IMG/VR virus record: IMGVR_UViG_3300032249_000480
Coordinates: 40,787-104,786 of that record
Strand: one strand, 5' to 3'
DNA from: a virus
Length of the DNA stretch: 64,000 nt
The notes under the pieces are model-generated. The model searched no databases. It was given only the letters and a program-made list of their open reading frames with translations, and was not told the DNA's origin. Both the position numbers and the translations under genes were made by a program. Below are positions 1 through 64,000 of the stretch, piece by piece; positions within the stretch are counted from its first letter, which is position 1; every line of letters starts with the position of its first letter.

Positions 1-3000
1 GAGTCTTTTCCACCAGTCAATGTTCCATTTTCAAGTTCTAACACAAGCAAAATAATTGGATCTGTGCCAAGTTTGTCAACAATGACTATTGATGCAAAAA
101 GCGTATTTACTTTAAATGAATCAAACATTAATGAAGATTTTTCTAGCATCACTATAGGATTTTTTATTTATATAGATAATCCTTATACAAGATCAATTTC
201 TGTTGGATATGAATATTATAATCTTGGAACTTTGTCCTATGTTAAAAACATAAAAACAGTTGATGTAACATCTGCAAATTCTGATTCTTGGATTTTTGTT
301 TCTGGAACATTTAATTTACCAACAGTTGCATATGAAGACATTAAAATTGTTATTGAAATGGATACAATTAGTGGAGGAACTTCGGGAGATTATAACTTTT
401 ACATTAATGGATTAACAGTAGGACAATGGTCTGAAGAATTTAATCTAAAATCTTTAGGAATAAACACAGAAAGTATTCCAACAAATATTTCTTTGCCAAA
501 TACATTTAAGGTAGTTCCAGCCAAACAGTATTCTATCAATCAAAGTAATGCCTATTATTTATCTAATGACTCTACATTATTTGCTAAAAATTTTGGAATA
601 CCCCTTGCCTATGGCTCATCTAATGTTACAAAAATTTATGAAAACGTTGTTGGCGATGTAACATATCCTTCATTGATTTTTCCAGGAAGTGGATTTTTAA
701 ACAAAAGGGGTCAATATAACACATATACAGCAGAAATGTGGATTAGACTAAATACTGATACAAATACACCTAGAAAAATATTTGGTCCAATTTCTGATAA
801 AAATGGATTATATGCAGATGGATCATTTTTAACATTTGTTATAGGAAACAATATAGGCTCCCACTACATTGGTGAATGGAGTAGGCCTATGTTAATTGAC
901 ATTAGGTTTATAAAAAACAATATAAGCGTTTTATTAAATGGAGAACAAGTAATAAATATTAATATAAATGAAAACGACTTATTGTTTCCATCAGAATTTG
1001 ACAGTAATGGAAAAAGTCAAGACTGGCTAGGATTTTATACTTATAGTGATATTGGTTTATTTGAAATAGATTCTTTTTCCTTGTATTCTTATTCTGTTCC
1101 AACAGAAGTTGCAAAGCGTCGTTGGGTATGGGGACAAGGAATACTTCCACCAGAATCAACCAACTATTCATTAAATGCAAAAACCGCATATAATGATTAT
1201 TCTTTTGCAAATTATTCTTCAAACTATAACTATCCAAATTTTGCAAATTGGAATCAAGGGTTTTTTAGTAATATAGATACTTCAAAAGAACTTTTAAAAA
1301 TACCAGACTACAAACTTCCAGAATTTATATTAGATAATTTTTCATATGATAAATGGATAACAGATATTAAAGATTCACAAGAAGCAAATGCAACTAAATA
1401 TTTTACCTTTAGACCAAGTGAAGATTGGGATTCAAAAAATTGTTATATTTTCTTTAAAAATATGAACATTATAAATGAAAACTTAAAAATGTTTTATGGT
1501 GTTTTTAAATCAGATACAACATCTAATAACGAAACTTTATTTAAAATAGTAAATAATGTCACAAAAGATTATTTAAAATGCACAATTAATGGAAGCACTA
1601 TAACTTACTCAATTAATCTTTCAGGAGCACAAAGTGTTATAGGCACTAAAACAATTACTGCAAATGTTAATTTTGTCTGCGGAATAGATATAGGTAAACT
1701 CTCTAATCTTTCAATTAATGGAATTCGTAGTTTTTTTGCAACCTTGTCAAATTTATCTTTATATATTGGAGGAGAAGAAAGTAATACCTATACTGGCTTA
1801 ATGCTTAATTTTTCTTTTGATGCTGAATATAATAGTAAAAAAATTAATACTTCTTCAATTGATTCAAATGGACTATTTAATATAAATAGTAGCATTGGAA
1901 ATACTATAGCCCAACATACTGCAAACTATACTCTTAAACTTTTATATAAGTATGATATTTTGTTTGTAGATATTGCTTCTGCTGGCTATTGGGAAGACTA
2001 TATTCCATTGTCATATTTTGCAAAAACTACAAAAAATTATGAAGGTAAAGAATATTATGACCTTGATTCAATTCAAATTAATTTAGACTACCCAGAGCCA
2101 CTAGAAAGATCATCGGAAGAGTCTGTTGGTTTTTGGACATATCAAGATTTAAAAATTAGATACGAAACTCTTAATGGTTTTCAATATGTACAAACATACG
2201 GACAACTTGATAATAATATATATAGTGGTTGGGAAGATTATCAAGATATGTCAGAAGATTCTGAAAAATATTATAACTTTAATACAGAAAATAATTCAAT
2301 TAAGTCATACATCTCTTTTCAAAAAATTACTAATGGATCAAATAAAAATTTAATTGATTTTCTTAGTGTTGAGATAGCACCAGTTTCTGGCGTTATTGAG
2401 CCAGACTCATCACGTAATGAATGGGAAGATACGGCATTTGAGGTGTTTGATGGAACAATAATTTATGCACCATCAAAAAATAAAAATTTGGCCACAATAG
2501 ATTTTAATAACTATGCAATTGTTACACATCTTGACTTTATTTCAGATGGAATTTTTCATAATCCATTAAAGTTTAAGAGTCTTCAATATGCATCAAAAGT
2601 TTTAGAAAGAAATGATTTTTCAAAAATGGGAACAAAGTTTGGAACAAATCTATACCTATATAGAAAAACTGGAACATATTATGATTTTAAAGGACACAAC
2701 CCTGTTGCTACATACAAGGGAAGCACACCACACCTATTTTTAAATAATAATTCTGGATGGAAACTTAAAGGAGAGGCGTCTACTTTAATTGAAAGAGGTT
2801 TGTCTATGCCAGTTAACTTTGAAAAAGGAATTAATTATAAGGTCAGTTCTATTCAAATGTGGTTAAGATATTCTGAACGAGTGTTTCCTACAGTTGGATC
2901 ATTAATGTTATCAGTTAATCACAAAAACTCCATATACGATTTTTATCTTGAGGGCGATTCAAGCACTCAAAGAGGATATGTATATGGTATAGATAGATAT

Positions 3001-3522
3001 AGTGGTAATCCATTAACAAATGTTATATATTCTATTAATGGAAATATTGTTGATACGCCATACATTGTTAATGAAAATTGGTCAGTTTTGGGAATTGGTT
3101 TTTCTGATTTATTAGATTTTAGTGAATATAGTGGAACAATAAATGTTACTGGCAACATTACATTTAATAATTTATCATATTATTTATCAGATGATTTACA
3201 ACAAAAACAAAAAATAAAATCAAGGCTATGGTCAGAAGTAAAAGATGGTTCTAAGACTTGGACATATTGGGAAACACCACTTGACATTAACTCTGATGGA
3301 GATTATTCAGATGCTGGCGAACTTGACGGAACCTGGAGAAGTATTTACGTTATAGAAGATTCAACGTTTTATAATATAAATCCAAATATTGTCTATAATG
3401 GCTATGTCGGTATTGATAGAATTATTGTTGATGATTCCGTAAATGGGATTATGGTTGATCCAGAAAAATTTAAGGTATATTCTAGTCCTGCTTGGTCAAC
3501 ATTTACAAAGACTCCTGCATAG
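1..3522 (+). CDS. Large virion structural protein with concanavalin A/LamG-like beta-sandwich region; 5'-truncated by the window edge
   Basis: Frame 1 is open from base 1 (ESFPPVNVPF...). Beta-rich, Asn/Ser/Tyr-rich. LamG-like segment YTAEMWIRLN...LTFVIG...ISVLLNGE. Lies upstream of the portal. Confidence 0.55.
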   Translation, partial: ESFPPVNVPFSSSNTSKIIGSVPSLSTMTIDAKSVFTLNESNINEDFSSITIGFFIYIDNPYTRSISVGYEYYNLGTLSYVKNIKTVDVTSANSDSWIFVSGTFNLPTVAYEDIKIVIEMDTISGGTSGDYNFYINGLTVGQWSEEFNLKSLGINTESIPTNISLPNTFKVVPAKQYSINQSNAYYLSNDSTLFAKNFGIPLAYGSSNVTKIYENVVGDVTYPSLIFPGSGFLNKRGQYNTYTAEMWIRLNTDTNTPRKIFGPISDKNGLYADGSFLTFVIGNNIGSHYIGEWSRPMLIDIRFIKNNISVLLNGEQVINININENDLLFPSEFDSNGKSQDWLGFYTYSDIGLFEIDSFSLYSYSVPTEVAKRRWVWGQGILPPESTNYSLNAKTAYNDYSFANYSSNYNYPNFANWNQGFFSNIDTSKELLKIPDYKLPEFILDNFSYDKWITDIKDSQEANATKYFTFRPSEDWDSKNCYIFFKNMNIINENLKMFYGVFKSDTTSNNETLFKIVNNVTKDYLKCTINGSTITYSINLSGAQSVIGTKTITANVNFVCGIDIGKLSNLSINGIRSFFATLSNLSLYIGGEESNTYTGLMLNFSFDAEYNSKKINTSSIDSNGLFNINSSIGNTIAQHTANYTLKLLYKYDILFVDIASAGYWEDYIPLSYFAKTTKNYEGKEYYDLDSIQINLDYPEPLERSSEESVGFWTYQDLKIRYETLNGFQYVQTYGQLDNNIYSGWEDYQDMSEDSEKYYNFNTENNSIKSYISFQKITNGSNKNLIDFLSVEIAPVSGVIEPDSSRNEWEDTAFEVFDGTIIYAPSKNKNLATIDFNNYAIVTHLDFISDGIFHNPLKFKSLQYASKVLERNDFSKMGTKFGTNLYLYRKTGTYYDFKGHNPVATYKGSTPHLFLNNNSGWKLKGEASTLIERGLSMPVNFEKGINYKVSSIQMWLRYSERVFPTVGSLMLSVNHKNSIYDFYLEGDSSTQRGYVYGIDRYSGNPLTNVIYSINGNIVDTPYIVNENWSVLGIGFSDLLDFSEYSGTINVTGNITFNNLSYYLSDDLQQKQKIKSRLWSEVKDGSKTWTYWETPLDINSDGDYSDAGELDGTWRSIYVIEDSTFYNINPNIVYNGYVGIDRIIVDDSVNGIMVDPEKFKVYSSPAWSTFTKTPA

Positions 3523-3540
3523 TCTGGTATACTTGTGGTT

Positions 3541-3936
3541 ATGGATGGATTAATTAACCCAAAAACTGGTAAACCTATTGTAGAAAATGTTCGTCGCCAA
3601 GTCATTGATAAGCACTATGACTGGGGACTTTATGTGTATAAAAAGGCTAGTGGAGCCTATTTCACAGATGGCGAAGGAAATGTTCTAAATATTCCTTCTA
3701 ATAAAAACGATATTGGTCAAATTAATAAGTTAAAGGCAGCAGCAATTTATCATGGAGATCCTGGAGACGGCAAGGCCGTTTTTGTTCCAGGGCTTACAAG
3801 AGTTACTGAAGAAGAATACTCAGAACAACTAGATAGAATGAAAGCAGGATTAATTCCTTCAATGAACGACCTTGGTGCTTGGAAGGCTGCACAAGACACT
3901 GTTGATAAGTATGGAAGAGGTATTTTAGATGAGTGA
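3541..3936 (+). CDS. Hypothetical protein of the head module
   Basis: ATG 7 nt after TGGTATACT (leaderless geometry); overlaps the portal start. Confidence 0.7.
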   Translation: MDGLINPKTGKPIVENVRRQVIDKHYDWGLYVYKKASGAYFTDGEGNVLNIPSNKNDIGQINKLKAAAIYHGDPGDGKAVFVPGLTRVTEEEYSEQLDRMKAGLIPSMNDLGAWKAAQDTVDKYGRGILDE

Positions 3937-5569
3937 TGATTTTGAGTTTCAATATGTTTCCGCAGCACTAAATACTCAAGAAAAAGATGAGAATCCTTTT
4001 AAGAAAAGCGATCCATTTAATCAAGACTGGAACAACCTTAAAGATCTTTTAGGACTTGAGCAGAACTTTAAACGCCGTACAGCAAGAACAGTAACAAAAG
4101 CAGTTGATACATACAACTCTGCGGTAATGACTCAACAGCCTGCTCCAACTGATCAATATCTTGCAAATGCTAGAGCGAGTCAAGTTGGAGATGGTGCAGG
4201 ATCAAAAACAATAAATCCTGGAACTGTTTATCGTAATGGATATGGAATCTTTGACGTAATTACACCACCATACAATATGTACGAACTAGCCAATTTTTAT
4301 GATACATCTTTTGCTAATCATGCTGCTATTGATGCAAAGGTAGAAAACGTTGTTGGTCTTGGATATCATTTTGAAATGAACGCTCAAACAATGATGAAAT
4401 TATCTGCATCTACTGATGAAGCAGCAACAGAAAGAGCAAGAAGAAGAATTGAAAGACTTAAGATTGATGCAAAAGAATGGATTGAAGGCTTAAACACAGA
4501 TGATAGTTTTACAACTATTATGGAAAAAGTTTACACAGATGTACAGGCAACTGGTAACGGATATCTTGAAATTGGTCGTAAGGTAAATGGAGAAATTGGA
4601 TATATTGGTCATGTTCCATCTACTACAATGCGTGTACGTCGTTTGCGTGATGGATATGTACAGATTATTGGACCACGCTTAGTTTATTTCCGTAACTTTG
4701 GGGCAAAGAATCAAAACCCATTAACATCAGATAATCGTCCTAATGAAATTATTCACTTTAAAGAATACTCTCCGCTAAATACATATTATGGAGTACCAGA
4801 CATTATTGCTGCTATGCCATCTCTTATTGGAGATCAACTTGCTTCTCAGTATAATATTGACTACTTTGAAAACAAGGCTGTACCAAGATATATTATTACT
4901 CTTAAAGGTGCAAAACTCTCTCCTGACGCAGAAGATAAAATGTTTAGATTCCTTCAAACTGGATTAAAGTCTCAATCTCACCGCACTCTTTATATTCCGC
5001 TTCCTGGAGATTCAGATACTAATAAGGTTGAATTTAAGATGGAGCCAATTGAAAATGGTATTCAGGATGGTTCATTTAAAGAATATCGTAAGCAGAATCG
5101 TGATGATATTCTTATTGCCCATCAGGTTCCAATCTCTAAGTTGGGTGGGGCAGACTCAGGTATCGCTGCAGCCCTTTCACAGGATCGCACTTTTAAGGAA
5201 CAGGTTGCTCGTCCAGAACAAGAAAAAATTGAAAAGTTTATTAGCAAAATTGTCAAGGAATTTACAGACATTGTTGAACTTAAATTCAATGAATTAACCC
5301 TTACAGATGAGATTGCTCAATCACAGATTCTTGAAAGATATGTTAAGAATCAAATTATGTTACCTAATGAGGCTCGTGAGATTTTAGATCTTCCACAAGC
5401 ACCTCATGGAGACAAGCCTTTAGAATTAACTGCTAGAGCAGCAGCAGATGCTAATGCTAACAATGCAAAAAATAGATCAAGAGATGCCGAAAGAACAAAC
5501 AACTCATCCGATAGCCCTGCAACAGTTGCTGGTAGGAATCCAAAAGGCACTGGTAGATCATCTCAATAA
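3929..5569 (+). CDS. Portal protein
   Basis: Portal-like motifs TGNGYLEI, EIIHFKEYSPLNTYYGVP, YFENKAVP, DILIAHQVP, PNEAREILDLP; position before protease and capsid. Confidence 0.92.
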   Translation: MSDDFEFQYVSAALNTQEKDENPFKKSDPFNQDWNNLKDLLGLEQNFKRRTARTVTKAVDTYNSAVMTQQPAPTDQYLANARASQVGDGAGSKTINPGTVYRNGYGIFDVITPPYNMYELANFYDTSFANHAAIDAKVENVVGLGYHFEMNAQTMMKLSASTDEAATERARRRIERLKIDAKEWIEGLNTDDSFTTIMEKVYTDVQATGNGYLEIGRKVNGEIGYIGHVPSTTMRVRRLRDGYVQIIGPRLVYFRNFGAKNQNPLTSDNRPNEIIHFKEYSPLNTYYGVPDIIAAMPSLIGDQLASQYNIDYFENKAVPRYIITLKGAKLSPDAEDKMFRFLQTGLKSQSHRTLYIPLPGDSDTNKVEFKMEPIENGIQDGSFKEYRKQNRDDILIAHQVPISKLGGADSGIAAALSQDRTFKEQVARPEQEKIEKFISKIVKEFTDIVELKFNELTLTDEIAQSQILERYVKNQIMLPNEAREILDLPQAPHGDKPLELTARAAADANANNAKNRSRDAERTNNSSDSPATVAGRNPKGTGRSSQ

Positions 5570-5609
5570 CTGAGATGTGTGTTAAAATCTTTGGTATAAT
5601 AGGAGAGAT

Positions 5610-6920
5610 ATGAATATCAATAAAGCCCACTGGTCAACTGAAGGAACAAGTGTTCGTCTCTCAATGCCTTTTGCTAAGGTAGACGCAGAGCGTAGAATTG
5701 TATCTGGTTTTGCAACTTTGGATAACCTAGATAAGCAAAATGATATTGTTACACAAGAAGCAAGCGTTGCCGCATTTGAAAAATTCAAGGGTAATATCCG
5801 TGAAATGCATCAACCATTAGCAGTAGGCAAACTAGTATCATTTAAACAAGATCGCTATTTTGATCCTAGCACAAAAAAATTTTATAACGGAGTATATGTT
5901 TCTGCATATGTTTCAAAGGGGGCACAAGATACTTGGGAAAAAGTACTTGATGGAACCCTTTCAAGTTTTTCAATTGGTGGAAATATCCACAAGTGGGACG
6001 ATGCAATTGATGAAGCAAGCCAAAAGTCAATTAGAATTATTAAAGACTATGACCTTTTTGAATTATCTTTAGTTGATTCACCAGCAAATCAACTTGCAAA
6101 TATTTTGTCTGTACAAAAGAATGCAGATGGACAAACAACCTTTACTGGATCTTCTTCAGAGGTTGTAGTTGAGAATGTATTCTGGGATTCTACAAATGGT
6201 ATTGTTTCTTTATCTCAAAATGATTCAGAAGTGAGTCCAGTTGATGGAACACAAATGAAGAATATAGGCTTTGTTGAAAAAAGTGACAATGAAAAAGCAG
6301 AAATGATAAAATTCTTAGTTGATAGTGCAAAAGGCATTAGTACAATTAAGATGACAAAGGAGGAAAATACAATGACAGAAGATACAAACACAGTCGCTGA
6401 TGCAGAGGTTGAAACAACAACCGCTGATGCACCAGTTGCAGTAGAGTCAGTCGTTGAAGATGCTCCAGAGACAACATCAGAAGAAGTTACAAAGACAGTT
6501 GATGAAGTAATTGCTGAAGACTCTGTTTTGGAAAAAGCAGATGAATCAGTAGATACAGATATTGTTAATGTAGAAAAGTCTGATGAGGCAGTCGCCACTG
6601 CCGTTACAGAGATAAAAGAATCTCTCGCTAATGCCTTTGGAGATTTAACTTCAACAGTTAAATCAATCAGCGACGTAGTTGCTGAATTAAAGAAATCACT
6701 TGATAATGTTACAGAACAAGTTACATCAGTAACTAAGGAAGTATCAGATATTAAGGGTGGAGTAGATGAGTTTGGAAAGAGAGTAGATGCCGTAGAGCAA
6801 GATACCGCTTTCCGCAAGTCTGGCGATCTAGGCGAGATCGTGCAGGAGTTTGCAGAAATGCCAACTCAAAAATCCCTATGGGGCGGACGTTTCCTCAAAT
6901 CATCCGACCTATTTAACTAA
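5610..6920 (+). CDS. Prohead maturation protease (HK97-type) fused to acidic/coiled-coil scaffold
   Basis: RIVSGFA, D..ND.V, EMH, FSIGG, ELSLVDSPAN motifs; acidic low-complexity and heptad-rich C-terminal half. Confidence 0.88.
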   Translation: MNINKAHWSTEGTSVRLSMPFAKVDAERRIVSGFATLDNLDKQNDIVTQEASVAAFEKFKGNIREMHQPLAVGKLVSFKQDRYFDPSTKKFYNGVYVSAYVSKGAQDTWEKVLDGTLSSFSIGGNIHKWDDAIDEASQKSIRIIKDYDLFELSLVDSPANQLANILSVQKNADGQTTFTGSSSEVVVENVFWDSTNGIVSLSQNDSEVSPVDGTQMKNIGFVEKSDNEKAEMIKFLVDSAKGISTIKMTKEENTMTEDTNTVADAEVETTTADAPVAVESVVEDAPETTSEEVTKTVDEVIAEDSVLEKADESVDTDIVNVEKSDEAVATAVTEIKESLANAFGDLTSTVKSISDVVAELKKSLDNVTEQVTSVTKEVSDIKGGVDEFGKRVDAVEQDTAFRKSGDLGEIVQEFAEMPTQKSLWGGRFLKSSDLFN

Positions 6921-6955
6921 AAAATATATATAAAAATCACTAGGAGGTGAAATAT

Positions 6956-8080
6956 ATGTCAGAACAAAACACAGAGATCGTAAAGAACTATCCGTCGTCA
7001 ACTTCACCAGCAGGAGCATTTAACTCCGAAGGTACTTTTGCGTCAGGTGGTATCGGATCAGTATCTTCTCCAGCAGGAGGGATACTAGGTAACACAGCCA
7101 CAGCAAATATGGGTGTTACTACTGGACCAAACGCCGTTAGCCCAACAGGTGCACTAGGAGGAATCCTATTGCCAGAGCAGGCTCGTCGTTTCATTGACTA
7201 CGTGTGGGATGCAACAATTCTCGCCCAAGATGGTCGTAAGGTTACTATGAGAGCCAATACGATTGAACTTGAGAAAGTCAACGTTGGTGAGCGTGTAATT
7301 CGTGCAGCAGCACAAGGCTCAAACGATTACACAAACGCTGGTGCTACATTTACTAAGGTGGAACTAACAACCAAGAAGATTCGTCTTGATTGGGAAATTT
7401 CAACTGAAGCACTTGAAGACAATATTGAAGGAGGAGCACTTGAAGACCACATCGTTCGCTTGATGACTAATGCTTTCGGAAACGACATTGAAGATCTAGC
7501 AATTAACGGTGATGGTGCAACAGGTAACTTCCTTTCAATTATGAACGGTTTCGTAAACCGCACAAAGGCTGTTGGTTCAGGAGCACACGAGTCAATCGTG
7601 ACTGTTTCAAACAACGCATGGACAACTGATGTAATGCAAAACATTATCTTGGCAATGCCACGTAAGTATCGTGCACTTAAGTCAAACCTTAAGTTCTATG
7701 CAGGTACAGACGCATTCCAGGGTATTATCAAGCACAACGGAACACTTGCTGATGCAGTTGCAGAAGCATTTGCTAACCGTCCAGCGGGTACACCTGCAAA
7801 CCGTCAGAACTATCTTGATGGAGTTGGACAGACATTCGGTGGAGCACGTACAACTCGTGTTCTAGGAATTGATGTTCAGGAAGTTCCTTACTACCCTGCA
7901 GGATTTGTAGATCTTACATTCCCACAGAACCGTGTATGGGGATTCCAAAGAGATATCACTGTAAACCGTGAGTACAAGCCAAAGAAGGACACTGTAGAAT
8001 ACACAGTATTCGTTCGTTTCGGCGTACAATGGGAAGAACTTGATGCAGTTGCTTACGCAGATGCAATCGCAGAATCCTAA
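6956..8080 (+). CDS. Major capsid protein (HK97 fold)
   Basis: AGGAGGT SD before ATG 6956; GGILLPEQARRFID, EALEDNIEG, EDLAINGD; strongly biased codon use; follows protease. Confidence 0.92.
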   Translation: MSEQNTEIVKNYPSSTSPAGAFNSEGTFASGGIGSVSSPAGGILGNTATANMGVTTGPNAVSPTGALGGILLPEQARRFIDYVWDATILAQDGRKVTMRANTIELEKVNVGERVIRAAAQGSNDYTNAGATFTKVELTTKKIRLDWEISTEALEDNIEGGALEDHIVRLMTNAFGNDIEDLAINGDGATGNFLSIMNGFVNRTKAVGSGAHESIVTVSNNAWTTDVMQNIILAMPRKYRALKSNLKFYAGTDAFQGIIKHNGTLADAVAEAFANRPAGTPANRQNYLDGVGQTFGGARTTRVLGIDVQEVPYYPAGFVDLTFPQNRVWGFQRDITVNREYKPKKDTVEYTVFVRFGVQWEELDAVAYADAIAES

Positions 8081-8106
8081 AAAATAGTTCTTAATTGAAC
8101 CTGATT

Positions 8107-8136
8107 GGGGGGGCGGATAAAACCGCCCCTCCTTTC
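8107..8136 (+). terminator. GC-rich hairpin, probable leaky intrinsic terminator after capsid gene
   Basis: gggggggcgg-ataaaa-ccgcccctcc followed by only a short T run. Confidence 0.65.
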
Positions 8137-8152
8137 CACTTTAAGGAGAAAT

Positions 8153-8398
8153 ATGTCATATTCAAGTACAAATCCAAATCAAACATTAAATGCAGATGGT
8201 GCATTGGCAATTGGTAATGTAGGTGGAGTTATTATAATGGGTACGAATGGATTAATTACTCAAGATAATGCATTAGGGAATATTAATGGAGATGTAATTT
8301 TTGGGGATACAACAGGACCAAATGCAGTAAATCCATCAGGAATACCATCAGGTGGCAAAAAACCACAACAAAATAATTTTATTAGTTATAAAAGATAA
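8153..8398 (+). CDS. 81-aa paralog of the major capsid N-terminal arm
   Basis: AAGGAG SD before ATG 8153. GDTTGPNAVNPSG...PQQNNFISY aligns with capsid GVTTGPNAVSPTG...PEQARRFIDY. Confidence 0.8.
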   Translation: MSYSSTNPNQTLNADGALAIGNVGGVIIMGTNGLITQDNALGNINGDVIFGDTTGPNAVNPSGIPSGGKKPQQNNFISYKR

Positions 8399-8430
8399 GC
8401 ATTCTGGTATAATAAACACAGGAGGATTCA

Positions 8431-8652
8431 ATGACAAATTCAAAAACAGTTAAGCCTGTTAAAGAAGAAATAACAAACAAAGTTAATGAAACAGTAGCAA
8501 TATTTTCTTCTAGAAATTTATATTGGAACGAAGTAGGATCTTTGATTATTGGCTATAACATTGTGTCTTCAGAAAATTCAGAAAGATGGCTGCAACATAA
8601 AGCAGTACGCTTGGCTAGTCCAGAAGAGGTGGCGAAAGCCTACGGTAAATAA
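8431..8652 (+). CDS. Small hypothetical head-module protein
   Basis: Own TGGTATAAT box (8405-8413) and AGGAGG SD. Confidence 0.7.
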   Translation: MTNSKTVKPVKEEITNKVNETVAIFSSRNLYWNEVGSLIIGYNIVSSENSERWLQHKAVRLASPEEVAKAYGK

Positions 8653-8654
8653 AT

Positions 8655-9617
8655 ATGATAATTAATAGACAACCACCATACCCAATTAGCATTGTCTACG
8701 ATGTACCATCACCAAATGTAAGTTATCGCTTTACAATTGAAAATGATAAAGGTACTATTGCAAAAGATGTACTTATAACCTCAAGTGCAAGTTCAAAGAT
8801 AACTTATGTTTTAACTGGAGATTTTCTTGCATACGATCATGATTATGATGTTAATATTTATACAACAACAGGAACAGAAAAATATGCGGTTGTTCAAGAT
8901 ACATTAAATGTTATTAGACCATATGTAGATGTAAGAAAACTAGTAACAACTGCATCAGAAATAGCAAAATATGAAGAAGACGAATTACTTGCAAGAACAA
9001 TTATAAATTCAGTAATTGGTCCAGATGGCTTTATGTTTCAAAAAAATATACTAGAGGTTGTTGGACAAGGAACAGACTATTTACCATTGTGGAATCGTGG
9101 ATATAGAGTTCTAGGGGTATATGAAAATTCAGAACTTGTATATGACTTATCTTTAGAAGAACCAGCAATTACTGGATACACATATGGAGTAACAGTAGAT
9201 GGATCAGCCATATATAAAGATGACGCAAGTTTGGGTAGTTATAATCGTGCTGAGAAAAAACCACTAGAATATAGAAGGTCTGTATCAGATTCCTTTAATG
9301 CATATAGTGCTTTGGATACTCCAACATTTAGCGCAAACAATACTGGAGTTATGTTTCCAGAGGGAGTAGACTACGTAATTGTTTATGAAACAGGATATAA
9401 GGTTGTTCCAAATGACATAAAAGATGCAACACTTAGATTGATGGATGACATTCGTTGCGGTAAACTAGATTATTATAAACGAGCAATTGAGTCTTATCAA
9501 ACTGATCAGTTTACAATCAAATGGGATAAGAGACATCTTGAGGGTACTGGCAACTTAATGGTAGATAAAACTCTAGAAAAATATACAACAACATTGCGTA
9601 AACCTTGGGTGATTTAA
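8655..9617 (+). CDS. Head-tail adaptor protein
   Basis: Position after capsid; C-terminal YETGYKVVPNDIKDATLRL typical of adaptors. Confidence 0.65.
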   Translation: MIINRQPPYPISIVYDVPSPNVSYRFTIENDKGTIAKDVLITSSASSKITYVLTGDFLAYDHDYDVNIYTTTGTEKYAVVQDTLNVIRPYVDVRKLVTTASEIAKYEEDELLARTIINSVIGPDGFMFQKNILEVVGQGTDYLPLWNRGYRVLGVYENSELVYDLSLEEPAITGYTYGVTVDGSAIYKDDASLGSYNRAEKKPLEYRRSVSDSFNAYSALDTPTFSANNTGVMFPEGVDYVIVYETGYKVVPNDIKDATLRLMDDIRCGKLDYYKRAIESYQTDQFTIKWDKRHLEGTGNLMVDKTLEKYTTTLRKPWVI

Positions 9618-9618
9618 T

Positions 9619-10071
9619 ATGGCTACAGTTAATTGTGAAGCCACAGATTTATATTTTCCAATGCTTGCAGATATTTATTATCCAATAATTAGTCAAGGAT
9701 CATATGGAGAAGTAAAAAAGGATTGGGTGTTTGATAGAACTATTGCACTTAATGTTATGCCATATTCCAAAAAAAATTCAGGAGAAATTAGTCCAGCAGT
9801 TTTTTTACAATATAAAGACATCTTAATTGGCAGAACAAGAACAGATTTAAGAGTAACCACAAGAGAAGTAAATGAAGCCTTAACTAACATATTATTGACT
9901 AATATCAGAACTGCTTCTGGTCAACTTATATACGAAGAAACTGCAGGACCTAGAAATGGCAAGGGTACAATATACGAATTAGCAGCATATGACCCACATC
10001 TTGCTCCTTATGGCAACATTGACTACTATGGATTTACAATTCGCAGATCAGAAAATCAAGCGGTAAATTAA
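9619..10071 (+). CDS. Head closure/stopper protein
   Basis: Synteny, size, beta-rich composition. Confidence 0.5.
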   Translation: MATVNCEATDLYFPMLADIYYPIISQGSYGEVKKDWVFDRTIALNVMPYSKKNSGEISPAVFLQYKDILIGRTRTDLRVTTREVNEALTNILLTNIRTASGQLIYEETAGPRNGKGTIYELAAYDPHLAPYGNIDYYGFTIRRSENQAVN

Positions 10072-10748
10072 TGAGAGTTCGCTTTGATACTAAAAAGTTT
10101 GATTCACAAATGCTTAATTTTATACAGTATTCAACTGGTTTCCTAGAAGGTATTCAAAAAGGTAAAGGTATATTTTTAAAACATTTATCTACTGGAACAA
10201 TAGAAGGATTAAAAAGATATATTGATTCAAATGCAAGAGGAAATCCGCAAGCACTACAACATATGTATGAGTGGTATAAAACAGGAAGTCCAGAAGCAAG
10301 ACTTTACAATATTGACTACAGGATAGTAGGAGATGGAATCTCTATTAATTCAACATTTAGACAATCAACTTCAATAGCAAACGATAGCGAAGTGCCTTTT
10401 TATAATAAAGCAAAAATTATGGAAAATGGAATTCCAATAAGCATTAAGCCAAAAAATAGTTCAGTGCTTGCATTTAAGATAGATGGCGAAGAAATATTTA
10501 CAAAAAGAGAAATAAGGATTCCAACACCTGGAGGTCCAGAAGCAAGAGGATCTTATGAAAAAATATTTGATGAATTTTTTAGATTATATTTTTCACAATC
10601 ATTTTTAAAGGCTTCAGGACTATTTACCTATTTAGAAAATCCTATGGCATATAAACTTAATCTGGCATCTGGAGTAAAAAATGGAAAATCAAAAGGAATA
10701 GAAACAGGATATAATTGGATCATTGATGCAAAGATTGGACTAGACTAA
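10071..10748 (+). CDS. Neck/tail completion protein
   Basis: Synteny; TAATG coupling; IKPKNSSVLAF segment common in neck proteins. Confidence 0.5.
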   Translation: MRVRFDTKKFDSQMLNFIQYSTGFLEGIQKGKGIFLKHLSTGTIEGLKRYIDSNARGNPQALQHMYEWYKTGSPEARLYNIDYRIVGDGISINSTFRQSTSIANDSEVPFYNKAKIMENGIPISIKPKNSSVLAFKIDGEEIFTKREIRIPTPGGPEARGSYEKIFDEFFRLYFSQSFLKASGLFTYLENPMAYKLNLASGVKNGKSKGIETGYNWIIDAKIGLD

Positions 10749-10749
10749 T

Positions 10750-11298
10750 ATGGGTAAAACAGTAGCAGCATTGCCATATCCACCAAAGTGGATCAACAAA
10801 TATATTTTTGATGAACTTGCAAAGTATGATGATATTGGAGTAAGTGCTGTTTCACAACTAACTCCTATTTTTGCTACAAGCCCAACAAACACAGAAGAAA
10901 TATATAAAAATGTAGTTCAGGCTACATCAATATCAGAACCCCTAGTAATTATATATGACAGACTAATAACCTTTAGACCATCAGTTTTTTACCCACACAA
11001 AAGAGAGCAACTTCTTTACTACCTATACAGCACAAGCCTAGCAAATGTAAATAATGCAAATATCGTCATATCCCAACTTTTGGATAGAGAAGACGCAGCA
11101 GCCCAAGACCTAAATGCTTTCTGTGCAGCCAATACTGGTGGAGAAGACTTTAATGTTTTTTTCAGAAATATCAAGGTATATCAGGCTCAAGAAGCCAGAG
11201 ACGTATTAGACCTAGCATCAGCAAGAACAATGTTTGTAAATAAACTCATTATTGAGTATGACTATCATGCTCAGTATAACGCAAATTCATATAAATAA
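10750..11298 (+). CDS. Tail terminator-like protein
   Basis: Directly upstream of the tail tube gene; size fits. Confidence 0.5.
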   Translation: MGKTVAALPYPPKWINKYIFDELAKYDDIGVSAVSQLTPIFATSPTNTEEIYKNVVQATSISEPLVIIYDRLITFRPSVFYPHKREQLLYYLYSTSLANVNNANIVISQLLDREDAAAQDLNAFCAANTGGEDFNVFFRNIKVYQAQEARDVLDLASARTMFVNKLIIEYDYHAQYNANSYK

Positions 11299-11377
11299 AA
11301 ACGCTGTTATAATTGATACTGAGGAAACAAATTTCGCCGTACAACTTAATAAAATCTTAATAGAAGAGGTGATATAA

Positions 11378-12013
11378 ATGGCTTATACACGTGGTAATAA
11401 TCAAAACATTATCGTCGGTGCAGCATCATTCTTTATTGCTAACTACATTCTTGGTTCAGGTGGACTACCAGCACAAAATGCTAATACGTCTTATCGTGAA
11501 GTGTTGTCTAATGCAGGCAACTTCCGCAATGTTGGTTACACAATGAACGGACTTGACCTAACTTTCACACCAAACTTTGGTGAAGTTTCAGTAGATCAAA
11601 TTCTTGATGTTGCAAAACTATACAAGCAGGGCATGGAAGTCAGTCTTAAGACTGCATTTGCAGAAGCCACTCTTGAAAACCTATTGGTAGCATTGGCTTA
11701 CAATTCTGCAGAATTAACAGGAACAAAGTTGTCTTCAGCAGGACAAACTATGGTTCTTTCAGCAGGAGACATTGGTGAGTGCCCAGTAGAGCGTGGTATC
11801 GTAGCAGTAGGACCTGGAACAGGTGACTGCGATGATTCATCACACATTGAACGTATCTATGCAGCATACCGTGCATTGTCAATTGACAACGTAACAGTAT
11901 CAGCAAAGCGTGACGCTCCATCTATGTTTGAAGTGACATTCCGTCTACTTCCAGATGATGAGACAGCATCATACGGAAAGATCATTGATCGTTCCTGGAC
12001 TATTCTTTCATAA
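11378..12013 (+). CDS. Major tail tube protein
   Basis: VGYTMNGLDLTFTP...AEATLENL...FEVTFRLLPD tube-type motifs; own promoter, SD and high-expression codon bias. Confidence 0.85.
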   Translation: MAYTRGNNQNIIVGAASFFIANYILGSGGLPAQNANTSYREVLSNAGNFRNVGYTMNGLDLTFTPNFGEVSVDQILDVAKLYKQGMEVSLKTAFAEATLENLLVALAYNSAELTGTKLSSAGQTMVLSAGDIGECPVERGIVAVGPGTGDCDDSSHIERIYAAYRALSIDNVTVSAKRDAPSMFEVTFRLLPDDETASYGKIIDRSWTILS

Positions 12014-12032
12014 TTATAGTCTAATCAGCATT

Positions 12033-12066
12033 GCCCATCTCTTGTTGAGGTGGGCTTTGTTGTTTT
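12033..12066 (+). terminator. Intrinsic terminator after tail tube gene
   Basis: gcccatctc-ttgtt-gaggtgggc followed by tttgttgtttt. Confidence 0.75.
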
Positions 12067-12083
12067 ATGGTAAAATTAAAACG

Positions 12084-12803
12084 ATGGCTACTTATATATA
12101 TAAAATAAATAATGTCAAAACAATTGACGGTATGGATATAGAAATTATTCCATTAAAGATTAAATACATGCGACAGGTCATGGATGTTTTTGCATCAATA
12201 AAAATTGAAACAACAGAAGATGAACTTATTGATATTTTATGTGAATGTGTAAGAATTGGAATGAAACAATATTATCCAAAACTATCTAACAGTATTCAAG
12301 ACATATTAGATAATTTTGATTTAAATACATTGTATGATATTTTAGAAATGTCAGTAGGGATAAAAATAAAACGAAAGTTTGATCAATTAGATGAAGATAA
12401 AAAGGTTAGCAATTCAGAGGATGATGCTAATTGGGACAACTTAGATCTTGCCAAGTTAGAAAATGAAATATTTTTGCTTGGAATATGGAAAGATTATAAT
12501 GAACTTGAACTATCTTTATCTATGCCAGAATTATTATCAACCATAGCAAGCAGCAGAGAGTTAGATTATCAAGAAAAGAAATTTTTAGCAGCCATGCAAG
12601 GTGTTGACTTAGAAGAAAGTTCTAGTTCAGGCAAAGGTCAAAAAGAATGGGAAGACATGAAGGCTAGAGTATTTAGTGGTGGTGCAACAAATGATAGTAA
12701 GGATATTCTTGCATTGCAAGGACAAAATGCAGTAAAGGCAGGGTTTGGAATTGGCATGGGATTAGACTATGAGGACTCTAGAAATCCTGCTGTTATGCTA
12801 TAA
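12084..12803 (+). CDS. Tail assembly chaperone, long (GT-like) form
   Basis: ATG 12084 is 7 nt after TGGTAAAAT. N-terminal ~95 aa are paralogous to 12833..13147, followed by an extra C-terminal domain. Confidence 0.7.
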   Translation: MATYIYKINNVKTIDGMDIEIIPLKIKYMRQVMDVFASIKIETTEDELIDILCECVRIGMKQYYPKLSNSIQDILDNFDLNTLYDILEMSVGIKIKRKFDQLDEDKKVSNSEDDANWDNLDLAKLENEIFLLGIWKDYNELELSLSMPELLSTIASSRELDYQEKKFLAAMQGVDLEESSSSGKGQKEWEDMKARVFSGGATNDSKDILALQGQNAVKAGFGIGMGLDYEDSRNPAVML

Positions 12804-12832
12804 TTGACCTAACCTAATTAGGAGGGTAAAAA

Positions 12833-13147
12833 ATGGCAACAACAGTATATGAGCCAAAAAAAGTATCACTTATTGACGGAACACTGGTAGAAGTGCGTCC
12901 ACTAAAAATCTCTCTTTTGCGTGAATTCACAAAAAAGTTTGAGGGAATTGAAGCAGTAGCAGATGACAACGATAAGTCTATGACCATTCTTCTTGAATGT
13001 GTTCAGATTGCAATGAAGCAGTACAAGCCAGAACTAGCGTTGGATATTAAAGTCCTTGAAGACAATATTGATCTTCCAACAGTTTATCAAATTATTGAAG
13101 CAGCATCTGGTACAAACCTTGATGCTTCTGGTCAATTAAATATTTAA
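12833..13147 (+). CDS. Tail assembly chaperone, short (G-like) form
   Basis: Between tube and tape measure genes; AGGAGGG SD; own TGCTATAAT box. Confidence 0.75.
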   Translation: MATTVYEPKKVSLIDGTLVEVRPLKISLLREFTKKFEGIEAVADDNDKSMTILLECVQIAMKQYKPELALDIKVLEDNIDLPTVYQIIEAASGTNLDASGQLNI

Positions 13148-13173
13148 AAAATAATGTAAAGAGGTGTTCATGA

Positions 13174-16100
13174 ATGAGTGATATTAATGCTAACATAGGG
13201 GTTAATTTTGACACGGCCCAAGCATTAGCAGAACTCAAAAATCTACAACGCCAACTTTCACAATTCCATACATCTATATCTAGGACTAGTGAAAGTGCAG
13301 CCATTGCACAAAAGAATTTACAAACAAATCTTTTAAATTCTGTTAATGCAACAGGCAACTTTATAGCACAGATGGGTGTCATTAAGACATCAACGGAGTC
13401 GTTTACTCACGCACTTGAAAACAATAAACTTTCTATGCGTGAGTATTTCCGTTATGCAGGCGGAGCATCTAAAACTTTTGGAAGATTATTTACCAATGAG
13501 TTTAATACAATTGGCAGGGTAGCGGAAGAAAGAGTAAAGAGACTTCAAACCCAATATATTAAAATGGGTCGTGATACAACAGGTGCAATGAAGGCTATGT
13601 CAATCATGCCTGCAACTCTTGATATTAATAGCATGTCAACACAAATGCAAATATCAGCACAGAAGCAAGCAATCTTTAATCAGTTACTTAAGCAAGGATC
13701 TACTCAACTTCTTAATTTTGGTAAAAATACACAGTGGGCTGGCCGTCAACTTATGGTTGGTTTTACAATTCCTCTTATTGCAATGGGATCATCAGCAACA
13801 AAGGCTTTCCAAGATATTGAATTGGCTGCTATTAAGTTTAAAAGAGTATATGGAGATTTGGGAACAAGCCAACAAGAAACTGATGCAATGCTTGCTCAAA
13901 TTAGATCTATTGGAGATGCATATACTAAATATGGAGTAGCAGTAAAAGATACAATTGCTCTGGCAGCAGATGCAGCAGCAGCAGGTTTTGCAAATCAAGA
14001 TTTAATTGCACAAACAACACAGGCAACTAAACTATCTGTTTTAGGACAAATTGATCAACAGCAAGCCCTTGAAACAACAATTTCTCTTCAGAGTGCTTTT
14101 GGTATTTCTGCAGCAGAACTTGCAACAACAATTGACTTTTTAAACTCAGTAGAAAACCAAACTGTTGTATCTCTTGACGACATAACAACAGCAATTCCAA
14201 AGGTAGCACCTGTTATTCAGCAACTTGGTGGAGACGTAAAAGATTTAGCATTCTTTATGACTGCAATGAAAGAAGGTGGAGTAAATGCGTCAGAAGGTGC
14301 TAACGCTTTAAAGTCTGGACTTGCATCTTTAATTAATCCCTCAACAAAGGCAAGTGCAATGCTTGCAAGTGTTGGAATAAATATTAAAGAGATTGTTGAA
14401 AAAGATAAGGGAAATTTAAAAAAGACAGTTCTTGATGTAGGTGCAGCACTTGATACGCTTGACCCATTATCACGTGCTAGAGCAATTGAGCAAATGTTTG
14501 GTAAATTCCAATTTGCACGTATGTCAACTTTATTTGATAACATTAATAAGCAAGGAAGCCAGGCGTCAAGAGTATTAGATTTAATGGGAATGTCAGCATC
14601 AGATTTAGCAAGCATAACAGATAAAGAATTAGGTATTCAAGGAGCATCTTCACTTACAAAATTTAGAGCAGCAATTGAAAAACTTAAAGCAACACTAGCG
14701 CCAGTGGGCGAGTTGTTTATGAAAATATTTACACCAATTCTTGAAAATATTAGTGGTTTATTAGATAGATTTAATAATCTTTCAGATGGTGTTAAAAAAA
14801 CAATCGGAGTAATCGTTGCAGTTGTTGCTGGATTAGGTCCAATCGTACTTATGACATTTGGTTTACTTATGAATGCTTTTGCAAATGGAATCAAATTATT
14901 TGCAACTTTACGTGCAGGATACCAAAGATTAACTGGTGGTTCAGTAGAACTTGGACAGCAAACTCAATATTTAACAATGGAACAACTTGATGCTGCAGCA
15001 GCAGCACATTCACTTGATCAATCTCATGCAAAATTAATACAAACATTTAATTTAGAAGCAGGTTCAGTAAATAGTCTAAGAAATGCATACTCTAATGCAA
15101 CAGTAGCAGCAAAAAACTTTTCACTTGCTAATCCTGGGATGATATCTCGTACAGCAGTAAAGAGGTTTGCATCAGGAGGAGTTGTTCGTGGTCCTGGAAC
15201 AGGAACTTCAGATTCAATTCCAGCAATGCTTTCAAATGGTGAAACAGTTGTTCCTGCTAAACAAAGTAAAAAATATGGTGGTTTGCTTAGTGGAATTATT
15301 GCTAATAATATCCCTGGTTTTGCGGGAGGTAGGATAGGATTTGATGGACAATCTTATGATATTCCAACTTCTACTGGTCAAAAAGCACTTGATGAAATTA
15401 TTGGTAAATTCAGTAAAGATACTGAAGGATTAACATTTGCATTAGAAGCATTACAAGACAATGCAAATGAACTTGGAATGTCATTTAAAGTTAATGCAGA
15501 TACACTTTCAAAGTTTTTAGATGAAGTTGGAGTACAAAGAAATAATCCTAAAGGCTCATCTGCAACACCATACAAAGGACAAAAGTATGTTGCTGCTCAT
15601 GCAATGGGAAATTTACCAGATATAACAGATCCTAAAGAACTTGAACGACTTGCTGCTGCTACAGACTCAGCAACTTTAGCAAAACTTTTACGTGCAGACG
15701 CTGCTGCTGGTAAACCAGTTAAACAATTTAGCAATTTTGTAAATGTTTTGCCAGAAGAAGCAAATAAAAAGTCACGTGGCGGAAACTTTATTATGGGCAG
15801 AGATGAGATGGCTGGACTATATTCTGGTCCACAAAGTGATAGAACTTTAGCCATGGTTTATAAAACAATAATGGATAAAGAAAATTTAGCATTTCAAGAT
15901 CTTATTAATGATCCAAATTTAATGCAAGGAATAACTGGTAGTGTTAGAAATCTTGGTAAATTAATTTCAGAAGAAATAAGTCTTCTTCCAGAGCATTTTG
16001 GAGAAGAAGAATTTTATGCTGCAGTAGACAGGGCCGTAAAAAGAGTTGATGTTGCAGATTCTAGACTTAGGGGAGCCGTTGATGATATGCAAAAACCAGC

Positions 16101-19100
16101 AATGCTTGCTCCTACTGGTGCAAAAGGAAAAGCCCAAGAAAGAAAGGCTATTGGTAAAAAAGATATTGGATTAAAGTCTGCACTTGGTGTGCCATTATAT
16201 GCTGAAAGTTATAAGAGTGAAGGAAATGAAAATCTTTTAAAACTGGCTGATAAAATTGGAAGAGAACAAGCACATGCAGAGGCTTTAGGATATGATGCAC
16301 AATATAATGCAGAAGTAAAAGCAAGAGCAAATAAAAATGGAACAACACGTGCTCGTACTGAAGGTACAGCATATAATGCAGAATTAGAAAAAACAACAAA
16401 AGATCCTTATGTTGTAAGTCGTGATAGACAAAGCCCACACCCACTTGCATCACAAGATGGCAGAGATGATGCTGTTGCATATGATACTGCAGTTCAAAAA
16501 TCAATAGCACGTAATCAAAGAAATGTTGCTAAAAGAAGTGGTATTATTGGAAATTTTGGGGAAAGCAATGAAGTAAAGAGAACAACTACCAATCTTACAA
16601 GCCTTAATAATAAACTAATGGGTGCTTCATTTGGACTAACTACCCTGGCATCAATGGGATCTATGGCAGGTGGCACTTTAGGCAAGGTATCAAACCAGTT
16701 AATGAAATATTCAGGAATACTATTTGGATTAATGTCAGTTACTCAACTAATGACTAAACAAGCATTGCTTAATTTAACTGTAGAAAGAGCAAAAATGGCT
16801 AGTAATGCAATGAGAGCAGTAGACATTGCAGCAGGTGGAAAAACTACAGGATTTCTACCAATTTTATCAAAACTTCTTTTTGGATTTAAAGCACTACTTG
16901 GACCAATTGGAATAACAACGGGATTAATAACAGCAGGAGTTGTTGCTTATAAACTTATTGCAGCGTCACAAGAAAGAGCACGTATGGCAACAGAGGGCCT
17001 TGCAGATGCTATGAATATGACTTCTGGTAAGGTTAAAGTATTAGATAGATTATTGGGACAAACATCTACAGCAAGGCCAGGTTCTGGCGCAACAATAAGT
17101 TCTATTCAATCAACAACTTCTGAACAAAACAAAATAGACACAATTCAACAAGATGAAGAGTTTAAGACTACATTTAAAAAAGACATTCAGGCTCTTAAAT
17201 CTGCAACTGTAAAAGAGGCTAGGATTGCATTCCAAGCAATTTCTTTAGATTTAGGTAGTCAGGGTTATTCAAAAGATGCAATTGATCTTTACCTAAAGGC
17301 TCTTGCAGAAGAAGCAGGTAAGACAAAAGTATTATTAGAATTTGAAAAAATTGATCTTAGCACAAAACAAGGTCGTAAAGAGGCAAGTAAACTTGCTAAT
17401 AGTTTAGCCAAAGATTTTGAAAAAGAATTTAAAAATGGAGTTAAAAAAGTTGCAGTTGGTGGAACTGTTGGAAGAGGTGGTAGTGGTCTAGGAGCAGTTC
17501 CAAAAGAACAACTTAGTGGAGGTCAACAGAAAGTATTAAATGAGTCAAGCCAATTTGTATCAGCCAAATTAGTTAACTTAACAAATTTATTTGCAACTCA
17601 AAAAATAAAAGCAAAAGAATATCAAGCAGCAATTGCTGATGTTTTTAAAGGAATGCCAGAAGGTGCTGATAAAATAAGAATTGTTGAAGCAGCATTAAAA
17701 AACATAAGTCCAGAGTTTGCAAAATCAGTAATAGGCATTAAAGATTATGAAACTAAACAAAAATTATTACGAGCAGCAGTTTTAGATACTGCTTTAGCAC
17801 AAGAACTTCTTAATGAATTAATGAGTGAAGTTCCAGGAGTTGCAGAAGCGGCTAGAGCAAAATTAGACAAATTAATTGCTGTACAAGACTCAGATGCTAC
17901 ACGAATTTCTTCACTTCTTGGACTAAAAACTATTGATGATACACCTAAACAATTAAGCCCAATTCAACAAGCATTAAAAGATTTAAAAGAACAAAAGGCT
18001 GATACTATTGCTCAAACTAAAGCATATAAAACATTAATAAAAGCAGGGTATGATGCAAAAACAGCAGCAGAAATGGTTAACAATGTTAGCCTAGCAAAAC
18101 TAATTAATAATCCAAAAGCAGCGGGATTATCATTTAAGCAATTAAAAAAACAAATAGATGAAACTGCTAAAGCACAAGAAAAACTTAATATGGCACAAGA
18201 TCCATTCTATAAAACAAAACAAAACATGGAAAAATTTAGCAAAGCATATGATGCAATGATGGAAAAATTTAGAATTCAAGAAGCAAGAGTTAGACAAAAA
18301 TATGAGCCTGCAGTTGATAGAGCAAAAGAAACAATAGATAAAATTACTGATGATTTTGCAGCAAAATTAGATCCAATCAATGAAAGAACAAGTGCGTTAA
18401 ATCATGACCTTTCACTTATTGACAAACAGGCAGAGTCAATTAACAAACAGTATGATGATCAAGCAGCAGCCCTTGAGCAAATAAATAAATTAAATCAAGA
18501 TGCTATTCAGCAAGGTAAAGCAAGAATTAGTATTGCAGATGCTCTTTCACAGGGTGACATCTCAGCAGCAGCACAAGCCGTACAGGATTCCAGAGCAGCA
18601 AGTGCAGCAAGTGCCGCACAAAGTCAAACAGATATGCTTGGAAGAGCACGTCAACAAGCACTTGATAATATTAAGATTAATGGATTAACTAGAAAACAAA
18701 TTGAGCAAGAACTTTGGACACTTAGTCAGCAACAATATAGTCTTGAGTTAGAAAGAGATAAATTACTTAAAGCAGCCAATATAGAATTAAAAACAGCAGA
18801 AGAGACTCTCAATGCTCAATTAAAAGTTATTGAAAATGAAAAACTTGCTTGGGACAATGCACAACTAGCAATTGATGAAGCACAAAATGGATATGACACT
18901 ATGAAAATTAGTCTTGAAGAGCAATTAGCACTTGTTCAAGCAATTGTTGCAGCATGGGCAGCAGCCGCTGCAGCCGCTGCAGCAAAACCAGTATCTCCTA
19001 CACCACCTGGACTTGGTGCTGGTACAGACATGAACGGTGGTCGTGATGATTGGCAAAATAATAAAAAATCAAATACATCAGGGTCTACATCTGATATTAT

Positions 19101-19545
19101 TGCAGCAAGAAGAGACAGATATGGATACATATCAAAGGGTGGAATGATTCCTCAATATTTTGCAGATGGCGGTGGTCCAAAAGGAACAGATACAGTTCCA
19201 GCATGGTTAACTCCAGGAGAATATGTTATTAATAAAAAAGCAACAAGAGTATTTGGACCTTTACTAGAAGCAATTAATACTAACAAATTCCCATCATTTG
19301 AAATTGATAGAAAGTTTGGTTTGCCAACATATAATACTGGAACAGGTTCAAATATGATGAGTCCTGCTGTAATGCCTAGAAATGATGTACCAACTCAATC
19401 AGACAATAGTAATACAGTGTATAATTATAGCCTAAGTGTAAACATGAATGGTTCAAATGTTAATCCAGACGATGTTGCAAATGCAGTATTAATCAAGATT
19501 CGTCAAATGGAAAATCAAAGAGTAAGAGGACAGGTTAGATACTGA
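13174..19545 (+). CDS. Tape measure protein
   Basis: 2123 aa, Ala/Gln/Lys helical; TP901-like core (EGANALKSGLASLINP); hydrophobic stretches; two FAxGG...GTD.PAxLxxGE.V motifs. Confidence 0.93.
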   Translation: MSDINANIGVNFDTAQALAELKNLQRQLSQFHTSISRTSESAAIAQKNLQTNLLNSVNATGNFIAQMGVIKTSTESFTHALENNKLSMREYFRYAGGASKTFGRLFTNEFNTIGRVAEERVKRLQTQYIKMGRDTTGAMKAMSIMPATLDINSMSTQMQISAQKQAIFNQLLKQGSTQLLNFGKNTQWAGRQLMVGFTIPLIAMGSSATKAFQDIELAAIKFKRVYGDLGTSQQETDAMLAQIRSIGDAYTKYGVAVKDTIALAADAAAAGFANQDLIAQTTQATKLSVLGQIDQQQALETTISLQSAFGISAAELATTIDFLNSVENQTVVSLDDITTAIPKVAPVIQQLGGDVKDLAFFMTAMKEGGVNASEGANALKSGLASLINPSTKASAMLASVGINIKEIVEKDKGNLKKTVLDVGAALDTLDPLSRARAIEQMFGKFQFARMSTLFDNINKQGSQASRVLDLMGMSASDLASITDKELGIQGASSLTKFRAAIEKLKATLAPVGELFMKIFTPILENISGLLDRFNNLSDGVKKTIGVIVAVVAGLGPIVLMTFGLLMNAFANGIKLFATLRAGYQRLTGGSVELGQQTQYLTMEQLDAAAAAHSLDQSHAKLIQTFNLEAGSVNSLRNAYSNATVAAKNFSLANPGMISRTAVKRFASGGVVRGPGTGTSDSIPAMLSNGETVVPAKQSKKYGGLLSGIIANNIPGFAGGRIGFDGQSYDIPTSTGQKALDEIIGKFSKDTEGLTFALEALQDNANELGMSFKVNADTLSKFLDEVGVQRNNPKGSSATPYKGQKYVAAHAMGNLPDITDPKELERLAAATDSATLAKLLRADAAAGKPVKQFSNFVNVLPEEANKKSRGGNFIMGRDEMAGLYSGPQSDRTLAMVYKTIMDKENLAFQDLINDPNLMQGITGSVRNLGKLISEEISLLPEHFGEEEFYAAVDRAVKRVDVADSRLRGAVDDMQKPAMLAPTGAKGKAQERKAIGKKDIGLKSALGVPLYAESYKSEGNENLLKLADKIGREQAHAEALGYDAQYNAEVKARANKNGTTRARTEGTAYNAELEKTTKDPYVVSRDRQSPHPLASQDGRDDAVAYDTAVQKSIARNQRNVAKRSGIIGNFGESNEVKRTTTNLTSLNNKLMGASFGLTTLASMGSMAGGTLGKVSNQLMKYSGILFGLMSVTQLMTKQALLNLTVERAKMASNAMRAVDIAAGGKTTGFLPILSKLLFGFKALLGPIGITTGLITAGVVAYKLIAASQERARMATEGLADAMNMTSGKVKVLDRLLGQTSTARPGSGATISSIQSTTSEQNKIDTIQQDEEFKTTFKKDIQALKSATVKEARIAFQAISLDLGSQGYSKDAIDLYLKALAEEAGKTKVLLEFEKIDLSTKQGRKEASKLANSLAKDFEKEFKNGVKKVAVGGTVGRGGSGLGAVPKEQLSGGQQKVLNESSQFVSAKLVNLTNLFATQKIKAKEYQAAIADVFKGMPEGADKIRIVEAALKNISPEFAKSVIGIKDYETKQKLLRAAVLDTALAQELLNELMSEVPGVAEAARAKLDKLIAVQDSDATRISSLLGLKTIDDTPKQLSPIQQALKDLKEQKADTIAQTKAYKTLIKAGYDAKTAAEMVNNVSLAKLINNPKAAGLSFKQLKKQIDETAKAQEKLNMAQDPFYKTKQNMEKFSKAYDAMMEKFRIQEARVRQKYEPAVDRAKETIDKITDDFAAKLDPINERTSALNHDLSLIDKQAESINKQYDDQAAALEQINKLNQDAIQQGKARISIADALSQGDISAAAQAVQDSRAASAASAAQSQTDMLGRARQQALDNIKINGLTRKQIEQELWTLSQQQYSLELERDKLLKAANIELKTAEETLNAQLKVIENEKLAWDNAQLAIDEAQNGYDTMKISLEEQLALVQAIVAAWAAAAAAAAAKPVSPTPPGLGAGTDMNGGRDDWQNNKKSNTSGSTSDIIAARRDRYGYISKGGMIPQYFADGGGPKGTDTVPAWLTPGEYVINKKATRVFGPLLEAINTNKFPSFEIDRKFGLPTYNTGTGSNMMSPAVMPRNDVPTQSDNSNTVYNYSLSVNMNGSNVNPDDVANAVLIKIRQMENQRVRGQVRY

Positions 19546-20222
19546 TGGCGTCAAAAGATTATCTACTAGGTAGAAAAAAATGGTCAAGACCACAAGCAAT
19601 GCTATGGTCAGACTCTGCTGGCACATTAGTTGATGGTATATGGGTTCCAACTGGATATGAAAAGTTGTCAGATGAAACTGGATTAAGCCAAAACCAATTA
19701 GACAACTCTTTCATTATTTTGTCTGATCACAACCGTGGTGAAATTACTATTAATACACAAAGAATTGAACAAAGAAAAAGAATGATTAATGGAACAATGA
19801 GATCATATCACAATGCAGATAAACTTGTTATTAATACTTCATGGGCTATGCTTCCATCAAGATCTCACTCAGTTCGTCCAAATTTTAATCAAAACACTGG
19901 ACTCAGTATCTATAATAAAGAAACACCAGAAAGACCAGCAGATGGCTCACCTTATACTCAACAAAATGAATATACTGCAGATGGCGGGGCAGGTGGAAAT
20001 GAAATGCTTACCTGGTATCAAGAACACACTGGACCATTTTGGGTGTATTTAGCGTATGATAAATATAGTGAATTTGGCGATAATTCTGAATCATTTGGCA
20101 AATTAGCACAATACAATCAGGTACTTCAAATGTATCTTGCTAGTTTTGACTATACAGTTGTAAAGCGTGGTGGATCTAATCATGATATGTGGAATATTTC
20201 AATAAGCCTGGAAGAGGTTTAA
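19545..20222 (+). CDS. Distal tail (Dit-like) protein
   Basis: Coupled to tape measure stop; RMINGTMRSYH and WNISISLEEV C-terminus. Confidence 0.65.
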   Translation: MASKDYLLGRKKWSRPQAMLWSDSAGTLVDGIWVPTGYEKLSDETGLSQNQLDNSFIILSDHNRGEITINTQRIEQRKRMINGTMRSYHNADKLVINTSWAMLPSRSHSVRPNFNQNTGLSIYNKETPERPADGSPYTQQNEYTADGGAGGNEMLTWYQEHTGPFWVYLAYDKYSEFGDNSESFGKLAQYNQVLQMYLASFDYTVVKRGGSNHDMWNISISLEEV

Positions 20223-20223
20223 A

Positions 20224-23200
20224 ATGTTTGAGAGTGATGAACTAAAAAATCATCTAGAAACTTCCAATACAATATCTGCTCAGTCTGCCATTGTTGCTGA
20301 ATGGAATATGAATGTTCCTGGAAATATCTATAAATTAGGAAATTATAGATACAGATCAACTAGTACACAATACAGTGTATTGCCAGATTTTTTTGACAAT
20401 AATGATTCTGGTAGTTTTTACACTGGAGCAACAGATTCAGATATTGTTGTTGACTATGGGTATGATGATGAAGATGTCCCACTTCTCTTTAGATCAAAAA
20501 AAACAAAGGAAAAGTTATATTACTCCTTAGAAGATTGCATTAAACCATTTAGACCAAGATCTGGAATTAATAAACTTTCGTATTTTAGTGGTAATTATAT
20601 ATCTTACCCTAATAAAGATATGTACACAAGGCCAAGATATTATATGCCACATAAAGATGATACCTTTAAATATTGGAGATCATACCGAACTGAGAGCGTT
20701 GTACCACCACCACTTAGTGAAACTAATGCTTTAATTCCAGTATCTATACAACAAAGTAATATTGAGTATGGTATTTCAAAAAATAGTAGTGATGGAAGAT
20801 ATTTAATTGAAGATGCAAATCCATTTGTTGTATATAAAGAAGAAGTTCCAGCAAACAGAATTGTTATAAAAGTACAAACAAATGTTGGATCATCTGATCT
20901 AGGTCCTTTTAAAAATACTGGTGGAACAACTTTTAACGATCCTTTTTATGGAAATTCAAATAAAACAACTCCTCAAAATTTTAAAATTCAATATCTAGAT
21001 ATTTATAATAAATGGCAAGATGCTTATTCATTTGATGAAGCGCCATTTATTGATGATTTACAAAGACCAACAATTCCTGATGATGGACATATTGAGTTGC
21101 AGTATGGTCTTGAAGTTCCAACAAGATATATTAATAATTTTGTTTTTAAAAGAATAGAGACATCAGTAAACGCATTGCCAAATATAAATATAATTGGCTC
21201 TGCTTATTTGATTGCAAACAATCCAACAGACCGTGGAACACTAGCAATTTATAATGGTTTTGGGTATGATTTTAGTATTCCAGTATATAAGTGGCAAGTT
21301 GGATCAGACTCAATAACAAGTAATAGTACCTTTGTTAATGATTTTACAAATCCATCATATTTTAGGGAATCAAGCAGTCTTGAAAGAACATATAGAGAAT
21401 TTGTTTGGGTAAAAGGAATAAGACTAGTTGTAACAACAATGAATAAGCCAGACATACCATTAGAGTTGATAGAAATGTCTCCAAGACTTATTGCAAATAT
21501 AACAAATAATGTTTTAGAATTTGAAATAACAAAAGTTTTGTCTGATCTTGGAAACTCAACATTACCAGTTGGACAAGTTATGCCTGGAAGTGGAACAATA
21601 TCTTTGTTTGATTCAGATCAATCTTTTGCTGAAACAAATATTTGGAATGGAGAATCTGGAAGTATTATTGCAAAGTATTTAAATAAAAACATAAAATTTA
21701 TATTTTTTGAAGTTATTAAAAATGTAAATGGAGCAGATTACTATGTTCCTATTAAAACATTGTATTCAACAAATATGCCACAAGTTGATCAAACAAATTC
21801 TAACATATCCATTGAATTAAGAGATTTTTATTTTCATTTTGAATTAACAAAAGCACCTCAAATATTTTTGCAAGAAGTATCATTAAGTCAGGCTATATGT
21901 ATACTTCTAGATTCTATAGGCTTTTCTAATTATATATTTAAAAGATTAAGCAATGCAAATGATCCAATAATTCCAAATTTTTTTATTGCTCCAGAACAAA
22001 GCACGGCAGAAGTATTAAACCAATTAGCAATTGCAACACAGTCGGCAATGTTTTTTGATGAATATAACAACTTTGTTGTAATGACTAAAGAATATGTTCT
22101 TGATAGTACTGGAGAAAGATCTGCAGATATAGTTTTGTATGGAAATAACAATTCTGGTAAATTAGAAAATATTATCTCCATATCATCTCAAGATAAAAAA
22201 GTTATTAATTCTGGAACAATAAATTATGTTGCTAGATATATTGCTAGAACATATGGAAGTTTTGCTCAATCTCAATATACAGATAAGTCATGGATATATA
22301 AGCCTTCTTTACTTTGGGAAGTTTCTGGATCATCTGCAACGACAACTCTTAATAATCAAACACAATCAAAATATGCTTTATCAGCAATGCCATTAAATAC
22401 AGATTTAACAAATAATATCCCAACTGTTTCTGGAAATGTTCTTATTAACAATAAAATTGATTTGGGTGAAAATGCATTTTGGATAACAAGGTTTAAAGGA
22501 ATGCTTTATGCAAATGGTGAAATCATTAAATATGATGCAGTTGAATATAATATAACTGGAACTGGAAATGTATGGATAAGCACTAGTCAAGAGTATCAAG
22601 ATTATTTTTCAAAACTACCATTTAACGGAAAAATTTATCCAACAGGATTAGTTAGAATTTATGCAGAGCCATACTATGAAACAATTAATGGATTTACAAA
22701 ATTAAAAAATGGTCCAGTAGTAAAGCATGGTCGTGGACAGTTTGGTACAGAGATTGTTGCACACAATGCTGGATTAAATCCATATTGGTATGACAATAAT
22801 TATGTACAAGGATGCGATATGGAATCACAGTACTTATATACTACAGAGATTCAGCCAACACTTCCAGCAACAGTGTCAACTGGCGCAGCAGGAGTAAATC
22901 AAACTCTTGCACAAAAATCAGAAAGAACTGGAATTATTAAAAACTTTATGTCTTCTAAATTTTTTAATGAAAGTGGTTTAAAATCTTTAACATCAGCAGC
23001 AGGAGGAACAATTCAGTCTTCTGCACTTGTAATAAATGGTCCAGGCTTTGGAACAAATGATGTTCCAAGAAACTTTATATCATATGTTTGGAAAAGCCTA
23101 GACAAACTTTATCCACATATTGGAACAAGAGTTAGAATTATTGGCAAAGTTGAAGCATTAGGAGATATGTCTCAAAGCCCAGTAGGAGCAATGACATACT

Positions 23201-24573
23201 TTAACCTTCCTGGAAGTGATCCAACACAGAGTGTAAGCATTGGTGGCGGTTCAGCGGGTATTTCATTAGTTGATCCAAAAACTAATATTGGATATTACTT
23301 TGAAATTGCAGCACTTACTACTGCAAATTTGCAAACATATTTAAAGATTGATTCAAAGACTGGCTTAAGTACTAATGCTATTAACAATATAATGTTTTAT
23401 AAAATTCAAAAAGAGCCGTCATCAAGCAAGGCAATTCCTGTATCTCTTTGGGGTGGCGTAGGAAACATTATTGTTGATGATGGCAACTTTGCTGGACAAT
23501 ATAGACTGGCAAATGAGGAAAATCCTTCAGTGTATGACTTATCTATGGAATATGTTGATGAAGGATCTAAAAGAATATTTTACTTATATATAAATGGAAA
23601 ATTAGTTAAAACTGTTATAGATTCAACTCCAATTACATTGATTAATCCATCAATAGGACTTTTTGTTAGAGGAACAACAAAAGCAATGTTTGAAAATATT
23701 TATGCACTTGGTAAAAATTATGCAACAAATGCAGTGTTTGATTTAGATGCACCAATTGCATCAGTTTTTGGTGATGATAATAATAGCGTAAATGCAATAG
23801 AAGCATTAAATAAATATGCAATTAGCGGTGTTATTCAAAAAACATATTTAACTGGAATTGGAACCACTAAAGGTATTCCATCTTATAATATTTATTTTGA
23901 AGAATTTGGAACAATTTTAAGAGAATGTGCATATTTTAATATAAAATATGATAGAGCATACCCAGCACTGTATGCAAGAATTGCACCCACATTAAATAGG
24001 CTTAAAGGTTATACAGTCTCTGGATTTACTGCAGATTCATATGGAGCAGAATTTTTAATTTTTAACAATACAGATACTATTTTAAATTTAGATGAGACTT
24101 CTGGTAATTTTTTAAGAATTCAGGGTGTAACATTTACTCAAGACACAACAAATACAATAACTATTGATGACTATTACAATAATAAAGGAAATGCATCAGA
24201 TCCAGAACTGCTAGGAAATAATTTAGTAACATCACCATTTAGGATTAATGAAGAGTATGACCAAATAAAATTAAGCAGAATACTATATGGCAAAAATGAA
24301 TTCTTTTTAGACAGTCAATATATTCAAGATTCAGACACTGCCAACGATTTACTTGGCTGGATAGCAAGTAAAAATTTAAAGCCTAAAAAGAACGTTGGTT
24401 TAGATATATTTTCAATACCAACATTGCAACTTGGAGATATTGTAAACTTATCATATAAAGAAAATGGTATTGATGCAATAACATCGGATAAAACAAATTT
24501 TGTAGTATATAATATTAACTATAAAAAATCTATTGATGGTCCAACCATGACTGTTTATTTGAGCGAGGTATAA
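20224..24573 (+). CDS. Large tail tip/hub protein
   Basis: 1449 aa after Dit; AMFFDEYNNFVV hub-like motif; C-terminal PTLQLGDIV. Confidence 0.7.
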   Translation: MFESDELKNHLETSNTISAQSAIVAEWNMNVPGNIYKLGNYRYRSTSTQYSVLPDFFDNNDSGSFYTGATDSDIVVDYGYDDEDVPLLFRSKKTKEKLYYSLEDCIKPFRPRSGINKLSYFSGNYISYPNKDMYTRPRYYMPHKDDTFKYWRSYRTESVVPPPLSETNALIPVSIQQSNIEYGISKNSSDGRYLIEDANPFVVYKEEVPANRIVIKVQTNVGSSDLGPFKNTGGTTFNDPFYGNSNKTTPQNFKIQYLDIYNKWQDAYSFDEAPFIDDLQRPTIPDDGHIELQYGLEVPTRYINNFVFKRIETSVNALPNINIIGSAYLIANNPTDRGTLAIYNGFGYDFSIPVYKWQVGSDSITSNSTFVNDFTNPSYFRESSSLERTYREFVWVKGIRLVVTTMNKPDIPLELIEMSPRLIANITNNVLEFEITKVLSDLGNSTLPVGQVMPGSGTISLFDSDQSFAETNIWNGESGSIIAKYLNKNIKFIFFEVIKNVNGADYYVPIKTLYSTNMPQVDQTNSNISIELRDFYFHFELTKAPQIFLQEVSLSQAICILLDSIGFSNYIFKRLSNANDPIIPNFFIAPEQSTAEVLNQLAIATQSAMFFDEYNNFVVMTKEYVLDSTGERSADIVLYGNNNSGKLENIISISSQDKKVINSGTINYVARYIARTYGSFAQSQYTDKSWIYKPSLLWEVSGSSATTTLNNQTQSKYALSAMPLNTDLTNNIPTVSGNVLINNKIDLGENAFWITRFKGMLYANGEIIKYDAVEYNITGTGNVWISTSQEYQDYFSKLPFNGKIYPTGLVRIYAEPYYETINGFTKLKNGPVVKHGRGQFGTEIVAHNAGLNPYWYDNNYVQGCDMESQYLYTTEIQPTLPATVSTGAAGVNQTLAQKSERTGIIKNFMSSKFFNESGLKSLTSAAGGTIQSSALVINGPGFGTNDVPRNFISYVWKSLDKLYPHIGTRVRIIGKVEALGDMSQSPVGAMTYFNLPGSDPTQSVSIGGGSAGISLVDPKTNIGYYFEIAALTTANLQTYLKIDSKTGLSTNAINNIMFYKIQKEPSSSKAIPVSLWGGVGNIIVDDGNFAGQYRLANEENPSVYDLSMEYVDEGSKRIFYLYINGKLVKTVIDSTPITLINPSIGLFVRGTTKAMFENIYALGKNYATNAVFDLDAPIASVFGDDNNSVNAIEALNKYAISGVIQKTYLTGIGTTKGIPSYNIYFEEFGTILRECAYFNIKYDRAYPALYARIAPTLNRLKGYTVSGFTADSYGAEFLIFNNTDTILNLDETSGNFLRIQGVTFTQDTTNTITIDDYYNNKGNASDPELLGNNLVTSPFRINEEYDQIKLSRILYGKNEFFLDSQYIQDSDTANDLLGWIASKNLKPKKNVGLDIFSIPTLQLGDIVNLSYKENGIDAITSDKTNFVVYNINYKKSIDGPTMTVYLSEV

Positions 24574-24576
24574 TAA

Positions 24577-25404
24577 ATGGCAACAGCAAAACCAGGTGAT
24601 ACCTTATCAGGTATTGCAAAAGCAAACGGAACAACAGTTGCACAAATATTAACTGACAATCCAAAACTTGCTGCTCGTGCAGCAGCAGGTGAAACTGTAT
24701 TATTTAGTGGAACAAATGTAAAAATTACAGCACCAAATACTGCAAGTAACCCGTATGGTGCAAATCAGTCTGGCAAGGGTGCAGGACTTGGAACAGCATC
24801 AGTTCCAATTTCTACTGTTAACAGTGTTTTGGGTTCTTCTAATACATCTAATACTACTTCAACAATTATACCTAAGCCAACACAACCAACACAGCCACCA
24901 GAGCCTCCACCAACAAATCCAATAGTTTATCCAACACCACCAAGCGCTCCGTCATCAACAAATACTACATCAACACCAGCAATTAAAACAGCCCCAATAG
25001 ATACAGTATTATTTAATGATGACTTAATAGACAGTCAACTATACTTAGATATATTATTTGAAAATGTTGGTGGTCAAGAACTTCTAGCAATTTCAAGATA
25101 TGATACTGTCAATGGTCAAAGTGTAAAATATCAACCAATTAAAAATCTAAAATTAATCCAACAAGAATATAATCCATTCAACCTAGTTAAACTGCAACAA
25201 ACATCTGTAAATATTTTTGATAACTTTTCTATAAAATTAAATGATAAAATCCCAACTTTAACAAATGATCCATCTGGAAATAATGCAAATGTTTGGGTAG
25301 ATGTAGATGGATCTATTGTGATAGAATTGATTAATATGCTTAATGATGAACAAGTTGAAGTTGAAATAGCGTATAATGGAACTATATATGAGGCAGGAAT
25401 ATAA
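24577..25404 (+). CDS. LysM-domain tail-associated protein with Pro/Thr linker
   Basis: N-terminal KPGDTLSGIAKANGTTVAQILTDNP is a LysM motif. Confidence 0.8.
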   Translation: MATAKPGDTLSGIAKANGTTVAQILTDNPKLAARAAAGETVLFSGTNVKITAPNTASNPYGANQSGKGAGLGTASVPISTVNSVLGSSNTSNTTSTIIPKPTQPTQPPEPPPTNPIVYPTPPSAPSSTNTTSTPAIKTAPIDTVLFNDDLIDSQLYLDILFENVGGQELLAISRYDTVNGQSVKYQPIKNLKLIQQEYNPFNLVKLQQTSVNIFDNFSIKLNDKIPTLTNDPSGNNANVWVDVDGSIVIELINMLNDEQVEVEIAYNGTIYEAGI

Positions 25405-26714
25405 TGATAACTAATATTGGCAAAGAAATTATTGCAAAGTACTTGATTGGAACTGCCCCTGCCTATGCATCATATCTTGCAGTTGGCTGTGGTGCTAAAC
25501 CAAGAACAAATACAAATTCAATTGCAAGCGTTTCATCTTCTGGATCAACTGTAACAGTTTCCAGCACATCATCATTATGGGTTGGTGCTAAAATAACAAT
25601 TTTAAGCGGTACTGGAACATTAAGCACAGTATCAGATACACTAGTTACAGCAATAACAAGCAGCACTCAGTTTACTGTAAGCCCTACGCCAACTGTTAAT
25701 CTTTCTAGTGCTACTATTTCAATAGAAGTTGATCCATCAAAACAGGTCTTAGATTTTGAAATGTTTAGGGTTCCAATTACTTCTACTGGATATGTCAATG
25801 ACGATGGAGTAAATAAACTTATTTTTACAGCAGAACTTCCAACTGAAGAAAGATACGAAATATCAGAAATAGGATTATTTTCTGCAGGATCAAATCCTTC
25901 TGCAACATCATACGATAGCAAAACAATAACTGCATTTACAGGAACTGAAGGCTGGAAATATAATGACGGTTCAACAATTTCAAATCCAACAGTTATTACA
26001 GAAAAAATAACAAATTCTTTAAATGTTATAACATCTGCTAGTTCTGCTATTCAAACAAACTCAAACAATTTAGGATTTATAGATGCTACACGTTCAGCAA
26101 GATATGAAAGATGCAGATATTTAAATAATATTTTAATGTTGAAAGGAAACACATCAAACCTTACATCATCTGGTGGAGTATTTTCTATAGGCTCTGGTGC
26201 AAAATTTTTACAATTAACTGGTCAAACGGTAGACCTTTCAAGAAACTCTACCGCAGATTTATTAAAAGTAGCATTTTCATTAGTTAATGTTGATGGTGCT
26301 TCATTAACACAACCAGATACTGTGCGTGTTTTGGTTGAGTTTTCTAATAGCGATGAAACTCAATATGCTAGATTAAATGCAGAAATGACAAACACCATTG
26401 GAGATTTTTCAACAAATAGATATTTTGTTATATCAAAACGACTTGATCAACTGTCTTATAGTACTGGGTCAACATTTTCTTGGAACAATGTTTCAAAAAT
26501 AAAAGTTTATGCAAGTGTATTGATAGGTTCAACACCATCAGCAAATTATTTTGTTGCTCTTGATGCACTTAGGCTTGATAATGTAGCAACTATCAATCCA
26601 CTTTATGGAATGACTGGATATTCTATTATACAAAATACAAATAAAGAAACAGTAATTAAATCTCCTAATACTAATAATTATATTGAATTTAGAGTCGTTA
26701 TGGATGTAACATAA
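25404..26714 (+). CDS. Tail fibre/baseplate-like structural protein
   Basis: MITNIGKEIIAKYL, YLAVGCG, ISEIGLF resemble fibre N-terminal attachment domains. Confidence 0.55.
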   Translation: MITNIGKEIIAKYLIGTAPAYASYLAVGCGAKPRTNTNSIASVSSSGSTVTVSSTSSLWVGAKITILSGTGTLSTVSDTLVTAITSSTQFTVSPTPTVNLSSATISIEVDPSKQVLDFEMFRVPITSTGYVNDDGVNKLIFTAELPTEERYEISEIGLFSAGSNPSATSYDSKTITAFTGTEGWKYNDGSTISNPTVITEKITNSLNVITSASSAIQTNSNNLGFIDATRSARYERCRYLNNILMLKGNTSNLTSSGGVFSIGSGAKFLQLTGQTVDLSRNSTADLLKVAFSLVNVDGASLTQPDTVRVLVEFSNSDETQYARLNAEMTNTIGDFSTNRYFVISKRLDQLSYSTGSTFSWNNVSKIKVYASVLIGSTPSANYFVALDALRLDNVATINPLYGMTGYSIIQNTNKETVIKSPNTNNYIEFRVVMDVT

Positions 26715-27136
26715 TGGCAGATGCTGGAATAAAACAAATAAGAATACCAAAAAATGAATTACCACCAGTTGATGAAAATAATTCATATACGCTTAGATAT
26801 AGAGTAGTGTCTGAAGATAAAAACAGATCGTCACATTATTCTCCAATGGCTACTGTAGAGACTGTAACAATTCAAACAGTACCTGGAACTCTTGTAAAAA
26901 ATGGAACATATTCAACAGCCATTTGGGATGATGCAAACAATAATCCCAAATATGATATATTTGTTAAATTTGATGGAGGCTCTTATGTTTATCATGGCAC
27001 TTCTCCAATTCACACATATTCATTTTTAAATACAGGAACTGTAAGTGTTAGAGTATTAGTGCAAATTGAAAGTATACTTAAGGTCAGAAATGCATATTTG
27101 ACAATATTTGAGTCATCTGTGGTATCTCTGGTATAA
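26714..27136 (+). CDS. Hypothetical tail-region protein
   Basis: TAATG-coupled, beta-rich. Confidence 0.55.
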   Translation: MADAGIKQIRIPKNELPPVDENNSYTLRYRVVSEDKNRSSHYSPMATVETVTIQTVPGTLVKNGTYSTAIWDDANNNPKYDIFVKFDGGSYVYHGTSPIHTYSFLNTGTVSVRVLVQIESILKVRNAYLTIFESSVVSLV

Positions 27137-27153
27137 TTAAATAGGAGAATAAA

Positions 27154-27597
27154 ATGGCAAAAGTACCTTTACCAGAACGTGGTCAACCTATTGATGTAGC
27201 ATACCTATATCAAATGGCTAATGGCATTAACCAATTGTCTGATCAAGTATCTAGTGCAACATATAATTATGCAACTATAGACACAGCGTCCGCTGGACCA
27301 CAAAATGTAAAAACATCTGAGATGAGAGTTGTAGGTGGATCAATTACTGTTCAAAATAACAGTACAGTTACAGCATCCTCAACAAAAACATTTACATATA
27401 CATTTGCTGGAGATTTTAAATATACACCAATTGTAACTGCAACCGCAGTAAACATTGGGAAAACTACAGCAGGAGAAAATGTATCTGTGGTAATTACAGA
27501 TATAACAAGATCAAGTGTGACTGGACTAGTTAGATTTAATACAAGTGGAGACTTGTCCACTGTTGTAAATTTAATAATTATAGGAATTCCAAATTAA
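27154..27597 (+). CDS. Minor tail protein (fibre-tip/lectin-like)
   Basis: FAGDFKYTPIVTAT...NLIIIG pattern; own promoter and SD. Confidence 0.5.
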   Translation: MAKVPLPERGQPIDVAYLYQMANGINQLSDQVSSATYNYATIDTASAGPQNVKTSEMRVVGGSITVQNNSTVTASSTKTFTYTFAGDFKYTPIVTATAVNIGKTTAGENVSVVITDITRSSVTGLVRFNTSGDLSTVVNLIIIGIPN

Positions 27598-27790
27598 AAA
27601 ATTAAAATGTTTAAAATGCAATGGAAGAATGTTTATAGATCGTCAATACACAACTGTTGACCATGTTGAAACATTTTGCATGATATGTGGATCAAGAAAT
27701 TTTTATCATCCACCAAGTGAAAGCAGTGAGGGAATATGGCTACTTACACAAGAAAGACTACGAGCAAAGAATATAATGATGCCTCTGTAA
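27593..27790 (+). CDS. Small zinc-ribbon protein (absent from ORF track; start uncertain)
   Basis: IKKLKCLKCNGRMFIDRQYTTVDHVETFCMICGSRNFYHPP...; two CxxC pairs; only ATT available upstream of the first CxxC. Confidence 0.55.
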   Translation: MKKLKCLKCNGRMFIDRQYTTVDHVETFCMICGSRNFYHPPSESSEGIWLLTQERLRAKNIMMPL

Positions 27791-28278
27791 TTAAGGGCAA
27801 TCAAAAAGTTTGGTTCCTTAATGGAGATTTGGTAAGAGTGCATCATTACAATAGGTCTAATGGACTTATTTCTGTTTATAACATAATTCAAGATAGAATT
27901 GAAACTTGTTTAATTAGTGATTTTAAACGTAATAGAGAAAAGGCATATACAGTTGGTGAGACTGCTAAATTAATTAATCGTCATAAAAAATATATGCCAA
28001 GTCTAATAAAACGAGGTGTTATACCTGGACCTATTGGTTCACAAAAAGGTGGTAAAACTGGATGGCAAGTAAGATCGTATTACTCTGAATCTCATGTAAA
28101 AGAGATACGTGATATACTTGCAAGTATACATATGGGTCAACCAAGAAAAGACGGTTTAGTTACAAATAATATTACTCCCAATAGCCAAGAGTTGACAAGG
28201 CGTATGGGAGAAGGTATACTTACATATACGAGAACAGAAGATGGAAGGTTTATTCCAGTTTGGAATGAGTCTATTTAA
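27736..28278 (+). CDS. MerR-like helix-turn-helix DNA-binding protein
   Basis: YTVGETAKLINRHKKYMPSLIKRGVIP...RSYYSESHV. Confidence 0.6.
   Translation: MATYTRKTTSKEYNDASVIKGNQKVWFLNGDLVRVHHYNRSNGLISVYNIIQDRIETCLISDFKRNREKAYTVGETAKLINRHKKYMPSLIKRGVIPGPIGSQKGGKTGWQVRSYYSESHVKEIRDILASIHMGQPRKDGLVTNNITPNSQELTRRMGEGILTYTRTEDGRFIPVWNESI
28192..28220 (+). promoter_or_regulatory. Consensus sigma70/SigA promoter inside a CDS, facing the replication operon
   Basis: TTGACA-17 nt-TATACT. Confidence 0.7.
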
Positions 28279-28293
28279 TAGAATGGGTGGAAA

Positions 28294-28503
28294 ATGGAAA
28301 ACGATTCAACTAAGGTATCAGTAACACTTGGATACACGCTTAACCTTGGAAATTTTCAATCGCTAAGACTTGATCTTGGTGTTGTAGATTCTAAGCGAGA
28401 TGGAGAAAATACAGATCAGGCTTTTGATCGTGTATATAAGTTTGTTGAAGATAAACTAACTTCAAAAATAAAAGAAGCACAGTCAGAGGCTGCTGAAGGA
28501 TAA
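28294..28503 (+). CDS. Hypothetical protein
   Basis: Compact ORF, TAATG-coupled to the next gene. Confidence 0.7.
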   Translation: MENDSTKVSVTLGYTLNLGNFQSLRLDLGVVDSKRDGENTDQAFDRVYKFVEDKLTSKIKEAQSEAAEG

Positions 28504-28814
28504 TGGCAGACCGCAAAGACCGAATGGCTTTGCTTAGTCGCTACAGCAAGTTTTATACTGCAAAGTATGAGCAAAAGCCATCTTTAAATTTAAATGTAGA
28601 GCAATGGTCTGCTGATGCCCTTATTGAGTCATATGGAATTAGTCAATGCTATGATCTTTTAGAATATTATTTTAGCGTTGCACCTTCACCAACATGGAAC
28701 TATTTTGCATATAACGCAGAAAAAATATTGCAGGCAATTAAAGATAAGAAACAAGATAATGAAGAAAGAGCACAACGCAGGATTATGGCAAGGGAATGGT
28801 TAAAGAGTGAATAA
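28503..28814 (+). CDS. Hypothetical protein upstream of helicase
   Basis: Overlaps helicase start. Confidence 0.65.
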   Translation: MADRKDRMALLSRYSKFYTAKYEQKPSLNLNVEQWSADALIESYGISQCYDLLEYYFSVAPSPTWNYFAYNAEKILQAIKDKKQDNEERAQRRIMAREWLKSE

Positions 28815-30033
28815 TACAGAAGCAAAATTACTTTCAGCAGTATTGGAAGACAAGCAGATCCATGTTTTGCTTCAAGCGAATGTAGACAACCTTCTCAGAA
28901 CTCATAGTGACATATGGCAGTTTATTCGTAACTATTCAGAACATAATGCAGCATTACCACCTACATCTTTAGTTGTTGAAAAATTTAGAGACTTTGAACC
29001 AATTAAAGGTATAGGATCAACAAAGCATCACCTTGAAGAATTACAAACAGAATATTTAAATGATAGTCTTAAGGATATTATTAGAAGTGCAGCATCTGAT
29101 ATTCAACTTGGTCAAGGTGGACAAGCACTTGAATCTTTAATTCAAAAAACATCTGAACTAAAAAAGAATACATCAATGATTCGTGATATTGATGTAACAG
29201 ATCTTGAATCTGCCCTTGCTTATTATGAAAATGTAAAAGAACAGCAGGCTTTAGGTCATCGTGGAATTAAAACTGGTCTTCCAGGATTTGATAACTATTT
29301 ACCTTCTGGAATTATGCCAGGCCAATTAGGAGTGTTTCTTGCATATCCAGGTATTGGAAAATCATGGCTTGCTCTTTACTTTGCTGTACAGGCTTGGAAG
29401 CAGGGAAAGTCTCCACTTATTATTTCTCTTGAAATGAGTGAAACAGAAGTTCGCAACCGTGTATTTACAATTATGGGTGAAGGTCTTTGGTCTCACAGAA
29501 AATTATCTAATGGTGAAGTTGAATTAGATATGCTGAAAAAATGGCATGCTGATAAACTTGAAGGAAAGCCTGAGTTTCATATTATTTCAAGTGACCAAGG
29601 AGGAGAAGTAACTCCATCAGTATTGCGTGGAAAGATTGATCAATACAAACCAGATTTTGTTATTGTAGATTATTTACAACTTATGAGTCCAAATCAAAAG
29701 TCAGATAATGAAACGGTACGAATGAAAAATCTTTCAAGAGAACTTAAACTTATGGCTATTGGTGAAGAAGTTCCTATTATTGCTATTTCATCTGCAACAC
29801 CTGATGATGTTAATGATTTAAGTAGTGTTCCAACACTTGGTCAAACTGCATGGTCAAGACAGATTGCTTATGATGCTGACTGGGTTATGGCTTTAGGTCG
29901 TGCTACTAATAGTGATATCATTGAATGTGCATTTCGTAAAAACCGTAATGGTTTTATGGGAGACTTTTTAGTTCAATGTGATTTTGATAGAGGATATTAT
30001 CGCTACAAAGATTATGAAGATAAGCAGGTATAA
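28807..30033 (+). CDS. dnaB: Replicative DNA helicase (DnaB family)
   Basis: Walker A AYPGIGKS, SLEMS, IVDYLQLM, IAYDAD, KNRNG. Confidence 0.93.
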   Translation: MNNTEAKLLSAVLEDKQIHVLLQANVDNLLRTHSDIWQFIRNYSEHNAALPPTSLVVEKFRDFEPIKGIGSTKHHLEELQTEYLNDSLKDIIRSAASDIQLGQGGQALESLIQKTSELKKNTSMIRDIDVTDLESALAYYENVKEQQALGHRGIKTGLPGFDNYLPSGIMPGQLGVFLAYPGIGKSWLALYFAVQAWKQGKSPLIISLEMSETEVRNRVFTIMGEGLWSHRKLSNGEVELDMLKKWHADKLEGKPEFHIISSDQGGEVTPSVLRGKIDQYKPDFVIVDYLQLMSPNQKSDNETVRMKNLSRELKLMAIGEEVPIIAISSATPDDVNDLSSVPTLGQTAWSRQIAYDADWVMALGRATNSDIIECAFRKNRNGFMGDFLVQCDFDRGYYRYKDYEDKQV

Positions 30034-30039
30034 TATAAT

Positions 30040-30366
30040 GTGCACAATTATCATCATAAACCAATTAAAAAATTTAATCTAAATGGATTAATTTATGATG
30101 AAGCAGCAACACCAAGACTAAAAAATGAATATATAAGATTAGTTTTATCGCAAATGAAACTTTTAGGATATGTGCCAAGGTTTGACATAAATCCTGATTT
30201 TACGGTAGACTATAATGAGAAGAAGCAACACTTTGAGTTTAAACTCTCAGTTTATGGAATCTATATAGGAAAGAAGCAAACAGAATGTATACAAGGGATA
30301 GAAGGCAACAAGGTGATATATACACCGCCGAACAAGTTAAAAGAGTCCTCAACGGCTCAGGCATAG
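30040..30366 (+). CDS. Hypothetical protein
   Basis: GTG 5 nt after a TATAAT box; overlaps primase start. Confidence 0.6.
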   Translation: MHNYHHKPIKKFNLNGLIYDEAATPRLKNEYIRLVLSQMKLLGYVPRFDINPDFTVDYNEKKQHFEFKLSVYGIYIGKKQTECIQGIEGNKVIYTPPNKLKESSTAQA

Positions 30367-31229
30367 ACATTGCAAATGAATTAGATAATGACTACATAGT
30401 ATTTTGTGTTTATCATAATAACTATCGTACACCTGCTGCAGAAATATCAAAAACAAAAGGAACCTTTTTTTGCTTCTCTTGTCAAATAACTAAGACTCTT
30501 ATTGAAGTTGTAATGCATGCCTCTGCAAGATCTTATTTTGAGGCTGCCCGTTTTATTAAAGGAAAAGAACAAGAAAACAATATTGAGTCTGTAATTAATA
30601 AAGCATTATATGCAAAACCAGAATATGTACAATTTGATGAACTAGTTATTAAAAGACTTTATAACAATCTAACAACATATGAAAGAGCAAAGGATTACTT
30701 TAACTATCGCAAAATCAGCATGTCTTCTTGTACAAAGTTTTCATTAGGATATTCAGAAAAGCAAGATATGGTTACTGTTCCAGTACACTCACCAGACGGA
30801 ATGCCCCTTGGATTTGTTGGTCGCTCTATTGAAGGTAAAGAATTTAAAAATACACCAGGTCTTCCAAAAAGTAAGGTTTTGTTTAACTTACATAGAGTAA
30901 AATCATCTGATAAGGTATATATAGTAGAGTCATCATTTGATGCAATTAGACTTGATCAGGTAGGGTTTCCAGCAGTTGCTACCCTTGGTGCAAATGTATC
31001 AAACACACAAACAGAATTGCTTCAGAAATATTTCAATAATATAATTGTTATTGCAGATAATGATGAAGCGGGAGGAAATATGAAAGACAGGATAATTGAA
31101 AAACTTGGATCTCGTGTTTCCGTTATACAGTTAGAAAAACAATATAAAGACATAGGCGATATGAGTGATGAAGCAATTAAAACTTTAGAGTTTAAGTTTG
31201 ACAATTCAATCATGTCTATGCTAAACTAA
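30285..31229 (+). CDS. dnaG: DNA primase (Zn finger + TOPRIM)
   Basis: CVYH...CFSC zinc finger, GFVGR, VESSFDA, ADNDEAG, KDIGD. Confidence 0.9.
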   Translation: MYTRDRRQQGDIYTAEQVKRVLNGSGIDIANELDNDYIVFCVYHNNYRTPAAEISKTKGTFFCFSCQITKTLIEVVMHASARSYFEAARFIKGKEQENNIESVINKALYAKPEYVQFDELVIKRLYNNLTTYERAKDYFNYRKISMSSCTKFSLGYSEKQDMVTVPVHSPDGMPLGFVGRSIEGKEFKNTPGLPKSKVLFNLHRVKSSDKVYIVESSFDAIRLDQVGFPAVATLGANVSNTQTELLQKYFNNIIVIADNDEAGGNMKDRIIEKLGSRVSVIQLEKQYKDIGDMSDEAIKTLEFKFDNSIMSMLN

Positions 31230-31257
31230 AACACACAAACAATAAAAGGAGAAAAAT

Positions 31258-31908
31258 ATGAGCGTAGTAAAGGGACTCAAAAATATTAATGCCCTGCTTG
31301 ATAAGCCAAAATCAGAATCATCAGGTATCAAAGTTCGTTGGGTTAAACTAGCGGATGGTCAATCAGCAAAGATTCGCTTTGTTGAAGAGTTGGACTCAGA
31401 TTCAGCACATTTTACAGAAGATCGTGGTCTTGCTGTAGTAATTTCAGAACACACAAATCCAAAAGACTATAAGCGAAAGGCTGCTTGTACACAAGACTCG
31501 CTAGGCCGTTGCTTTGGCTGTGAGATGGCCCGTAAAGAGCCTAAGAGCGGTTGGAGAGCACGTTTGCGCTTCTACTGCAATGTTCTTGTGGATGATGGCA
31601 CTGAAGAGCCTTATGTAGCCGTATGGTCACAAGGTATCAGCAAGCAATCAGCATTTAATAACATTCGTGAATATGCCCTAGAAACAGGAAGTATCACAAA
31701 TCTTAGTTGGAAGTTAAAGCGTAATGGTCAAGGAACTGAGACCAACTACACACTTCTTCCAACTGCTCCAGACGCAGAACCATACACATGGACTGTTGAA
31801 GGATTCAACCTAGAAAAGGTTGTTCGTGAAGTGCCATATCCAGAACAAGAAGCATTTTACTTTGGATTTGATACTCCATCAGTTACCTCATCAGATGTTC
31901 AGTGGTAA
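31258..31908 (+). CDS. Single-stranded DNA-binding protein (gp32-like)
   Basis: Between primase and polymerase; H...C...CxxC; KRNGQGTETNY; acidic/aromatic tail. Confidence 0.7.
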   Translation: MSVVKGLKNINALLDKPKSESSGIKVRWVKLADGQSAKIRFVEELDSDSAHFTEDRGLAVVISEHTNPKDYKRKAACTQDSLGRCFGCEMARKEPKSGWRARLRFYCNVLVDDGTEEPYVAVWSQGISKQSAFNNIREYALETGSITNLSWKLKRNGQGTETNYTLLPTAPDAEPYTWTVEGFNLEKVVREVPYPEQEAFYFGFDTPSVTSSDVQW

Positions 31909-31912
31909 TTAA

Positions 31913-34900
31913 TTGAACTACGTTGGCTTACACGTACATACCCATTACTCACTATTTGACGGCGTAGCAACTCCACAAGAGTATGTTGATCGTGCTAGTG
32001 CTTTAGGTATGCCTGCAATCGCAATCACAGACCATGGTACGTTATCAGGTCATCGTGAGATGTATCGCATGGCTAAAGAAAAGGGTATTAAGCCAATTCT
32101 TGGCGTAGAAGGCTATATGTGTGCAGATAGATTTGACAAGAGAGCAAAGGCAGATCGCACTGATCCTCTTGATATGGTCTACAACCATATAGTTCTTCTC
32201 GCTAAGAACCAATTAGGTTTAGAGAATTTAAATAAAATTAATGAAATTGCATGGACTGAAGGATTTTTTAGCAAACCACGTTTTGATTTTGAAACATTAG
32301 AAAAGTATCATGAAGGAATTATTGTTACTTCTGCTTGTCCTAGTGGAATAGTTGCTAAGGCAGTAGAACTAGGCGAACTAGCAATAGCAAAGAAAAACCT
32401 TGAGTGGTTTAAAAAAGTTTTTGGTGAAGACTATTATGTAGAAATTATGCCACACAACTCTGCTGAAATTAATAAGCAATTAGTTGAACTTGCTGATGAA
32501 TTTAATATTCAAATTGTAGCAACTCCAGACTGCCACCATGTTGATGAATCACAAAAAGAAATTCAAGAATTTAAATTGCTAATGAACTCTCATGCAAAGG
32601 TTCAAAAAAATATTACATATGAAAAGTCTAAAAAGCAAGACGGAATGATGAAACGACTAGACTATCTTTATGGAGAAGATCGTCAAATGTCATTTAACAA
32701 GTTTGATATTCATTTACTTTCATACGAAGAGATTAAACTCGCTATGGAAAATCAGGGTATTGACAGACAAGACTTATACTCTAATAGTATTAGTATTGCA
32801 GATAAGATTGATGACTATGATATTAAAGATGGACTAAACCTTCTTCCTGTTCAGTATAAAGAGCCAGGCAAACAACTAAAGAAATTGGCTCTTGAAGGTT
32901 TGGTTGCTAGAGGTTTTGGAGATAACCAAGAATATCTTGATCGTTTAGATGAAGAATTGAAAATTATTAATGATAAAAATTTTGGTCCATATTTTCTAGT
33001 TGTTCAAAGCATGATTGCATGGGCAAAGAAAGAAGATATTATGGTTGGGCCTGGCCGTGGTTCTGCAGCAGGTTCATTACTTTGCTATTGTCTAAACATT
33101 ACAGACATTGATCCAATCAAACATGGACTGCTATTCTTCAGATTTATTAATCCAGAACGTAATGACTTTCCAGATATTGATACAGATATTCAGGATACTC
33201 GTCGTGAAGAAGTAAAAGATTATCTTGTTAGACAGTATCGCCATGTTGCATCTATTGCTACCTTCCTTCAATTTAAAGATAAGGGAGTAGTTAGAGATAT
33301 TGCACGAGTTCTCAACATTCCACTTCCAGATGTTAATAAAGTTCTTAAACTTGTAGATACATGGGATGATTTTTGTAATTCAAAATCTACAAGAGAATTT
33401 CGTGACAAGTATCCAGAAGTAGAAATTTATGGAGAGCAACTTCGTGGTCGTATTCGTGGAACAGGTATTCACGCAGCAGGAGTTGTAACAAGTAAGGATC
33501 CAATTTTTAGATTTGCTCCAATGGAAACTCGTTCATCTCCAGGATCTGACGAAAGAATACCAGTTGTTGGTGTAGACATGTCAGAAGCAGAACGTATTGG
33601 TCTTATTAAGATTGATGCTTTAGGTTTAAAAACTTTGTCTGTTCTTAAAAATACTCTTGATATTATTAAAGATCGTCATAAGAAAACCATTAATCTTCTT
33701 GAGGTTCCAATGGATGACAAAAATGTTTATCAAATGCTTTCTGATGGATATACAAAGGGTGTTTTTCAATGTGAAGCAACTCCTTACACAAACCTTCTTG
33801 TTAAAATGGGTGTAAAAAATCTAGATGAACTTGCTGCTTCAAATGCATTAGTTCGTCCAGGTGCTGCTAATACTATTGGAAAAGATTACATTGCTCGCAA
33901 GCACGGTAAGCAAAATGTTTCTTATAGTCATCAGGTTATGAAACCATTTACACAAGATACATACGGATGCATTCTATATCAGGAGCAAGTCATGCAGGCT
34001 TGCGTTCATCTTGGAGGAATGTCAATGTCTGATGCTGATAAAGTTCGTAAAATTATTGGTAAGAAAAAAGATGCTAAAGAATTTAATATATTTCAAGACC
34101 AGTTCGTTAAGGGTGCATCTCAATATATTAGTCCAAATGCTGCCTTAGATTTGTGGCATGACTTTGAAGCACACGCAGGGTATTCATTTAACAAATCACA
34201 TGCCGTAGCATATTCAACATTATCTTATTGGACAGCATGGCTTAAATATCATTATCCATTAGAGTTTATGTATTCAGTATTAAAAAATGAAAAAGACAAG
34301 GATGCTCGCACAGAATATCTAATTGAAGCAAAGCGCATGAATATTCCCATTAAATTGCCACATATTAATGAATCAGACACTGATTTTAAAATTGAAGGCA
34401 AAGGTATTCGTTTTGGATTAACTGGAATTAAGTTTATTTCAGATAACATTGCTTCAAAATATATTAAGGGTCGTCCTTTTAAATCATATAAAGAACTAGA
34501 AGAGTTTACTTTTACAAAAGGTAACGGAGTTAATAGTCGTGCACTAAATGCTTTGCGTCTTATTGGAGCAGCAACATTTGCGGATCAACCAATAAATGAA
34601 AAAGAAGTAAAAGAAAATCTCTATGAGTTTCTTAATCTTCCAGAATTTAACATTACAATACCTTCTCATTATTATGCTTTTATTCAAGATATTGAAGAGT
34701 TTGAAGAGAAAGGTTCTTTTATTTTAATGGGAATGGTAAAATCAATTAAGCGAGGAACTGGATGGTCAAGGGTAGAAGTTTTAGATAAAACTGGAAGCGT
34801 AGGAATATTTGACGATGAACAAACAACAATTGAAGCAGGTGTATCCTATCTTATTTTAGCCAATGACAATCGCATACTTAGCGCAATTCCTGTTGATAAA

Positions 34901-35182
34901 ATAAAAGAGTCAAATTCAGGGCTTGTAAAGTTTTTAAACTACAAGCAAATACCATATACAGATGAAGAAATGTTTGTGGTTTCTTTTAAGCCAAGAGTTA
35001 CAAAGGCTGGGAAAAAAATGGCTTCAATTACAGTAGCAGATTCATCAAGAGAACTTCATTCCATTACGGTATTCCCAACTGCATTTGCAAAGGCATACAT
35101 GAAGATTGAAGAAGGAAATGCTTATAAATTTAGTTTAGGAAAAACAAAAGATGGGACAACAATAATGGAGGATGTACAATAA
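31913..35182 (+). CDS. dnaE: DNA polymerase III alpha subunit
   Basis: PHP HVHTHYSLFDG/TDHG, GPGRGSAAGSL, PDIDTD, HAAGVV, YSFNKSHAVAY; no intein. Confidence 0.96.
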   Translation: MNYVGLHVHTHYSLFDGVATPQEYVDRASALGMPAIAITDHGTLSGHREMYRMAKEKGIKPILGVEGYMCADRFDKRAKADRTDPLDMVYNHIVLLAKNQLGLENLNKINEIAWTEGFFSKPRFDFETLEKYHEGIIVTSACPSGIVAKAVELGELAIAKKNLEWFKKVFGEDYYVEIMPHNSAEINKQLVELADEFNIQIVATPDCHHVDESQKEIQEFKLLMNSHAKVQKNITYEKSKKQDGMMKRLDYLYGEDRQMSFNKFDIHLLSYEEIKLAMENQGIDRQDLYSNSISIADKIDDYDIKDGLNLLPVQYKEPGKQLKKLALEGLVARGFGDNQEYLDRLDEELKIINDKNFGPYFLVVQSMIAWAKKEDIMVGPGRGSAAGSLLCYCLNITDIDPIKHGLLFFRFINPERNDFPDIDTDIQDTRREEVKDYLVRQYRHVASIATFLQFKDKGVVRDIARVLNIPLPDVNKVLKLVDTWDDFCNSKSTREFRDKYPEVEIYGEQLRGRIRGTGIHAAGVVTSKDPIFRFAPMETRSSPGSDERIPVVGVDMSEAERIGLIKIDALGLKTLSVLKNTLDIIKDRHKKTINLLEVPMDDKNVYQMLSDGYTKGVFQCEATPYTNLLVKMGVKNLDELAASNALVRPGAANTIGKDYIARKHGKQNVSYSHQVMKPFTQDTYGCILYQEQVMQACVHLGGMSMSDADKVRKIIGKKKDAKEFNIFQDQFVKGASQYISPNAALDLWHDFEAHAGYSFNKSHAVAYSTLSYWTAWLKYHYPLEFMYSVLKNEKDKDARTEYLIEAKRMNIPIKLPHINESDTDFKIEGKGIRFGLTGIKFISDNIASKYIKGRPFKSYKELEEFTFTKGNGVNSRALNALRLIGAATFADQPINEKEVKENLYEFLNLPEFNITIPSHYYAFIQDIEEFEEKGSFILMGMVKSIKRGTGWSRVEVLDKTGSVGIFDDEQTTIEAGVSYLILANDNRILSAIPVDKIKESNSGLVKFLNYKQIPYTDEEMFVVSFKPRVTKAGKKMASITVADSSRELHSITVFPTAFAKAYMKIEEGNAYKFSLGKTKDGTTIMEDVQ

Positions 35183-35499
35183 TGCTTAACGAACTAGCGG
35201 TTGAACTGCATAAAACAGCAACAGATAAAGGCTTCTGGGATACTCCAGTAGATGATATTTTTATTGCCAAACAATGTATGATGATTGTTTCTGAAGTAAC
35301 TGAGGTAATGGAAGCAATCAGAAAATCAAAGGGTAGTGAAGAGGTAACAAAAGAAGTTGCAGATATCCTAATTCGCACACTAGATCTATACGCTGGAATG
35401 TTTAACAATGGATATGTAACTCATTCACTTGATGAGATGTTTGAAGAAAAAACTCAATTTAACACTACTCGTCCAGAAAAGCATGGGGTAAAATTCTAA
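35182..35499 (+). CDS. MazG-like nucleotide pyrophosphohydrolase
   Basis: SEVTEVMEAIRK...KEVADILIR (ExxE...ExxD). Confidence 0.8.
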   Translation: MLNELAVELHKTATDKGFWDTPVDDIFIAKQCMMIVSEVTEVMEAIRKSKGSEEVTKEVADILIRTLDLYAGMFNNGYVTHSLDEMFEEKTQFNTTRPEKHGVKF

Positions 35500-36518
35500 T
35501 GACTATGACAGTTGAAGATGTATTAGCACAACTAAACCCTAAGTTACGTAAAACTATCATGGTTGGTGATGCTTTGCCACCAACAGAATATGCTGCAACT
35601 CCTAGTTTTGGGCTTAACAAGGCTTTAAATGGTGGATTACCATATGGTCGTCAAATACTTGTTTGGGGTTCTAAATCATCTGCAAAGTCCTCTCTATGCC
35701 TTCAGATGATTGGTTTGGCACAGAAGGAAGGAAAAATCTGTGCTTGGATTGATGCAGAGATGTCTTACGATAAAAATTGGGCAACTAAACTTGGAGTAGA
35801 TACTTCTAAGTTAATTGTTTCACAATGTCGTACAATTAATGAAATGGTAGATATTGGAACCAATCTTATGAATGCTGGAGTTGATATGATTGTTATTGAT
35901 AGTATTACTTCTCTTCTTCCAGCAATTTATTTTGAAAAGGATTCAGATGAACTTAAACAACTTGAAAATACAAAACAAATCGGTGCGGAGTCTAGAGACT
36001 TTAGTAATGCATGGAAAATGCTTAACTATGCAAACAATAAAGTTAAGCCAACTATGCTTGTTCTTATTTCTCAGTCTCGTAACAATATCAGTGCTATGTA
36101 TACTAGCCAGCAGCCTACTGGTGGTCAGGCTACTAAGTTTTATTCCTCAACTGTTATTAAGTTATTTTCTTCTGAATCCGACAACCAAGCAATTAAAGGA
36201 AAGATTCCCGTTGGAGATAAACTTATTGAAGAAAAAATTGGTCGCAAAGTACTTTGGCAATTACAATTTTCTAAAACTTCTCCTGGTTTTCAGTCTGGTG
36301 AGTATGACTTTTATTTCAGGGGAAATGATGTTGGCATTGATAGCATTGGTGATCTTGTTGATACGGCTGAACTCGCAGGACTAGTAACTAGAACTGGTGC
36401 CTGGTATCTTCTTCCAGATGGAACAAAGGTTCAAGGTCGTGAAGGATTTGTTAATAGAGTAAAGGAAGACTTAGATCTTCAGGATTTACTGAAAAGCCAA
36501 CTGATAAATGTCTCATAA
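35499..36518 (+). CDS. recA: RecA/UvsX recombinase
   Basis: GGLPYGR, WIDAE, VIDS, ISQSR, PTGG, GAWY. Confidence 0.9.
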   Translation: MTMTVEDVLAQLNPKLRKTIMVGDALPPTEYAATPSFGLNKALNGGLPYGRQILVWGSKSSAKSSLCLQMIGLAQKEGKICAWIDAEMSYDKNWATKLGVDTSKLIVSQCRTINEMVDIGTNLMNAGVDMIVIDSITSLLPAIYFEKDSDELKQLENTKQIGAESRDFSNAWKMLNYANNKVKPTMLVLISQSRNNISAMYTSQQPTGGQATKFYSSTVIKLFSSESDNQAIKGKIPVGDKLIEEKIGRKVLWQLQFSKTSPGFQSGEYDFYFRGNDVGIDSIGDLVDTAELAGLVTRTGAWYLLPDGTKVQGREGFVNRVKEDLDLQDLLKSQLINVS

Positions 36519-36690
36519 ACCTTTTACTGTACATAAAGGAACATTCCTTTGTCAAGAGTGTAAGATAGAAGTTTACTCAATGAGATATTGGGGTGAAACT
36601 GGCAAAGCAAGTTGGATGTGCAAAGATAAACATTTAAGTGAAATTCAGTTAATATATGTGAAAGGTATGCATCGTGAGCGAAAAGAATGA
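36508..36690 (+). CDS. Small Cys/His protein
   Basis: CQEC...CKDKH; overlaps neighbours. Confidence 0.5.
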   Translation: MSHKPFTVHKGTFLCQECKIEVYSMRYWGETGKASWMCKDKHLSEIQLIYVKGMHRERKE

Positions 36691-36970
36691 GGCTAAAAGA
36701 ATTGGCGCTAAACAACATAAAAATTCTGGTCGTAATACTCAAAAAGGTGATGCAACTTGGAAAGGCTTTGTGGTTGATTTTAAAGAAGTCTCCAAGTCTT
36801 TTACCCTAAATCAGGATGTTTGGGCTAAGGTAACTACAGATGCAATTAAAGCGGGTACAGACAAAGCACCAGCAATTGTAGTAATACTTGGAGAAGGAAA
36901 TACAAAGGTAAGACTTGCTATAATTGAGATGGAAATGTTAGAACAGTTAACGGAGGAACAATATGAGTAA
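36674..36970 (+). CDS. PD-(D/E)XK nuclease, Holliday junction resolvase-like
   Basis: E...NSG...KGD...VDFK pattern. Confidence 0.65.
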   Translation: MSEKNEAKRIGAKQHKNSGRNTQKGDATWKGFVVDFKEVSKSFTLNQDVWAKVTTDAIKAGTDKAPAIVVILGEGNTKVRLAIIEMEMLEQLTEEQYE

Positions 36971-37502
36971 TAATATACTTCTTGATAATGTTTTATCAGA
37001 AGAACAGGTTGAAAGAATTAAGCAGAAATCATTTAAATATATGACAGAACTTACAACCTTTGTAGGTGATTTTGATAAGGATGGAGATAAAACAAAATTA
37101 ACTAAAATTGTTAATAGTTTTACTGGAAGAGCATTGGTTCATTGTTTTGAACTAGATGATGACATTATTGATTCTTTTTTAAATTGCCTTAAATTAAATG
37201 GGTTTGATCAATATTTTTATATAAATTCTACATCATATGCAGAATATAGTTTAAAGTATGGAAATCCAAAACTTCCAGAACATAGAGATAATCCAAACAC
37301 ATCTGATCATATTATTGTTGATTATCAAATTGATTCTAATATTAACTGGCCAGTAATAGTTGATGACAATGAATACATCATGAAAGACAACTCTATGTTA
37401 GTTTTTAATGGGATTGAACAATATCATTCAAGACCAAAGATTATTTTCAAAGATAAAGAATTTGTTAAAGTTTTACTTATACGATTTGATAGGATAATAT
37501 AA
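36963..37502 (+). CDS. 2OG-Fe(II) oxygenase-like protein
   Basis: LPEHRD...NWP...YHSRP (HxD...H..R). Confidence 0.65.
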   Translation: MSNNILLDNVLSEEQVERIKQKSFKYMTELTTFVGDFDKDGDKTKLTKIVNSFTGRALVHCFELDDDIIDSFLNCLKLNGFDQYFYINSTSYAEYSLKYGNPKLPEHRDNPNTSDHIIVDYQIDSNINWPVIVDDNEYIMKDNSMLVFNGIEQYHSRPKIIFKDKEFVKVLLIRFDRII

Positions 37503-37807
37503 TGGAACAAAAAGAAACAACACTAGATATGGTAAATGGATTAGCAGAAATTGCTGATTATATGCAGGATGAGGAACTGACACAGGCATTAACTTTTATT
37601 GCTAAGATTATTATAAAGCCTGATATTCCGAATCAGGTAGCAACTATTGAAATTGTTAGACTTCAGGCTATTGCTGCAAAAATGGCATTCAAGGCTACGT
37701 GGATGGCCAATGTTGATAAATCTGACAGAGGAAAGAAAAATCTATATTATACTGCTGCAGAATCAATTAACAACTTAGTTGCAGCACTCAAATACACAAC
37801 ACGATAG
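37502..37807 (+). CDS. Hypothetical helical protein in recombination block
   Basis: TAATG-coupled ORF. Confidence 0.65.
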   Translation: MEQKETTLDMVNGLAEIADYMQDEELTQALTFIAKIIIKPDIPNQVATIEIVRLQAIAAKMAFKATWMANVDKSDRGKKNLYYTAAESINNLVAALKYTTR

Positions 37808-37843
37808 TCTGATATACTTAATAAAACAGAAAAGAGTTTTAAA

Positions 37844-38656
37844 TTGACAAAAAATTTATTAAAAAGCGTAATGATTAAAACAGCAGAAAAGAAAATGACA
37901 ATAGATAATCAGGCTTTAATTTCAAAGATTCAGTCTGGATATATTGAGGGACGTACTGCAAAGCATACACAAAAGAAAACTTTTGCTCCTTCTACAATTG
38001 CTTGGAGTCATGGAGAGTGTCCACGTTATTGGTATCTAGCATTTGAAGGTAATACCTTTGAAGATGATACAACTCCATATAGCGCAGCAAATATGTCATC
38101 TGGAACTATGGGCCATGACAGAATTCAGGGTGCAATGATGAAGGCTGGCGTTGCTACAATATTTAAAGATGATGCTGGAAATGATACAACAGAGTTTAAA
38201 GTTTTTAATACTGATCCCCCAATTTTTGGGTATGGCGATGTCATGCTTAATTGGGAAGGTGAGGAAATTGTTGGTGAAATTAAAACAATGATGAATGAAG
38301 CATTTGAGTATCGTAAAAATTCAGGCACACCTAAGTCTGGACACGTTATTCAGTTGCTTATTTATATGAAGATTCTTAAGAAAGCAAAGGGGATGCTTAT
38401 CTATGAGAATAAAAATAATCATGAACTACTAATCTTTGAGGTTGGTGTTAATGATCAGTATAGACAATGGGTAGACTATGCGTTTAACTGGATGCGAGAA
38501 GTTCGCAAATCTTGGGAAGATAAAGTTCTTCCTACAAAAAACTACAGATCTAATTCAAAGATTTGTAAAGGTTGCCCAGTAAAAGAAGCGTGTGGTAATG
38601 CAGGGGTAGGATCTGTAAAGATCGCATCTCTGGAGGAACTGAGTGAAACTATGTAA
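37844..38656 (+). CDS. Cas4/AddB-like PD-(D/E)XK exonuclease with Fe-S ligands
   Basis: PS...CPRYWY, GHD, D...EIK, QLLIY, C-terminal CKGCPVKEAC. Confidence 0.82.
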   Translation: MTKNLLKSVMIKTAEKKMTIDNQALISKIQSGYIEGRTAKHTQKKTFAPSTIAWSHGECPRYWYLAFEGNTFEDDTTPYSAANMSSGTMGHDRIQGAMMKAGVATIFKDDAGNDTTEFKVFNTDPPIFGYGDVMLNWEGEEIVGEIKTMMNEAFEYRKNSGTPKSGHVIQLLIYMKILKKAKGMLIYENKNNHELLIFEVGVNDQYRQWVDYAFNWMREVRKSWEDKVLPTKNYRSNSKICKGCPVKEACGNAGVGSVKIASLEELSETM

Positions 38657-38939
38657 TTGGTGTGATGCATCATTCAAACCTGCAGTTTCTTATCAAATAT
38701 ATTGTTCTGAACAATGTAGAGAACTTGCAACAAAAGAAAAGATTGCTGAACGTCATAAAGTTTTAAAAAGAAAGAAAAGATTTGGTAAAGAAAGAAAATG
38801 TCTTGGCGGATGTGGAACTTCTTTAACTGTTTATAATGATTCTGGGTTTTGTGCTAATTGCAATATTAACCCAAAAGATGTGAACAAGGCATTAAAAGAA
38901 CTAAAAAGATTGGGAATTATAGAGTATGAGCAAGAATAA
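38643..38939 (+). CDS. Cys-rich zinc-binding protein
   Basis: CNWC, YCSEQC, CLGGC, CANC. Confidence 0.65.
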   Translation: MKLCNWCDASFKPAVSYQIYCSEQCRELATKEKIAERHKVLKRKKRFGKERKCLGGCGTSLTVYNDSGFCANCNINPKDVNKALKELKRLGIIEYEQE

Positions 38940-39513
38940 GTGGGGATTAGAACTTCCACCTAAAAATATTTGTGCAATTGATGCTAGCACAAATAGTCTT
39001 GCTTATGCTGTTTTTTCTAATAAGAATATAACCGAATGCGGAAAAATTAATTTTCAAGGTGATGATATCTATGCTAAAGTTGGAGATGCAGCAAGAAAAA
39101 CATTAGCATATTTTGATGCAGTAATAGATGCAGATGCTATCGTTATTGAACATACTGTTTTTATGAATAGCCCAAAAACTGCTGCAGATCTTGCTCTTGT
39201 TCAAGGAGCACTATTAGGGGCTGCTGCAATGTATGGAATAACAACTGTTGGCAAAGTGTCACCAATCACTTGGCAAAATTATATAGGTAATAAAAAGATA
39301 TCAAAAGATGAAAAATTTTTTATTAGATCTAAAAATCCAGGCAAGTCAGAATCTTGGTATAAAACTTATGAAAGAGACCTAAGAAAAGAAAGAACAATTA
39401 AGTTTATTAATATAAACTACAATAAGAATATTACTGATAATGATGTTGCCGATGCTTGTGGTATTGGTCATTGGGCTATTAATAATTGGGGAAAAGCAAT
39501 AGGTTTAGCATGA
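38926..39513 (+). CDS. RuvC-like Holliday junction resolvase
   Basis: AIDAS, IVIE, DVADACGIG. Confidence 0.78.
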   Translation: MSKNKWGLELPPKNICAIDASTNSLAYAVFSNKNITECGKINFQGDDIYAKVGDAARKTLAYFDAVIDADAIVIEHTVFMNSPKTAADLALVQGALLGAAAMYGITTVGKVSPITWQNYIGNKKISKDEKFFIRSKNPGKSESWYKTYERDLRKERTIKFININYNKNITDNDVADACGIGHWAINNWGKAIGLA

Positions 39514-39689
39514 GAAAACTTTTTTCTTTTAAAACTTTAAAAGCGCCAGTTTCTTTAGTAGTTAAAACTAAGTGTCCATCTAAGTGGCTTTTAATTGATA
39601 GAGAAACTGGACAAATGTTTCAAGGTAGTGAAACTGGATACTGGGACAGATTAGATCCAAAAATAAAAACAAACAAGGAGATAAAATAA
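39510..39689 (+). CDS. Hypothetical protein
   Basis: ATGA overlap with the RuvC-like gene. Confidence 0.55.
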   Translation: MRKLFSFKTLKAPVSLVVKTKCPSKWLLIDRETGQMFQGSETGYWDRLDPKIKTNKEIK

Positions 39690-40333
39690 TGCCAGAACTA
39701 AATGCAAATATACCCCCAATAAGTTGTTACGTAAGGGGAAACTTTTTAAGAGATCAAGAAGATAGCCATGATGAATATTTTCCATGTGTTATTTTTGGAG
39801 TATCAAGTATTAAAGGAAGAAGTCCTTTATTTCATTTTTTGATGGAAGACGGTGGACTCTGGTGGAGAATGCCAATTAATGCATTCTGTACTAAGCCAGG
39901 AGTTCCTGAAGAACCTATCTATAACCTTATACTATGGAATTCATTTTCTCCACACATTGCTGTAACTAAATTTCAAAACCTAACCAACATGAGAATGTCA
40001 TATCTTAATAGAGAAAAAGAAAGCATTCCTGGTAAGTATCTGTTTACACTTGACTGGCACAATCCAGAATCAAATATATTAGACGATGGATATTCAGAAA
40101 GTCCAGCAGACCATAAGTGTGGCCACGTTATACAAAGAGATGACGGAAACTTTGCGATTCAGCCTAATAATAGAGTTAAATTATATGAACCATCATTTGT
40201 AACAAAGCAAAGCCTATTACTTCACAGACTTGTAAATACAAACAAGTGGGATGTTGAAAGTTATGATAAGTGGGTATTAGAAGATTCAAATGCATACAAC
40301 TATGATATTTTTGAGCCAGAGGTTGACAAATAA
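39689..40333 (+). CDS. Hypothetical protein
   Basis: AAGGAG SD; YLFTLDW, HKCGH, QPNNR. Confidence 0.7.
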   Translation: MPELNANIPPISCYVRGNFLRDQEDSHDEYFPCVIFGVSSIKGRSPLFHFLMEDGGLWWRMPINAFCTKPGVPEEPIYNLILWNSFSPHIAVTKFQNLTNMRMSYLNREKESIPGKYLFTLDWHNPESNILDDGYSESPADHKCGHVIQRDDGNFAIQPNNRVKLYEPSFVTKQSLLLHRLVNTNKWDVESYDKWVLEDSNAYNYDIFEPEVDK

Positions 40334-40351
40334 CATTATGCCTGCTAAACT
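40323..40351 (+). promoter_or_regulatory. SigA-type promoter upstream of the terminase region
   Basis: TTGACA-17 nt-TAAACT with extended TG. Confidence 0.55.
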
Positions 40352-40493
40352 ATATACAAGTGAGTCTTGGCTTCGTAAACGCTATGTTATGGACAAAAAG
40401 ACTCCTGAAGACATTGCTAAAGAGTGTGGATGCTCAGTGGAAACTGTATATGTATACCTTGCAAAATTTGGATTAAGGAGGTCTAGACGATGA
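40338..40493 (+). CDS. Small HTH protein
   Basis: TPEDIAKECGCSVETVYVYLAKFG. Confidence 0.7.
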   Translation: MPAKLYTSESWLRKRYVMDKKTPEDIAKECGCSVETVYVYLAKFGLRRSRR

Positions 40494-40603
40494 AAAAGTT
40501 TATAATTCTTGTAGGCATTGCTTGCTCAGTTGGTATGATGTATGCAATATCAACATTAAAAGGAATGCCTGATGCTTTTGATTGGGAATCTGACGATGAG
40601 TGA
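40490..40603 (+). CDS. 37-aa single-pass membrane peptide
   Basis: AAGGAGG SD; MKKFIILVGIACSVGMMYAIS. Confidence 0.55.
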   Translation: MKKFIILVGIACSVGMMYAISTLKGMPDAFDWESDDE

Positions 40604-40838
40604 TAGTTTAAACATTACCGTAGATCAGGTTAATCATCCACGTCATTACACAACTGATCCTTCTGGTGTTGAGTGCATTGAAATAACACGTCACAGAAAC
40701 TTTAATATTGGTAATGCTTTTAAGTATTTATGGAGAGCAGGACTAAAGGATGAGGCTAAAACAATTCAAGATCTTGAAAAGGCTATTTTTTATATTAAAG
40801 ATGAAATTAATAGACTAGAAGGAAAGTATGTCAACTGA
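40596..40838 (+). CDS. DUF3310-like protein
   Basis: VNHPRHY...ECIE...GNAFKYLWRAGLK...DLEKAIFY. Confidence 0.85.
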   Translation: MSDSLNITVDQVNHPRHYTTDPSGVECIEITRHRNFNIGNAFKYLWRAGLKDEAKTIQDLEKAIFYIKDEINRLEGKYVN

Positions 40839-41364
40839 AGAAGAGTTAGTTAAACATCTTGATCAAGTCAATACTGTTGTTGCAGAATATTTAAAGGGCA
40901 ATGATCCAACAAAAATTTCTAAAGAACTTGCAATTCCAAGAGTTAAAGTTGTAGAACTTATTAATGAATGGAAAGTTATGGCATCTGCTAATGATGCTAT
41001 TCGTGCACGTGCAAAAGAAGCCTTAGCCTCCATGGACGCACACTATGGAAAACTTATTGCCAAATCTTATGAAGTTATTGATGAAGCATCTATGACTAAT
41101 AATCTTGGTGCAAAGACTCAGGCAATTAAACTTGTTATGGATATTGAAGCAAAGCGTATTGATATGTTGCAAAAGGCTGGACTTCTTGAGAATAAAGAAC
41201 TTGCAGAAGAAATGCTTGAAATTGAAAAGCGTCAAGAAGTTTTAGTATCAATACTTAGAGATGTTGCTACAACTCATCCAGAAGTTCGTGACTTAATTAT
41301 GCAAAAATTATCTCAGGTTGCCAAAGAAGGCGAAGTGATTACAATTGTCCACGAAGTTCAATGA
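40828..41364 (+). CDS. Probable terminase small subunit
   Basis: N-terminal HTH-like segment, helical, overlaps the large subunit. Confidence 0.55.
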   Translation: MSTEEELVKHLDQVNTVVAEYLKGNDPTKISKELAIPRVKVVELINEWKVMASANDAIRARAKEALASMDAHYGKLIAKSYEVIDEASMTNNLGAKTQAIKLVMDIEAKRIDMLQKAGLLENKELAEEMLEIEKRQEVLVSILRDVATTHPEVRDLIMQKLSQVAKEGEVITIVHEVQ

Positions 41365-43147
41365 TTTTTTTGAGGCACTTCAAGATAACAACTTTGAAGA
41401 AACCCCAGTAGATGCAAAAACATTTGTTGAGCATCCAGATTATTTAGGACAGCCACCACTATCAACTATTCAATATGACATAGTTGAAGCAATGAGTCAA
41501 ATTTATAAAGAAGAAGACCTTAAAGCAATTATGGGGTATGAAAAGGGTGCTCAGTATTTTAAAAAATATACAAAGAATGAAATCATTTTGCAACTTGGCA
41601 AGGGATCTGGAAAAGACTTTGTATCAACAGTAGCATGTGCATATGTAGTATATAAACTATTATGTCTTAAAGATCCTGCTAGATATTTTGGTAAGCCAGC
41701 AGGAGATGCTATTGATATTATTAACGTTGCTATTAACGCACAACAGGCTAAGAACGTTTTCTTTAAAGGTTTTAAAAGTAAGATTGAACGCTCACCATGG
41801 TTTGCAGGAAAGTATGATCCCAAAGTAGATTCTATTGGGTTTGATAAATCTATTACTGTTTATTCTGGTCACTCAGAGCGTGAATCACACGAAGGTTTAA
41901 ACTTGCTTATGGCAGTTCTTGATGAGATTTCAGGCTTTGCTTCTGAAGTTGGAACTGGAAATGATCAAGGTAAAACTGCAGAAAATATTTACAAAGCATT
42001 TAGTGGTACGGTAGATTCTCGTTTTCCTGATCTTGGCAAAATTGTTTTACTTTCATTTCCCCGCTATAACGGAGACTTTATTTCTCAAAGGTATGAAGAT
42101 GTAATTCTTGAAAAAGATATTATTGATAAAAGACATACTTATATAATTAATCCTGATTTACCAGAAGATGAAATAGGCAATACACTAGATATTGCTTGGG
42201 AAGAAGACCATATTATTTCATATAAATACCCTGGAGTTTTTGCTTTAAAAAGACCAACTTGGGAAGTAAATCCTACTCGTAGTATTGAAGATTTTAAGAT
42301 GGCTTTCTTTAAAGATATGGGTGATGCAATGATGCGTTTCCTTTGCACACCAACTTACTCATCAGATGCATTTTTTAAACAAAGAGATAAACTTGAAAAA
42401 TGTATGACACTTAGAAATCCTATTGATAATTTTAAAAGGTTTGATGAATCTTTTAAACCAGATCCAGACAAGGTTTATTTTGTTCATGCTGACCTTGCAC
42501 AAAAACATGACAAGTGTGCGGTAGCAATTGCTCACGTAGAAAAATGGGTAAACGTACAAGTAATTAATAATTACGAACAAGTAGCACCAATTGTAGTAGT
42601 AGATGCAGTAGTATACTGGGAACCAAAAATTGAAGGCCCCGTCAACCTTTCAGAGGTCAAGCAGTGGATTCAAAACCTTAGAAGACTTGGCTTTAATGTT
42701 GGAATGGTAACATTTGACCGTTGGCAATCATTTGATATTCAGCAAGAACTAAAGGCTGTTGGAATAAGAACTGATACTGTTTCTGTTGGTAAAAAACATT
42801 ATGAAGATTTAGCAATGATGATTTATGAAGAGCGTGTAGCAATGCCACATATACAATTATTGCTTGATGAAATGGCAGAATTAAAAATAACAGATAATGG
42901 GAAAAGGGTAGATCACCCACGCAAAAAATCTAAAGACTTAGCAGATGCTGTATGTGGAGCAGTCTTTGATGCCATTAGTTTTACTAATAAAGATACAAAT
43001 CTTGAGATTGAAGTTCACACATGGACTAATACTAAGAAAGATACTCCCCTCTTTGTTGACAGCAAAGGGGACAATGTGATAGACTATAAAGGTAAAGAAA
43101 TACCTGATGAGGTTAAAGACTACCTTGACAGATTCAATTTACTATAG
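41345..43147 (+). CDS. terL: Terminase large subunit
   Basis: GKGSGKD Walker A, VLDE Walker B, HADLA nuclease motif, DHP...KDLADAV. Confidence 0.92.
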   Translation: MSTKFNDFFEALQDNNFEETPVDAKTFVEHPDYLGQPPLSTIQYDIVEAMSQIYKEEDLKAIMGYEKGAQYFKKYTKNEIILQLGKGSGKDFVSTVACAYVVYKLLCLKDPARYFGKPAGDAIDIINVAINAQQAKNVFFKGFKSKIERSPWFAGKYDPKVDSIGFDKSITVYSGHSERESHEGLNLLMAVLDEISGFASEVGTGNDQGKTAENIYKAFSGTVDSRFPDLGKIVLLSFPRYNGDFISQRYEDVILEKDIIDKRHTYIINPDLPEDEIGNTLDIAWEEDHIISYKYPGVFALKRPTWEVNPTRSIEDFKMAFFKDMGDAMMRFLCTPTYSSDAFFKQRDKLEKCMTLRNPIDNFKRFDESFKPDPDKVYFVHADLAQKHDKCAVAIAHVEKWVNVQVINNYEQVAPIVVVDAVVYWEPKIEGPVNLSEVKQWIQNLRRLGFNVGMVTFDRWQSFDIQQELKAVGIRTDTVSVGKKHYEDLAMMIYEERVAMPHIQLLLDEMAELKITDNGKRVDHPRKKSKDLADAVCGAVFDAISFTNKDTNLEIEVHTWTNTKKDTPLFVDSKGDNVIDYKGKEIPDEVKDYLDRFNLL

Positions 43148-43153
43148 TAAAAT
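43125..43153 (+). promoter_or_regulatory. SigA-type promoter for the secreted Ala/Thr-rich gene
   Basis: TTGACA-17 nt-TAAAAT. Confidence 0.7.
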
Positions 43154-43199
43154 AGAGTTATAGTCAAATGACTAGACACAAAACAATATAAGGAGAAAG

Positions 43200-44201
43200 A
43201 TGAATTCATTTAAGAAAGTATCGCTAATCATCGCTGCAGCCCTGACTAGCACAATGCTTGTAGCACCAGCAGCACAAGCAAATTCTGGAACTGTTACATT
43301 AACAGTAGCAGGATCTGCAGCAACAGGTGGAACAGTAGTAACAACTCCTGTATCACTACCAGTACCAGCAGACAACAGCATTGATGCAGCAGATGCATTA
43401 AAAATTGCAGTTACTGGTGTAGACACTGGAACTGTAGTAACAGCAGTTGCAGTAAATGCAACAATTGTTCCTGCTCTAGCAACAACTGGAACAGCAGTAA
43501 CAGCATTTTCTGGAACATCAACACTGTCAATTGGGACAGGAACTGGAACATCAGCAGACTTTTATGTATATACTAAAAGTACAGCAGTAGGATCAGTATC
43601 TATTACTCGTGCTGGAACAACAACAGTTTATTATGTTCAAGGTACCGCAGGTGCACTGAACTCAATTACGCTGACCGCTCCTGCATCAGCAGCAGCAGGT
43701 ACATCACAGGTGCTTAAAGTATCTGGATTTGACGTGTTTGGTAATCTAAAGAGCGGAGCCACTATCAATACATTGGTTTCAAGTTCTGGAGCAGCACTTG
43801 TAACAGCGCTGACAACTGACACAGCAACAGCAACACTTGGAACAAAAGAGCAGACAGTAACAATGCCTGCAACTGGTTCAGTAACAGTAGTTGCATATGC
43901 AACAGTAGCAACAGCCGTAACAGGTTTAGCAGCACCAGTAGGTTCTGTAAGTGCTACAATTGCAGTTCGTGATATTGCTGGAGAACTAGCAGCAAAGAAT
44001 GCAGAAGTTGCTTCTTTGACGGCACAACTTGCAGCAGAAAAGGCTGGACGTGCAGCAGATAAGGTTGCATCAGATAAGGCGCTTGCAGATGCGAAGGTTG
44101 CATCAGATGCAATAATTGCCTCTATCAAGAAGTCATTCAACGATCTTGCAAAGAAGTGGAATAAAAAGAATCCACGTGCTAAGGTTACACTTATTAAGTA
44201 A
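43200..44201 (+). CDS. Secreted Ala/Thr/Val-rich surface protein with C-terminal coiled coil
   Basis: Sec signal MNSFKKVSLIIAAALTSTMLVAPAAQA; beta-rich Ig-like body; basic C-terminus; AAGGAG SD. Confidence 0.75.
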   Translation: MNSFKKVSLIIAAALTSTMLVAPAAQANSGTVTLTVAGSAATGGTVVTTPVSLPVPADNSIDAADALKIAVTGVDTGTVVTAVAVNATIVPALATTGTAVTAFSGTSTLSIGTGTGTSADFYVYTKSTAVGSVSITRAGTTTVYYVQGTAGALNSITLTAPASAAAGTSQVLKVSGFDVFGNLKSGATINTLVSSSGAALVTALTTDTATATLGTKEQTVTMPATGSVTVVAYATVATAVTGLAAPVGSVSATIAVRDIAGELAAKNAEVASLTAQLAAEKAGRAADKVASDKALADAKVASDAIIASIKKSFNDLAKKWNKKNPRAKVTLIK

Positions 44202-44217
44202 TTAATACTTACAATTT

Positions 44218-44246
44218 AGGGAGTCATTAATTTGACTCCCTTTTTT
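44218..44246 (+). terminator. Intrinsic terminator
   Basis: agggagtca-ttaatt-tgactccct-ttttt. Confidence 0.88.
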
Positions 44247-44310
44247 GTATAATAAAATGATATAATAAGCCTAGTAGTCATAACACCACGCTGATTACAA
44301 GGAGAAAAGT

Positions 44311-45744
44311 TTGAAAAAGTTATTACGTATAGCCCTAATCTTGACCCTAGCATTTTTCCCACTAGTTTTTGCTTTAGATAAAGCAGGGGCAGAAGAAACT
44401 CCTACTGTAACAACTATAGTAACTCCTGGTGGAGACGATGTATCTTATCAAATCCCACTAACAGTAACAGTTGTTTATGACGGTGTTACGTATGAAAGGG
44501 TTTATGCTACGACTAATTCTGTTATCACATTTGGAAGACCTGATGGAACATACTGGGATTATCCATTAACTCCATCTATATCAATTGAATCTCGTGATTG
44601 GTGGGCTTTGCCACAACAGATGCCAGATACTCATTTTATTATTAATGTTAGTGATGGTGGATTTCAAGTAGATGGTGCATATCGTCCTTATGGATCTTTT
44701 ACTGGTGATGTAACAAGTATTGTTATTACTGCACAGATTCAGACAGATAATACTGTTGCTTATACATATGCAGTTAATGGACCTTTACAAGGTAATGAAA
44801 GAACAGGTGCTCGTTTAAATAATGGAACAGTTGTACCTTTAGAACAAGCAAATATTATTGAAGTTGTTGTTCCTCCAGTTTTAGAGCCAGAGCCAATTGC
44901 TCCAACCCCTACGCCTACACCAACGCCTGAGCCTACGCCAACCCCTACTCCTACGCCTGAGCCAATCATTCCAGAACCACAACCAATACCAGTGCCTCAA
45001 CCAGAACCTGTGATTCCTGCTCCAAGACCTGAACCAGTTGTAATTCCTGATCCTCCTGCGGTTATTCCTGATCCACCAGTAGTGGAACCTGAGCCTCCAA
45101 TTGTAGAGCCTGAGCCTCCAACAGAAGAACCTGAACCACCTACACCTATAGAAGAACCTCCTGCAGAAGCAGAAGAACCTCCAGTAGAGGCTGAAGAACC
45201 GCCTTTGGTGGAAGAAGAAGCCCCTAATTTAGTAGAAGAACCACCTTTAGTGGCAGATGAAAATTCTACTGATGAAGAAAAAGAAATTATTGCTGAGGCT
45301 TTAATAGAAGCAGCAAATGGTGAAGCCATTACTGCAGAGGATATAGCAGAAGCAGGTCTTACTTATGCTGACCTACCATCTCAGACTCCTGTTGAAGTTC
45401 GTCAAGATGAAAATGGAAACGAAGTAATTATTACGGCTGAAGTTGCAGCAGCGCTTGTGCTACTAGAAAACCCAGCAGAACTAATAAGCGCAATTTTTAC
45501 TGACCCAGCACAAGCACTTTTGGCTATAGGAAGCATTGGTGCAGATATGTCTGAAGAAGAGCGTGAAGAAGCAACAGAAATGGTTGTTGCAACAGTTGTA
45601 GCAGCAGGTGCAGCAATAAATGCCGCAGGTGCAGCAGCGGGGGCAGCAACATCCACTGGAGGATCTACTGGAAGTAATTCTGGCGGATCAGGTGGTGGAG
45701 GAGCCTCTGGCGAATCCAAGGGAGTAAGGAGAAGAAAACCATGA
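44311..45744 (+). CDS. Secreted/membrane-anchored Pro/Glu-rich protein
   Basis: Signal peptide, globular N-domain, ~120-aa Pro-rich stalk, hydrophobic segment and basic C-terminus. Confidence 0.75.
   Translation: MKKLLRIALILTLAFFPLVFALDKAGAEETPTVTTIVTPGGDDVSYQIPLTVTVVYDGVTYERVYATTNSVITFGRPDGTYWDYPLTPSISIESRDWWALPQQMPDTHFIINVSDGGFQVDGAYRPYGSFTGDVTSIVITAQIQTDNTVAYTYAVNGPLQGNERTGARLNNGTVVPLEQANIIEVVVPPVLEPEPIAPTPTPTPTPEPTPTPTPTPEPIIPEPQPIPVPQPEPVIPAPRPEPVVIPDPPAVIPDPPVVEPEPPIVEPEPPTEEPEPPTPIEEPPAEAEEPPVEAEEPPLVEEEAPNLVEEPPLVADENSTDEEKEIIAEALIEAANGEAITAEDIAEAGLTYADLPSQTPVEVRQDENGNEVIITAEVAAALVLLENPAELISAIFTDPAQALLAIGSIGADMSEEEREEATEMVVATVVAAGAAINAAGAAAGAATSTGGSTGSNSGGSGGGGASGESKGVRRRKP
44870..45250 (+). 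repeat. Coding low-complexity repeats (PT)n, EPEPP, EEPP
   Basis: Degenerate tandem repeats such as cctacgcct and gaagaacct. Confidence 0.8.
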
Positions 45745-45911
45745 TAAAAAAAATAGTAAAAGATATGATAGACCAATTGTGGACTCTACTTGGTATGTTT
45801 ATTGCCTGGGTAGTCCTTGATGGTTCAGCAAAAACAATAGTAGGTTATGCAATTATAGGAACGTTAGTTGTTTGGGCAATAACTTATCCTATTAGAAATA
45901 GAGATGAATAA
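45741..45911 (+). CDS. 56-aa two-TM membrane protein (absent from ORF track)
   Basis: MIKKIVKDMIDQLWTLLGMFIAWVVLDGSAKTIVGYAIIGTLVVWAITYPIRNRDE; ATGA overlap. Confidence 0.65.
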   Translation: MIKKIVKDMIDQLWTLLGMFIAWVVLDGSAKTIVGYAIIGTLVVWAITYPIRNRDE

Positions 45912-45947
45912 TAGTATATTTATATATATTATAGAAAGGAGATAAAT

Positions 45948-46244
45948 ATGACTAAGAAAAATATAGAAACAGTAGAGGCACCAACACAAGTTGGATCAGG
46001 AGCAATTGCAAGCATTAATAATATTATTATGCGTATTATTGCTGTTTTTGCAGCATCAGGACTATCAGTTATTGGCGCTGGCGCAGTTGTTGGAATTGAT
46101 ACAATGAGTGCTGTTATTCTTGCAGGTACCCTTGGGGTAGCCACAGTAGTTGAAAAACTTGCTCGTGGGTTCCTAGATGATGGAAAACTAACAGTTGCTG
46201 AGATAAATGCAGCATTCAAAACAGTAGACAAAAAGGCTAATTAA
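45948..46244 (+). CDS. Small membrane protein, holin candidate
   Basis: Two hydrophobic helices, charged C-terminus, AAGGAG SD. Confidence 0.45.
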   Translation: MTKKNIETVEAPTQVGSGAIASINNIIMRIIAVFAASGLSVIGAGAVVGIDTMSAVILAGTLGVATVVEKLARGFLDDGKLTVAEINAAFKTVDKKAN

Positions 46245-46260
46245 TCATTATTAGCCTTAC

Positions 46261-46320
46261 TTGACTTGCCTTCTCTATTGATGGTATACTTGAAATATAC
46301 CATTTTGGAGAGGGCTTTCT
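46261..46320 (+). promoter_or_regulatory. Promoter embedded in a hairpin that also covers the SD
   Basis: TTGACT...TGGTATACT inside gccttctcta/tggagagggc and atggtata/tataccat stems. Confidence 0.65.
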
Positions 46321-46848
46321 GTGACTTGTATTGCTGTCGTAAAACAAGATCAAACAATTTATATGGCTGGAGATAGAGGTGCTTCAACAGAAGACTCTAT
46401 ACTAATACTTAAGGCTCCAAAAGTATTTAAAATAGGACCATATCTTTTTGGTTATGCAGGAACAATGGACGGAGAAAGAATTCGTCATAACTTTAAACCT
46501 CCAGTACCAAAACCTAATGTTAATTTAGATAAGTTTATGTATACAGATTTTCTTATTGCCTTGAGAAATTTTTATGAGGCATGGTGGGTAGACATATCAA
46601 AAGATTCTGATTTTGGAATGATAATTGCAATTAAAGGAAGAATCTTTGAGCATAATGCAGTTGACATGTCGTTAACAGAATACGAAGAAGAATATCTTGC
46701 AATGGGTTCAGGTAGTGATTTTGCTCTTGGATCTTTATGGACAACTCAAAATCAAAAAAATGGTAAAAGAAGAGCACAATTAGCAGTAGAAGCAGCAGTA
46801 AAATATTCAACATCTTGCATTGGACCAGTTGACGTAGTAAGCCTTTAA
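46321..46848 (+). CDS. Ntn-hydrolase, HslV/proteasome beta-subunit-like protease
   Basis: N-terminal (M)TCIAV, AGDRG, K, GYAG, AMGSGSDFALG. Confidence 0.82.
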   Translation: MTCIAVVKQDQTIYMAGDRGASTEDSILILKAPKVFKIGPYLFGYAGTMDGERIRHNFKPPVPKPNVNLDKFMYTDFLIALRNFYEAWWVDISKDSDFGMIIAIKGRIFEHNAVDMSLTEYEEEYLAMGSGSDFALGSLWTTQNQKNGKRRAQLAVEAAVKYSTSCIGPVDVVSL

Positions 46849-46863
46849 GGGTATAATTAAAGT

Positions 46864-47046
46864 ATGATCAATGATGAAGATTCTTTAGAGTTTGATATAT
46901 GGTTAGAAAACGGAATTAATCGTGGTTGGATTACAGAACCATTTTGTAATACTCATGATGGAGATCCTTTTATGACAGAAGAAGAGCAACAAGAATGGGA
47001 AGATGGTGGGGATCCCTGCCAAGTAGTATTTAAAATAAAAGAGTAA
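46864..47046 (+). CDS. Hypothetical acidic protein
   Basis: ATG 6 nt after TATAAT; CNTHDG...GDPC. Confidence 0.7.
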   Translation: MINDEDSLEFDIWLENGINRGWITEPFCNTHDGDPFMTEEEQQEWEDGGDPCQVVFKIKE

Positions 47047-47065
47047 AAGTTTGATATAATATATA

Positions 47066-47118
47066 TGTACTGCCTACGGGGGTACACTAACTTATTCGCT
47101 TGAAAGGGGAATAATATG
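47066..47118 (+). promoter_or_regulatory. ROSE-like RNA thermometer in hsp20 5' UTR
   Basis: UACG-capped hairpin followed by UUAUUCGCUU pairing with AGGGGAAUAA, which contains the SD. Confidence 0.6.
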
Positions 47119-47529
47119 ATGAACGATCCATGGGCCATTTTTAATGACCCTTTTTTTATTGGGTTTAATAGAAACCTAACACAACTAAACAATGTATATA
47201 AAACAAATAACCAATCCTATCCTCCATATGATCTTCTTAAACTAGATGAAGACACATATGTTTTGTCTTTAGCGGTTGCTGGATTTTCTAAAGAAGACAT
47301 TGATGTATCTGTAGACAATGGATCTCTTGTTATTAAAGGAGAGACTGTAGAAGTTACTGATGCTGAAGTGGTTCACAAGGGTATTGCTAATCGTAAGTTT
47401 ACTCGTACATTTGCTCTTGGTGAATACATGGAAGTAGTTGGAGCAGAACTAAAAGACGGTATGTTGACAATTAAGATTGATCGTATCGTTCCTGAAGAAA
47501 AGAAACCAAAAACAATTAAGATAAAGTAG
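47116..47529 (+). CDS. hsp20: Small heat shock protein Hsp20 (IbpA-like)
   Basis: YPPYD, AVAGF, HKGIANRKFTRTF, A.LKDGML.I, PEEKKPKTIKIK. Confidence 0.95.
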   Translation: MMNDPWAIFNDPFFIGFNRNLTQLNNVYKTNNQSYPPYDLLKLDEDTYVLSLAVAGFSKEDIDVSVDNGSLVIKGETVEVTDAEVVHKGIANRKFTRTFALGEYMEVVGAELKDGMLTIKIDRIVPEEKKPKTIKIK

Positions 47530-47540
47530 TATAATATAAT

Positions 47541-47628
47541 AGTCCCCACACAGGACCTTAGTGATGGATTAGTTACCCATTTATAATGACCGTGGCCTAC
47601 GTGCCTGAATTACCTGTGTGGGGCTTTT
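47541..47628 (+). ncRNA. Putative stand-alone structured small RNA
   Basis: TATAAT at 47530-47535; perfect 11-bp closing stem ccccacacagg/cctgtgtgggg; internal hairpins; ends in T run; GC-rich against flanks. Confidence 0.6.
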
Positions 47629-47654
47629 AATTATTCTGATATAATTAGTTTGCT

Positions 47655-47930
47655 ATGACTGACAAAGAGTTAGTTCAATATAATAAACAAGAGTTTAAGC
47701 AACGCCTAAAACAAATAAAAGAAAAGTCTGGCTGTGTTGATTGTGGAGAAAATAATCATATTGTTTTAGATTTTGATCACTTAAGTAATAAAAAATATAA
47801 TGTTTCAAGAATGATTCATGATGGATTTTCTTGGGCAGCAATTAAAAAAGAAATATCAAAGTGTGAAGTTGTGTGTTCCAATTGTCATAGAATAAGAACT
47901 CACAACAGATTGACAAAAAAAACTGCTTAG
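47655..47930 (+). CDS. HNH endonuclease
   Basis: CVDCG...LDFDH...CEVVCSNCHRIRT. Confidence 0.85.
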   Translation: MTDKELVQYNKQEFKQRLKQIKEKSGCVDCGENNHIVLDFDHLSNKKYNVSRMIHDGFSWAAIKKEISKCEVVCSNCHRIRTHNRLTKKTA

Positions 47931-47938
47931 TGTATAAT
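47910..47938 (+). promoter_or_regulatory. Consensus promoter for endolysin operon
   Basis: TTGACA-17 nt-TATAAT. Confidence 0.75.
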
Positions 47939-47963
47939 AGATTATAAGCATAGGAGGCTTAAC

Positions 47964-48596
47964 ATGGCAATTAAAGGATCAGTAGAAGCAATCATTGAAG
48001 TTGCAAAAAAAGAAGTTGGGACAATTGAAGGTCCAAAAGATAATGAAACAAAGTATGGTAAGTGGACTGGTATGAATTTTCAACCATGGTGTCAATCATT
48101 TGTTTCTTGGTGTGCATTTACATCAGGACTAGACCCAAAGAAATATCCAAAGTCTGCATCAACAGTCGCAGCATCTGATTGGTTTAAAAAGAATAATCGT
48201 TGGGCAGATGCACGTAATGATGATCCAACTCCAGGAGATTGGATTTATTTTGATTTTCCAGAAGATGGTGTTAATAGAATTTCTCATGTTGGTATTTGCA
48301 TTAAGAACAATGGAGATGGAACCATTCAAGTTATTGAAGGAAACACTTCTGGAACTGCAAAGGGGGATCAGAGAAACGGCGGAATGTGCGTTGAGAAGAC
48401 TCGTGCATATGTAAAGAATAATGGAAAGAAGTTAATTAATGGTGTTGTTGCTTGGGGTCGCCCAGTTTATGCTGGTGAAGAAAATGTTCAATTACTAAAC
48501 AAGTTAGCAGCACCTGCTAAGTCTACATCTGAAACTGCTACTAAGAAGGCTGCTAAGAAGACATCTGGCAGCGGTAAAGTTAGTCAAGTAAAGTAA
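47964..48596 (+). CDS. CHAP-domain endolysin/amidase
   Basis: PWCQSFVSW, PGDWIYF, SHVGI, IEGNT. Confidence 0.88.
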   Translation: MAIKGSVEAIIEVAKKEVGTIEGPKDNETKYGKWTGMNFQPWCQSFVSWCAFTSGLDPKKYPKSASTVAASDWFKKNNRWADARNDDPTPGDWIYFDFPEDGVNRISHVGICIKNNGDGTIQVIEGNTSGTAKGDQRNGGMCVEKTRAYVKNNGKKLINGVVAWGRPVYAGEENVQLLNKLAAPAKSTSETATKKAAKKTSGSGKVSQVK

Positions 48597-48797
48597 ATGG
48601 AATCAACAAAGAGAACATTGCTTAAAACAGCAAGTTGGGAAACTTTTCACCTTGTTGGTGTAGCAGGAGTAATTTATTTATTTACTGGTGAATGGGAATA
48701 CGCAAGCCTTGGAGCATTACTATACATTGGTTGGGAAGCACTTGGATACTTTCTTCATGAAAGAGTATGGGCAAAGTTTGGTAAAAAAATTAAATGA
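48597..48797 (+). CDS. DUF2061-like membrane protein
   Basis: MESTKRTLLKTASW...YFLHERVW. Confidence 0.8.
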   Translation: MESTKRTLLKTASWETFHLVGVAGVIYLFTGEWEYASLGALLYIGWEALGYFLHERVWAKFGKKIK

Positions 48798-49426
48798 GCA
48801 ATGTTCCAGATAATATTTACATAGATCATATAAAAAAAATTGGAAAAGATGTTAAAAATATAAATGTTTTTGAAAATTTTTTAAATGATGAAGATTATAA
48901 TTATCTGTATGAAGAATGTTTAAATTCAGAATGGTCTGAAAATTACAGGCAAAATCTTAGAAAAGATAAAACAATTTTAAGCAATAACGCAAAACAAATA
49001 TTTAAAAATGTTGCAAATATTTTAAGTAATAAAATAAAAGAAATTTATAATGTAGATGTTTCAATATCAAGTGAACCATTTTTAATAAGATGGGATATGG
49101 GTTCTGAAATGGGCGAACATATTGACGATTTTTCTGTTTTTCATTATCATTTTGCTGCTATTTTGTATTTAAATGATAACTACTCTGGAGGAGAAATATG
49201 CTTTCCAGATTATAACCTTACAATTAAACCAAAAGGAAACTCTTTAGTTTTATTTCCTGGCAATAAATATTATTCTCATGAAGTATTAAAAAATACATCT
49301 GGAGAAAGATACACTATGCCAATGTGGTTTAAGTTAAATGATTCTGATTTTCAAGGAACTGGAACTGCATTTAACCTTATAGATATAAACGATTATAAAT
49401 ATAATAATTGGGAAAACAAAATATAG
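48794..49426 (+). CDS. Prolyl-4-hydroxylase-like 2OG-Fe(II) oxygenase
   Basis: HID...ILYLNDNYSGGE...HEV...GERY. Confidence 0.88.
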   Translation: MSNVPDNIYIDHIKKIGKDVKNINVFENFLNDEDYNYLYEECLNSEWSENYRQNLRKDKTILSNNAKQIFKNVANILSNKIKEIYNVDVSISSEPFLIRWDMGSEMGEHIDDFSVFHYHFAAILYLNDNYSGGEICFPDYNLTIKPKGNSLVLFPGNKYYSHEVLKNTSGERYTMPMWFKLNDSDFQGTGTAFNLIDINDYKYNNWENKI

Positions 49427-49443
49427 AAATGGAGAAATAAATA

Positions 49444-49587
49444 ATGGGAAAGCATAACGATAAAATTAAAAAGGCATTGGAGCAAAGAATTGCTGCAACT
49501 CCTAATAAAGGTGGCTACAAGATTCCAGGATCAATGAATAAAAAGAAAACTGGATATCGTGGAATTAAGGCAAACAACGCAAGATAA
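49444..49587 (+). CDS. 47-aa basic protein (absent from ORF track)
   Basis: GGAG SD; MGKHNDKIKKALEQRIAATPNKGGYKIPGSMNKKKTGYRGIKANNAR; TAATG coupling. Confidence 0.6.
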   Translation: MGKHNDKIKKALEQRIAATPNKGGYKIPGSMNKKKTGYRGIKANNAR

Positions 49588-49775
49588 TGCCTATATACGA
49601 ATATAAATGCACTGGTTCTTGCAAAGGAATAATAGTAAAACAAAGATCAATCAAAGAAGATGATCCTGGTTATACTTGCAAAAATTGCAACTTACCACTA
49701 GAGCGTATATACTCTACTGTAGGAGCAATTTTTAATTCTACTGGATTTTATTCCACAGATAACAGAAAGAAGTGA
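49587..49775 (+). CDS. FmdB-family zinc ribbon protein
   Basis: MPIYEYKC...C..C...GFYSTDN. Confidence 0.85.
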   Translation: MPIYEYKCTGSCKGIIVKQRSIKEDDPGYTCKNCNLPLERIYSTVGAIFNSTGFYSTDNRKK

Positions 49776-49776
49776 G

Positions 49777-50034
49777 ATGACTAAGTTAATGACAGAAGAA
49801 ACCTTAGAACTTAAAGAATGGCAATTAAAGGCAACAGATAGATGTGATTCTTGTAATGCAGAAGCATTAGTTCAGGTTACTGGAATTGATGGCTCATTAA
49901 TGTTTTGTGGTCATCACTATAATAAAATCATGGATAATCCAGAAGGATACAAAAAAATGATGTCTTTTATGATTAGTATTATTGATGAACGTGATAAATT
50001 AATTGAAAATAAAGCAAAAGGAAAAGATTACTAA
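49777..50034 (+). CDS. Hypothetical Zn-binding protein
   Basis: DRCDSC...LMFCGHH. Confidence 0.7.
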   Translation: MTKLMTEETLELKEWQLKATDRCDSCNAEALVQVTGIDGSLMFCGHHYNKIMDNPEGYKKMMSFMISIIDERDKLIENKAKGKDY

Positions 50035-50441
50035 TGTACGAATATCATGTTAAATCTATTACAAATGTAGTAGATGGGGATACTATTGATGTTGATATTG
50101 ATTTAGGATTTGATATTTCATTTAGTTCAAGAGTTAGGCTGGCTGGTATTGATACACCAGAATCTAGAACAACTAACAAGGCTGAAAAAGTTCTTGGTCT
50201 TGAGTCAAAAGATTATTTAAAGAAAAAACTAAAAGATGCAAAGTCTGTTATTATTAAAACTGAAAAAATGGATTCATCTGAAAAGTATGGTCGTATTCTT
50301 GGCTGGCTTTACATTAATGGAGATACCGTTTCAGTAAATGATCACATGATTAATGATGGCTATGCTTGGGGATATCTTGGTGAAACTAAAGTTAAAGATT
50401 TTGAAGCACTAGCAAAAGTAAGAGCAAAAGTTAAAAAATGA
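50034..50441 (+). CDS. Thermonuclease (SNase-like)
   Basis: VVDGDTI, VRLAGIDTPE, KYGRILG. Confidence 0.9.
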   Translation: MYEYHVKSITNVVDGDTIDVDIDLGFDISFSSRVRLAGIDTPESRTTNKAEKVLGLESKDYLKKKLKDAKSVIIKTEKMDSSEKYGRILGWLYINGDTVSVNDHMINDGYAWGYLGETKVKDFEALAKVRAKVKK

Positions 50442-51199
50442 TTATTCAAATTATTGGTCTTCCAGGTTCTGGAAAAACAGAACTAGCAAAGGCACTTAAA
50501 GAACGTATTAACGCTATTCATCTTAATGCAGATGAAGTTCGTGCAACAGTTAACTCAGACTTAGGGTTTAGTCCAGACGATAGACTTGAGCAGGCACGAC
50601 GTATGGGAGAAATGGCAAGACTAATTTCAAAGCAGGGTATTGCTCCAGTAATCGTTGACTTTGTTTGCCCTACAGACTTAACTCGTGCAGCATTTGGAAA
50701 GCCAGACATTTTGGTATTCATGAACACGATTGAAGAAGGAAGATTTGAAGATACTAACAAGATGTTTGAAATGCCAACAAACTATGACATTGCTTTTATA
50801 AGCCATGAATGGGATGCAAATGAAAAAGCATCTGTAATCATTAATCAGTTTAGCCTACATGATTGGTCTGCACCTACAACTCTTATGCTGGGTAGGTACC
50901 AGCCATGGCACGAAGGCCACCACGCCCTTTATAAGGAGGCTGGTAAGAGAACTGACCAAGTTCTTCTTGGAGTCCGTAATACCTATAACACAAGTGAAAA
51001 GGATCCACTTAAGTTTGATCAGGTAAAAGAATATATTGCCAAAGATGAATTTATGGATGGAGCATTAGTATTAAGATTACCTAACATTACCAATATTGTT
51101 TATGGTCGTGATGTAGGATATAAAATTGAGCAAGTAGATTTGGGGGCAGATATTCATGCTATTTCGGCTACTGAAAAACGCAAGCAACTTGGTCTTTAA
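50438..51199 (+). CDS. Adenylylsulfate kinase (CysC-like) fused to HxGH nucleotidyltransferase domain
   Basis: GLPGSGKT, LNADEVR...DLGFSPDDR..ARRMGE (CysC-like); GRYQPWHEGH and ISAT (HIGH superfamily). Confidence 0.82.
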   Translation: MIIQIIGLPGSGKTELAKALKERINAIHLNADEVRATVNSDLGFSPDDRLEQARRMGEMARLISKQGIAPVIVDFVCPTDLTRAAFGKPDILVFMNTIEEGRFEDTNKMFEMPTNYDIAFISHEWDANEKASVIINQFSLHDWSAPTTLMLGRYQPWHEGHHALYKEAGKRTDQVLLGVRNTYNTSEKDPLKFDQVKEYIAKDEFMDGALVLRLPNITNIVYGRDVGYKIEQVDLGADIHAISATEKRKQLGL

Positions 51200-51279
51200 A
51201 CAAATAGAAAAGTCTGGGGAAGTCATTAATGCTGCAGATGAAAGATTAATAGCATCAACATTTGAGGAAGAAATAGATA

Positions 51280-51489
51280 ATGAAAGTTACTAGATCAAGA
51301 TCATTTGTTAAAGCATTAAGTTATCGTATATGGGGCACACTTTCATCATTTGCTGTTGCCTATGTTATTACTAAAAATGCTACACTTTCAGGAGCAATTG
51401 CATTTTGGGAAACTGTAGTTAAAATATTTATCTATTATGCACATGAACGTGGTTGGAATTATATTCAGTGGGGAAGAAAAAATGGATGA
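51280..51489 (+). CDS. DUF2061-like membrane protein (second copy)
   Basis: RSFVKALSYR...YYAHERGW..IQWG. Confidence 0.82.
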   Translation: MKVTRSRSFVKALSYRIWGTLSSFAVAYVITKNATLSGAIAFWETVVKIFIYYAHERGWNYIQWGRKNG

Positions 51490-51823
51490 AGAAGAATTAG
51501 TAGATCAAACCATTGAAAGACTTATTCTAGATGGTGCTCTTGAAATAGGTGGGGTTGATGTAGAAAATGGAGAAATCCTATACAACTTTACTGATAAACT
51601 TAAAGACGTAATGCCAGAACTATACAATGAGCATTTAAATTTTGTAAATGCAGAAATTATGTATCTTTGGGAGCGTGGATTTATTTCTATAGAAGATTTT
51701 TCTGAGGAAAATCCAAGAGTAATGGTGACAGATAAGGCATTTAATGATGAAGAAATATCACATCTTCCTAAAGATAGACAAAGGTCTTTAGAAGAGATCA
51801 AACGAATACTAAAAGTGGTATAA
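51482..51823 (+). CDS. Hypothetical acidic protein
   Basis: ATG 51482 overlapping the upstream stop region. Confidence 0.65.
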   Translation: MDEEELVDQTIERLILDGALEIGGVDVENGEILYNFTDKLKDVMPELYNEHLNFVNAEIMYLWERGFISIEDFSEENPRVMVTDKAFNDEEISHLPKDRQRSLEEIKRILKVV

Positions 51824-51830
51824 TAAAACT

Positions 51831-52901
51831 ATGCCATATCAAATAGGTTCAAAAGGTTCTAACGGATGTTCAGGATTCCCTGTCGTAGATGACAAGGGTA
51901 AAGTAATGGGATGTCACCCAACAAAATCAAAGGCAGGACGTCAAGTTCGTGCACTATATGCTTCAGGGGCAGCAAAGAAGCAACTTGGAGATGCAATTAA
52001 CTCATTAGAAAAAGACATGGTTGCAGAAGGAGATTTTGTGCTTACAGTTTCTGAAGAAGAAACTTATGTTGGCATTGTTCAGTATGTTATGAAAGATGGA
52101 ATGTTTGGTATTCCTGGATCTGAATATGCAAAAGAAGCATCATCAGAAAATCCAGTTATTCTTATTCGCACACTTGAATATGACGAAGAAGATGGTTGGG
52201 AAGAATCTGAATATTTAATTGGATCAATGTCATCTGATGTAACAAAAATTCCTGCATTGCAATTAGAAGCAAAAGAAGAAATGCAGTCAGAATCAGACAT
52301 GATGATGTCAACTGTTAAATCAGATTGTTGTCTAGATGAAGTTATTAAGCAAGCACCTTGTTGGGATGGATATGTGCAACGTGGTATGAAACCAGGCAAA
52401 GATGGAAAGCCAGTTCCAAATTGTGTTCCTGCTGCAAAAGCAGATGATCTTTATGAAGATGACGATGATGTGGTTTATGAAACAGATTTAGTATCAAAGG
52501 CTGAAGGATATTCTCCACCAGCGGGAGCAAGATCTGCTGCTCGTAGAGCAATTAAATTTAAAGAAGAAGGAAAAGCAAAAGGTGCAGGAACTATGGTTGG
52601 TTGGACTCGTGCAGGACAATTAGCAAGAGGCGAGACACTATCTCTTAGCACTGTTAAAAGAATGTATTCTTATTTCTCAAGACATGAAGTAGATAAAAAA
52701 GGTAAGGATTGGGGCAATAATGCTAATCCTTCTAATGGATATATTATGTGGCTTGCATGGGGTGGAGATGCAGGATTTGCTTGGTCAAGATCAATTGTAA
52801 ATCGTGAAACAGATAAAATGATATTTGCTAATTTTGGCAAAGAAATCACTCCAATTGAAAGATCAAACGGTATAAGAATTTTTAATCAGCCTGAAAATTA
52901 G
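51831..52901 (+). CDS. Multidomain phage protein, possible internal head protein
   Basis: Leaderless start; modules GCHPTK, CWDGY...VPNCVP, TVKRMYSYFSRHE...WLAWGGDAG separated by acidic linkers. Confidence 0.6.
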   Translation: MPYQIGSKGSNGCSGFPVVDDKGKVMGCHPTKSKAGRQVRALYASGAAKKQLGDAINSLEKDMVAEGDFVLTVSEEETYVGIVQYVMKDGMFGIPGSEYAKEASSENPVILIRTLEYDEEDGWEESEYLIGSMSSDVTKIPALQLEAKEEMQSESDMMMSTVKSDCCLDEVIKQAPCWDGYVQRGMKPGKDGKPVPNCVPAAKADDLYEDDDDVVYETDLVSKAEGYSPPAGARSAARRAIKFKEEGKAKGAGTMVGWTRAGQLARGETLSLSTVKRMYSYFSRHEVDKKGKDWGNNANPSNGYIMWLAWGGDAGFAWSRSIVNRETDKMIFANFGKEITPIERSNGIRIFNQPEN

Positions 52902-52909
52902 GGCATAAG

Positions 52910-53329
52910 ATGCTAAAATGGCTTCTTTTGGGCTTGACATTCATTAACCTTGTTGCTATACTTAAATCAAGAGTAAACAAAAAGTCTATTCTTAACAGGT
53001 ATGTTCATAGACAGAGTACTGTGCATCAAGTAGCAAAATTAATTTTGCCAAAGAACTCAGAACTTTTATCTAAAAAACCTACTCAATATAAAAACTACAT
53101 AAAGAATAAAACAATTAGAGTTATTACTGCTCCTGATGGCAATGCTTATTGGGTTAAAGATAATAAATTTTATTGTGCAGAGTATGACAATAGCGGAGAA
53201 TTTGATCCAACTCAAGCAAAAGAGATTGATGCGGGTTCTCTGTCAAAAAAAGAAATTAATAAACTCTTATTAATATTAGATAATTTGAACAGGGGAATAA
53301 GTAATGATAGTGGCAATTCAGGGCACTAA
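52910..53329 (+). CDS. Hypothetical protein with N-terminal hydrophobic anchor
   Basis: ORF track; contains an internal TTGACA-17-TATACT at 52934-52962. Confidence 0.55.
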   Translation: MLKWLLLGLTFINLVAILKSRVNKKSILNRYVHRQSTVHQVAKLILPKNSELLSKKPTQYKNYIKNKTIRVITAPDGNAYWVKDNKFYCAEYDNSGEFDPTQAKEIDAGSLSKKEINKLLLILDNLNRGISNDSGNSGH

Positions 53330-53654
53330 TGCCTTTGACGACTATAACGTTTTCTTGAGAGCAATGGGAGTTGCTATGTCTGGAATGCATGAAGAAGATA
53401 AAGAAATTTATTTGTATTCTGCTGGACCTGCAAAAGTTAACTCAATGGTTTCAGAATTTTCTAATCTTTCAGAGCGTGGGCTTAAGGCTCGTGGTAAAAA
53501 AATTAAATATTTTAAAGTTCCACAATATTGGTTAGAAGAAAACATTACTTCAATTAATTATCTTGCATTTTTAAGCAAGCCAAAGGAACCACTTTCAAAA
53601 CTTGTTACTTCTGCAGAACTTAATTCTGTTGAAGTTGGCATTTTCCGATACTAG
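53304..53654 (+). CDS. SLOG/YspA-like protein
   Basis: MIVAIQGTNAFDDY N-terminus resembles the YspA-like GxRxFxDY motif. Confidence 0.5.
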   Translation: MIVAIQGTNAFDDYNVFLRAMGVAMSGMHEEDKEIYLYSAGPAKVNSMVSEFSNLSERGLKARGKKIKYFKVPQYWLEENITSINYLAFLSKPKEPLSKLVTSAELNSVEVGIFRY

Positions 53655-53668
53655 AGAAAAGAAAAATA

Positions 53669-53875
53669 ATGATAAAAGATCTTGAAACAATGGAAAAAAT
53701 TGTTGCTAACAATAGCAACCTTTCATGGGATGGGTGGAATGTTGTAGAACTTATTCCATCAAATTCTGCAATGTTTAAAACTGACGGGGCATTTGTTAAT
53801 AACAAGTGGAACACCAAGAAAGTATACTCATACGCAGAAGAAGGGTGGGCAATTCCTAAAAAGTATGTGAGGTAG
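53669..53875 (+). CDS. Hypothetical protein
   Basis: Compact ORF in operon. Confidence 0.65.
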   Translation: MIKDLETMEKIVANNSNLSWDGWNVVELIPSNSAMFKTDGAFVNNKWNTKKVYSYAEEGWAIPKKYVR

Positions 53876-53877
53876 CC

Positions 53878-54159
53878 ATGAAACAGCATTTATGGAAAGA
53901 TGATGCAAGATGTTTAGACATGGATACTAATCTATTTTTTGAAAAGTATGAAGATGAAGAATCTTTAAGACCAGCAATAGATAGCATATGTAAACAATGC
54001 CCAGTATTAAAAACATGTTTTGCCGTAGGAATTTCCAATAAAGAGTGGGGAGTTTGGGGAGGAATCTTCATAGAAAATGGTAAAATATCTAGAGAATTTA
54101 ATAAACATAAATCTAAACAAGATTGGGGAAACACGTGGAAATCCTTAACAATGGATTAG
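53878..54159 (+). CDS. whiB: WhiB-family Fe-S transcription factor
   Basis: W...ARC...LFF...CKQCPVLKTC...GVWGG. Confidence 0.92.
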   Translation: MKQHLWKDDARCLDMDTNLFFEKYEDEESLRPAIDSICKQCPVLKTCFAVGISNKEWGVWGGIFIENGKISREFNKHKSKQDWGNTWKSLTMD

Positions 54160-54172
54160 CAGGCTGCGCCTA

Positions 54173-54412
54173 ATGGCACTTGGCTATACAGATGAAATGC
54201 GTAAGGCTTTTCATGCAATCCCAGCACCTAAAGGTTTTGGTGTTGATTTAATTGATAATACTTATTTTATTACAATTCGTATTGATGAAAAAGCATTTCT
54301 TTATTTAAATCATGATCAAAAAATGGAAGCATTTGAATATGTTATTAAAGTTCAAAAGGCTTTAGAGGCTTCAGGGGCTGTTGTTCAAGTTGTTAGAAAA
54401 CCATTAAAGTAA
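54173..54412 (+). CDS. Hypothetical protein
   Basis: TAATG-coupled to the glycosyltransferase. Confidence 0.65.
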   Translation: MALGYTDEMRKAFHAIPAPKGFGVDLIDNTYFITIRIDEKAFLYLNHDQKMEAFEYVIKVQKALEASGAVVQVVRKPLK

Positions 54413-55329
54413 TGTCAATATTTATTTCTGTTGCAAGTTATCGTGATCCACATCTTCAACTAACACTTAAAAGTGCTGTTGAAAATGCAAATAATCCTGC
54501 AGGTTTATTCTTTGGTATTGTTAATCAAGATACTGCTAGGAATGAAGTTGATTATTCCTTTTTGCCAGATTATTCTGTAATTAAAATGCATCCAAGAAAT
54601 GCAAAAGGTGTTGGCTATGCAAGAAGCAAGGCAATGTCTTTATACAATGGAGAAGATTATTTTTTACAGGTTGATTCTCATACTCAGTTTTCAAAAGACT
54701 GGGATTTAAAATCCATAAAACAATTAAAGACTGCACAGGAAATTGCAGGACATAAAAAAGTTATAATGTCCTGCTATCCTGGTCCTTATAGTTTAGATAA
54801 TAATCAGGTATTCATACATACAATATCTACAGAAGAACATCCTGTAGAGCCAATGAAGCATATTGCTAAACTAAGAGTTGACGATCAGTGGTCTGCAATC
54901 AGGGTTCCAATGGATAGTCCAAATTCTGAAAGACCAGAACTTTCTAATACAGTTCTTGGAGGATATATTTTTGCTACTGGTAATATTGTAAATGAAATTC
55001 CATATGATGAAGAAATAAGTTTTATGGGTGAAGAAATTTGTTTTGCAATGAGGGCTTGGACAAGGGGATGGGACATATATTCACCATCAATACCAATTGT
55101 TTATCATTTTTATAGAAGGCCAGGATATCCTAAAGTATGGTCTGATGATGTAGTTAGAGAACAGAACTGGGATCAACTTCAAGAAATATCAAAAGAAAAA
55201 CAAAGAAAAGTTTTATGTGGTATTGAACAAGGAATCATGGGAGCAGGATCTATTAGAACTATAAAAGATTATGAAGAATTTATAGGTTATGATTTTGAAA
55301 AAATATATAACAGGTTGACAAACAAATGA
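54412..55329 (+). CDS. GT60-like (Skp1 hydroxyproline GlcNAc-transferase-like) glycosyltransferase
   Basis: IFISVASYRDP, GVGYAR, YFLQVDSHTQF..DWD, FMGEE...RAWTRGWDIYSP...YHFY. Confidence 0.82.
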   Translation: MSIFISVASYRDPHLQLTLKSAVENANNPAGLFFGIVNQDTARNEVDYSFLPDYSVIKMHPRNAKGVGYARSKAMSLYNGEDYFLQVDSHTQFSKDWDLKSIKQLKTAQEIAGHKKVIMSCYPGPYSLDNNQVFIHTISTEEHPVEPMKHIAKLRVDDQWSAIRVPMDSPNSERPELSNTVLGGYIFATGNIVNEIPYDEEISFMGEEICFAMRAWTRGWDIYSPSIPIVYHFYRRPGYPKVWSDDVVREQNWDQLQEISKEKQRKVLCGIEQGIMGAGSIRTIKDYEEFIGYDFEKIYNRLTNK

Positions 55330-55366
55330 TATACATGTACAATATATATATAGAGATAGGGTAAAA

Positions 55367-55735
55367 ATGCTAACAGCACTTATTGTTACAATAATCCTTG
55401 CTTTGTTATTTTTTGCAAAAGGTTTACAATTGGCTATGCGACTAAACAAATTAAAAGAATTAGTTGCAATACAGGAAGTAAAAATAGAGGCTAACTCTGA
55501 TCCAGTTAAAGAAGACTTTTTAAAATTTGTGTCTGATTCTCGTGAATGGGCATTTGAATATATAGAAGAAGTTCAAATTGCATTAAACAATTTTAAAGAA
55601 AAAGTTGAACCACAGATTGAATATTTTGATAAATACGGAGATGTTCTTTCTAACCAAAGGCCAGATTATGAATCAATGAAAAAAATTTCTCAGGCATATA
55701 AAGAACTAATACTTATATTGCCAGAGAATAAATAG
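55367..55735 (+). CDS. Membrane-anchored hypothetical protein
   Basis: N-terminal TM; TTGACA-17-TACAAT promoter at 55315-55343. Confidence 0.65.
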   Translation: MLTALIVTIILALLFFAKGLQLAMRLNKLKELVAIQEVKIEANSDPVKEDFLKFVSDSREWAFEYIEEVQIALNNFKEKVEPQIEYFDKYGDVLSNQRPDYESMKKISQAYKELILILPENK

Positions 55736-55744
55736 GGGGATAAA

Positions 55745-55903
55745 ATGAAAGACATTATACTATCAACACTAACAGGTTTTGGATGTGGCGTTGTTTTCGC
55801 AGCATTCAAATTGCCAGTACCAGCACCACCAGTTTTTGCGGGAGTCGCAGGAATTATTGGTTTATGGATTGGCTTCACAATACTAACACGAGTTATATCC
55901 TAG
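55745..55903 (+). CDS. XapX-like (DUF1427) small membrane protein (absent from ORF track)
   Basis: MKDIILSTLTGFGCGVVFAAFKLPVPAPPVFAGVAGIIGLWIG. Confidence 0.75.
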   Translation: MKDIILSTLTGFGCGVVFAAFKLPVPAPPVFAGVAGIIGLWIGFTILTRVIS

Positions 55904-55912
55904 GAGGAAATA

Positions 55913-56179
55913 ATGAATAAAGCACAACTACAAGCACTACTAGCATCATACGGACGATCAGTTCTTGGTGCAGGTCTTGCACTATACATGTCTGGGGTAA
56001 CAGACCCTAAGACACTGGCATATTCTCTAATTGCTGCTCTTGCACCAGTTGCATTAAGAGCAATTAATCCAAACGACACAGCATTTGGTCGTTTGCCAGA
56101 TGCCTCAACAGTTGAAGCAGCAGTAAAGAATGTTAAGGTAAAGAAGGCTCCTGCAAAGAAAGCAGCAGCAAAGAAGTAA
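55913..56179 (+). CDS. Small membrane protein, holin candidate, with Lys/Ala tail
   Basis: AGGAGG SD; two hydrophobic helices; NPNDTAFG; KKAPAKKAAAKK. Confidence 0.55.
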   Translation: MNKAQLQALLASYGRSVLGAGLALYMSGVTDPKTLAYSLIAALAPVALRAINPNDTAFGRLPDASTVEAAVKNVKVKKAPAKKAAAKK

Positions 56180-56192
56180 TTTAATTACTTAT

Positions 56193-56226
56193 AAGATAGC
56201 CAGTCCACAACGGGCTGGCTTTTCTT
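56193..56226. terminator. Bidirectional terminator between convergent arms
   Basis: agccagtcc-acaac-gggctggct with A/T-rich flanks. Confidence 0.8.
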
Positions 56227-57259
56227 ATTTATTCATAATATATTCGTAACGCTCTTTAAGATTTTTAGGATCAAAGTTAAAACATCCTAATCTAAAGGCT
56301 TCTTTTTTTGCTACTTCTTGATCATTGCTATTAGCATAATTATCAACTAATTCAGCCAACTTAATAATATCAGGCTCATAAACATCAACAACAACTCTAG
56401 CCTTAAATTCTCCTATTTTATTAGCAGGCACCACCCATTCCTCTGGAAGCACGGTATTGTTAGGAGAAATATCAGTCATAAACACAGGAAGACCACTCAT
56501 AAGAGCCTCATTCATAGGCAAACAAAGTCCTCCATAGCGTCTAGGAAGGATTAGAGCGTCAAACCCACTGTATAGGTCCTCTTGATTCTCTAAGTCCCTA
56601 CAATCAATTGTAATGCGTGGATCTTTTATCTCAATATCTAGTGGTTCTTGTGTTCTTATTACCAATTCATAATCAGCCTTGGAATACCTTAACATTTCTA
56701 TAACACTCTCAGTGCCGTTTCTATCTTTTGTTGCTGCCGTACCCAAAATATGCAAAAATCTTTTATGTTTTTTAGATAAATTATTTTCTCTAGCATTTTT
56801 AAAATTGTCTGGATTTGTTGGTGGAGGCAGATGAGTTAGTTTAGTTTGATGACCAAATACTCTTGCAACTTCATCAAAACCCCAAAGACTAGGACTAAGC
56901 AGATGATATGCCAATGGCTTATATTGATCCATCATATTTTCAAAAAATTCATAATTATATTGTTGAAAAGTTTTAACACCATAGCGCCCAGCAAGTGCAA
57001 CAAAATCTTTATGATAAAAAGTTTCGCATGTTAAAATAGCATCTAAACCTTGAATAAATCTTTTGCATGAATTAATATCTGGATAACCATATTGATCTTG
57101 AACGTTATAACCTTCATACCATTCTGGATGTTGTTTTTTCTTTTTAAATTCTGAAAAATCAATAAGCAAAACTTTCTCAGGATTCAACATGTGTACAAGT
57201 TCCCTTGTTTGATTACCAAGTCCACTATTGTCTGATCTTGCTATAATTCCTAATCTCAT
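56225..57259 (-). CDS. GT-B (GT4-like) glycosyltransferase
   Basis: MRLGIIARSDNSGLG; ILPRRYGGLCLPMNEALMSGLPVF. Confidence 0.85.
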   Translation of the reverse strand: MRLGIIARSDNSGLGNQTRELVHMLNPEKVLLIDFSEFKKKKQHPEWYEGYNVQDQYGYPDINSCKRFIQGLDAILTCETFYHKDFVALAGRYGVKTFQQYNYEFFENMMDQYKPLAYHLLSPSLWGFDEVARVFGHQTKLTHLPPPTNPDNFKNARENNLSKKHKRFLHILGTAATKDRNGTESVIEMLRYSKADYELVIRTQEPLDIEIKDPRITIDCRDLENQEDLYSGFDALILPRRYGGLCLPMNEALMSGLPVFMTDISPNNTVLPEEWVVPANKIGEFKARVVVDVYEPDIIKLAELVDNYANSNDQEVAKKEAFRLGCFNFDPKNLKERYEYIMNK

Positions 57260-58017
57260 TCTGTATACCCCCATGCTTGATCATCTGCAGTAAACTTTCT
57301 TGTTCCTGCTCTGCCATCCAAATGTGCAGATCTTTTAATATTTCCTTCTGGATGATATATGTGTAGTTTGTGCATTTCCCAACCCATTTGAGAAAATTTG
57401 TTATATGGAAGTATATGATCTTGCACTGCTCCATGAAAAGTATCTTCAATAAATTCCCTATCTGGCATTATAGGCAAAATAATATCTCTATAATAGTCAA
57501 CAGTTGTAAGGTGTGGACGCTGACTCCACTGGGCTGTTTCTAAAAATTCTTCATTTAATTTAAACATTAAATGTTTGTGTGGATCAGGAATTGATGCTTC
57601 AAAATGAAATCTAATTGTTTTGCCTTGTCCTCTTTCAATAAAATTAATACATTTATCCCAATCAATTGGCTGATCTGTTACAAGTGGAGCATCTCCTTCA
57701 ACATAAAGCATTAATGGTGTTTTAATCATATTTATTGTTTTAGCCATCATAGTAGTTTGATGTGAAAAACGATCAAAAATTATAGGAAGAAGTTTTGTGT
57801 CTTCATGTAATGCTTTCCATAATATCCTATTTTTATATTCATCATAATCATTTTTTCTATTTTGTCTTTCATCTCTTAGTCCATCAATTTGTATAATAAT
57901 TTCATTTGTTGGAAAATGGTATCTAATTGACCTTAATGTTTCATCAAGAATATGTGTATCAGGATGACTAGGAAGAACAGATGTTACTACAACAATTGTT
58001 ACATCATCTTTGTTCAT
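57256..58017 (-). CDS. GT-A fold glycosyltransferase-like protein
   Basis: VTIVVVTS, IIQIDG, TPLMLYVEGD, HLDGR. Confidence 0.6.
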   Translation of the reverse strand: MNKDDVTIVVVTSVLPSHPDTHILDETLRSIRYHFPTNEIIIQIDGLRDERQNRKNDYDEYKNRILWKALHEDTKLLPIIFDRFSHQTTMMAKTINMIKTPLMLYVEGDAPLVTDQPIDWDKCINFIERGQGKTIRFHFEASIPDPHKHLMFKLNEEFLETAQWSQRPHLTTVDYYRDIILPIMPDREFIEDTFHGAVQDHILPYNKFSQMGWEMHKLHIYHPEGNIKRSAHLDGRAGTRKFTADDQAWGYTE

Positions 58018-58864
58018 TTAGGTCCTCCATTATTTCATTAAATAAATCTCTTTTGAATTTAATCCACCAAGATACTGCCTGATGCATATTGTTTGGATAG
58101 TTACTATATAAGTTTACCATTAAACTTGATAAATCTTCCCAATAATTTACAGATACTATTGGCATTGTTTGCTTAAATAATGGACCAAAATAGTTTGGCT
58201 TTTCGTCTTTTGGTGTTGTGCTATCAACTATTGGATAACATAATAATTCCAAGGCTTCGTAAAATCTAAAAGAATCAAGAACCACTATTCCAGAAGGGCA
58301 GGGTATAAATTTAGATCTAGCCATATTACTATAATAAACATCTGGGATATCTCCTTGTGTAAAGCCTTCAGTAAATTTATATATTGTGTTAGGTATATTT
58401 GGCAACACTTTTGATAGTTGCTTCCTTCTATTATGATTTATTTGACCGCTAAAATATAAATCAATGTCTTTTGTTTTATAGGTTGGAGCGTATTCTTTAA
58501 AATGTTGAGGAGCACCTTGTGGAAGTTTTTTATACTTTTCATGTTTATCATGTGGATATTGTATCCATATTGATGCATTACGATGAGTTATCTTATCTGC
58601 ATCAAACAGCCCTGCTTCATCACCCATTACAAAAAGAACTACTCTTCCTATATTGTTTAATTCAGCAGATATCTTTTCTTCTAAACCTGCATTAGATGGT
58701 CCAGGTATTGCAACAAATGCTTTATCACAATATTCTAATGATTTTACATTAACTTGTTCAATATTTTTTCTTTCACAAAATTCTTTTAAAATGCCATAAT
58801 CCCATTTATTTGCAGCAGAATCTGTTCCTTCAGCAGAATAAAGGTATAGTTTAAATTGGCTCAT
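58004..58864 (-). CDS. Exostosin (GT47)-like glycosyltransferase
   Basis: LYFSGQ...RR...SKFIPCPSG...SFRFYEALELLCYPIV. Confidence 0.7.
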   Translation of the reverse strand: MSQFKLYLYSAEGTDSAANKWDYGILKEFCERKNIEQVNVKSLEYCDKAFVAIPGPSNAGLEEKISAELNNIGRVVLFVMGDEAGLFDADKITHRNASIWIQYPHDKHEKYKKLPQGAPQHFKEYAPTYKTKDIDLYFSGQINHNRRKQLSKVLPNIPNTIYKFTEGFTQGDIPDVYYSNMARSKFIPCPSGIVVLDSFRFYEALELLCYPIVDSTTPKDEKPNYFGPLFKQTMPIVSVNYWEDLSSLMVNLYSNYPNNMHQAVSWWIKFKRDLFNEIMEDLNEQR

Positions 58865-59564
58865 AAAGGAAGTGAACCTCATGTTGATAATCTAAATAAG
58901 TTTCCTTATATCCCATGCCCTTAATCCACTGTCTAAGATCATATAGGTATTCATTCCATTGCTGTATCATAAATTCTGGATGACCAGATAGCCAAATCTT
59001 TGGTTTAAATTCTCTCATTACTTTTTCTGCACCACCCAACACACGCCACTCACTGCCCTCTACGTCTAAAGAAATTGCGGTAGGTGGTTTAATACCATGA
59101 TCATAAACACAAGAGTCTATAGTAATTTGACCATAGTTAGCACCCTCAAGATATAGTTCTTTAAATCCATGAGCAGCCTCAATTGTTTGATTAGCCTCTG
59201 GTGGAAATTCGCTATAGTAAATACGAGCAAGATCATTAACTTTGTCAGATGCAAATCCAGGAATACATGCTAATGGCATTTCTAAATTGTTTGCTTCCCA
59301 TAACAAAGGAAAATGAGACCAAACTTTTGGATTAGGTTCAAACAAAACAACTTCAGCACCCCACATTTGGCACAAAGCAGGGAACTCTCCTTCTTCTGCT
59401 CCAACATAGTAAACAACATCTCCATTGCCAAGTACTTCATGCATAGATTTAAGTCTAGGTTTTTCCCACCCATGATCTTGATACCAATCTGGCCTTACTG
59501 CACGATGTTCTGGCAACACTATTTCAAATTCTCCATTGATCAGAGACTTAATCATTTCAGTCAT
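58851..59564 (-). CDS. FkbM-family SAM methyltransferase
   Basis: YYVGAEEG, FEPNP, SLDVEGSEWRVLGG. Confidence 0.85.
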   Translation of the reverse strand: MTEMIKSLINGEFEIVLPEHRAVRPDWYQDHGWEKPRLKSMHEVLGNGDVVYYVGAEEGEFPALCQMWGAEVVLFEPNPKVWSHFPLLWEANNLEMPLACIPGFASDKVNDLARIYYSEFPPEANQTIEAAHGFKELYLEGANYGQITIDSCVYDHGIKPPTAISLDVEGSEWRVLGGAEKVMREFKPKIWLSGHPEFMIQQWNEYLYDLRQWIKGMGYKETYLDYQHEVHFLYEPI

Positions 59565-60514
59565 ATCTTTAACTCCTTTAATATAGTTGCCCATCTGTCT
59601 ACATATGTATGCTCATCTATTGTTCTATCATGTCCAGCAAGGCGAATAGACTCTCTTTCTTCGTTATGCTCTAAGTAATAGTCAATTTTATTTTTTAGAT
59701 CTGTAAGATCACCATGCTTGTAGAATACAACTTCTTCATCAGTAAACAAATCATGAAGCCCATCAATGTCAGGGTAGATAGTAAATCCACCACGACCAGT
59801 AGACTCAAACAATCTATCACTTGTATAGTAAGGATAGTTAAACCCTATGTTAAGGCTATCTCCAATTGCAATTTTGCTACGTGCATAGATTCTGTTTAAA
59901 TCATTACCACGCACAGTTCCAGTATCACCATCTCCACCCACATGAAGAAATCTTTTACCATAAGTTGCTCTTAAGAAATCTATTAATTGTGGACGGTATG
60001 GATATTCATGATGATAACGCTTACTACCAACAAAGATTACATCATAGTCAAAAGACTCTCCATCGTAATGGTCATGTAGATAGCACTCTTTACCAAACAC
60101 ACCTGCTGGCAAAAAATGTCCTTTAACATTTGTATTTTCATTAAACCAATCAGACATTAATTTATCTACTGTAAAGAAATGACCAATTGTTTTATAAAAA
60201 TTATCTTTTTCTAAATCTTTTTGACGATCTAAACCAAACCACAAATCAAGATGATAAGTCATTGTTGGTATATTTAGTTCTTTGAGTTGCTCAAGAACAG
60301 TATCCATGCTTATATTTCCTGTTGTTTGCCAGCCATGTGTGTGTACCCAGACAAATAGATCGCTATCTTTTGCAAATCTCAGTATTGTGTCTGTACTTTC
60401 TTGTGCTTCTTGTAGTTTAACTACTTTGTGCCCTAAAGATTCTAGGCTTTTAGCATGATGGTTTTCACTACTATAAGATACCTGAAAGTTACCAAGAAAT
60501 GTTATTGTTGCCAT
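59561..60514 (-). CDS. CgeB-like GT-B glycosyltransferase
   Basis: YDVIFVGS, IYARSKIAIG, SDRLFESTGRGGF, HTYVDR. Confidence 0.82.
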   Translation of the reverse strand: MATITFLGNFQVSYSSENHHAKSLESLGHKVVKLQEAQESTDTILRFAKDSDLFVWVHTHGWQTTGNISMDTVLEQLKELNIPTMTYHLDLWFGLDRQKDLEKDNFYKTIGHFFTVDKLMSDWFNENTNVKGHFLPAGVFGKECYLHDHYDGESFDYDVIFVGSKRYHHEYPYRPQLIDFLRATYGKRFLHVGGDGDTGTVRGNDLNRIYARSKIAIGDSLNIGFNYPYYTSDRLFESTGRGGFTIYPDIDGLHDLFTDEEVVFYKHGDLTDLKNKIDYYLEHNEERESIRLAGHDRTIDEHTYVDRWATILKELKI

Positions 60515-60537
60515 TAAGCGTTAGTCAATCTTTGCAT
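60514..60537 (-). CDS. Leaderless 7-codon upstream ORF (MQRLTNA)
   Basis: ATG 7 nt after TGATATAAT; its TAA overlaps the ATG of the next gene. Confidence 0.5.
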   Translation of the reverse strand: MQRLTNA

Positions 60538-60572
60538 ATTAATGATTATATCAGGTTTTCAATATTATATTA

Positions 60573-61184
60573 TTATGTATGAGTAATCCAATTTACAACA
60601 GCAAACTTTTCTCCAGATTCAACTGGTAGCGCTTCGTGTGCAAATAAAAAATTTGAAGGGAAAATTACCATAGAGTTTGCTTTTGGCTTAAATTTTATTC
60701 CAATATATTTAAAGTCAATTTCTCCTCCAGAGTAATCGTCATTTAAATATATAAGATAGGATATAACTCTATTATTATGTGACCCCCAATCATTATGAAA
60801 ATTAAACTTTTGACCACCTCTATATCTTAAAAGTGTGTTTGTTTTTTCTGGATCATTCATATATGGTCCTTGAGGATATTCTTTGGTGTACATGTCAATT
60901 CCAGTTTTTATATGAACATTAAAAGAGACTGCTAGTTTGCCTATAATTTGATAAAAAGGATCTTGACTTATTAAAGATTTTGGATTCATACCTAAAGAAT
61001 CATTGTTTCTATATTTAATATTAATTTTATCATTATCTTTATATCCTACTTTTGCTGTTTCCCATTTTGCAGTTGATTCTGGATTATTACTTATTTCATA
61101 AACATCTTTCATTATTGTTTCATAATTGTCTAGAATATCAGGTATTACCATTAGTCCTGGGAAAATTATATTATTATTAGTCAT
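60573..61184 (-). CDS. Prolyl-4-hydroxylase-like 2OG-Fe(II) oxygenase
   Basis: LLRY...HND...RVISYLIYLNDDYSGGE...HEALPVESGEK. Confidence 0.88.
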   Translation of the reverse strand: MTNNNIIFPGLMVIPDILDNYETIMKDVYEISNNPESTAKWETAKVGYKDNDKINIKYRNNDSLGMNPKSLISQDPFYQIIGKLAVSFNVHIKTGIDMYTKEYPQGPYMNDPEKTNTLLRYRGGQKFNFHNDWGSHNNRVISYLIYLNDDYSGGEIDFKYIGIKFKPKANSMVIFPSNFLFAHEALPVESGEKFAVVNWITHT

Positions 61185-61202
61185 AGTTCATTATACACCT
61201 AG

Positions 61203-61275
61203 CGCCCCTGGCAAAAATTGAACCTGCGACACATGGCTTAGAAGTCCATTGTTCTATCCACTGAACTACAGAGGC
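61203..61275 (-). tRNA. tRNA-Arg(TCT), partly degenerate
   Basis: Acceptor GCCTCTG/CAGGGGC; anticodon loop CT-TCT-AA; A.G mismatch in anticodon stem; two G.U pairs in T stem; no CCA. Confidence 0.7.
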
Positions 61276-61276
61276 T

Positions 61277-61352
61277 TGGCTGGTCTGGCAGGCTACGATC
61301 CTGCGACATCCGAATTAACAGTTCGGCACTCTACCAACTGAGTTACAGACCA
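61277..61352 (-). tRNA. tRNA-Asn(GTT)
   Basis: 76-nt cloverleaf; TGGTCTG/CAGACCA; CCGAA-CTGTTAA-TTCGG; encoded CCA. Confidence 0.9.
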
Positions 61353-61353
61353 G

Positions 61354-61427
61354 TACAACAGGTAGGACTTGAACCTACGATAGCCGAATTATGAGTTCGG
61401 TGCCTTAACCAACTTGGCTACTGTTGC
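61354..61427 (-). tRNA. tRNA with CAT anticodon (Ile2 or elongator Met)
   Basis: GCAACAG/CTGTTGT; CCGAA-CTCATAA-TTCGG; GTAGG-TTCAAGT-CCTAC; lacks the initiator GGG/CCC anticodon stem. Confidence 0.85.
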
Positions 61428-61687
61428 TTATTTTTACGTTTAGAAGTTCTATCTTCAATTAATTTAATAACCATATCAATACCTTCAGAATAAGCCAAAG
61501 CATCATCTTTAGCCCACATAAGATTACCTTCATCATCAAATGAAGATCCACGATAAACTAAATACTCAGACTTCTTAGTTAGTAGTGTTTGTATAAGTTC
61601 TTTTCTTTCCCAAGAAACAGCCTTTTGACAACCATTACAAGGACAAGCCCAGTCACCACGTTCAGATGTTTGATTTGGATCAGCCAT
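61418..61687 (-). CDS. Hypothetical protein
   Basis: CPCNGC motif; stop codon falls inside the tRNA 5' end. Confidence 0.6.
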   Translation of the reverse strand: MADPNQTSERGDWACPCNGCQKAVSWERKELIQTLLTKKSEYLVYRGSSFDDEGNLMWAKDDALAYSEGIDMVIKLIEDRTSKRKNKQQ

Positions 61688-61793
61688 TATGTTCTTTCAT
61701 ATGTCTAGATAAACTATCATGAGCAAATATTCCCCAACGCAATTCCCACTCTTTGTTGCATTCTGAACATACAACTATTCTATTACTTGCCAA
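61680..61793 (-). CDS. 37-aa C2H2-like zinc finger peptide
   Basis: TTG start; CSEC...LSRHMKEH. Confidence 0.5.
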   Translation of the reverse strand: MASNRIVVCSECNKEWELRWGIFAHDSLSRHMKEHNG

Positions 61794-61906
61794 GACTACC
61801 CCAGGTAATATTTATTTCCCAGAGTAAAAAGTTGATAATAATGTGTCCATTATTAATTAGAGTTTTTGGTGCATAAAGAATTCCAAAGCCAATGTAAGGT
61901 GTTCTG

Positions 61907-62143
61907 TTAAAATTCATTTTGTCCCCTTGCAATAGCAGCACCTGCTTCAAATGCTTTCTTAGTCCTGCGACTTTTAAGCCAACCTTTACTTTCCCAAAGC
62001 GGTATCGTAGCAAGAATATCTCTAGCAATTTGCTCACGAATATCTTTAACGGTAAGAATAACTATCTCAGCAATAACTGCTTTCTTTTCATCTTCTAGGT
62101 TATCAATCCATGTCTCTAATTCTTTTTGTGTTAATTCAGACAT
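61907..62143 (-). CDS. Hypothetical protein
   Basis: GAGG SD; IREQIARDI...AAIARG. Confidence 0.65.
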   Translation of the reverse strand: MSELTQKELETWIDNLEDEKKAVIAEIVILTVKDIREQIARDILATIPLWESKGWLKSRRTKKAFEAGAAIARGQNEF

Positions 62144-62144
62144 T

Positions 62145-62357
62145 TTATTCCTCTCGCTTCCAGTGTAGGTAAGATTTTATATAAATTGCAGCGTATGCTA
62201 ATGCCATTGCTATAAAACCATATTGTTTAGTTGTTAAAGCATATGCAACCCAAAGGAATTCGTTAACAAACAAAATAAGCCATCCCCATATTGTTTTACG
62301 ACCTACAAGAAATATTCCTGTAACGCCAATAGCGGCTAATACCCAAGACCACATCAT
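62145..62357 (-). CDS. Small PnuC-like membrane protein
   Basis: Three hydrophobic segments; RKTIWGW...W..YA...QYG...Y..W. Confidence 0.5.
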   Translation of the reverse strand: MMWSWVLAAIGVTGIFLVGRKTIWGWLILFVNEFLWVAYALTTKQYGFIAMALAYAAIYIKSYLHWKREE

Positions 62358-62886
62358 TCGCTAGGTCCTGCGTATTCTTCTATCTCTCGTTTAATGTCGT
62401 TAATAGTTTTTTCTGGCATATCAAACTCTCTGTCAAAATCTGCTTTATTCATATAATCAGTATACTACAAACTCTTTGATTTGTAAAGTTCGGCGACAAG
62501 AGGGTAGTGTACCTACCTATGAGTCTTGCGACTCACTATTGGTTATCTTTTCCCATATTAGCCTACCATCTTTCCATTGAGATTGATAGCCTAAAGATTT
62601 CCAATCCATTTGCATGATCCTAGGCTCTTTCATTTGCCACCTAAAGCAAACCAGATAACCCAAACTACAGTTGCAACGCCTGCCAAAAAACCTAAGATAA
62701 ACTCAATCATTTTTTATTAACACACCACAATCTATCTGGAAGCCATTGATGGGTTTCATAGAAATCTTCTTCATCTTCTGACATGTTACACTGAATGCAA
62801 CTCGTATCCATTAATCAATCCTATCTATTTCTTCTAAACTATATGCTCCGTAATACTCCATAAAGTCTTCTTCTGTCAATGTTATT

Positions 62887-63099
62887 TCAGTATCCATTTA
62901 GGCACTCATTTCTTGTATGGTAAAGCCTTGTCTTGGTGATCGTCTTTTTTGTGGGGGCATATAAAGATTGACCACAACACCCACAATTATAACACCACTC
63001 CTTAGCAAAGAAGTCATAGATAGCACTCTTGTACAGTTGATATTTTTTAGATACAAAGGTTTGAAATGGATCAGGGATTTCTAGATTAATCATGTGCAC
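62887..63099 (-). CDS. Small Cys-rich hypothetical protein
   Basis: CGCCG...HTRNEC; within a run of short minus-strand ORFs. Confidence 0.55.
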   Translation of the reverse strand: MHMINLEIPDPFQTFVSKKYQLYKSAIYDFFAKEWCYNCGCCGQSLYAPTKKTITKTRLYHTRNECLNGY

Positions 63100-63270
63100 T
63101 CATTTGAGAAATAACACGATGCATAATAATAATAGCCTCATCTTGATTATTATCCTCAAGAAATTCAAGTGCTTGCTTAAGGTCTTTAGACCAATTGTTC
63201 ATTCTTTTAGTTGGTTTGATAATTGGTTTCATACATCAAGTATAGTCAATTTTGCAGGAGAAGTCAAGGT

Positions 63271-63801
63271 CTAAAGAATAACCTTGCGTTCCAAAGCCTT
63301 ATTGAATAACTCATGGCATTGTCTAAGATTTTTAGATTTAACAATTTCAAGGATTTGATCATACTGAGGATGTAACTTAGAAGAGAGTAAAAATGTATCT
63401 GGAAAAAAATTATTAGGATTAAGAGTAACTGGCCTATACTCAATGTCAAACAAATCAGACACATATTTAACGATTTTTTCAGTTTTATTTATGTCATCAA
63501 AATCAAATATAACATTGACATTTTTTATAACATGTTCAAGAAACTCGTTATAGGTTTTTATCTTAGAATCAATCATATTATTTATAATATTAATATCTTC
63601 ATCTGGACTAAGATTAAATGCTGCAGATGAGGCAATACAACCAATAGGCTCTCTGATAATGCTTATCATTGGGTATTGTGTAATGTAGACGTTGTGCACT
63701 CTAGTGACTTTAACATTAAGAGTTTTTCCTAGAAGTGTACAGATATGTACTGTGCCAGAGCGTTGATGAGTATTTACTACTAACTCTTTCCAAGGCTGCA
63801 T
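63271..63801 (-). CDS. Sulfotransferase-like protein
   Basis: VVNTHQRSGT (5'-phosphosulfate loop-like) and IIREPIGCIAS (3'-phosphate motif-like); leaderless start. Confidence 0.55.
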   Translation of the reverse strand: MQPWKELVVNTHQRSGTVHICTLLGKTLNVKVTRVHNVYITQYPMISIIREPIGCIASSAAFNLSPDEDINIINNMIDSKIKTYNEFLEHVIKNVNVIFDFDDINKTEKIVKYVSDLFDIEYRPVTLNPNNFFPDTFLLSSKLHPQYDQILEIVKSKNLRQCHELFNKALERKVIL

Positions 63802-64000
63802 TTATCAATTATAGCCTAATTTGGCGGGGGATATAGATAGAGCATCATAATCCCTAGTATAAGATATAACCCCTAGTAGGACATAGGCCATATAGCCAGA
63901 TATGCCAGATAGGACAAACAGTACCGTTTTTGATTAAGAAATATCGTTAACAAAATGACATTGGCAAACACCTATAATTTGATATGGCTCATTTGATACA

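Follow-up and report, generated by a model that had tools for sequence, protein, structure and literature searches.

A free-standing partial paralog of the capsid N-terminal extension in the head module of a freshwater phage

Small head proteins and the capsid locus

As a rule, the small accessory proteins of phage heads bear no relation to the capsid protein that they accompany. The decoration or cement proteins, such as lambda gpD, T4 Soc, SPP1 gp12 and P74-26 Dec, are small, are encoded beside the capsid gene, are produced late, and are often dispensable and patchily distributed among related phages; lambda gpD contributes an additional strand to the sheet built by the E-loop and N-arm of the capsid protein, and thus provides a precedent for a site that accepts an arm-like strand. 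HK97-fold N-arms make inter-subunit contacts, and T4 internal proteins carry capsid-targeting sequences. T4 gp24, the vertex protein, is a paralog of gp23 that retains the whole HK97 fold. SaPI1 CpmB, a satellite-encoded protein, redirects capsid size and imitates the C-terminal end of the 80alpha scaffold.

The 81-aa ORF described here appears, from its sequence and setting, to resemble head accessory proteins in kind and to be unusual in being a copy of a capsid extension. It shares with the decoration proteins its small size, its place beside the capsid gene, and its apparently late, dispensable and patchy nature, but it has no sequence relation to them (no Pfam or PHROG match), derives from the capsid itself, lacks a confidently predicted globular fold, and has a codon usage and a post-terminator position that argue against hundreds of copies per head. 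Like T4 gp24, it would go back to a duplicated major capsid gene and be the less abundant of the two products; unlike gp24, it keeps the N-terminal extension only. As in CpmB, a small protein would be re-using an interaction motif copied from a core assembly protein, although here the phage itself carries the gene, in its head operon, and the capsid rather than a scaffold is what was copied. In HK97 gp5, the delta domain occupies the same place relative to the HK97-fold core, on its N-terminal side, as the copied segment does here, and a free-standing capsid N-terminal segment parallels the split between delta domains in cis and scaffolds in trans that is drawn in a survey of actinophage capsids. 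Unlike delta domains and scaffolds, however, the segment is Gly-rich, about 65 aa long and not predicted to be helical, and this phage already has a scaffold-like domain on its protease, while the free copy is optional. Finally, the gene recalls the lambdoid morons in being an extra gene between conserved late genes with clean presence or absence, but it brings no promoter or terminator with it, and it shares homology with the structural gene beside it.

The gene belongs to a 105-kb freshwater phage whose virus record, complete at 104,786 bp, has direct terminal repeats; it is located in the right-hand 64 kb of that record. This 64,000-nucleotide stretch is the window that we analysed, and all positions refer to it unless another locus is named. 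The features of the head module that concern us are as follows.

3929–5569: portal (PF04860)
5592–5600, plus strand: extended −10-like motif TGGTATAAT, 5′ of the protease gene (pattern search)
5610–6920, plus strand: S78 prohead protease (PF04586, E 1e-6; phrog_9427, E 7e-118)
6956–8080, plus strand: major capsid protein, 374 aa (PF05065 at residues 69–242; phrog_1623, E 1e-73, from residue 65)
6986–7180, plus strand: capsid residues 11–75, the Gly-rich N-terminal extension and counterpart of the small ORF (joint alignment, hhalign)
8107–8132, plus strand: GC-rich hairpin 3′ of the capsid stop, terminator-like, with a weak U tract (fold computation)
8143–8148, plus strand: Shine-Dalgarno (SD) sequence AAGGAG of the small ORF (from the sequence; AAGGAG is present in relatives too)
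8153–8398, plus strand: the small ORF (P0001), 81 aa, from ATG at 8153 to TAA at 8396–8398, paralog of the capsid N-terminal extension
8405–8413, plus strand: extended −10-like motif TGGTATAAT before the next gene, the downstream edge of the small-ORF cassette
8431–8652, plus strand: following gene of the head module, 73 aa, a shortened member of a 110–180 aa family, corresponding to LukeCage gp52

Past the small ORF come the 73-aa gene, a 320-aa gene and then more genes for head and tail. The protease has a long, acidic, coiled-coil C-terminal half, scaffold-like in look, and the HK97 fold of the capsid protein begins at about residue 69. The SD sequence that the initial annotation had assigned to the small ORF is present as AAGGAG, just ahead of the start codon. 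The closest cultured relatives of the capsid are those of Streptomyces BE-cluster phages, for example LukeCage (44–46% identity, with the match starting at capsid residue 68), whereas metagenome homologs are far closer, with 3647 matches at E ≤ 1e-10 and the best 120 all at least 77% identical. A scan of IMG/VR for capsid relatives gave at least 600 loci.

The 73-aa gene at 8431–8652 is the minimal form of a variable family whose members range from 73 to 180 aa (e.g., L012:5225–5560 and L081:4513–4905). Longer members carry either an N-terminal SAP/Rho_N-like helix-extended-helix domain (weak Pfam matches, E 0.01–0.02) or, alternatively, a long acidic, Pro-rich extension, and the C-terminal domain of the family matches LukeCage gp52 (E 0.001).

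A partial paralog of the capsid N-terminal extension

The initial annotation, made from the sequence alone, had taken the small ORF for a free-standing copy of the N-terminal arm of the capsid protein, and the homology holds at every level of comparison that we applied. BLASTP aligns the small ORF with capsid residues 14–82 at 39% identity over 77 aa (E 2e-8). Because the two sequences share a bias towards Gly, Asn, Thr and Ser, we ran a shuffle test, in which none of 5000 composition-preserving shuffles of either partner attained the real score (104 vs a mean of 31–34; z 11–12.5); the same paralog pair in four relatives scored 143–170 (z 18–21). A profile of 42 small ORFs, searched against the genome itself, found exactly two places, the gene and the capsid N-terminus (E 1.4e-11), and profile-profile alignment with hhalign matched small-protein residues 2–73 to capsid residues 11–75 at 99.1% probability (E 9e-19). 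These results show that the ORF at 8153–8398 is a free-standing partial paralog of the capsid N-terminal extension. The match had at first been drawn end to end, up to about capsid residue 82; across the family, homology stops at about residue 75, and the FISY/FIDY match beyond that point is peculiar to the window's clade, where it does hold.

Nucleotide identity between the small ORF and the capsid segment is about 55–65%, and the divergence at synonymous positions noted earlier is real. Specifically, in the relative L013, 17 of 22 aligned residues are identical, with the same codon at 8 of those 17; neither His residue has the same codon in the two genes, and Ser codons change between AGC and TCT. 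Recent gene conversion is rejected, since conserved residues, including the identical residues in L013, use different codons.

A filter-free profile search of 1.84 billion representative proteins recovered the module in two contexts only, namely capsid N-termini and the small protein. The long repeat proteins P0030, P0035 and P0038 among the profile matches were rejected as composition or repeat artefacts. In two metagenome database entries, P0031 and P0034, unrelated N-terminal sequence, in one case NHL repeat-like, precedes the C-terminal half of the small protein; the most likely cause is a chimeric contig or a misassigned start, not a genuine fusion. The small protein had no relation in Pfam, PHROGs, phage records or the ESM Atlas, and PDB sequence searches with both capsid profiles returned nothing relevant. 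Further, the literature on arm paralogs, partial capsid duplications and Gly-rich N-terminal extensions yielded no equivalent, in agreement with the first impression that none had been described.

What was copied can be delimited closely. In the joint alignment, the small protein starts (Met-Ser-Tyr) exactly at the end of the conserved 10-residue leader of the capsid (Lys10-Asn11-Tyr12), and the homology runs to the Gly-Thr-Pro-Gly-Gly...Pro-Glu-Gln stretch immediately ahead of the first capsid helix. In the LukeCage capsid, the leader and the helix are both present with only about 10 residues between them; Streptomyces phage capsids align from residue 68 only, with 19 residues ahead of that point; and 120 BE-like capsids are 327–337 aa long (one truncated 275-aa entry excepted), compared with 370–388 aa here. 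The copied segment therefore comprises a lineage-specific, Gly-rich insertion of about 50 residues ahead of the canonical N-arm plus the first few residues of that arm. The label "N-arm" is only approximately right, and the inter-subunit role of HK97 N-arms, which had been carried over to the small ORF, is not simply transferable, because the segment mostly precedes the canonical arm. PF05065 begins at capsid residue 69 (69–242), and the small ORF, aligning solely to residues 11–75, stands ahead of this Pfam domain and gives no PF05065 match.

Lys10 is invariant in both clades (76 sequences), and the 10-residue leader (6956–6985) is conserved even in BE-cluster capsids at 45% identity. Given this conservation, and because the homology of the small ORF begins at the very next residue, Lys10 and the leader are a candidate maturation cleavage site or interaction motif. 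An initiator Met is usually removed before Ser, and without it the small protein would begin Ser-Tyr-Pro-Gly; if the protease cuts after Lys10, the capsid would begin Asn-Tyr-Pro-Gly, at the position equivalent to the small-protein start.

Within the shared segment, the five invariant glycines of the capsid extension (G26, G45, G53, G65 and G69) coincide with invariant or near-invariant glycines of the small protein (G16, G42, G51, G63 and G67). Their spacing is irregular on inspection, and an RTX-like 9-residue periodicity was rejected. The centre, in contrast, is polar, Thr/Ser-rich and length-variable in the capsid but hydrophobic and conserved in the small protein, and at the end the small protein stops in a Lys/Arg-rich tail where the capsid continues into its helix. 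Judged by eye from the alignments, some subtypes do not conserve this hydrophobic stretch as such, and a membrane protein was rejected. On the capsid side, the Thr/Ser-rich centre of the extension (7040–7100, residues ~30–48, and its counterparts in relatives) has a dN about three times that of the capsid body, and this loop could be a target of modification.

The tail keeps its basic character across otherwise divergent small ORFs; that of the window's own copy is weakly basic. Such a tail raises the prospect of a packaged internal protein, whose capsid-like part would be a procapsid-targeting signal and whose Arg/Lys tail would bind the DNA or leave with it. The conserved tail character fits this idea, as do the co-variation of the N-terminal motif with that of the capsid (see below), the head-module location and the late reading of the gene. 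However, the shared region makes up nearly the whole protein, leaving only about 8–12 residues as cargo, protease sites are not in evidence, and the tail of the window copy is weakly basic, so that we judge a packaged internal protein quite improbable.

Selection, distribution and expression signals of the small ORF

Among the best 80 of at least 600 capsid loci, 78 were evaluable, and 20 of these carry the ORF, every copy intact and 70–81 aa long. A second scan, seeded with the small-ORF alignment, added 80 loci, again all intact, with 46 distinct proteins. Hence, 101 of the 101 copies found are intact (21/21 and 80/80), with all indels in frame and with start, SD and length conserved, and 22 further clusters in the protein database are all 75–83 aa long. 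Nei-Gojobori omega was 0.08, 0.15, 0.21, 0.22 and 0.29 in the five pairs with unsaturated or moderate dS, values drawn from these pairs because dS is saturated in most small-ORF pairs and omega from distant pairs is unreliable; for the capsid body, it was 0.05–0.17. The small protein evolves faster than the capsid (dN 0.3–0.6 vs 0.1). In a neutral simulation on the tree of 67 unique nucleotide sequences (7.2 substitutions per site), 1.3% of ORFs stayed open, and 0 of 300 runs kept all of them open. The small ORF is shown by these data to be a real gene under purifying selection, as the protein-level selection proposed from its synonymous divergence had implied.

The opposite view, a decaying and functionless remnant of a capsid gene duplication, can point to the many relatives that manage without the gene (58 of 78, as a clean cassette indel). 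However, the 101 intact copies with conserved start, SD and length, the omega values below 0.3 in unsaturated pairs and the neutral expectation of 1.3% intact all speak against decay. A decaying duplicate is excluded, and we assign a functionless remnant next to no probability.

Two other possibilities were rejected. Two in-frame stops separate the genes in the window, and the relative frame varies among relatives, which is at odds with a read-through or frameshift extension of the capsid; and the gene's own SD and start, its selected intact ORF and its nucleotide identity of only about 55–65% are at odds with a silent recombination cassette or diversity-generating template. As a separate observation, one small-protein subtype (L053, L055, L067, L074, L079, L139 and L141) has lost five residues of a Gly-Pro-Asn-Ala-Val block, and in most of its copies one or two conserved cysteines are newly present, potentially as a disulfide or, with the His-x-His motif, as a metal site.

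The gene is present in about a quarter of the close relatives, the 78 evaluable among the best 80 of at least 600 capsid loci, and always lies 65–78 nt past the capsid stop, between the conserved hairpin and the next promoter-like motif. On the capsid-body tree, its presence calls for 7–9 changes, at least five of them on well-supported branches, and we put the number of gains or losses at 5–8. Three close pairs of a carrier and a non-carrier (L055/L048, L079/L075 and L013/L020) differ by a clean indel, in which the capsid end, the hairpin and the downstream TGGTATAAT are common to both and the SD and ORF alone are present or absent; the capsid N-termini of L055, with the gene, and L048, without it, are identical. 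Since the indels are clean and the capsids are near-identical either way, the gene is an optional, dispensable cassette, and the capsid need not change in its absence. It is an insertion into conserved synteny, because the next gene corresponds to LukeCage gp52. In some relatives without the small ORF, an extra, divergent paralog of the downstream 73-aa gene family is found directly 3′ of the capsid gene (L004:1354–1690; L068 and L069, about 98 nt after the capsid stop), which would make the interval past the capsid terminator a probable hot spot for accessory genes.

This patchy, cassette-like distribution with its repeated gains and losses could suggest a non-structural, moron-like role, for example as a decoy of the capsid N-terminus for a host defence sensor, or another host-directed function, and the faster evolution of the small protein and its tracking of its own capsid's N-terminal type would suit such a role. 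Morons have their own promoter and terminator, but this cassette consists of the SD and ORF, and the hairpin and the TGGTATAAT motif occur in genomes without the small ORF too. Lacking its own promoter and lying behind the capsid terminator, a decoy would be made late and below the level of the protein that it mimics, and the strict capsid-adjacent position favours a head function. We regard a moron-like role as very unlikely.

The signals around the gene bear on its expression. The hairpin at 8107–8132 has a 10-bp GC stem (76-nt fold, −30.5 kcal/mol, z −4.6) and an equivalent in relatives with and without the small ORF, in which the stem sequence differs and the pairing is kept. A consensus scan called no plus-strand terminator at the hairpin, because its T-run is weak, and no promoter-like site between the hairpin and the small-ORF SD. 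Exact copies of TGGTATAAT occur four times in the window (5592–5600, 8405–8413, 27129–27137 and 51816–51824), where chance would give 1.3. The first two flank the unit of protease, capsid and small ORF, and the copy after the small ORF is conserved in relatives; as a putative promoter, the copy at 5592 likely marks the start of the protease-capsid transcript. With the motif standing before the protease gene and again after the small ORF, the small ORF is apparently reached by read-through alone.

Codon usage runs in the same direction, the small ORF being made up of non-optimised codons. In the window, GC3 is 0.09 in the small ORF, 0.33 in the capsid gene and 0.15–0.28 in neighbouring genes, and Asn is encoded by AAT at 12 of 12 positions in the small ORF but by AAC at 23 of 27 in the capsid gene. 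Across 21 genomes, GC3 is 0.09–0.23 in the small ORF and 0.28–0.36 in the capsid gene, with the Asn preference reversed in all. Together, the codon usage, the position behind the hairpin and the lack of a promoter-like motif point, indirectly but consistently, to a small protein much rarer than the capsid. The leaky terminator and lower output suggested at the outset are in keeping with the codon usage and with the conserved hairpin and its weak T-run; the terminator itself is not called by the consensus scan. In the minimum-energy fold, 8084–8099, just past the capsid stop, pairs with 8140–8154, which covers the small-ORF SD, and encloses the hairpin; this predicted pairing could occlude the ribosome-binding site of the small ORF.

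Low expression signals, a dispensable gene and a copied segment at the position of the HK97 delta domain, N-terminal to the Pfam domain, are also what might be seen in a modulator of assembly or maturation that is absent from the virion and competes for a putative procapsid partner of the capsid extension. The portal is one possible partner, and the protease another, through its active site or its scaffold-like C-terminal half; the modulator would tune nucleation, size or cleavage timing and may itself be degraded. The scaffold-like coiled coil on the protease agrees with this scheme, as does the lack of a confident autonomous fold: AlphaFold2 gave the small protein a pLDDT of 47.7 from 42 sequences, with two short strands only and no confident fold, and gave the capsid a pLDDT of 39.5 from a 48-sequence alignment (75–93% identical), too poor to place the extension. 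On the other hand, these low-confidence models contain no helix in the segment, which is rich in Gly, Asn, Thr and Ser and in this respect unlike known delta or scaffolding domains, and a competitor made at a low level could do little against the most abundant late protein without a high affinity. A modulator of this kind seems to us rather unlikely.

Coupling with the capsid and possible function

The N-terminal 20 residues fall into types, one with His-x-His (HxH) followed by Gly-Asp-Gly and another with Leu-Asn instead, and the small protein and the capsid are of the same HxH type in 58 of 58 distinct genomes, a concordance that amounts to about one event, because it coincides with a single deep phylogenetic split of the carriers. 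Among carriers, capsid position 91 tracks the His/non-His split equally well, and across 109 distinct capsids no body position tracks the HxH motif better than 82%. Partial Mantel tests, which are inflated by shared ancestry, gave r = 0.40 for the small ORF against the capsid N-terminus given the body and 0.21 for the small ORF against the body given the N-terminus; the capsid body is closer to the small ORF on the DNA than the capsid extension is, yet it has the lower r. The case for concerted evolution of the small protein and the capsid extension is, on these sequences, moderate and not decisive. Concerted evolution would be expected if both bind the same site or each other.

The explanation that we prefer, tentatively and at a little below even confidence, is that the small protein is a sub-stoichiometric, non-essential head accessory that docks where the capsid extension docks, with a remodelled centre and a basic tail. 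Under this explanation, the small ORF would descend from a second, tandem copy of the capsid gene that was later truncated, and its product would be made late and in small amounts through read-through of the capsid terminator. The small protein would dock at the capsid extension's site, either on the capsid lattice or on an assembly partner; the same docking site is the most likely one, since the small protein retains the extension's motifs at both ends together with its invariant glycines. A function missing from the capsid arm would come with the basic tail and the remodelled, hydrophobic centre of the small protein. One consideration counts against same-site docking: if the capsid extension is cut off in maturation, there may be no lattice site to share.

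The filling of arm sites left empty at the portal vertex or pentons, as first proposed from the sequence, would be a specific case of this head-accessory explanation and fits the low expression. In its strictest form, the small protein would be a stand-in in trans for the capsid extension, either co-assembling with the extensions or occupying their docking site, at a few special positions of the shell, such as the portal vertex, where five capsid subunits are missing. Such a stand-in would account for the low expression and the dispensability of the gene, for the invariant glycines common to both proteins and for the way in which the N-terminal motif of the small protein co-varies with that of the resident capsid, but we hold this form to be doubtful, while still preferring a head accessory in the broader sense.

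In these phages, the flexible N-terminal extension of the capsid alone has been copied, and the copy has long been kept in abundant uncultured freshwater phages, with thousands of capsid homologs in metagenomes. Should the small protein share the docking site of the capsid extension, nature would here provide an assembly contact in trans, and the protein could serve as a probe for what the Gly-rich extension binds. If the portal-vertex stand-in is true, a symmetry mismatch would be patched by a dedicated paralog of one capsid arm. The pairs of near-identical capsids with and without the gene (L055/L048, L079/L075 and L013/L020) make the question directly testable. Even if the gene acts otherwise, it would still show a partial duplicate of a structural gene gaining a new function.

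Follow-up and report, generated by a model that had tools for sequence, protein, structure and literature searches.

The locus analyzed here raises the question of whether a phage can turn sulfate into the sulfate donor PAPS with a single protein of only 253 residues. It lies in a 64,000-nt stretch of viral DNA (the window; positions 40,787 to 104,786 of IMG/VR virus record IMGVR_UViG_3300032249_000480), in which an open reading frame (ORF) with an ATG start at 50438..51199 on the + strand encodes the 253-aa protein. The first-pass annotation had described this protein as a shortened CysC-like kinase without an evident RDPKGLY lid, fused to an HxGH nucleotidyltransferase, and had read it as a minimal enzyme that converts sulfate to APS and then to PAPS, with NAD salvage as the alternative. 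The ORF, the Pfam matches and the motifs confirmed the two-part architecture: an APS-kinase-like, lidless P-loop kinase domain (residues 1-140; 50438..50857, + strand) is followed by a minimal HxGH nucleotidyltransferase domain (residues 141-253 plus the stop; 50858..51199, + strand). Sulfate activation is known from two enzyme types, Sat and CysDN.

The ORF does not represent a chance reading frame, considering that a search of a 5.8-billion-protein set returned 6953 homologs of the fusion, that the 253-aa protein matched phrog_10255 over the protein's entire length (E = 5e-62), and that the AlphaFold2 model of the 253-aa protein had a pLDDT of 94. An SNase gene lies directly upstream and overlaps the fusion ORF by 4 nt. 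Around the cassette, neither promoter nor terminator signals exceeded chance in a scan for such elements. Fusions with the reverse domain order (P0161 and P0167) and overlapping split genes also occur, indicating that kinase and transferase are functionally coupled. No description of a phage APS-kinase/nucleotidyltransferase fusion family was found in the literature, and literature on non-orthologous ATP sulfurylases or on the phiRSL1 sulfotransferase did not describe this family.

The N-terminal domain was matched by the APS_kinase model PF01583 at residues 2-85 (E = 8.4e-15, 55.6 bits; cut-off 21.1), but the match spanned only model positions 4-91 of 152, and the TIGR00455 score of 59.6 bits was far under the cut-off of 138.7. 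In an alignment of 46 sequences the P-loop, GLPGSGKT (residues 7-14), was invariant. Across the family alignment, G7, G12, K13 and R35 were invariant, and D32, F44, R49, R83, T106, F110 and P113 nearly so. D32, R35, F44, R49 and the FExP segment were kept both across the fusion family and in canonical CysC, and R55 was also conserved and aligned with CysC. Two Arg residues and a Phe are thus common to both, and we take these to bind the phosphosulfate and adenine of APS. Compared to the DGDxxR and LGFSxxDRxEN..R motifs of CysC, the first Asp is replaced by Asn (NAD) and EN by EQ. Alignment with three canonical CysC sequences showed a 16-residue gap in place of the lid segment that carries RDPKGLY, confirming the earlier remark that the lid is missing; two smaller segments of canonical CysC are absent as well.

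A fold search with the full-length protein covered only residues 1-141, and the C-terminal domain was folded and searched separately. The top Foldseek matches to the kinase were all APS kinases (E = 6e-9). In VIA, the kinase superposed on CysC 4rfv with a Z of 18.5 and an rmsd of 1.6 Å over 127 residues; five APS kinases scored 16.4-18.5, whereas gluconate kinase, which ranked second among the families, reached 15.2. The domain therefore shares with canonical CysC (PF01583, TIGR00455; 4rfv, 1m7g, 2yvu) a near-identical fold, the P-loop and the DxxR, LGFSxxDR and FExP motifs, and differs from it in the lid and in the change from DGD to NAD. That it is a lidless APS kinase, phosphorylating APS at the 3' position, is well supported by homology, with the activity itself being inferred; the absent lid segment and the Asn in place of the first DGD Asp leave room for an activity or a substrate unlike those of canonical APS kinases. 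The same comparison bears on two other readings of the fusion. In a NadR-like salvage pathway, the kinase would phosphorylate nicotinamide riboside that the phage's mini-PnuC had imported, and the C-terminal domain would convert NMN to NAD. The fusion kinase, however, is nearest to APS kinase and not to NadR-RNK or Nrk (human Nrk1 reached a Z of 10.5, against 16-18.5), and has kept the two Arg and the Phe of CysC. In a CoA-synthase-like pair, the C-terminal domain would be a phosphopantetheine adenylyltransferase (PPAT) and the kinase would 3'-phosphorylate dephospho-CoA. APS kinase resembles dephospho-CoA kinase in phosphorylating an adenylyl compound at its 3'-OH, and in eukaryotes COASY joins a PPAT to a dephospho-CoA kinase; but dephospho-CoA kinases scored only 10-11.3 against the N-terminal domain, compared to 16-18.5 for APS kinases.

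The C-terminal domain is small, about 115 residues, with three DSSP strands and four helices in a model that reached a pLDDT of 93 when the domain was folded alone. Its motifs are GRYQPWHEGH (152-161), YGRDVGY (222-228) and ISATEKR (242-248), and G152, R153, Q155, H158, H161, G223, R224, G227 and R248 were invariant in the alignment of its family. CTP_transf_like gave a weak match under the cut-off (E = 0.002). The nearest NCBIfam models were NadM-type NMN adenylyltransferases (NMNATs), all far under their cut-offs (NF002243, 25.3 against 127; TIGR01527, 20.6 against 181.2). The family profile matched NadM at E = 2.5e-7 by its first half only, and aligned with 2qjt and 1f9a over just positions 5-60 of 110. 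The resemblance of GRYQPWHEGH to NMN adenylyltransferases, pointed out in the first-pass annotation, thus reflects the domain's closest relatives in sequence. It shares with the NadM-type and archaeal NMNATs (TIGR01527, NF002243; 1f9a, 1ej2, 2qjt) the GRxQPxHxGH motif, the next strand, an NPF-type loop and the terminal SxTxxR motif, and these enzymes are its best matches by both sequence and fold, which is one of the arguments for NAD salvage. On the other hand, the alignment stops after the first ≈55 profile positions and the phage domain is shorter by ≈50 residues, which speaks against NAD salvage. It also has invariant features of its own (PNITN, YGRDVGY and an Arg that ends strand 2). PF01747 matched neither in a Pfam scan with E up to 0.1 nor when the entire phage genome was searched in six frames, and the profile hit no ATP sulfurylase among PDB sequences. 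Judged from sequence, then, the domain descends in shortened form from NMN adenylyltransferases of the NadM type and is not a relative of Sat.

The fold did not discriminate. The best VIA matches were NMNAT 1f9a (Z of 9.3), NadM 2qjt (9.2), PPAT 4nah (9.0) and the Thermus thermophilus ATP sulfurylase 1v47_B (8.1). The latter ranked fifth of 48,161 chains with an rmsd of 3.1, and aligned 111 of the 115 residues, the most among the top VIA matches. Foldseek with the domain alone gave only weak matches (best E = 6e-3). On the model, the fold is compatible with ATP sulfurylase, but the match is a middling one, with NMNAT, PPAT and Sat tied within 1.2 Z. The structural comparison with Sat, NadM and CysC that had been proposed earlier therefore placed the kinase nearest to APS kinases, but left the function of the C-terminal domain undecided, to be decided by gene context. 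The tie with 4nah is also what the CoA-synthase-like pair has in its favor. With Sat (PF01747; 1v47, 1j70, 4dnx), the domain has in common the superfamily, an HxxH-type motif, a terminal SxTxxR-type motif, a GRD-containing loop for which residue-level equivalence has not been established, and the proposed reaction and operon position. However, its catalytic domain is only about a third as large, and it has neither domain I nor domain III, lacks the N-terminal PUA-like domain and the overall size of ≈350-400 aa, and has no detectable sequence similarity to Sat.

The small size, below that of any known sulfurylase, and the lack of a sequence link to any ATP sulfurylase suggest another possibility, that a genuine APS kinase has been fused to a nucleotidyltransferase with a different job. 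PAPS would then be made from APS supplied by the host, while the C-terminal domain, instead of activating sulfate, would transfer the adenylyl group to some other small anion or metabolite, or would serve as a regulatory or nucleotide-binding module. Kinase-only homologs in phages with hosts that can make APS (phiRSL1 and RsoM2USA are examples) and the many stand-alone proteins are in line with this. The invariant HxGH, ISxTxxR and extra Arg residues speak against a non-catalytic module, and the fusion of the two domains in either order speaks against a separate job for the transferase.

Gene context was more informative. Immediately downstream of the fusion is a DUF2061 gene (51280..51489, + strand) encoding a predicted two-helix membrane protein of 69 aa (PF09834, E = 5.7e-17, 62.3 bits), and a second, diverged copy of 66 aa lies at 48597..48797 on the + strand (E = 3.2e-11, 43.9 bits). 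Both exceed the PF09834 cut-off of 23.1 bits, in agreement with the earlier annotation of two such genes. In ≈65 of 71 related phage loci, DUF2061 is directly downstream of the fusion with a gap of 0-110 nt, and stays there while the other neighbors shuffle; many of these loci also have a second copy, at varying distances. The genes downstream of the fusion in Sano and DLP6 are not DUF2061. In prokaryotes, 33 of 80 loci place DUF2061 within a cys operon, where it adjoins CysH-CysD-CysN-SiR, CysD-CysNC, CysJ-CysI or CysC, and the prokaryotic genome scan revealed a single case (L164) of DUF2061 fused to an APS-kinase-like domain. A protein search for longer, fused forms of DUF2061 gave nothing useful, an ESM Atlas search returned only DUF2061 clusters, and the literature mentions DUF2061 only as an iron/Fur-regulated hypothetical protein. 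These gene associations tie the fusion cassette to sulfate metabolism and mark DUF2061 as a conserved companion of sulfate activation. Any function for it is inferred; it might act as a membrane anchor or aid the entry of sulfate.

Cellular homologs pointed in the same direction. In three loci (L124, L127 and L106), the two halves of the fusion occur as a split pair, 42% (kinase) and 46% (transferase) identical to their phage counterparts, at the end of an operon with Sulfotransfer_3, CbiX, CobA, SiR, CysH and DUF2061. The transferase in this cys operon is a stand-alone enzyme of 117 aa, and in L124 its kinase partner has 167 aa. The operon is cellular, since it is flanked by RNase E, PBP1A and PrfB, and its hosts belong to an order of Alphaproteobacteria with ≈1-Mb genomes. 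Of 11 genomes from this order, 10 have the mini-enzyme beside CysH, while CysD was found in none and Sat in one. The CysH is of the Fe-S (APS-reductase-like) type, so that assimilation through this operon does not depend on the kinase. In a Pelagibacterales-like order, a homolog of ≈136 aa was present in 15 of 61 genomes and Sat in one of 61. The homolog was found in five of the six AprB-positive genomes, compared to 10 of the 55 AprB-negative ones (Fisher p = 0.0026), and no Sat was found in the AprB genomes of this order. In two Pelagibacterales-like genomes the homolog is less than 2 kb from aprBA, with CysQ-like genes nearby. Because these are MAGs and SAGs without reported completeness, the absence of Sat and CysD means only that they were not found. 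A 259-aa fusion in a 5.9-Mb alphaproteobacterium (G048) sits among EamA, ZnuABC and unknown proteins, a context that is uninformative.

Sulfate activation is supported by this location of the split pair in cys and AprBA loci without Sat or CysD. If the transferase had a different job, the 11-genome cys operon and the AprBA genomes would be left without an enzyme making or using APS from sulfate, and we consider that possibility doubtful. NAD salvage does find some support in a half-size mini-PnuC of 70 aa (62145-62357; PF04973, E = 2.5e-6), a member of the nicotinamide-riboside transporter family, which directly abuts the cassette in L003, L015, L032, L034, L037 and L053. However, mini-PnuC occurs in only 9 of 80 phage loci and abuts the cassette in only those 6 of 80, whereas the constant partner, DUF2061, is a cys-operon gene, and the informative contexts of the cellular homologs are cys, apr and cysQ, i.e., sulfur and not NAD metabolism. 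The salvage alternative raised in the first-pass annotation is thus favored by the NMNAT ancestry and by the mini-PnuC neighbor in six loci, but the APS-kinase-like features of the N-terminal domain and the location in cys and apr loci count against it, and a salvage role of the fusion is unlikely. No CoA-pathway genes were present in any context examined, and the informative contexts were all sulfur-related; the CoA-synthase-like pair, which we regard as highly improbable, was set aside for want of any supporting context.

The probable user of PAPS in this phage is the product of the gene at 63271..63801 (- strand), previously labeled sulfotransferase-like, which is a minimal sulfotransferase homolog of 176 aa, identified from motifs and profile matches. 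In alignment A3, R14 and G16 of the RSG loop and R50, P52 and S58 of the RxP...S motif were invariant, and the family profile matched the solved structures of SULT1C3 (E = 3e-9) and SULT1B1 (E = 1.3e-7) with both motifs aligned, establishing it as a real homolog. Comparison of the family with a phage Sulfotransfer_2 profile by hhalign gave 87.7%; no single Pfam family reached threshold. The gene is the only copy in the 104.8-kb phage genome, and in one related locus (L043) its homolog is directly upstream of the fusion. Four phages with fusions 44-47% identical to this one (G001-G004) had 10, 10, 5 and 7 Sulfotransfer_2 matches, respectively. Each also encodes an inorganic pyrophosphatase, which adjoins the fusion in G002, and neither Sat nor CysD was found in any of the four. 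Among 50,697 phage records, 17 had a kinase or fusion homolog and 51 a Sulfotransfer_2 homolog, with the two sets overlapping in DLP6 and phiRSL1 (hypergeometric p ≈ 6e-7 by records), and more fusion-bearing phage records also carry sulfotransferases. The suggested co-occurrence with sulfotransferases was therefore borne out in these phages, but not in the complete fusion-bearing genomes of Xylella phage Sano, G010 and G016, in which four profiles detected no sulfotransferase.

Taken together, the best explanation is that the 253-aa fusion is a miniature bifunctional PAPS synthase in which the C-terminal domain is an undescribed small ATP sulfurylase. We assign this a probability of roughly 0.7; the analysis establishes the domain architecture, the folds, the conserved motifs and the gene associations, with both activities, and sulfate as the substrate of the C-terminal domain, being inferred. 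The C-terminal domain would adenylylate sulfate (ATP + sulfate → APS + PPi) and the N-terminal domain would convert APS to PAPS by phosphorylating its 3'-OH. As in the PAPS synthases of animals, this second reaction would draw the unfavorable adenylylation along. The sulfotransferase homolog would then consume PAPS, the acceptor probably being a glycan or protein from the neighboring glycosylation genes. The kinase-then-sulfurylase order is that of the animal PAPS synthases. Like human PAPSS1/2 (1x6v) and the Sat-CysC fusions (Aquifex aeolicus 2gks), the phage protein combines a kinase and an HxGH-superfamily adenylyltransferase in one polypeptide, and its kinase superposes on 1x6v and 2gks at a Z of 17.3 each. 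Those enzymes, however, are ≈530-630 aa long, whereas the phage transferase lacks a PUA-like domain, is unmatched by PF01747 and is related to NMNATs, and the phage kinase has no lid. The original proposal of a minimal sulfate-to-PAPS enzyme thus gains support from comparative genomics, but not from any kinship with Sat, and its sulfurylase activity is still an inference.

With somewhat better than even confidence, we further suggest that the C-terminal domain and its stand-alone relatives of 117-136 aa represent a third, unrecognized class of ATP sulfurylase that was derived from NMNATs by deletion, that has replaced Sat and CysDN in streamlined marine Alphaproteobacteria (AprBA-carrying SAR11 relatives among them) and in many phages, and that has DUF2061 as a dedicated membrane partner. 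If this is true, there is a third type of sulfate-activating enzyme, one third the size of Sat, which would fill the pathway hole in streamlined marine bacteria that have CysH and SiR or AprBA but "no ATP sulfurylase", and would alter the inferences that genomes allow about sulfur metabolism. A single-chain PAPS synthase of 253 aa would also be useful for enzymatic or in-cell regeneration of PAPS. This phage is probably self-sufficient in making PAPS, and phages would own a self-contained sulfation toolkit comprising sulfate activation, pyrophosphatase and up to ten sulfotransferases, implying that phage or host surface molecules are sulfated during infection.

The phage record is complete (104,786 bp, with direct terminal repeats), and the window is its right-hand 64 kb, with a GC content of ~34%. 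ORF and Pfam checks bore out the coordinates and description that the first-pass annotation had given for the fusion gene and two DUF2061 genes. The fusion gene (50438–51199, + strand) encodes a 253-aa protein; the stop of the preceding gene, for an SNase-family nuclease (50034–50441), overlaps its start. A DUF2061 gene encoding 69 aa (51280–51489) lies 80 nt downstream, and a second, diverged DUF2061 copy is found at 48597–48797. Genes for Hsp20 (47116–47529) and a CHAP-domain peptidase (47964–48596) are further upstream; the place of these two genes and the nuclease relative to the fusion varies among related phages. The fusion had been proposed to convert sulfate via APS to PAPS for a sulfotransferase-like gene at 63271, with NAD salvage together with a PnuC-like gene as the alternative.

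The fusion protein is no orphan. A collection of 5.8 billion proteins contains 6953 relatives, many of them 85–91% identical and found on environmental contigs as long as 120 kb, and 93 clusters of a 50%-clustered library match at E < 1e-30. The family phrog_10255 (“kinase”) aligns end to end (E 5e-62). Full-length homologs with 37–42% identity occur in cultured phages, among others Xylella phages Sano, Salvo and Bacata, Stenotrophomonas phages DLP6, Suzuki and Bhz60, Xanthomonas phages and Clavibacter phage 33, while the Ralstonia jumbo phages phiRSL1 and RsoM2USA carry the kinase half only. Two fusions (P0161 and P0167) have the reverse domain order, and stand-alone halves also occur. We found no description of the family in the literature, and curated NCBIfam and Pfam models give it no name.

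The kinase half (residues 1–140) was modeled with confidence by AlphaFold2 (pLDDT 94.2). Pfam APS_kinase matches residues 2–85 above threshold, and the equivalog model TIGR00455 was far from met. In the fold comparisons, the best Foldseek matches were APS kinases throughout (top E 6e-9), and the exhaustive fold search, VIA, ranked M. tuberculosis CysC (4rfv) first, with Z = 18.5 and an rmsd of 1.6 Å over 127 residues, followed by other APS kinases (Z = 16.4–17.7), gluconate kinase (15.2), shikimate kinases (about 13), dephospho-CoA kinases (about 11) and human nicotinamide riboside kinase (10.5). In an alignment of 46 full-length family members, 33–88% identical to the query, G7, G12, K13 and R35 are invariant and D32, F44, R49, R83, T106, F110 and P113 nearly so. 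The family shares the P-loop, DxxR, LGFSxxDR and FExP motifs with canonical CysC (three sequences aligned), but lacks the 16-residue block that carries RDPKGLY in CysC, and has NAD in place of DGD. The retained Arg and Phe residues are presumably those that, in APS-kinase structures, bind the phosphosulfate of APS and pack on both faces of its adenine. Since the motifs and fold of CysC are kept and the RDPKGLY block is gone, we take this half for an APS-kinase-like enzyme with an adenylyl-anion substrate rather than a canonical CysC; the activity is inferred.

The transferase half (residues 141–253), modeled alone, formed a minimal Rossmann-like domain, also with confidence (pLDDT 93.1). It carries the motifs GRYQPWHEGH, YGRDVGY and ISATEKR; in the 46-member alignment G152, R153, Q155, H158, H161, G223, R224, G227 and R248 are invariant, and R180, P215, Y222, V226, Y228 and S243 nearly invariant. 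Foldseek matches were weak (E 6e-3). A VIA search of 48,161 chains returned archaeal NMNAT 1f9a (Z = 9.3), NadM 2qjt (9.2), PPAT 4nah (9.0), NadM 2qjo (8.3) and T. thermophilus ATP sulfurylase 1v47_B (8.1, with 111/115 residues aligned), so that a Sat-type fold is compatible with the model, but is effectively tied with NMNAT, NadM and PPAT, and the predicted fold does not decide between them. A profile of this half alone aligned, over the first part of the profile only, with NadM (E 2.5e-7) and with archaeal NMNAT (E 5e-6), and gave no match to ATP sulfurylase. Judged by these profile matches, the domain is an HxGH nucleotidyltransferase that comes from the NadM-type NMNAT lineage and has lost ~50 residues of the second half. 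The helix that packs against the nicotinamide ring of archaeal NMNAT would fall within the lost region. What the domain adenylylates cannot be read from fold and sequence alone.

Gene content was compared among 80 viral loci with fusion homologs. Where identity is at least 57% (71 loci), DUF2061 starts 0–110 nt after the fusion in about 65, sometimes as two tandem copies, while SNase, CHAP, Hsp20 and other neighbors shift position; the fusion and DUF2061 thus constitute a conserved two-gene cassette. NAD salvage draws some support from a half-size PnuC of 70 aa (62145–62357, − strand; PF04973 E 2.5e-6, just above the cut-off), a three-helix “semi-PnuC” covering the first 69 of 175 model positions. 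It occurs in nine of the 80 loci and directly abuts the cassette in six (L003, L015, L032, L034, L037 and L053).

The cellular contexts of DUF2061 point elsewhere. A scan of one genome per prokaryotic species yielded at least 575 DUF2061 loci, of which 80 were kept. In 33 of these the locus includes sulfate-assimilation genes, confirmed with Pfam, which with few exceptions directly neighbor DUF2061 and share its strand. DUF2061-CysH-CysD-CysN-SiR occurs in Sulfurimonas, Arcobacteraceae, Melioribacteraceae, Lutibacter and Flavobacteriaceae; Nanopelagicaceae have CysD-CysN/C-DUF2061, Carboxylicivirga and its relatives CysJ-CysI-DUF2061-CobA, and an archaeon CysC-DUF2061. A fifth arrangement, in a Thiomicrorhabdus MAG (L164:831–1550), unites DUF2061 (E 6e-17) and APS_kinase (E 3e-25) in one 239-aa polypeptide encoded directly downstream of CysN; the P-loop sequence of this polypeptide is GLPLSGKK and no DGD motif remains, so that the kinase part may be inactive or regulatory. 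By these neighborhoods, the gene that accompanies the phage fusion so constantly belongs to sulfate activation and reduction, not to NAD metabolism, although its role is an inference. In Pelagibacteraceae and HIMB59 MAGs (L108, L111, L152 and similar), DUF2061 makes up the C-terminal portion of a ~142-aa protein encoded away from cys genes, with DUF3108 and DUF502 as neighbors. The DUF2061 genes of Caulobacter and Shewanella are reported to be iron/Fur-responsive (PMC3751524, PMC12442407). Roles other than sulfate activation are thus possible for the family.

The gene at 63271–63801 (− strand) has no Pfam match, but proved to be a genuine sulfotransferase homolog, the single copy in the phage genome. 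Aligned with 13 relatives, it shows an xRSG loop in which R14 and G16 are invariant and an RxP....S motif with R50, P52 and S58 invariant, and the family profile matches the solved cytosolic sulfotransferases SULT1C3 (E 3e-9) and SULT1B1 (E 1.3e-7) over exactly these motifs, as well as a phage Sulfotransfer_2 profile (87.7% probability). In one viral locus (L043) a homolog lies directly upstream of the fusion. A PAPS consumer in this phage is thus plausible, its target being inferred. A glycosylation cluster (54412–61184), with a GT60-type GlcNAc transferase (PF11397, E 5e-58), GT4-like, GT47/RXYLT1-like and CgeB-like glycosyltransferases, an FkbM methyltransferase and a 2OG-Fe(II) oxygenase, may make the acceptor; a second 2OG oxygenase is at 48794–49426.

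Sulfotransferases were also enriched in other fusion-bearing phages. DUF2061 is absent from nine loci with 44–47% identical homologs, four of which (L074, L076, L072 and L075) belong to complete or near-complete phage genomes of 121–222 kb (G001–G004). These have 10, 10, 5 and 7 Sulfotransfer_2 matches, often in tandem arrays, compared to none in 14 control genomes. Each encodes an inorganic pyrophosphatase, immediately upstream of the fusion in G002, and none has a Sat or CysD/CysH-family gene. For a virus, this is an unusually heavy investment in sulfation. Sulfotransfer_2, Sulfotransfer_3 or window-type sulfotransferases are also present in fusion-bearing G005–G009, G013–G015, G022–G024, G027 and DLP6; none was detected in fusion-bearing Sano, G010, G016 and several fragments. 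Among 50,697 sequenced phage records, only 51 have a Sulfotransfer_2 homolog and 17 a fusion or kinase homolog, and DLP6 and phiRSL1 are on both lists, an overlap far above chance. About 5 kb separates the two genes in phiRSL1.

In three alphaproteobacterial MAGs (L124, L127 and L106), DUF2061 is followed by two overlapping genes, encoding a 167-aa kinase and a 117-aa transferase, 42% and 46% identical to the respective halves of the fusion. The pair ends an operon of Sulfotransfer_3, CbiX, CobA, sulfite reductase and CysH, which is chromosomal, since RNase E, PBP1A and PrfB flank it. In L124, the order CbiX-CobA-SiR-CysH-DUF2061-kinase-transferase makes a compact “sulfur island” in a ~1-Mb genome, with an Arylsulfotran_2 fragment (PAPS-independent type) and a 332-aa Sulfotransfer_3 gene just upstream (L124:13–1976). 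Among the 11 species genomes (0.6–1.2 Mb) of the bacterial order to which these MAGs belong, the transferase is present in 10, in each at about 0.9 kb from CysH, the sole PAPS_reduct-family gene; CysD was found in none and Sat in one. The operon provides for siroheme synthesis and for the reduction of sulfite and of APS/PAPS, and it encodes an APS-kinase-like enzyme and a sulfotransferase. The sole missing step is sulfate adenylylation, and the sole unassigned enzyme is an adenylyltransferase. The operon CysH carries CC...CxxC cysteines, presumably the mark of Fe-S, APS-reductase-type enzymes, so the kinase there would be for sulfation, not assimilation, with APS required in both cases.

A similar association was seen in the order that contains Pelagibacteraceae MAG G140. 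The AprBA system of dissimilatory sulfur metabolism needs an ATP sulfurylase partner in either direction. Among 61 sampled genomes, 15 have a single ~136-aa transferase homolog (E about 1e-34) on large chromosomal contigs; it is present in 5/6 AprB-positive and 10/55 AprB-negative genomes (Fisher p = 0.0026), and within 2 kb of aprB in G163 and G173. Sat was found in one of the 61, and in none of the six with AprB. In L199, AprB-AprA and a membrane protein lie next to a divergently oriented pair of mini-kinase and mini-transferase genes, and a CysQ-like gene of the inositol-monophosphatase family is close by; in L196–L198 the transferase is beside a CysQ-like gene.

Several points argue against a miniature PAPS synthase: the exclusively NMNAT-like ancestry of the transferase, as far as its profile matches indicate, the missing kinase lid, the adjacency of the mini-PnuC, the few fusion-bearing phages without a detectable sulfotransferase, and the reliance on MAGs for the “absence” of Sat and CysD. 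In NMNAT chemistry, an oxyanion attacks the α-phosphate of ATP and PPi is released; the proposed reaction would be the same, which by analogy makes a switch of acceptor from NMN to sulfate plausible. The kinase half is similar to APS kinase, fusions of the two halves occur in either order, and the halves track sulfotransferases and pyrophosphatase in phages and, in cells, CysH/SiR, AprBA and CysQ-like genes where neither known ATP sulfurylase was found. On these grounds the gene context upholds the original proposal as the simplest reading, with a probability of roughly 70%: the fusion would be a miniature PAPS synthase, both activities being inferred, and its C-terminal domain a small ATP sulfurylase of a type not yet described, with an NMNAT-like ancestor.

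Follow-up and report, generated by a model that had tools for sequence, protein, structure and literature searches.

A GT60-family gene and a modular sugar-chain cassette as a candidate protein-glycosylation region in an uncultured lake phage

Introduction

Precedents for viruses that glycosylate their own proteins include PBCV-1, which according to the excerpted text of PMC7019647 uses its own glycosyltransferases (GTs) and a sugar methyltransferase domain, and mycobacteriophages, whose virion glycosylation is cited in excerpts of PMC12582341 and PMC10568470. For GTs of freshwater actinophages, the excerpted part of PMC10202952 proposes cell-wall or DNA modification. The DxH motif is a hallmark of the GT27 and GT60 families, both of which perform polypeptide Ser/Thr O-glycosylation (excerpts of PMC7185993 and PMC8724618).

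In this study, we analyzed a stretch of 64,000 nucleotides (hereafter, the window) corresponding to bases 40787-104786 of a 104,786-bp phage record in IMG/VR. The record has a direct terminal repeat of 123 bp and encodes WhiB, and its source is an uncultured lake phage of freshwater actinobacteria with a genome of about 105 kb. All ORFs named in a preliminary description of this DNA, which had linked hydroxyproline formation, glycosylation, methylation, and sulfation into one candidate pathway, were recovered at their positions (Table 1). A search of RNA runs found none containing this DNA.

Table 1. Features of the window considered in this study.
Position	Strand	Feature	Evidence
24577..25404	+	LysM tail-module protein with Pro/Thr/Ser linker, candidate acceptor	LysM 4.8e-7
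36963..37502	+	179-aa ORF, earlier called P4H-like	HxD...H...R pattern, by eye only
44311..45744	+	477-aa candidate acceptor with long (PT)n/(PE)n region	50% Pro in 30-aa window
48794..49426	+	P4Hb, second PF13640 oxygenase	E 2.6e-12
50438..51199	+	APS-kinase + nucleotidyltransferase-like fusion	PF01583 8.4e-15; PF01467 2e-3 (weak, cytidylyltransferase-like)
54173..54412	+	s79, 79-aa conserved ORF, 3' end abuts GT60 start	no family match
54412..55329	+	GT60-family (PF11397) polypeptide-HexNAc-transferase-like enzyme	Pfam E 4.6e-58
55367..56179	+	Three small conserved genes: tm122 (N-terminal TM), 52-aa hydrophobic ORF, p88	conservation, hydropathy
56198..56220	.	GC-rich terminator-like hairpin between two convergent transcription units	consensus match only
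56225..57274	-	GT-B glycosyltransferase, GT4-like (weak), conserved cassette 3' end	phrog_2170 1e-13
57256..58017	-	x253, 253-aa protein, unnamed family	profile relatives only
58004..58882	-	GT47/RXYLT1-like glycosyltransferase	RXYLT1_C 2e-6, 27.8 bits vs cut-off 27 (borderline)
58851..59594	-	FkbM-family methyltransferase	PF05050 6.2e-12; TIGR01444 3.2e-12
59561..60514	-	CgeB-type (PF13524) glycosyltransferase, conserved cassette 5' end	Pfam E 9.8e-25
60573..61184	-	P4Ha, collagen-type prolyl-4-hydroxylase-like 2OG/Fe(II) oxygenase	PF13640 1e-17
63271..63801	-	Sulfotransferase-like 176-aa protein (lead only)	ESM Atlas structural neighbours

Results

The identification of the gene at 54412 as GT60-like was confirmed, with a PF11397 score of 197.8 bits (cut-off 21). 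The D88-S-H90 motif of the enzyme was unchanged in all 15 aligned relatives. In total, 447 relatives were found, and a GT60 relative was encoded on 491 of 596 viral stretches. Hydropathy analysis revealed no TM-like segment in GT60 or in any enzyme of the adjacent cassette. Among 88 GT60 loci, homologs of s79, tm122, and p88 were present in 79, 82, and 66, respectively; s79, with Pro19 kept by 90% or more of 88 sequences, was also found in a relative lacking GT60 (G001). Neither tm122, the 52-aa ORF, nor p88 matched a Pfam family above the cut-off, and they are possibly membrane- or lysis-related; an envelope-directed role is conceivable for such conserved small membrane proteins, which separate GT60 from the cassette. 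The hairpin that follows them has a 9-bp stem with six GC pairs and then a T-run. In other loci, the slot between s79 and tm122 that holds GT60 also hosts a pyrimidine-dimer glycosylase, a Trp-halogenase-like gene, or a PnuC fragment. Since this slot gathers unrelated accessory genes, adjacency alone is weak evidence. The cassette of one locus (L104) has a pair of GT60-family genes at its flanks.

The five-gene minus-strand cassette, convergent to GT60, runs in the order CgeB-type GT, FkbM methyltransferase, GT47/RXYLT1-like GT, x253, and GT4-like GT, with neighbouring genes overlapping by 14-34 nt. Within the overlapped GT operon recognised earlier, the CgeB-like GT and the FkbM methyltransferase were upheld, whereas the exostosin-like GT at 58004 was borderline (Exostosin_GT47 2e-5, under the cut-off), the GT4 at 56225 was weak (PF13692 9.5e-5 and PF00534 4.6e-4, both under the cut-off), and the 'GT-A' at 57256 could not be verified. 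This protein, x253, had no matches in Pfam, PHROGs, NCBIfam, or a PDB profile search. A profile search with x253 returned 915 relatives, and among the best 150 of these, 116 were 450-699 aa long; an RXYLT1_C/Exostosin-like N-domain was detected in 7 of 10 scanned relatives. Elsewhere, x253 usually forms a C-terminal domain in GT47-like proteins. The FkbM enzyme is probably a sugar O-methyltransferase, and a protein fusing FkbM and GT60 exists in Roseiconus lacunae.

The end genes of the cassette were conserved over hundreds of related phage contigs, and its middle was exchanged in relatives for other sugar-tailoring and nucleotide-sugar genes, including those for NAD-epimerase/dehydratase (6.9e-41), NTP-transferase-like, FkbM, and SAM methyltransferase proteins. 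Of the GT60 loci, 30 were followed by 7 kb or more of downstream sequence; GT4 and CgeB genes were each present in 27 of these, x253 and GT47-like genes each in 19, and FkbM in 17. A family search across the phage genome found no Epimerase or NTP_transferase genes, in agreement with the earlier proposal that sugar donors come from the host. Fusion proteins combined CgeB-like, GT47-like, and x253 domains (P0193) or GT47-like, x253, and GT4-like domains (P0166); another protein (P0269) had x253 ahead of a GT4-like match that was weak and under the cut-off, and it yielded no GT47-like match. The fusions elsewhere follow the domain order of the operon itself, suggesting that the cassette works as a unit.

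Flanks were visible in 48 cassette loci, and 46 of these were flanked by exactly one of GT60 (19 loci), a GT8-like gene (11 loci), or a Stealth-like gene (16 loci); two loci had none and no locus had two. One of the two loci with none (L237) starts at CgeB, with the upstream position outside the view. The GT8-like and Stealth-like alternatives occurred in 0 of 68 GT60+GT4 loci. GT60 appears tied to the operon. The exactly-one-of-three pattern corresponds to about four label changes on a 52-row tree and may reflect lineage history, not functional replacement. The Stealth-like and GT8-like assignments are weak (Pfam 3.6e-4 and 4.1e-4, both under the cut-off); in a PDB profile search, the Stealth-like family matched GNPTAB at 0.0035 and nothing was found for the GT8-like family. 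Both are more familiar as families of polysaccharide synthesis.

Three oxygenases had been described as P4H-like, of which those at 60573 and 48794 carried PF13640, whereas the 36963 ORF had no match in a Pfam search at E 0.01. P4Ha lies 58 nt upstream of the CgeB-like gene on the same strand and has the catalytic pattern H130, D132, H183, K193. All six of its PDB sequence matches were hydroxylases, five of them named prolyl 4-hydroxylase or procollagen-proline dioxygenase, and 5c5t (1.8e-5), 3itq, and 5hv0 were the best. P4Hb has H109, D111, H162, and R172, with Arg, not Lys, at +10 from the distal His. The HxD...H...R pattern of the 36963 ORF is shared, by eye, with a genome ORF at 30090-30683, and an HMM built from both found no further members; the 36963 ORF is possibly a small 2OG-type oxygenase.

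P4Ha is a variable, optional accessory at the cassette head, and a JmjC_2 gene replaces it there in close relatives. The relative G001, rated 100% complete, carried the whole operon without GT60 and without a P4H-like gene or other oxygenase. GT60 and the operon ends were found in a further relative (G011, 100% complete), in which a six-frame HMM search detected no P4H-like or JmjC-like gene. The remaining P4H-like genes belong chiefly to a separate 'hydroxylase island' serving a Pro/Phe-repeat fibre-associated protein: P4H arrays travel with this protein, which lies upstream of the window, and strong matches to it occurred only beside such arrays (G010, G009, and G004).

The sulfotransferase-like assignment at 63271 had its sole support in ESM Atlas structural neighbours carrying Sulfotransfer_1/3 (TM 0.71-0.80), with no match in Pfam, NCBIfam, or PDB. 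Its family comprised four proteins, including that of the window, and relatives occurred in just 2 of 168 related loci examined, plus three metagenome proteins. The CysC fusion reported at 50438 was borne out by its APS-kinase match, and it is possible from its domains that it supplies PAPS. Homologs of this fusion were found in 10 of 88 GT60 loci; it was present in G011 and G010 and absent from G001. In L215/L216, a relative of the 63271 gene adjoins a P4H-like gene, and the APS-kinase fusion is in the same locus. Another independent tailoring module may consist of this fusion together with the sulfotransferase-like gene.

Among the Pro/Thr-rich proteins listed previously, those at 24577 and 44311 are indeed Pro-rich, whereas that at 43200-44201 is Thr/Ala-rich instead. 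The 24577 linker contains 43% Pro in a 30-aa window (20% to 63% in relatives). The N-terminus of the 44311 protein is hydrophobic and signal-peptide-like; since this protein looks secreted, a cytoplasmic enzyme would need to act before export. Its homologs were found in G001 and G011, with a Pro-rich part that varies among homologs. The candidate acceptors do not follow the distribution of GT60: phages without GT60 also carried Pro-rich homologs of the 44311 protein. Of 11 Pro/Thr-rich ORFs in 80 bacterial loci with GT60, 9 were its immediate neighbours (odds ratio 20.5, p 1e-5, without correction for relatedness). Eight of nine bacterial loci with a Pro/Thr-repeat neighbour had no P4H within 6 kb, which fits Thr glycosylation; in L284, a (TPEP)n protein, GT60, and P4H are all in one locus. 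The location of bacterial GT60 relatives next to P4H genes or to genes for Pro/Thr-repeat proteins suggests that the acceptor is a protein, Thr and Hyp being equally likely.

Discussion

We tentatively favour the reading that the region is a modular, cytoplasmic protein O-glycosylation kit acting on Pro/Thr-rich proteins of the phage. GT60 is proposed as the initiating transferase, which would add the first HexNAc to Thr/Ser, or to Hyp where a hydroxylase is present, in Pro/Thr-rich stretches of phage-encoded proteins, the candidates being the (PT)n/(PE)n protein (44311) and the LysM linker (24577). The cassette would then lengthen and O-methylate the glycan, drawing on host nucleotide sugars, and in sister lineages a GT8-like or Stealth-like transferase would stand in for GT60. 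The idea of a phage glycan-building system with sugar methylation, already put forward in the preliminary description, is plausible. The membership of GT60 in a polypeptide-GT family, as given in the excerpted sources, and the fusions of P4H with GT60 were counted as support for protein glycosylation.

A strict pathway, in which P4H makes Hyp on Pro-rich proteins and GT60 adds GlcNAc to it, in a step likened to the action of Gnt1 on Skp1, before the glycan is lengthened and methylated by the operon and then sulfated by the sulfotransferase-like enzyme with phage-made PAPS, is unlikely. The position of P4Ha at the cassette, its collagen-type residues, and its prolyl 4-hydroxylase relatives in PDB agree with such a pathway, as do a degenerate GT60 paralogue directly preceding two PF13640 genes in the upstream island, PF13640+PF11397 fusion proteins (P0130, P0133, and P0137, the last from the chytrid Chytriomyces hyalinus), and divergent P4H/GT60 pairs of immediate neighbours in 21 of 75 bacterial loci with a recognised GT60 ORF, mostly SAR86. 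Moreover, L284 and L343 carry GT60 plus P4H genes, the second GT60 of L104 adjoins JmjC and P4H genes, and the gene arrangement of L215/L216 brings sulfation genes together with a P4H-like gene. However, the gene contents of G001 and G011 speak against an obligatory chain from P4H through GT60 and extension to sulfation. A P4H-like gene was within the flanks in only 8 of 88 GT60 loci, and of the 48 visible cassette loci, 1 carried GT60 together with P4H, 18 only GT60, 1 only P4H, and 28 had neither gene. Additionally, the phage clade of the GT60 tree (10 rows) is apart from the P4H-fused clade, bacterial Pro/Thr-repeat loci mostly had no nearby P4H, strong Pro/Phe-repeat matches were restricted to P4H-array neighbourhoods, the sulfotransferase-like gene is rare, and no Skp1 match was found, control genomes being equally silent. 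Profiling across phages revealed that the genes assort largely independently, an outcome named beforehand as speaking against the pathway; the strict single pathway is not supported.

It is possible, albeit doubtful, that the cassette builds or remodels a non-protein glycan (wall polymer, glycolipid, or soluble oligosaccharide) and that GT60 is an unrelated hot-spot accessory. CgeB-type, GT4-like, GT8-like, and Stealth-like enzymes typically take part in polysaccharide synthesis, and the middle of the cassette, which is hypervariable and can include epimerase/dehydratase and nucleotidyltransferase genes, is reminiscent of O-antigen or capsule loci. The small membrane proteins adjoining the cassette, the unrelated genes gathered in the s79-tm122 slot, and the cell-wall role proposed for freshwater actinophage GTs in the excerpt of PMC10202952 point in the same direction. 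Such a glycan, if present, could block superinfection or alter the cell surface. Nevertheless, the cassette enzymes all lack a TM-like segment, an untargeted look at the cassette showed nothing akin to a flippase, a polymerase, or an initiating polyprenyl-phosphate transferase, the exactly-one-of-three pattern links a polypeptide-GT family to the cassette, and protein-hydroxylase-type genes (PF13640 or JmjC_2) head it in the window's own clade. Glycosylation of phage DNA by the transferases, evading host restriction, is highly improbable, even with the general precedent of phage GTs named in the excerpted PMC10202952. Two oxygenases showed Tet_JBP similarity, but at 20.7 and 11.7 bits both were under the cut-off of 34.9, and the genome had neither a thymidylate-synthase-family hydroxymethylase nor a C5 DNA methylase. 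To our knowledge, the known pattern of DNA glycosylation does not involve a cassette of several GTs combined with a sugar methyltransferase and genes for nucleotide-sugar tailoring. The assignment of GT60 to a polypeptide-GT family in the excerpted literature also argues against a DNA acceptor.

Taken together, the modules assort separately across related phages, and thus a single hydroxyproline pathway is only partly supported. GT60, a mucin-type transferase, and the five-gene sugar-chain cassette probably sugar-coat phage proteins, and the genes for proline hydroxylation and sulfation are optional, separate accessories outside any single pathway.

Phage genome and gene organization

The source record, 104,786 bp in length, was rated 100% complete, with an exact terminal repeat of 123 bp and a G+C content of approximately 34%. 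It contained genes encoding portal, protease, capsid, and terminase proteins, a DnaB-type helicase, a DNA polymerase, and a UvsX-like recombinase. This gene set, together with the gene for a WhiB-type regulator, indicates a tailed phage of an actinobacterium. The region had no match among GenBank phages by megablast. In the viral-contig collection, portal-protein patterns matched at least 600 stretches, and a GT60 relative was encoded by 491 of the 596 candidate viral stretches. This phage group is very common.

The genes under study lie at the ends of two convergent units, which are listed together with other relevant features in the following table. All ORFs named in the preliminary description are present in the sequence.

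Features of the window discussed in this study (minus-strand genes read from bottom to top)
Feature	Position	Strand	Remark
LysM tail-protein linker	24577
Oxygenase call	36963
Thr/Ala/Val/Gly-rich protein, 333 aa	43200-44201	+	Just past the terminase gene
Repeat protein	44311
P4H-like gene	48794
APS-kinase (CysC) fusion	50438
WhiB-type regulator	53878-54159		Family search
s79, small conserved gene		+	Plus-strand unit end, first gene
GT60	54412	+	Follows s79
tm122, small conserved gene		+	Follows GT60
Hydrophobic ORF, 52 aa		+	Follows tm122
p88, small conserved gene		+	Last gene of the plus-strand unit
GC-rich hairpin	56198-56220		Between the plus-strand unit and the convergent minus-strand unit
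GT4-like gene		-	Cassette, last gene
x253	57256-58017	-	Cassette
GT47/RXYLT1-like gene		-	Cassette
FkbM gene		-	Cassette
CgeB-like GT gene		-	Cassette, first of five overlapping genes
P4Ha, oxygenase gene	60573-61184	-	Ahead of the cassette
p89		-	Ahead of P4Ha
PnuC fragment	62145-62357	-	Ahead of p89
Small ORFs		-	Between the PnuC fragment and the sulfotransferase-like gene
Sulfotransferase-like gene	63271-63801	-	In the minus-strand unit, which starts near the right genome end

A promoter scan of the region gave no signal (48 sites seen against 50 expected). The 58-nt gap ahead of the CgeB-like gene holds TGATATAAT, which was recognized by eye only, and RNA sequencing runs carrying this DNA were not listed. 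The 70-aa PnuC-like ORF covers only positions 1-69 of 175 in the NMN-transporter family (PF04973, 2.5e-6) and is kept as a short gene in relatives. The 333-aa protein has a signal-peptide-like N-terminus and a coiled-coil-like C-terminus, and looks like a secreted or surface-exposed protein of a lytic phage.

A phage-encoded GT60 enzyme

The 54412 protein matched PF11397 with an E-value of 4.6e-58 (197.8 bits, cut-off 21) over profile positions 1-43 and 101-349 of 352, and its D88-S-H90 motif was invariant in 15 of 15 aligned sequences. These results confirm the GT60-like assignment made in the preliminary description. The DxH motif, in place of DxD, is described as a hallmark common to GT60 and the GT27 polypeptide GalNAc-transferases (PMC7185993). 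Protist GT60 members are polypeptide α-GlcNAc-transferases, and two studies report the family only from prokaryotes and protists (PMC8724618, PMC7185993). A ricin-type lectin domain was not found in the phage enzyme, an absence described as typical of GT60 (PMC8724618). No PDB chain matched GT60, by sequence or by profile. Our literature search, with supplements outside its scope, found no report of phage or bacterial GT60 function; one preprint simply lists GT60 among viral CAZy hits.

Among GenBank phages, tblastn recovered GT60 only in four jumbo Xanthomonas/Stenotrophomonas phages (27-28% identity), and the copy in XacN1 adjoins a carbamoyltransferase, not a P4H. A degenerate paralogue lacking DxH was identified upstream of the window, directly before two further PF13640 genes. 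Among the longer relatives, PF13640 was fused to PF11397 in three proteins, including one of the chytrid Chytriomyces hyalinus; FkbM was joined to GT60 in a protein of Roseiconus lacunae, and O-FucT to GT60 in several proteins. In the GT60-domain tree, whose backbone is poorly supported, the phage clade (10 rows, support 100/99) was separate from the P4H-fused clade.

The glycosyltransferase cassette

Two of the five cassette genes were assigned by Pfam as originally proposed: the CgeB-type GT (PF13524, 87.6 bits against a cut-off of 25) and FkbM (PF05050, 46.4 against 22.7; TIGR01444, 47.1 against 37.7). The exostosin-like call proved borderline, with RXYLT1_C just above its cut-off (27.8 against 27) and Exostosin_GT47 below (24.5 against 33.4); the same weak pair was seen again in relatives. 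The GT4 call fell under the Pfam cut-offs for PF00534/PF13692 (20.2 bits against 26.4, 23.1 against 27) and is backed by a match to a PHROG glycosyltransferase family (1e-13). In contrast to the original "GT-A" call, x253 had no match in Pfam (GT64 included), PHROGs, NCBIfam, or the PDB profile search, and hhalign against the GT60 and GT8-like profiles gave probabilities of 2.4% and 0.1%.

The x253 profile detected 915 relatives. Among the best 150, 116 were proteins of 450-699 aa with x253 as the C-terminal domain, and 7 of 10 scanned with Pfam carried an RXYLT1_C or Exostosin-like N-domain. Larger fusions were also identified, namely CgeB-like + GT47-like + x253 (P0193) and GT47-like + x253 + GT4-like (P0166), as well as x253 followed by a weak GT4-like match (P0269). 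The domain order in these fusion proteins is the gene order of the operon, which supports a cassette working as a single unit.

Conservation was analyzed in 88 GT60-anchored viral loci (set A) and 80 CgeB-anchored loci (set B), the best-scoring of larger match lists; the two sets share some contigs and are not independent samples, and their ORFs were called by a simple longest-ORF heuristic. The order p139, p116, WhiB, s79, variable insert, GT60, tm122, p88, and convergent cassette was kept in set A. Where at least 7 kb was present downstream (n = 30), GT4 and CgeB were each found in 27/30 loci, x253 and GT47-like genes each in 19/30, and FkbM in 17/30. Alternative middles comprised NAD-epimerase/dehydratase, NTP-transferase-like genes, other FkbM/SAM methyltransferases, and additional GTs. 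The conserved end genes and differing middles indicate a cassette with a swappable sugar-tailoring middle. Epimerase and NTP_transferase genes were not found in the window's own genome, in agreement with the previously noted absence of nucleotide-sugar synthesis genes.

The slot between s79 and GT60/tm122 is an accessory-gene hot spot, with a pyrimidine-dimer DNA glycosylase (PF03013, 4.8e-20), a tryptophan-halogenase-like flavoenzyme (PF04820, 7e-104), PnuC fragments, and copies of the 243/252-aa proteins of the hydroxylase island (a P4H-like gene array upstream of the window). Between p88 and tm122, some relatives (L221 16826-18469; L196 6042-6812) have one or two extra genes, ~250-290 aa in length, that lack a counterpart in the window.

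Alternative transferases beside the cassette

Both flanks were visible in 48 of the 80 CgeB-anchored loci. GT60 was the only flanking transferase in 19, a 235-aa GT8-like gene in 11, and a 230-aa Stealth-like gene in 16; two loci had none of the three and zero had two. One of the two loci with none begins at CgeB, and its upstream slot is out of view. Likewise, a GT8-like or Stealth-like gene occurred in 0/68 loci of set A carrying both GT60 and GT4. On a 52-row tree built from concatenated CgeB-like and GT4-like protein sequences, only 4 changes account for the three states, and the deeper branches carried GT60 under midpoint rooting. The one-of-three pattern stands out, yet it depends on a very small number of independent events. 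Support for the Stealth-like call is weak (Pfam 3.6e-4), with the three best PDB profile matches all being GlcNAc-1-phosphotransferase (0.0035-0.015). The GT8-like call is weaker still, and a PDB profile search for this family gave nothing useful.

Hydroxylase-like genes and the separability of modules

P4Ha contained H130, D132, H183, and K193, which aligned with the HxD and H...GEK of 5c5t. The Lys at +10 from the distal His is presumably the 2OG-binding position, judging from the spacing in human C-P4H; the three other PF13640 proteins have Arg there instead. The best PDB relatives of P4Ha were viral and bacterial prolyl 4-hydroxylases, only at E 1.8e-5 to 1e-4. These features suggest that P4Ha is a collagen-type prolyl 4-hydroxylase-like enzyme. 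Of the P4H-like calls made earlier, P4Ha and the 48794 gene were confirmed as PF13640 oxygenases, and the 36963 ORF had no Pfam match. The only further matches from NCBIfam were to FkbM and, weakly, to an Fe2+ dioxygenase.

The genes for hydroxylation, glycosylation, and sulfation behave as modules that can be separated rather than as a single pathway. The complete genome of the related phage G001 (101.5 kb, terminal repeats) contained s79, tm122, p88, and the full five-gene cassette, with neither GT60 nor a P4H-like gene. That of G011 (complete, 107.7 kb) contained GT60 and the APS-kinase fusion along with the two end genes of the cassette, and a six-frame HMM search found no P4H-like or JmjC-like gene in it. 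In G010 (88% complete), eight P4H-like genes accompany GT60 and the end genes of the cassette. Only 8/88 GT60 loci carried a P4H-like gene within their flanks. These results speak against the single P4H-GT60-sulfation pathway envisaged in the preliminary description, as P4H and GT60 are not kept together across genomes.

The cassette-head position is itself variable, being occupied by P4Ha in the window, by a JmjC_2-type oxygenase in the closest relatives (L190, L191, L193; Pfam 1.2e-9), and by JmjC plus P4H, without GT60, in L213. The hydroxylase island is preceded by a Pro/Phe-repeat, Hint-bearing protein. Among 14 records, strong matches to this protein were found in 3/3 P4H-positive records, adjoining the P4H arrays, and in 0/11 P4H-negative ones. 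In these 14 records, the hydroxylase block and the repeat protein were either both present or both absent.

Several further arrangements were observed around these genes. In the 10-kb contig L343, binned as Acidimicrobiaceae, one GT60 gene is closely surrounded by seven P4H-like genes together with a gene related to the 252-aa island protein, an arrangement that looks like a phage hydroxylase island. Two paralogous ~250-aa island proteins without a family match (genome positions 29356-30114 and 31320-32051; L015 5357-6115 and 7321-8052) appear in relatives at several different sites near GT60 and the cassette, a distribution suggestive of mobility. In L195, a Dps/ferritin-like 150-aa gene (7688-8140, recognized by eye) lies directly upstream of the CgeB-like gene, near two P4H-like genes.

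Putative sulfation genes

Pfam confirmed the APS-kinase fusion previously described as a CysC fusion. The 63271 protein had no Pfam or NCBIfam match, and its PDB search yielded chance matches only. The neighbours of its ESM Atlas model (pLDDT 0.81), at TM 0.71-0.80, fell in clusters with Sulfotransfer_1/3, and on this structural basis alone the protein is a candidate sulfotransferase. Relatives of the gene were found in 2/168 loci (L215/L216, beside a P4H-like gene) and in three metagenome proteins. BLASTP against the 239-aa island protein was negative.

Candidate acceptor proteins

In the genome collection, 113 candidate stretches had a GT60 relative, and 80 loci were kept, with 28-36% identity except for one kept locus. 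In nine bacterial loci, from Noviherbaspirillum, Pseudoduganella, Duganella, Aliarcobacter, Nitrincola, Vreelandella, and uncultured Beta-/Burkholderiales MAGs, GT60 adjoins a large protein of (TPAPTE)n, (TPEP)n, (APTE)n, or (EPTE)n repeats. Across the 80 kept loci, nine of 11 Pro/Thr-rich ORFs adjoin GT60 (odds ratio 20.5, p 1e-5, uncorrected for relatedness), and a P4H was also present in only one of the nine repeat-neighbour loci (L284). These neighbours support a Pro/Thr-repeat protein as the acceptor, and Thr appears at least as likely as Hyp to be the modified residue. Loci L272-L288, L302, and L335 include GT60 beside repeat proteins in several proteobacterial genera, and such loci are a candidate bacterial mucin-like O-glycosylation system. 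In L284, the repeat protein and GT60 are followed by a collagen-type P4H, a LuxR-type regulator, and an ABC-transporter-like gene.

The Pro-rich phage proteins singled out earlier are real in sequence. The 44311 protein has PTPTPTPTPEPTPTPTPTPEP and a signal-peptide-like start; it is the closest analogue in the window of the bacterial repeat proteins and a candidate acceptor. The LysM tail-protein linker is a second candidate. Across phages, neither candidate follows the occurrence of GT60. Pro-richness of this linker was higher in the two P4H-positive genomes (0.43, 0.63) than in nine others (0.20-0.37), a trend that we did not accept as evidence, given the small sample and the fragmentary state of several records. 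The small protein s79 was ruled out as a dedicated GT60 substrate, since it is present in G001 without GT60.

Proposed function and alternative explanations

All enzymes of the system lacked TM-like segments, and nothing flippase- or polymerase-like was noticed in the cassette, which would place the chemistry in the cytoplasm. We infer each chemical step from the observed gene content, synteny, and family memberships. GT60 would initiate a glycan on Pro/Thr-rich phage proteins, and the cassette would extend and methylate it with host nucleotide sugars; P4Ha, or JmjC in relatives, would be an optional addition. Sulfation by the 63271 protein with PAPS from the 50438 fusion would be possible, unlinked to the rest. 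In its broadest form, this proposal describes a freshwater-actinophage plug-and-play toolkit for protein glycosylation, in which a common cassette with a hypervariable middle would be primed interchangeably by a mucin-type GT60 HexNAc-transferase, a GT8-like transferase, or a Stealth-type sugar-phosphate transferase, and optional hydroxylases of the collagen P4H or JmjC type would create extra acceptor sites. The product would be a fast-diversifying, methylated, possibly sulfated coat on Pro/Thr-rich virion or surface proteins, and bacterial GT60 beside (TPAPTE)n/(TPEP)n proteins would represent a cellular version of the same chemistry. As a whole, this toolkit reading is tentative and unlikely to be correct.

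So far, the roles considered for GTs of freshwater actinophages have been limited to possible modification of DNA or of the cell wall (PMC10202952). DNA glycosylation, which would draw on the same transferases, is highly improbable here and was rejected as the main reading, as the genome carries neither a hydroxymethylase-type nor a C5-methylase gene and its similarity to Tet_JBP stays below the cut-off. An alternative in which the glycan is directed to the envelope instead of to protein, and GT60 has no connection with the cassette, is rather unlikely. A strict Hyp pathway, with P4H acting first and GT60 on the resulting Hyp, is quite unlikely. It would suit the 21/75 loci with a recognised GT60 ORF, mostly from SAR86, in which a P4H-like gene is the immediate divergent neighbour, and not the complete phage with GT60 and no P4H. 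In the SAR86-type loci (L279, L291, and 17 more), the divergent P4H (~205 aa, H..D..H..K)/GT60 pair is followed by a MazG-like 138-aa gene, with no Pro-rich protein nearby.

Comparison with known systems and implications

The phage enzyme shares PF11397 and DxH with the protist GT60 enzymes of mucin-type initiation (Dictyostelium, Trypanosoma cruzi) and with Gnt1 of the Skp1 pathway, and P4H-GT60 coupling was found here also outside the studied protists. It differs in being placed in the bacterial cytoplasm and in not grouping with the P4H-fused clade. Unlike the Skp1 pathway, the phage genome had no Skp1 match (PF01466), with 14 control genomes likewise silent, and a complete relative has GT60 but no P4H.

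The EXT1/EXT2 exostosins have a GT47 domain followed by a GT64 GT-A domain. The same arrangement, a GT47/RXYLT1-like domain and then a second domain of ~250 aa, is seen in the fused x253 relatives; x253 differs in lacking a Pfam match, and in the phage two overlapping genes encode the parts separately. In plants and algae, extensins and arabinogalactan proteins are Hyp-O-glycosylated by means of P4H plus Hyp-specific GTs. The phage system resembles it in combining Pro-rich repeat proteins, collagen-type P4H-like enzymes, and glycosyltransferases, whereas GT95/GT96/GT31-type enzymes were not found here and P4H is not kept with GT60.

To our knowledge, few viruses are documented to encode their own protein glycosylation (chloroviruses, some mycobacteriophages). 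Freeman et al. (2023, Cell Host Microbe) reportedly described virion glycosylation of mycobacteriophages. The chlorovirus PBCV-1 is described as glycosylating its own proteins, methylating a terminal sugar (A064R domain 3), and encoding a prolyl 4-hydroxylase (PMC7019647). As in these viruses, soluble virus-encoded GTs lie apart from the structural genes, here as proposed from genes alone, and the host is actinobacterial as for mycobacteriophages, here judged from WhiB. The system differs from both in its GT families (GT60, CgeB-type, GT47-like, and x253), in its hypervariable cassette middle, and in its three alternative flanking transferases.

The analysis corrects an attractive over-reading of hydroxylase, glycosylation, and sulfation genes as a single pathway. 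If the proposed function is true, very abundant lake phages would use a eukaryote-style mucin-type initiating enzyme together with a swappable extension cassette, and one hypervariable island of these phages would be explained. Prokaryotic GT60 function would become testable on defined candidate substrates, namely the phage (PT)n protein and the bacterial (TPAPTE)n neighbours. If the toolkit reading holds, bacterial viruses would have an equivalent of mucin and extensin glycosylation, and the proposed function would provide a handle on the diversification of virion surfaces.
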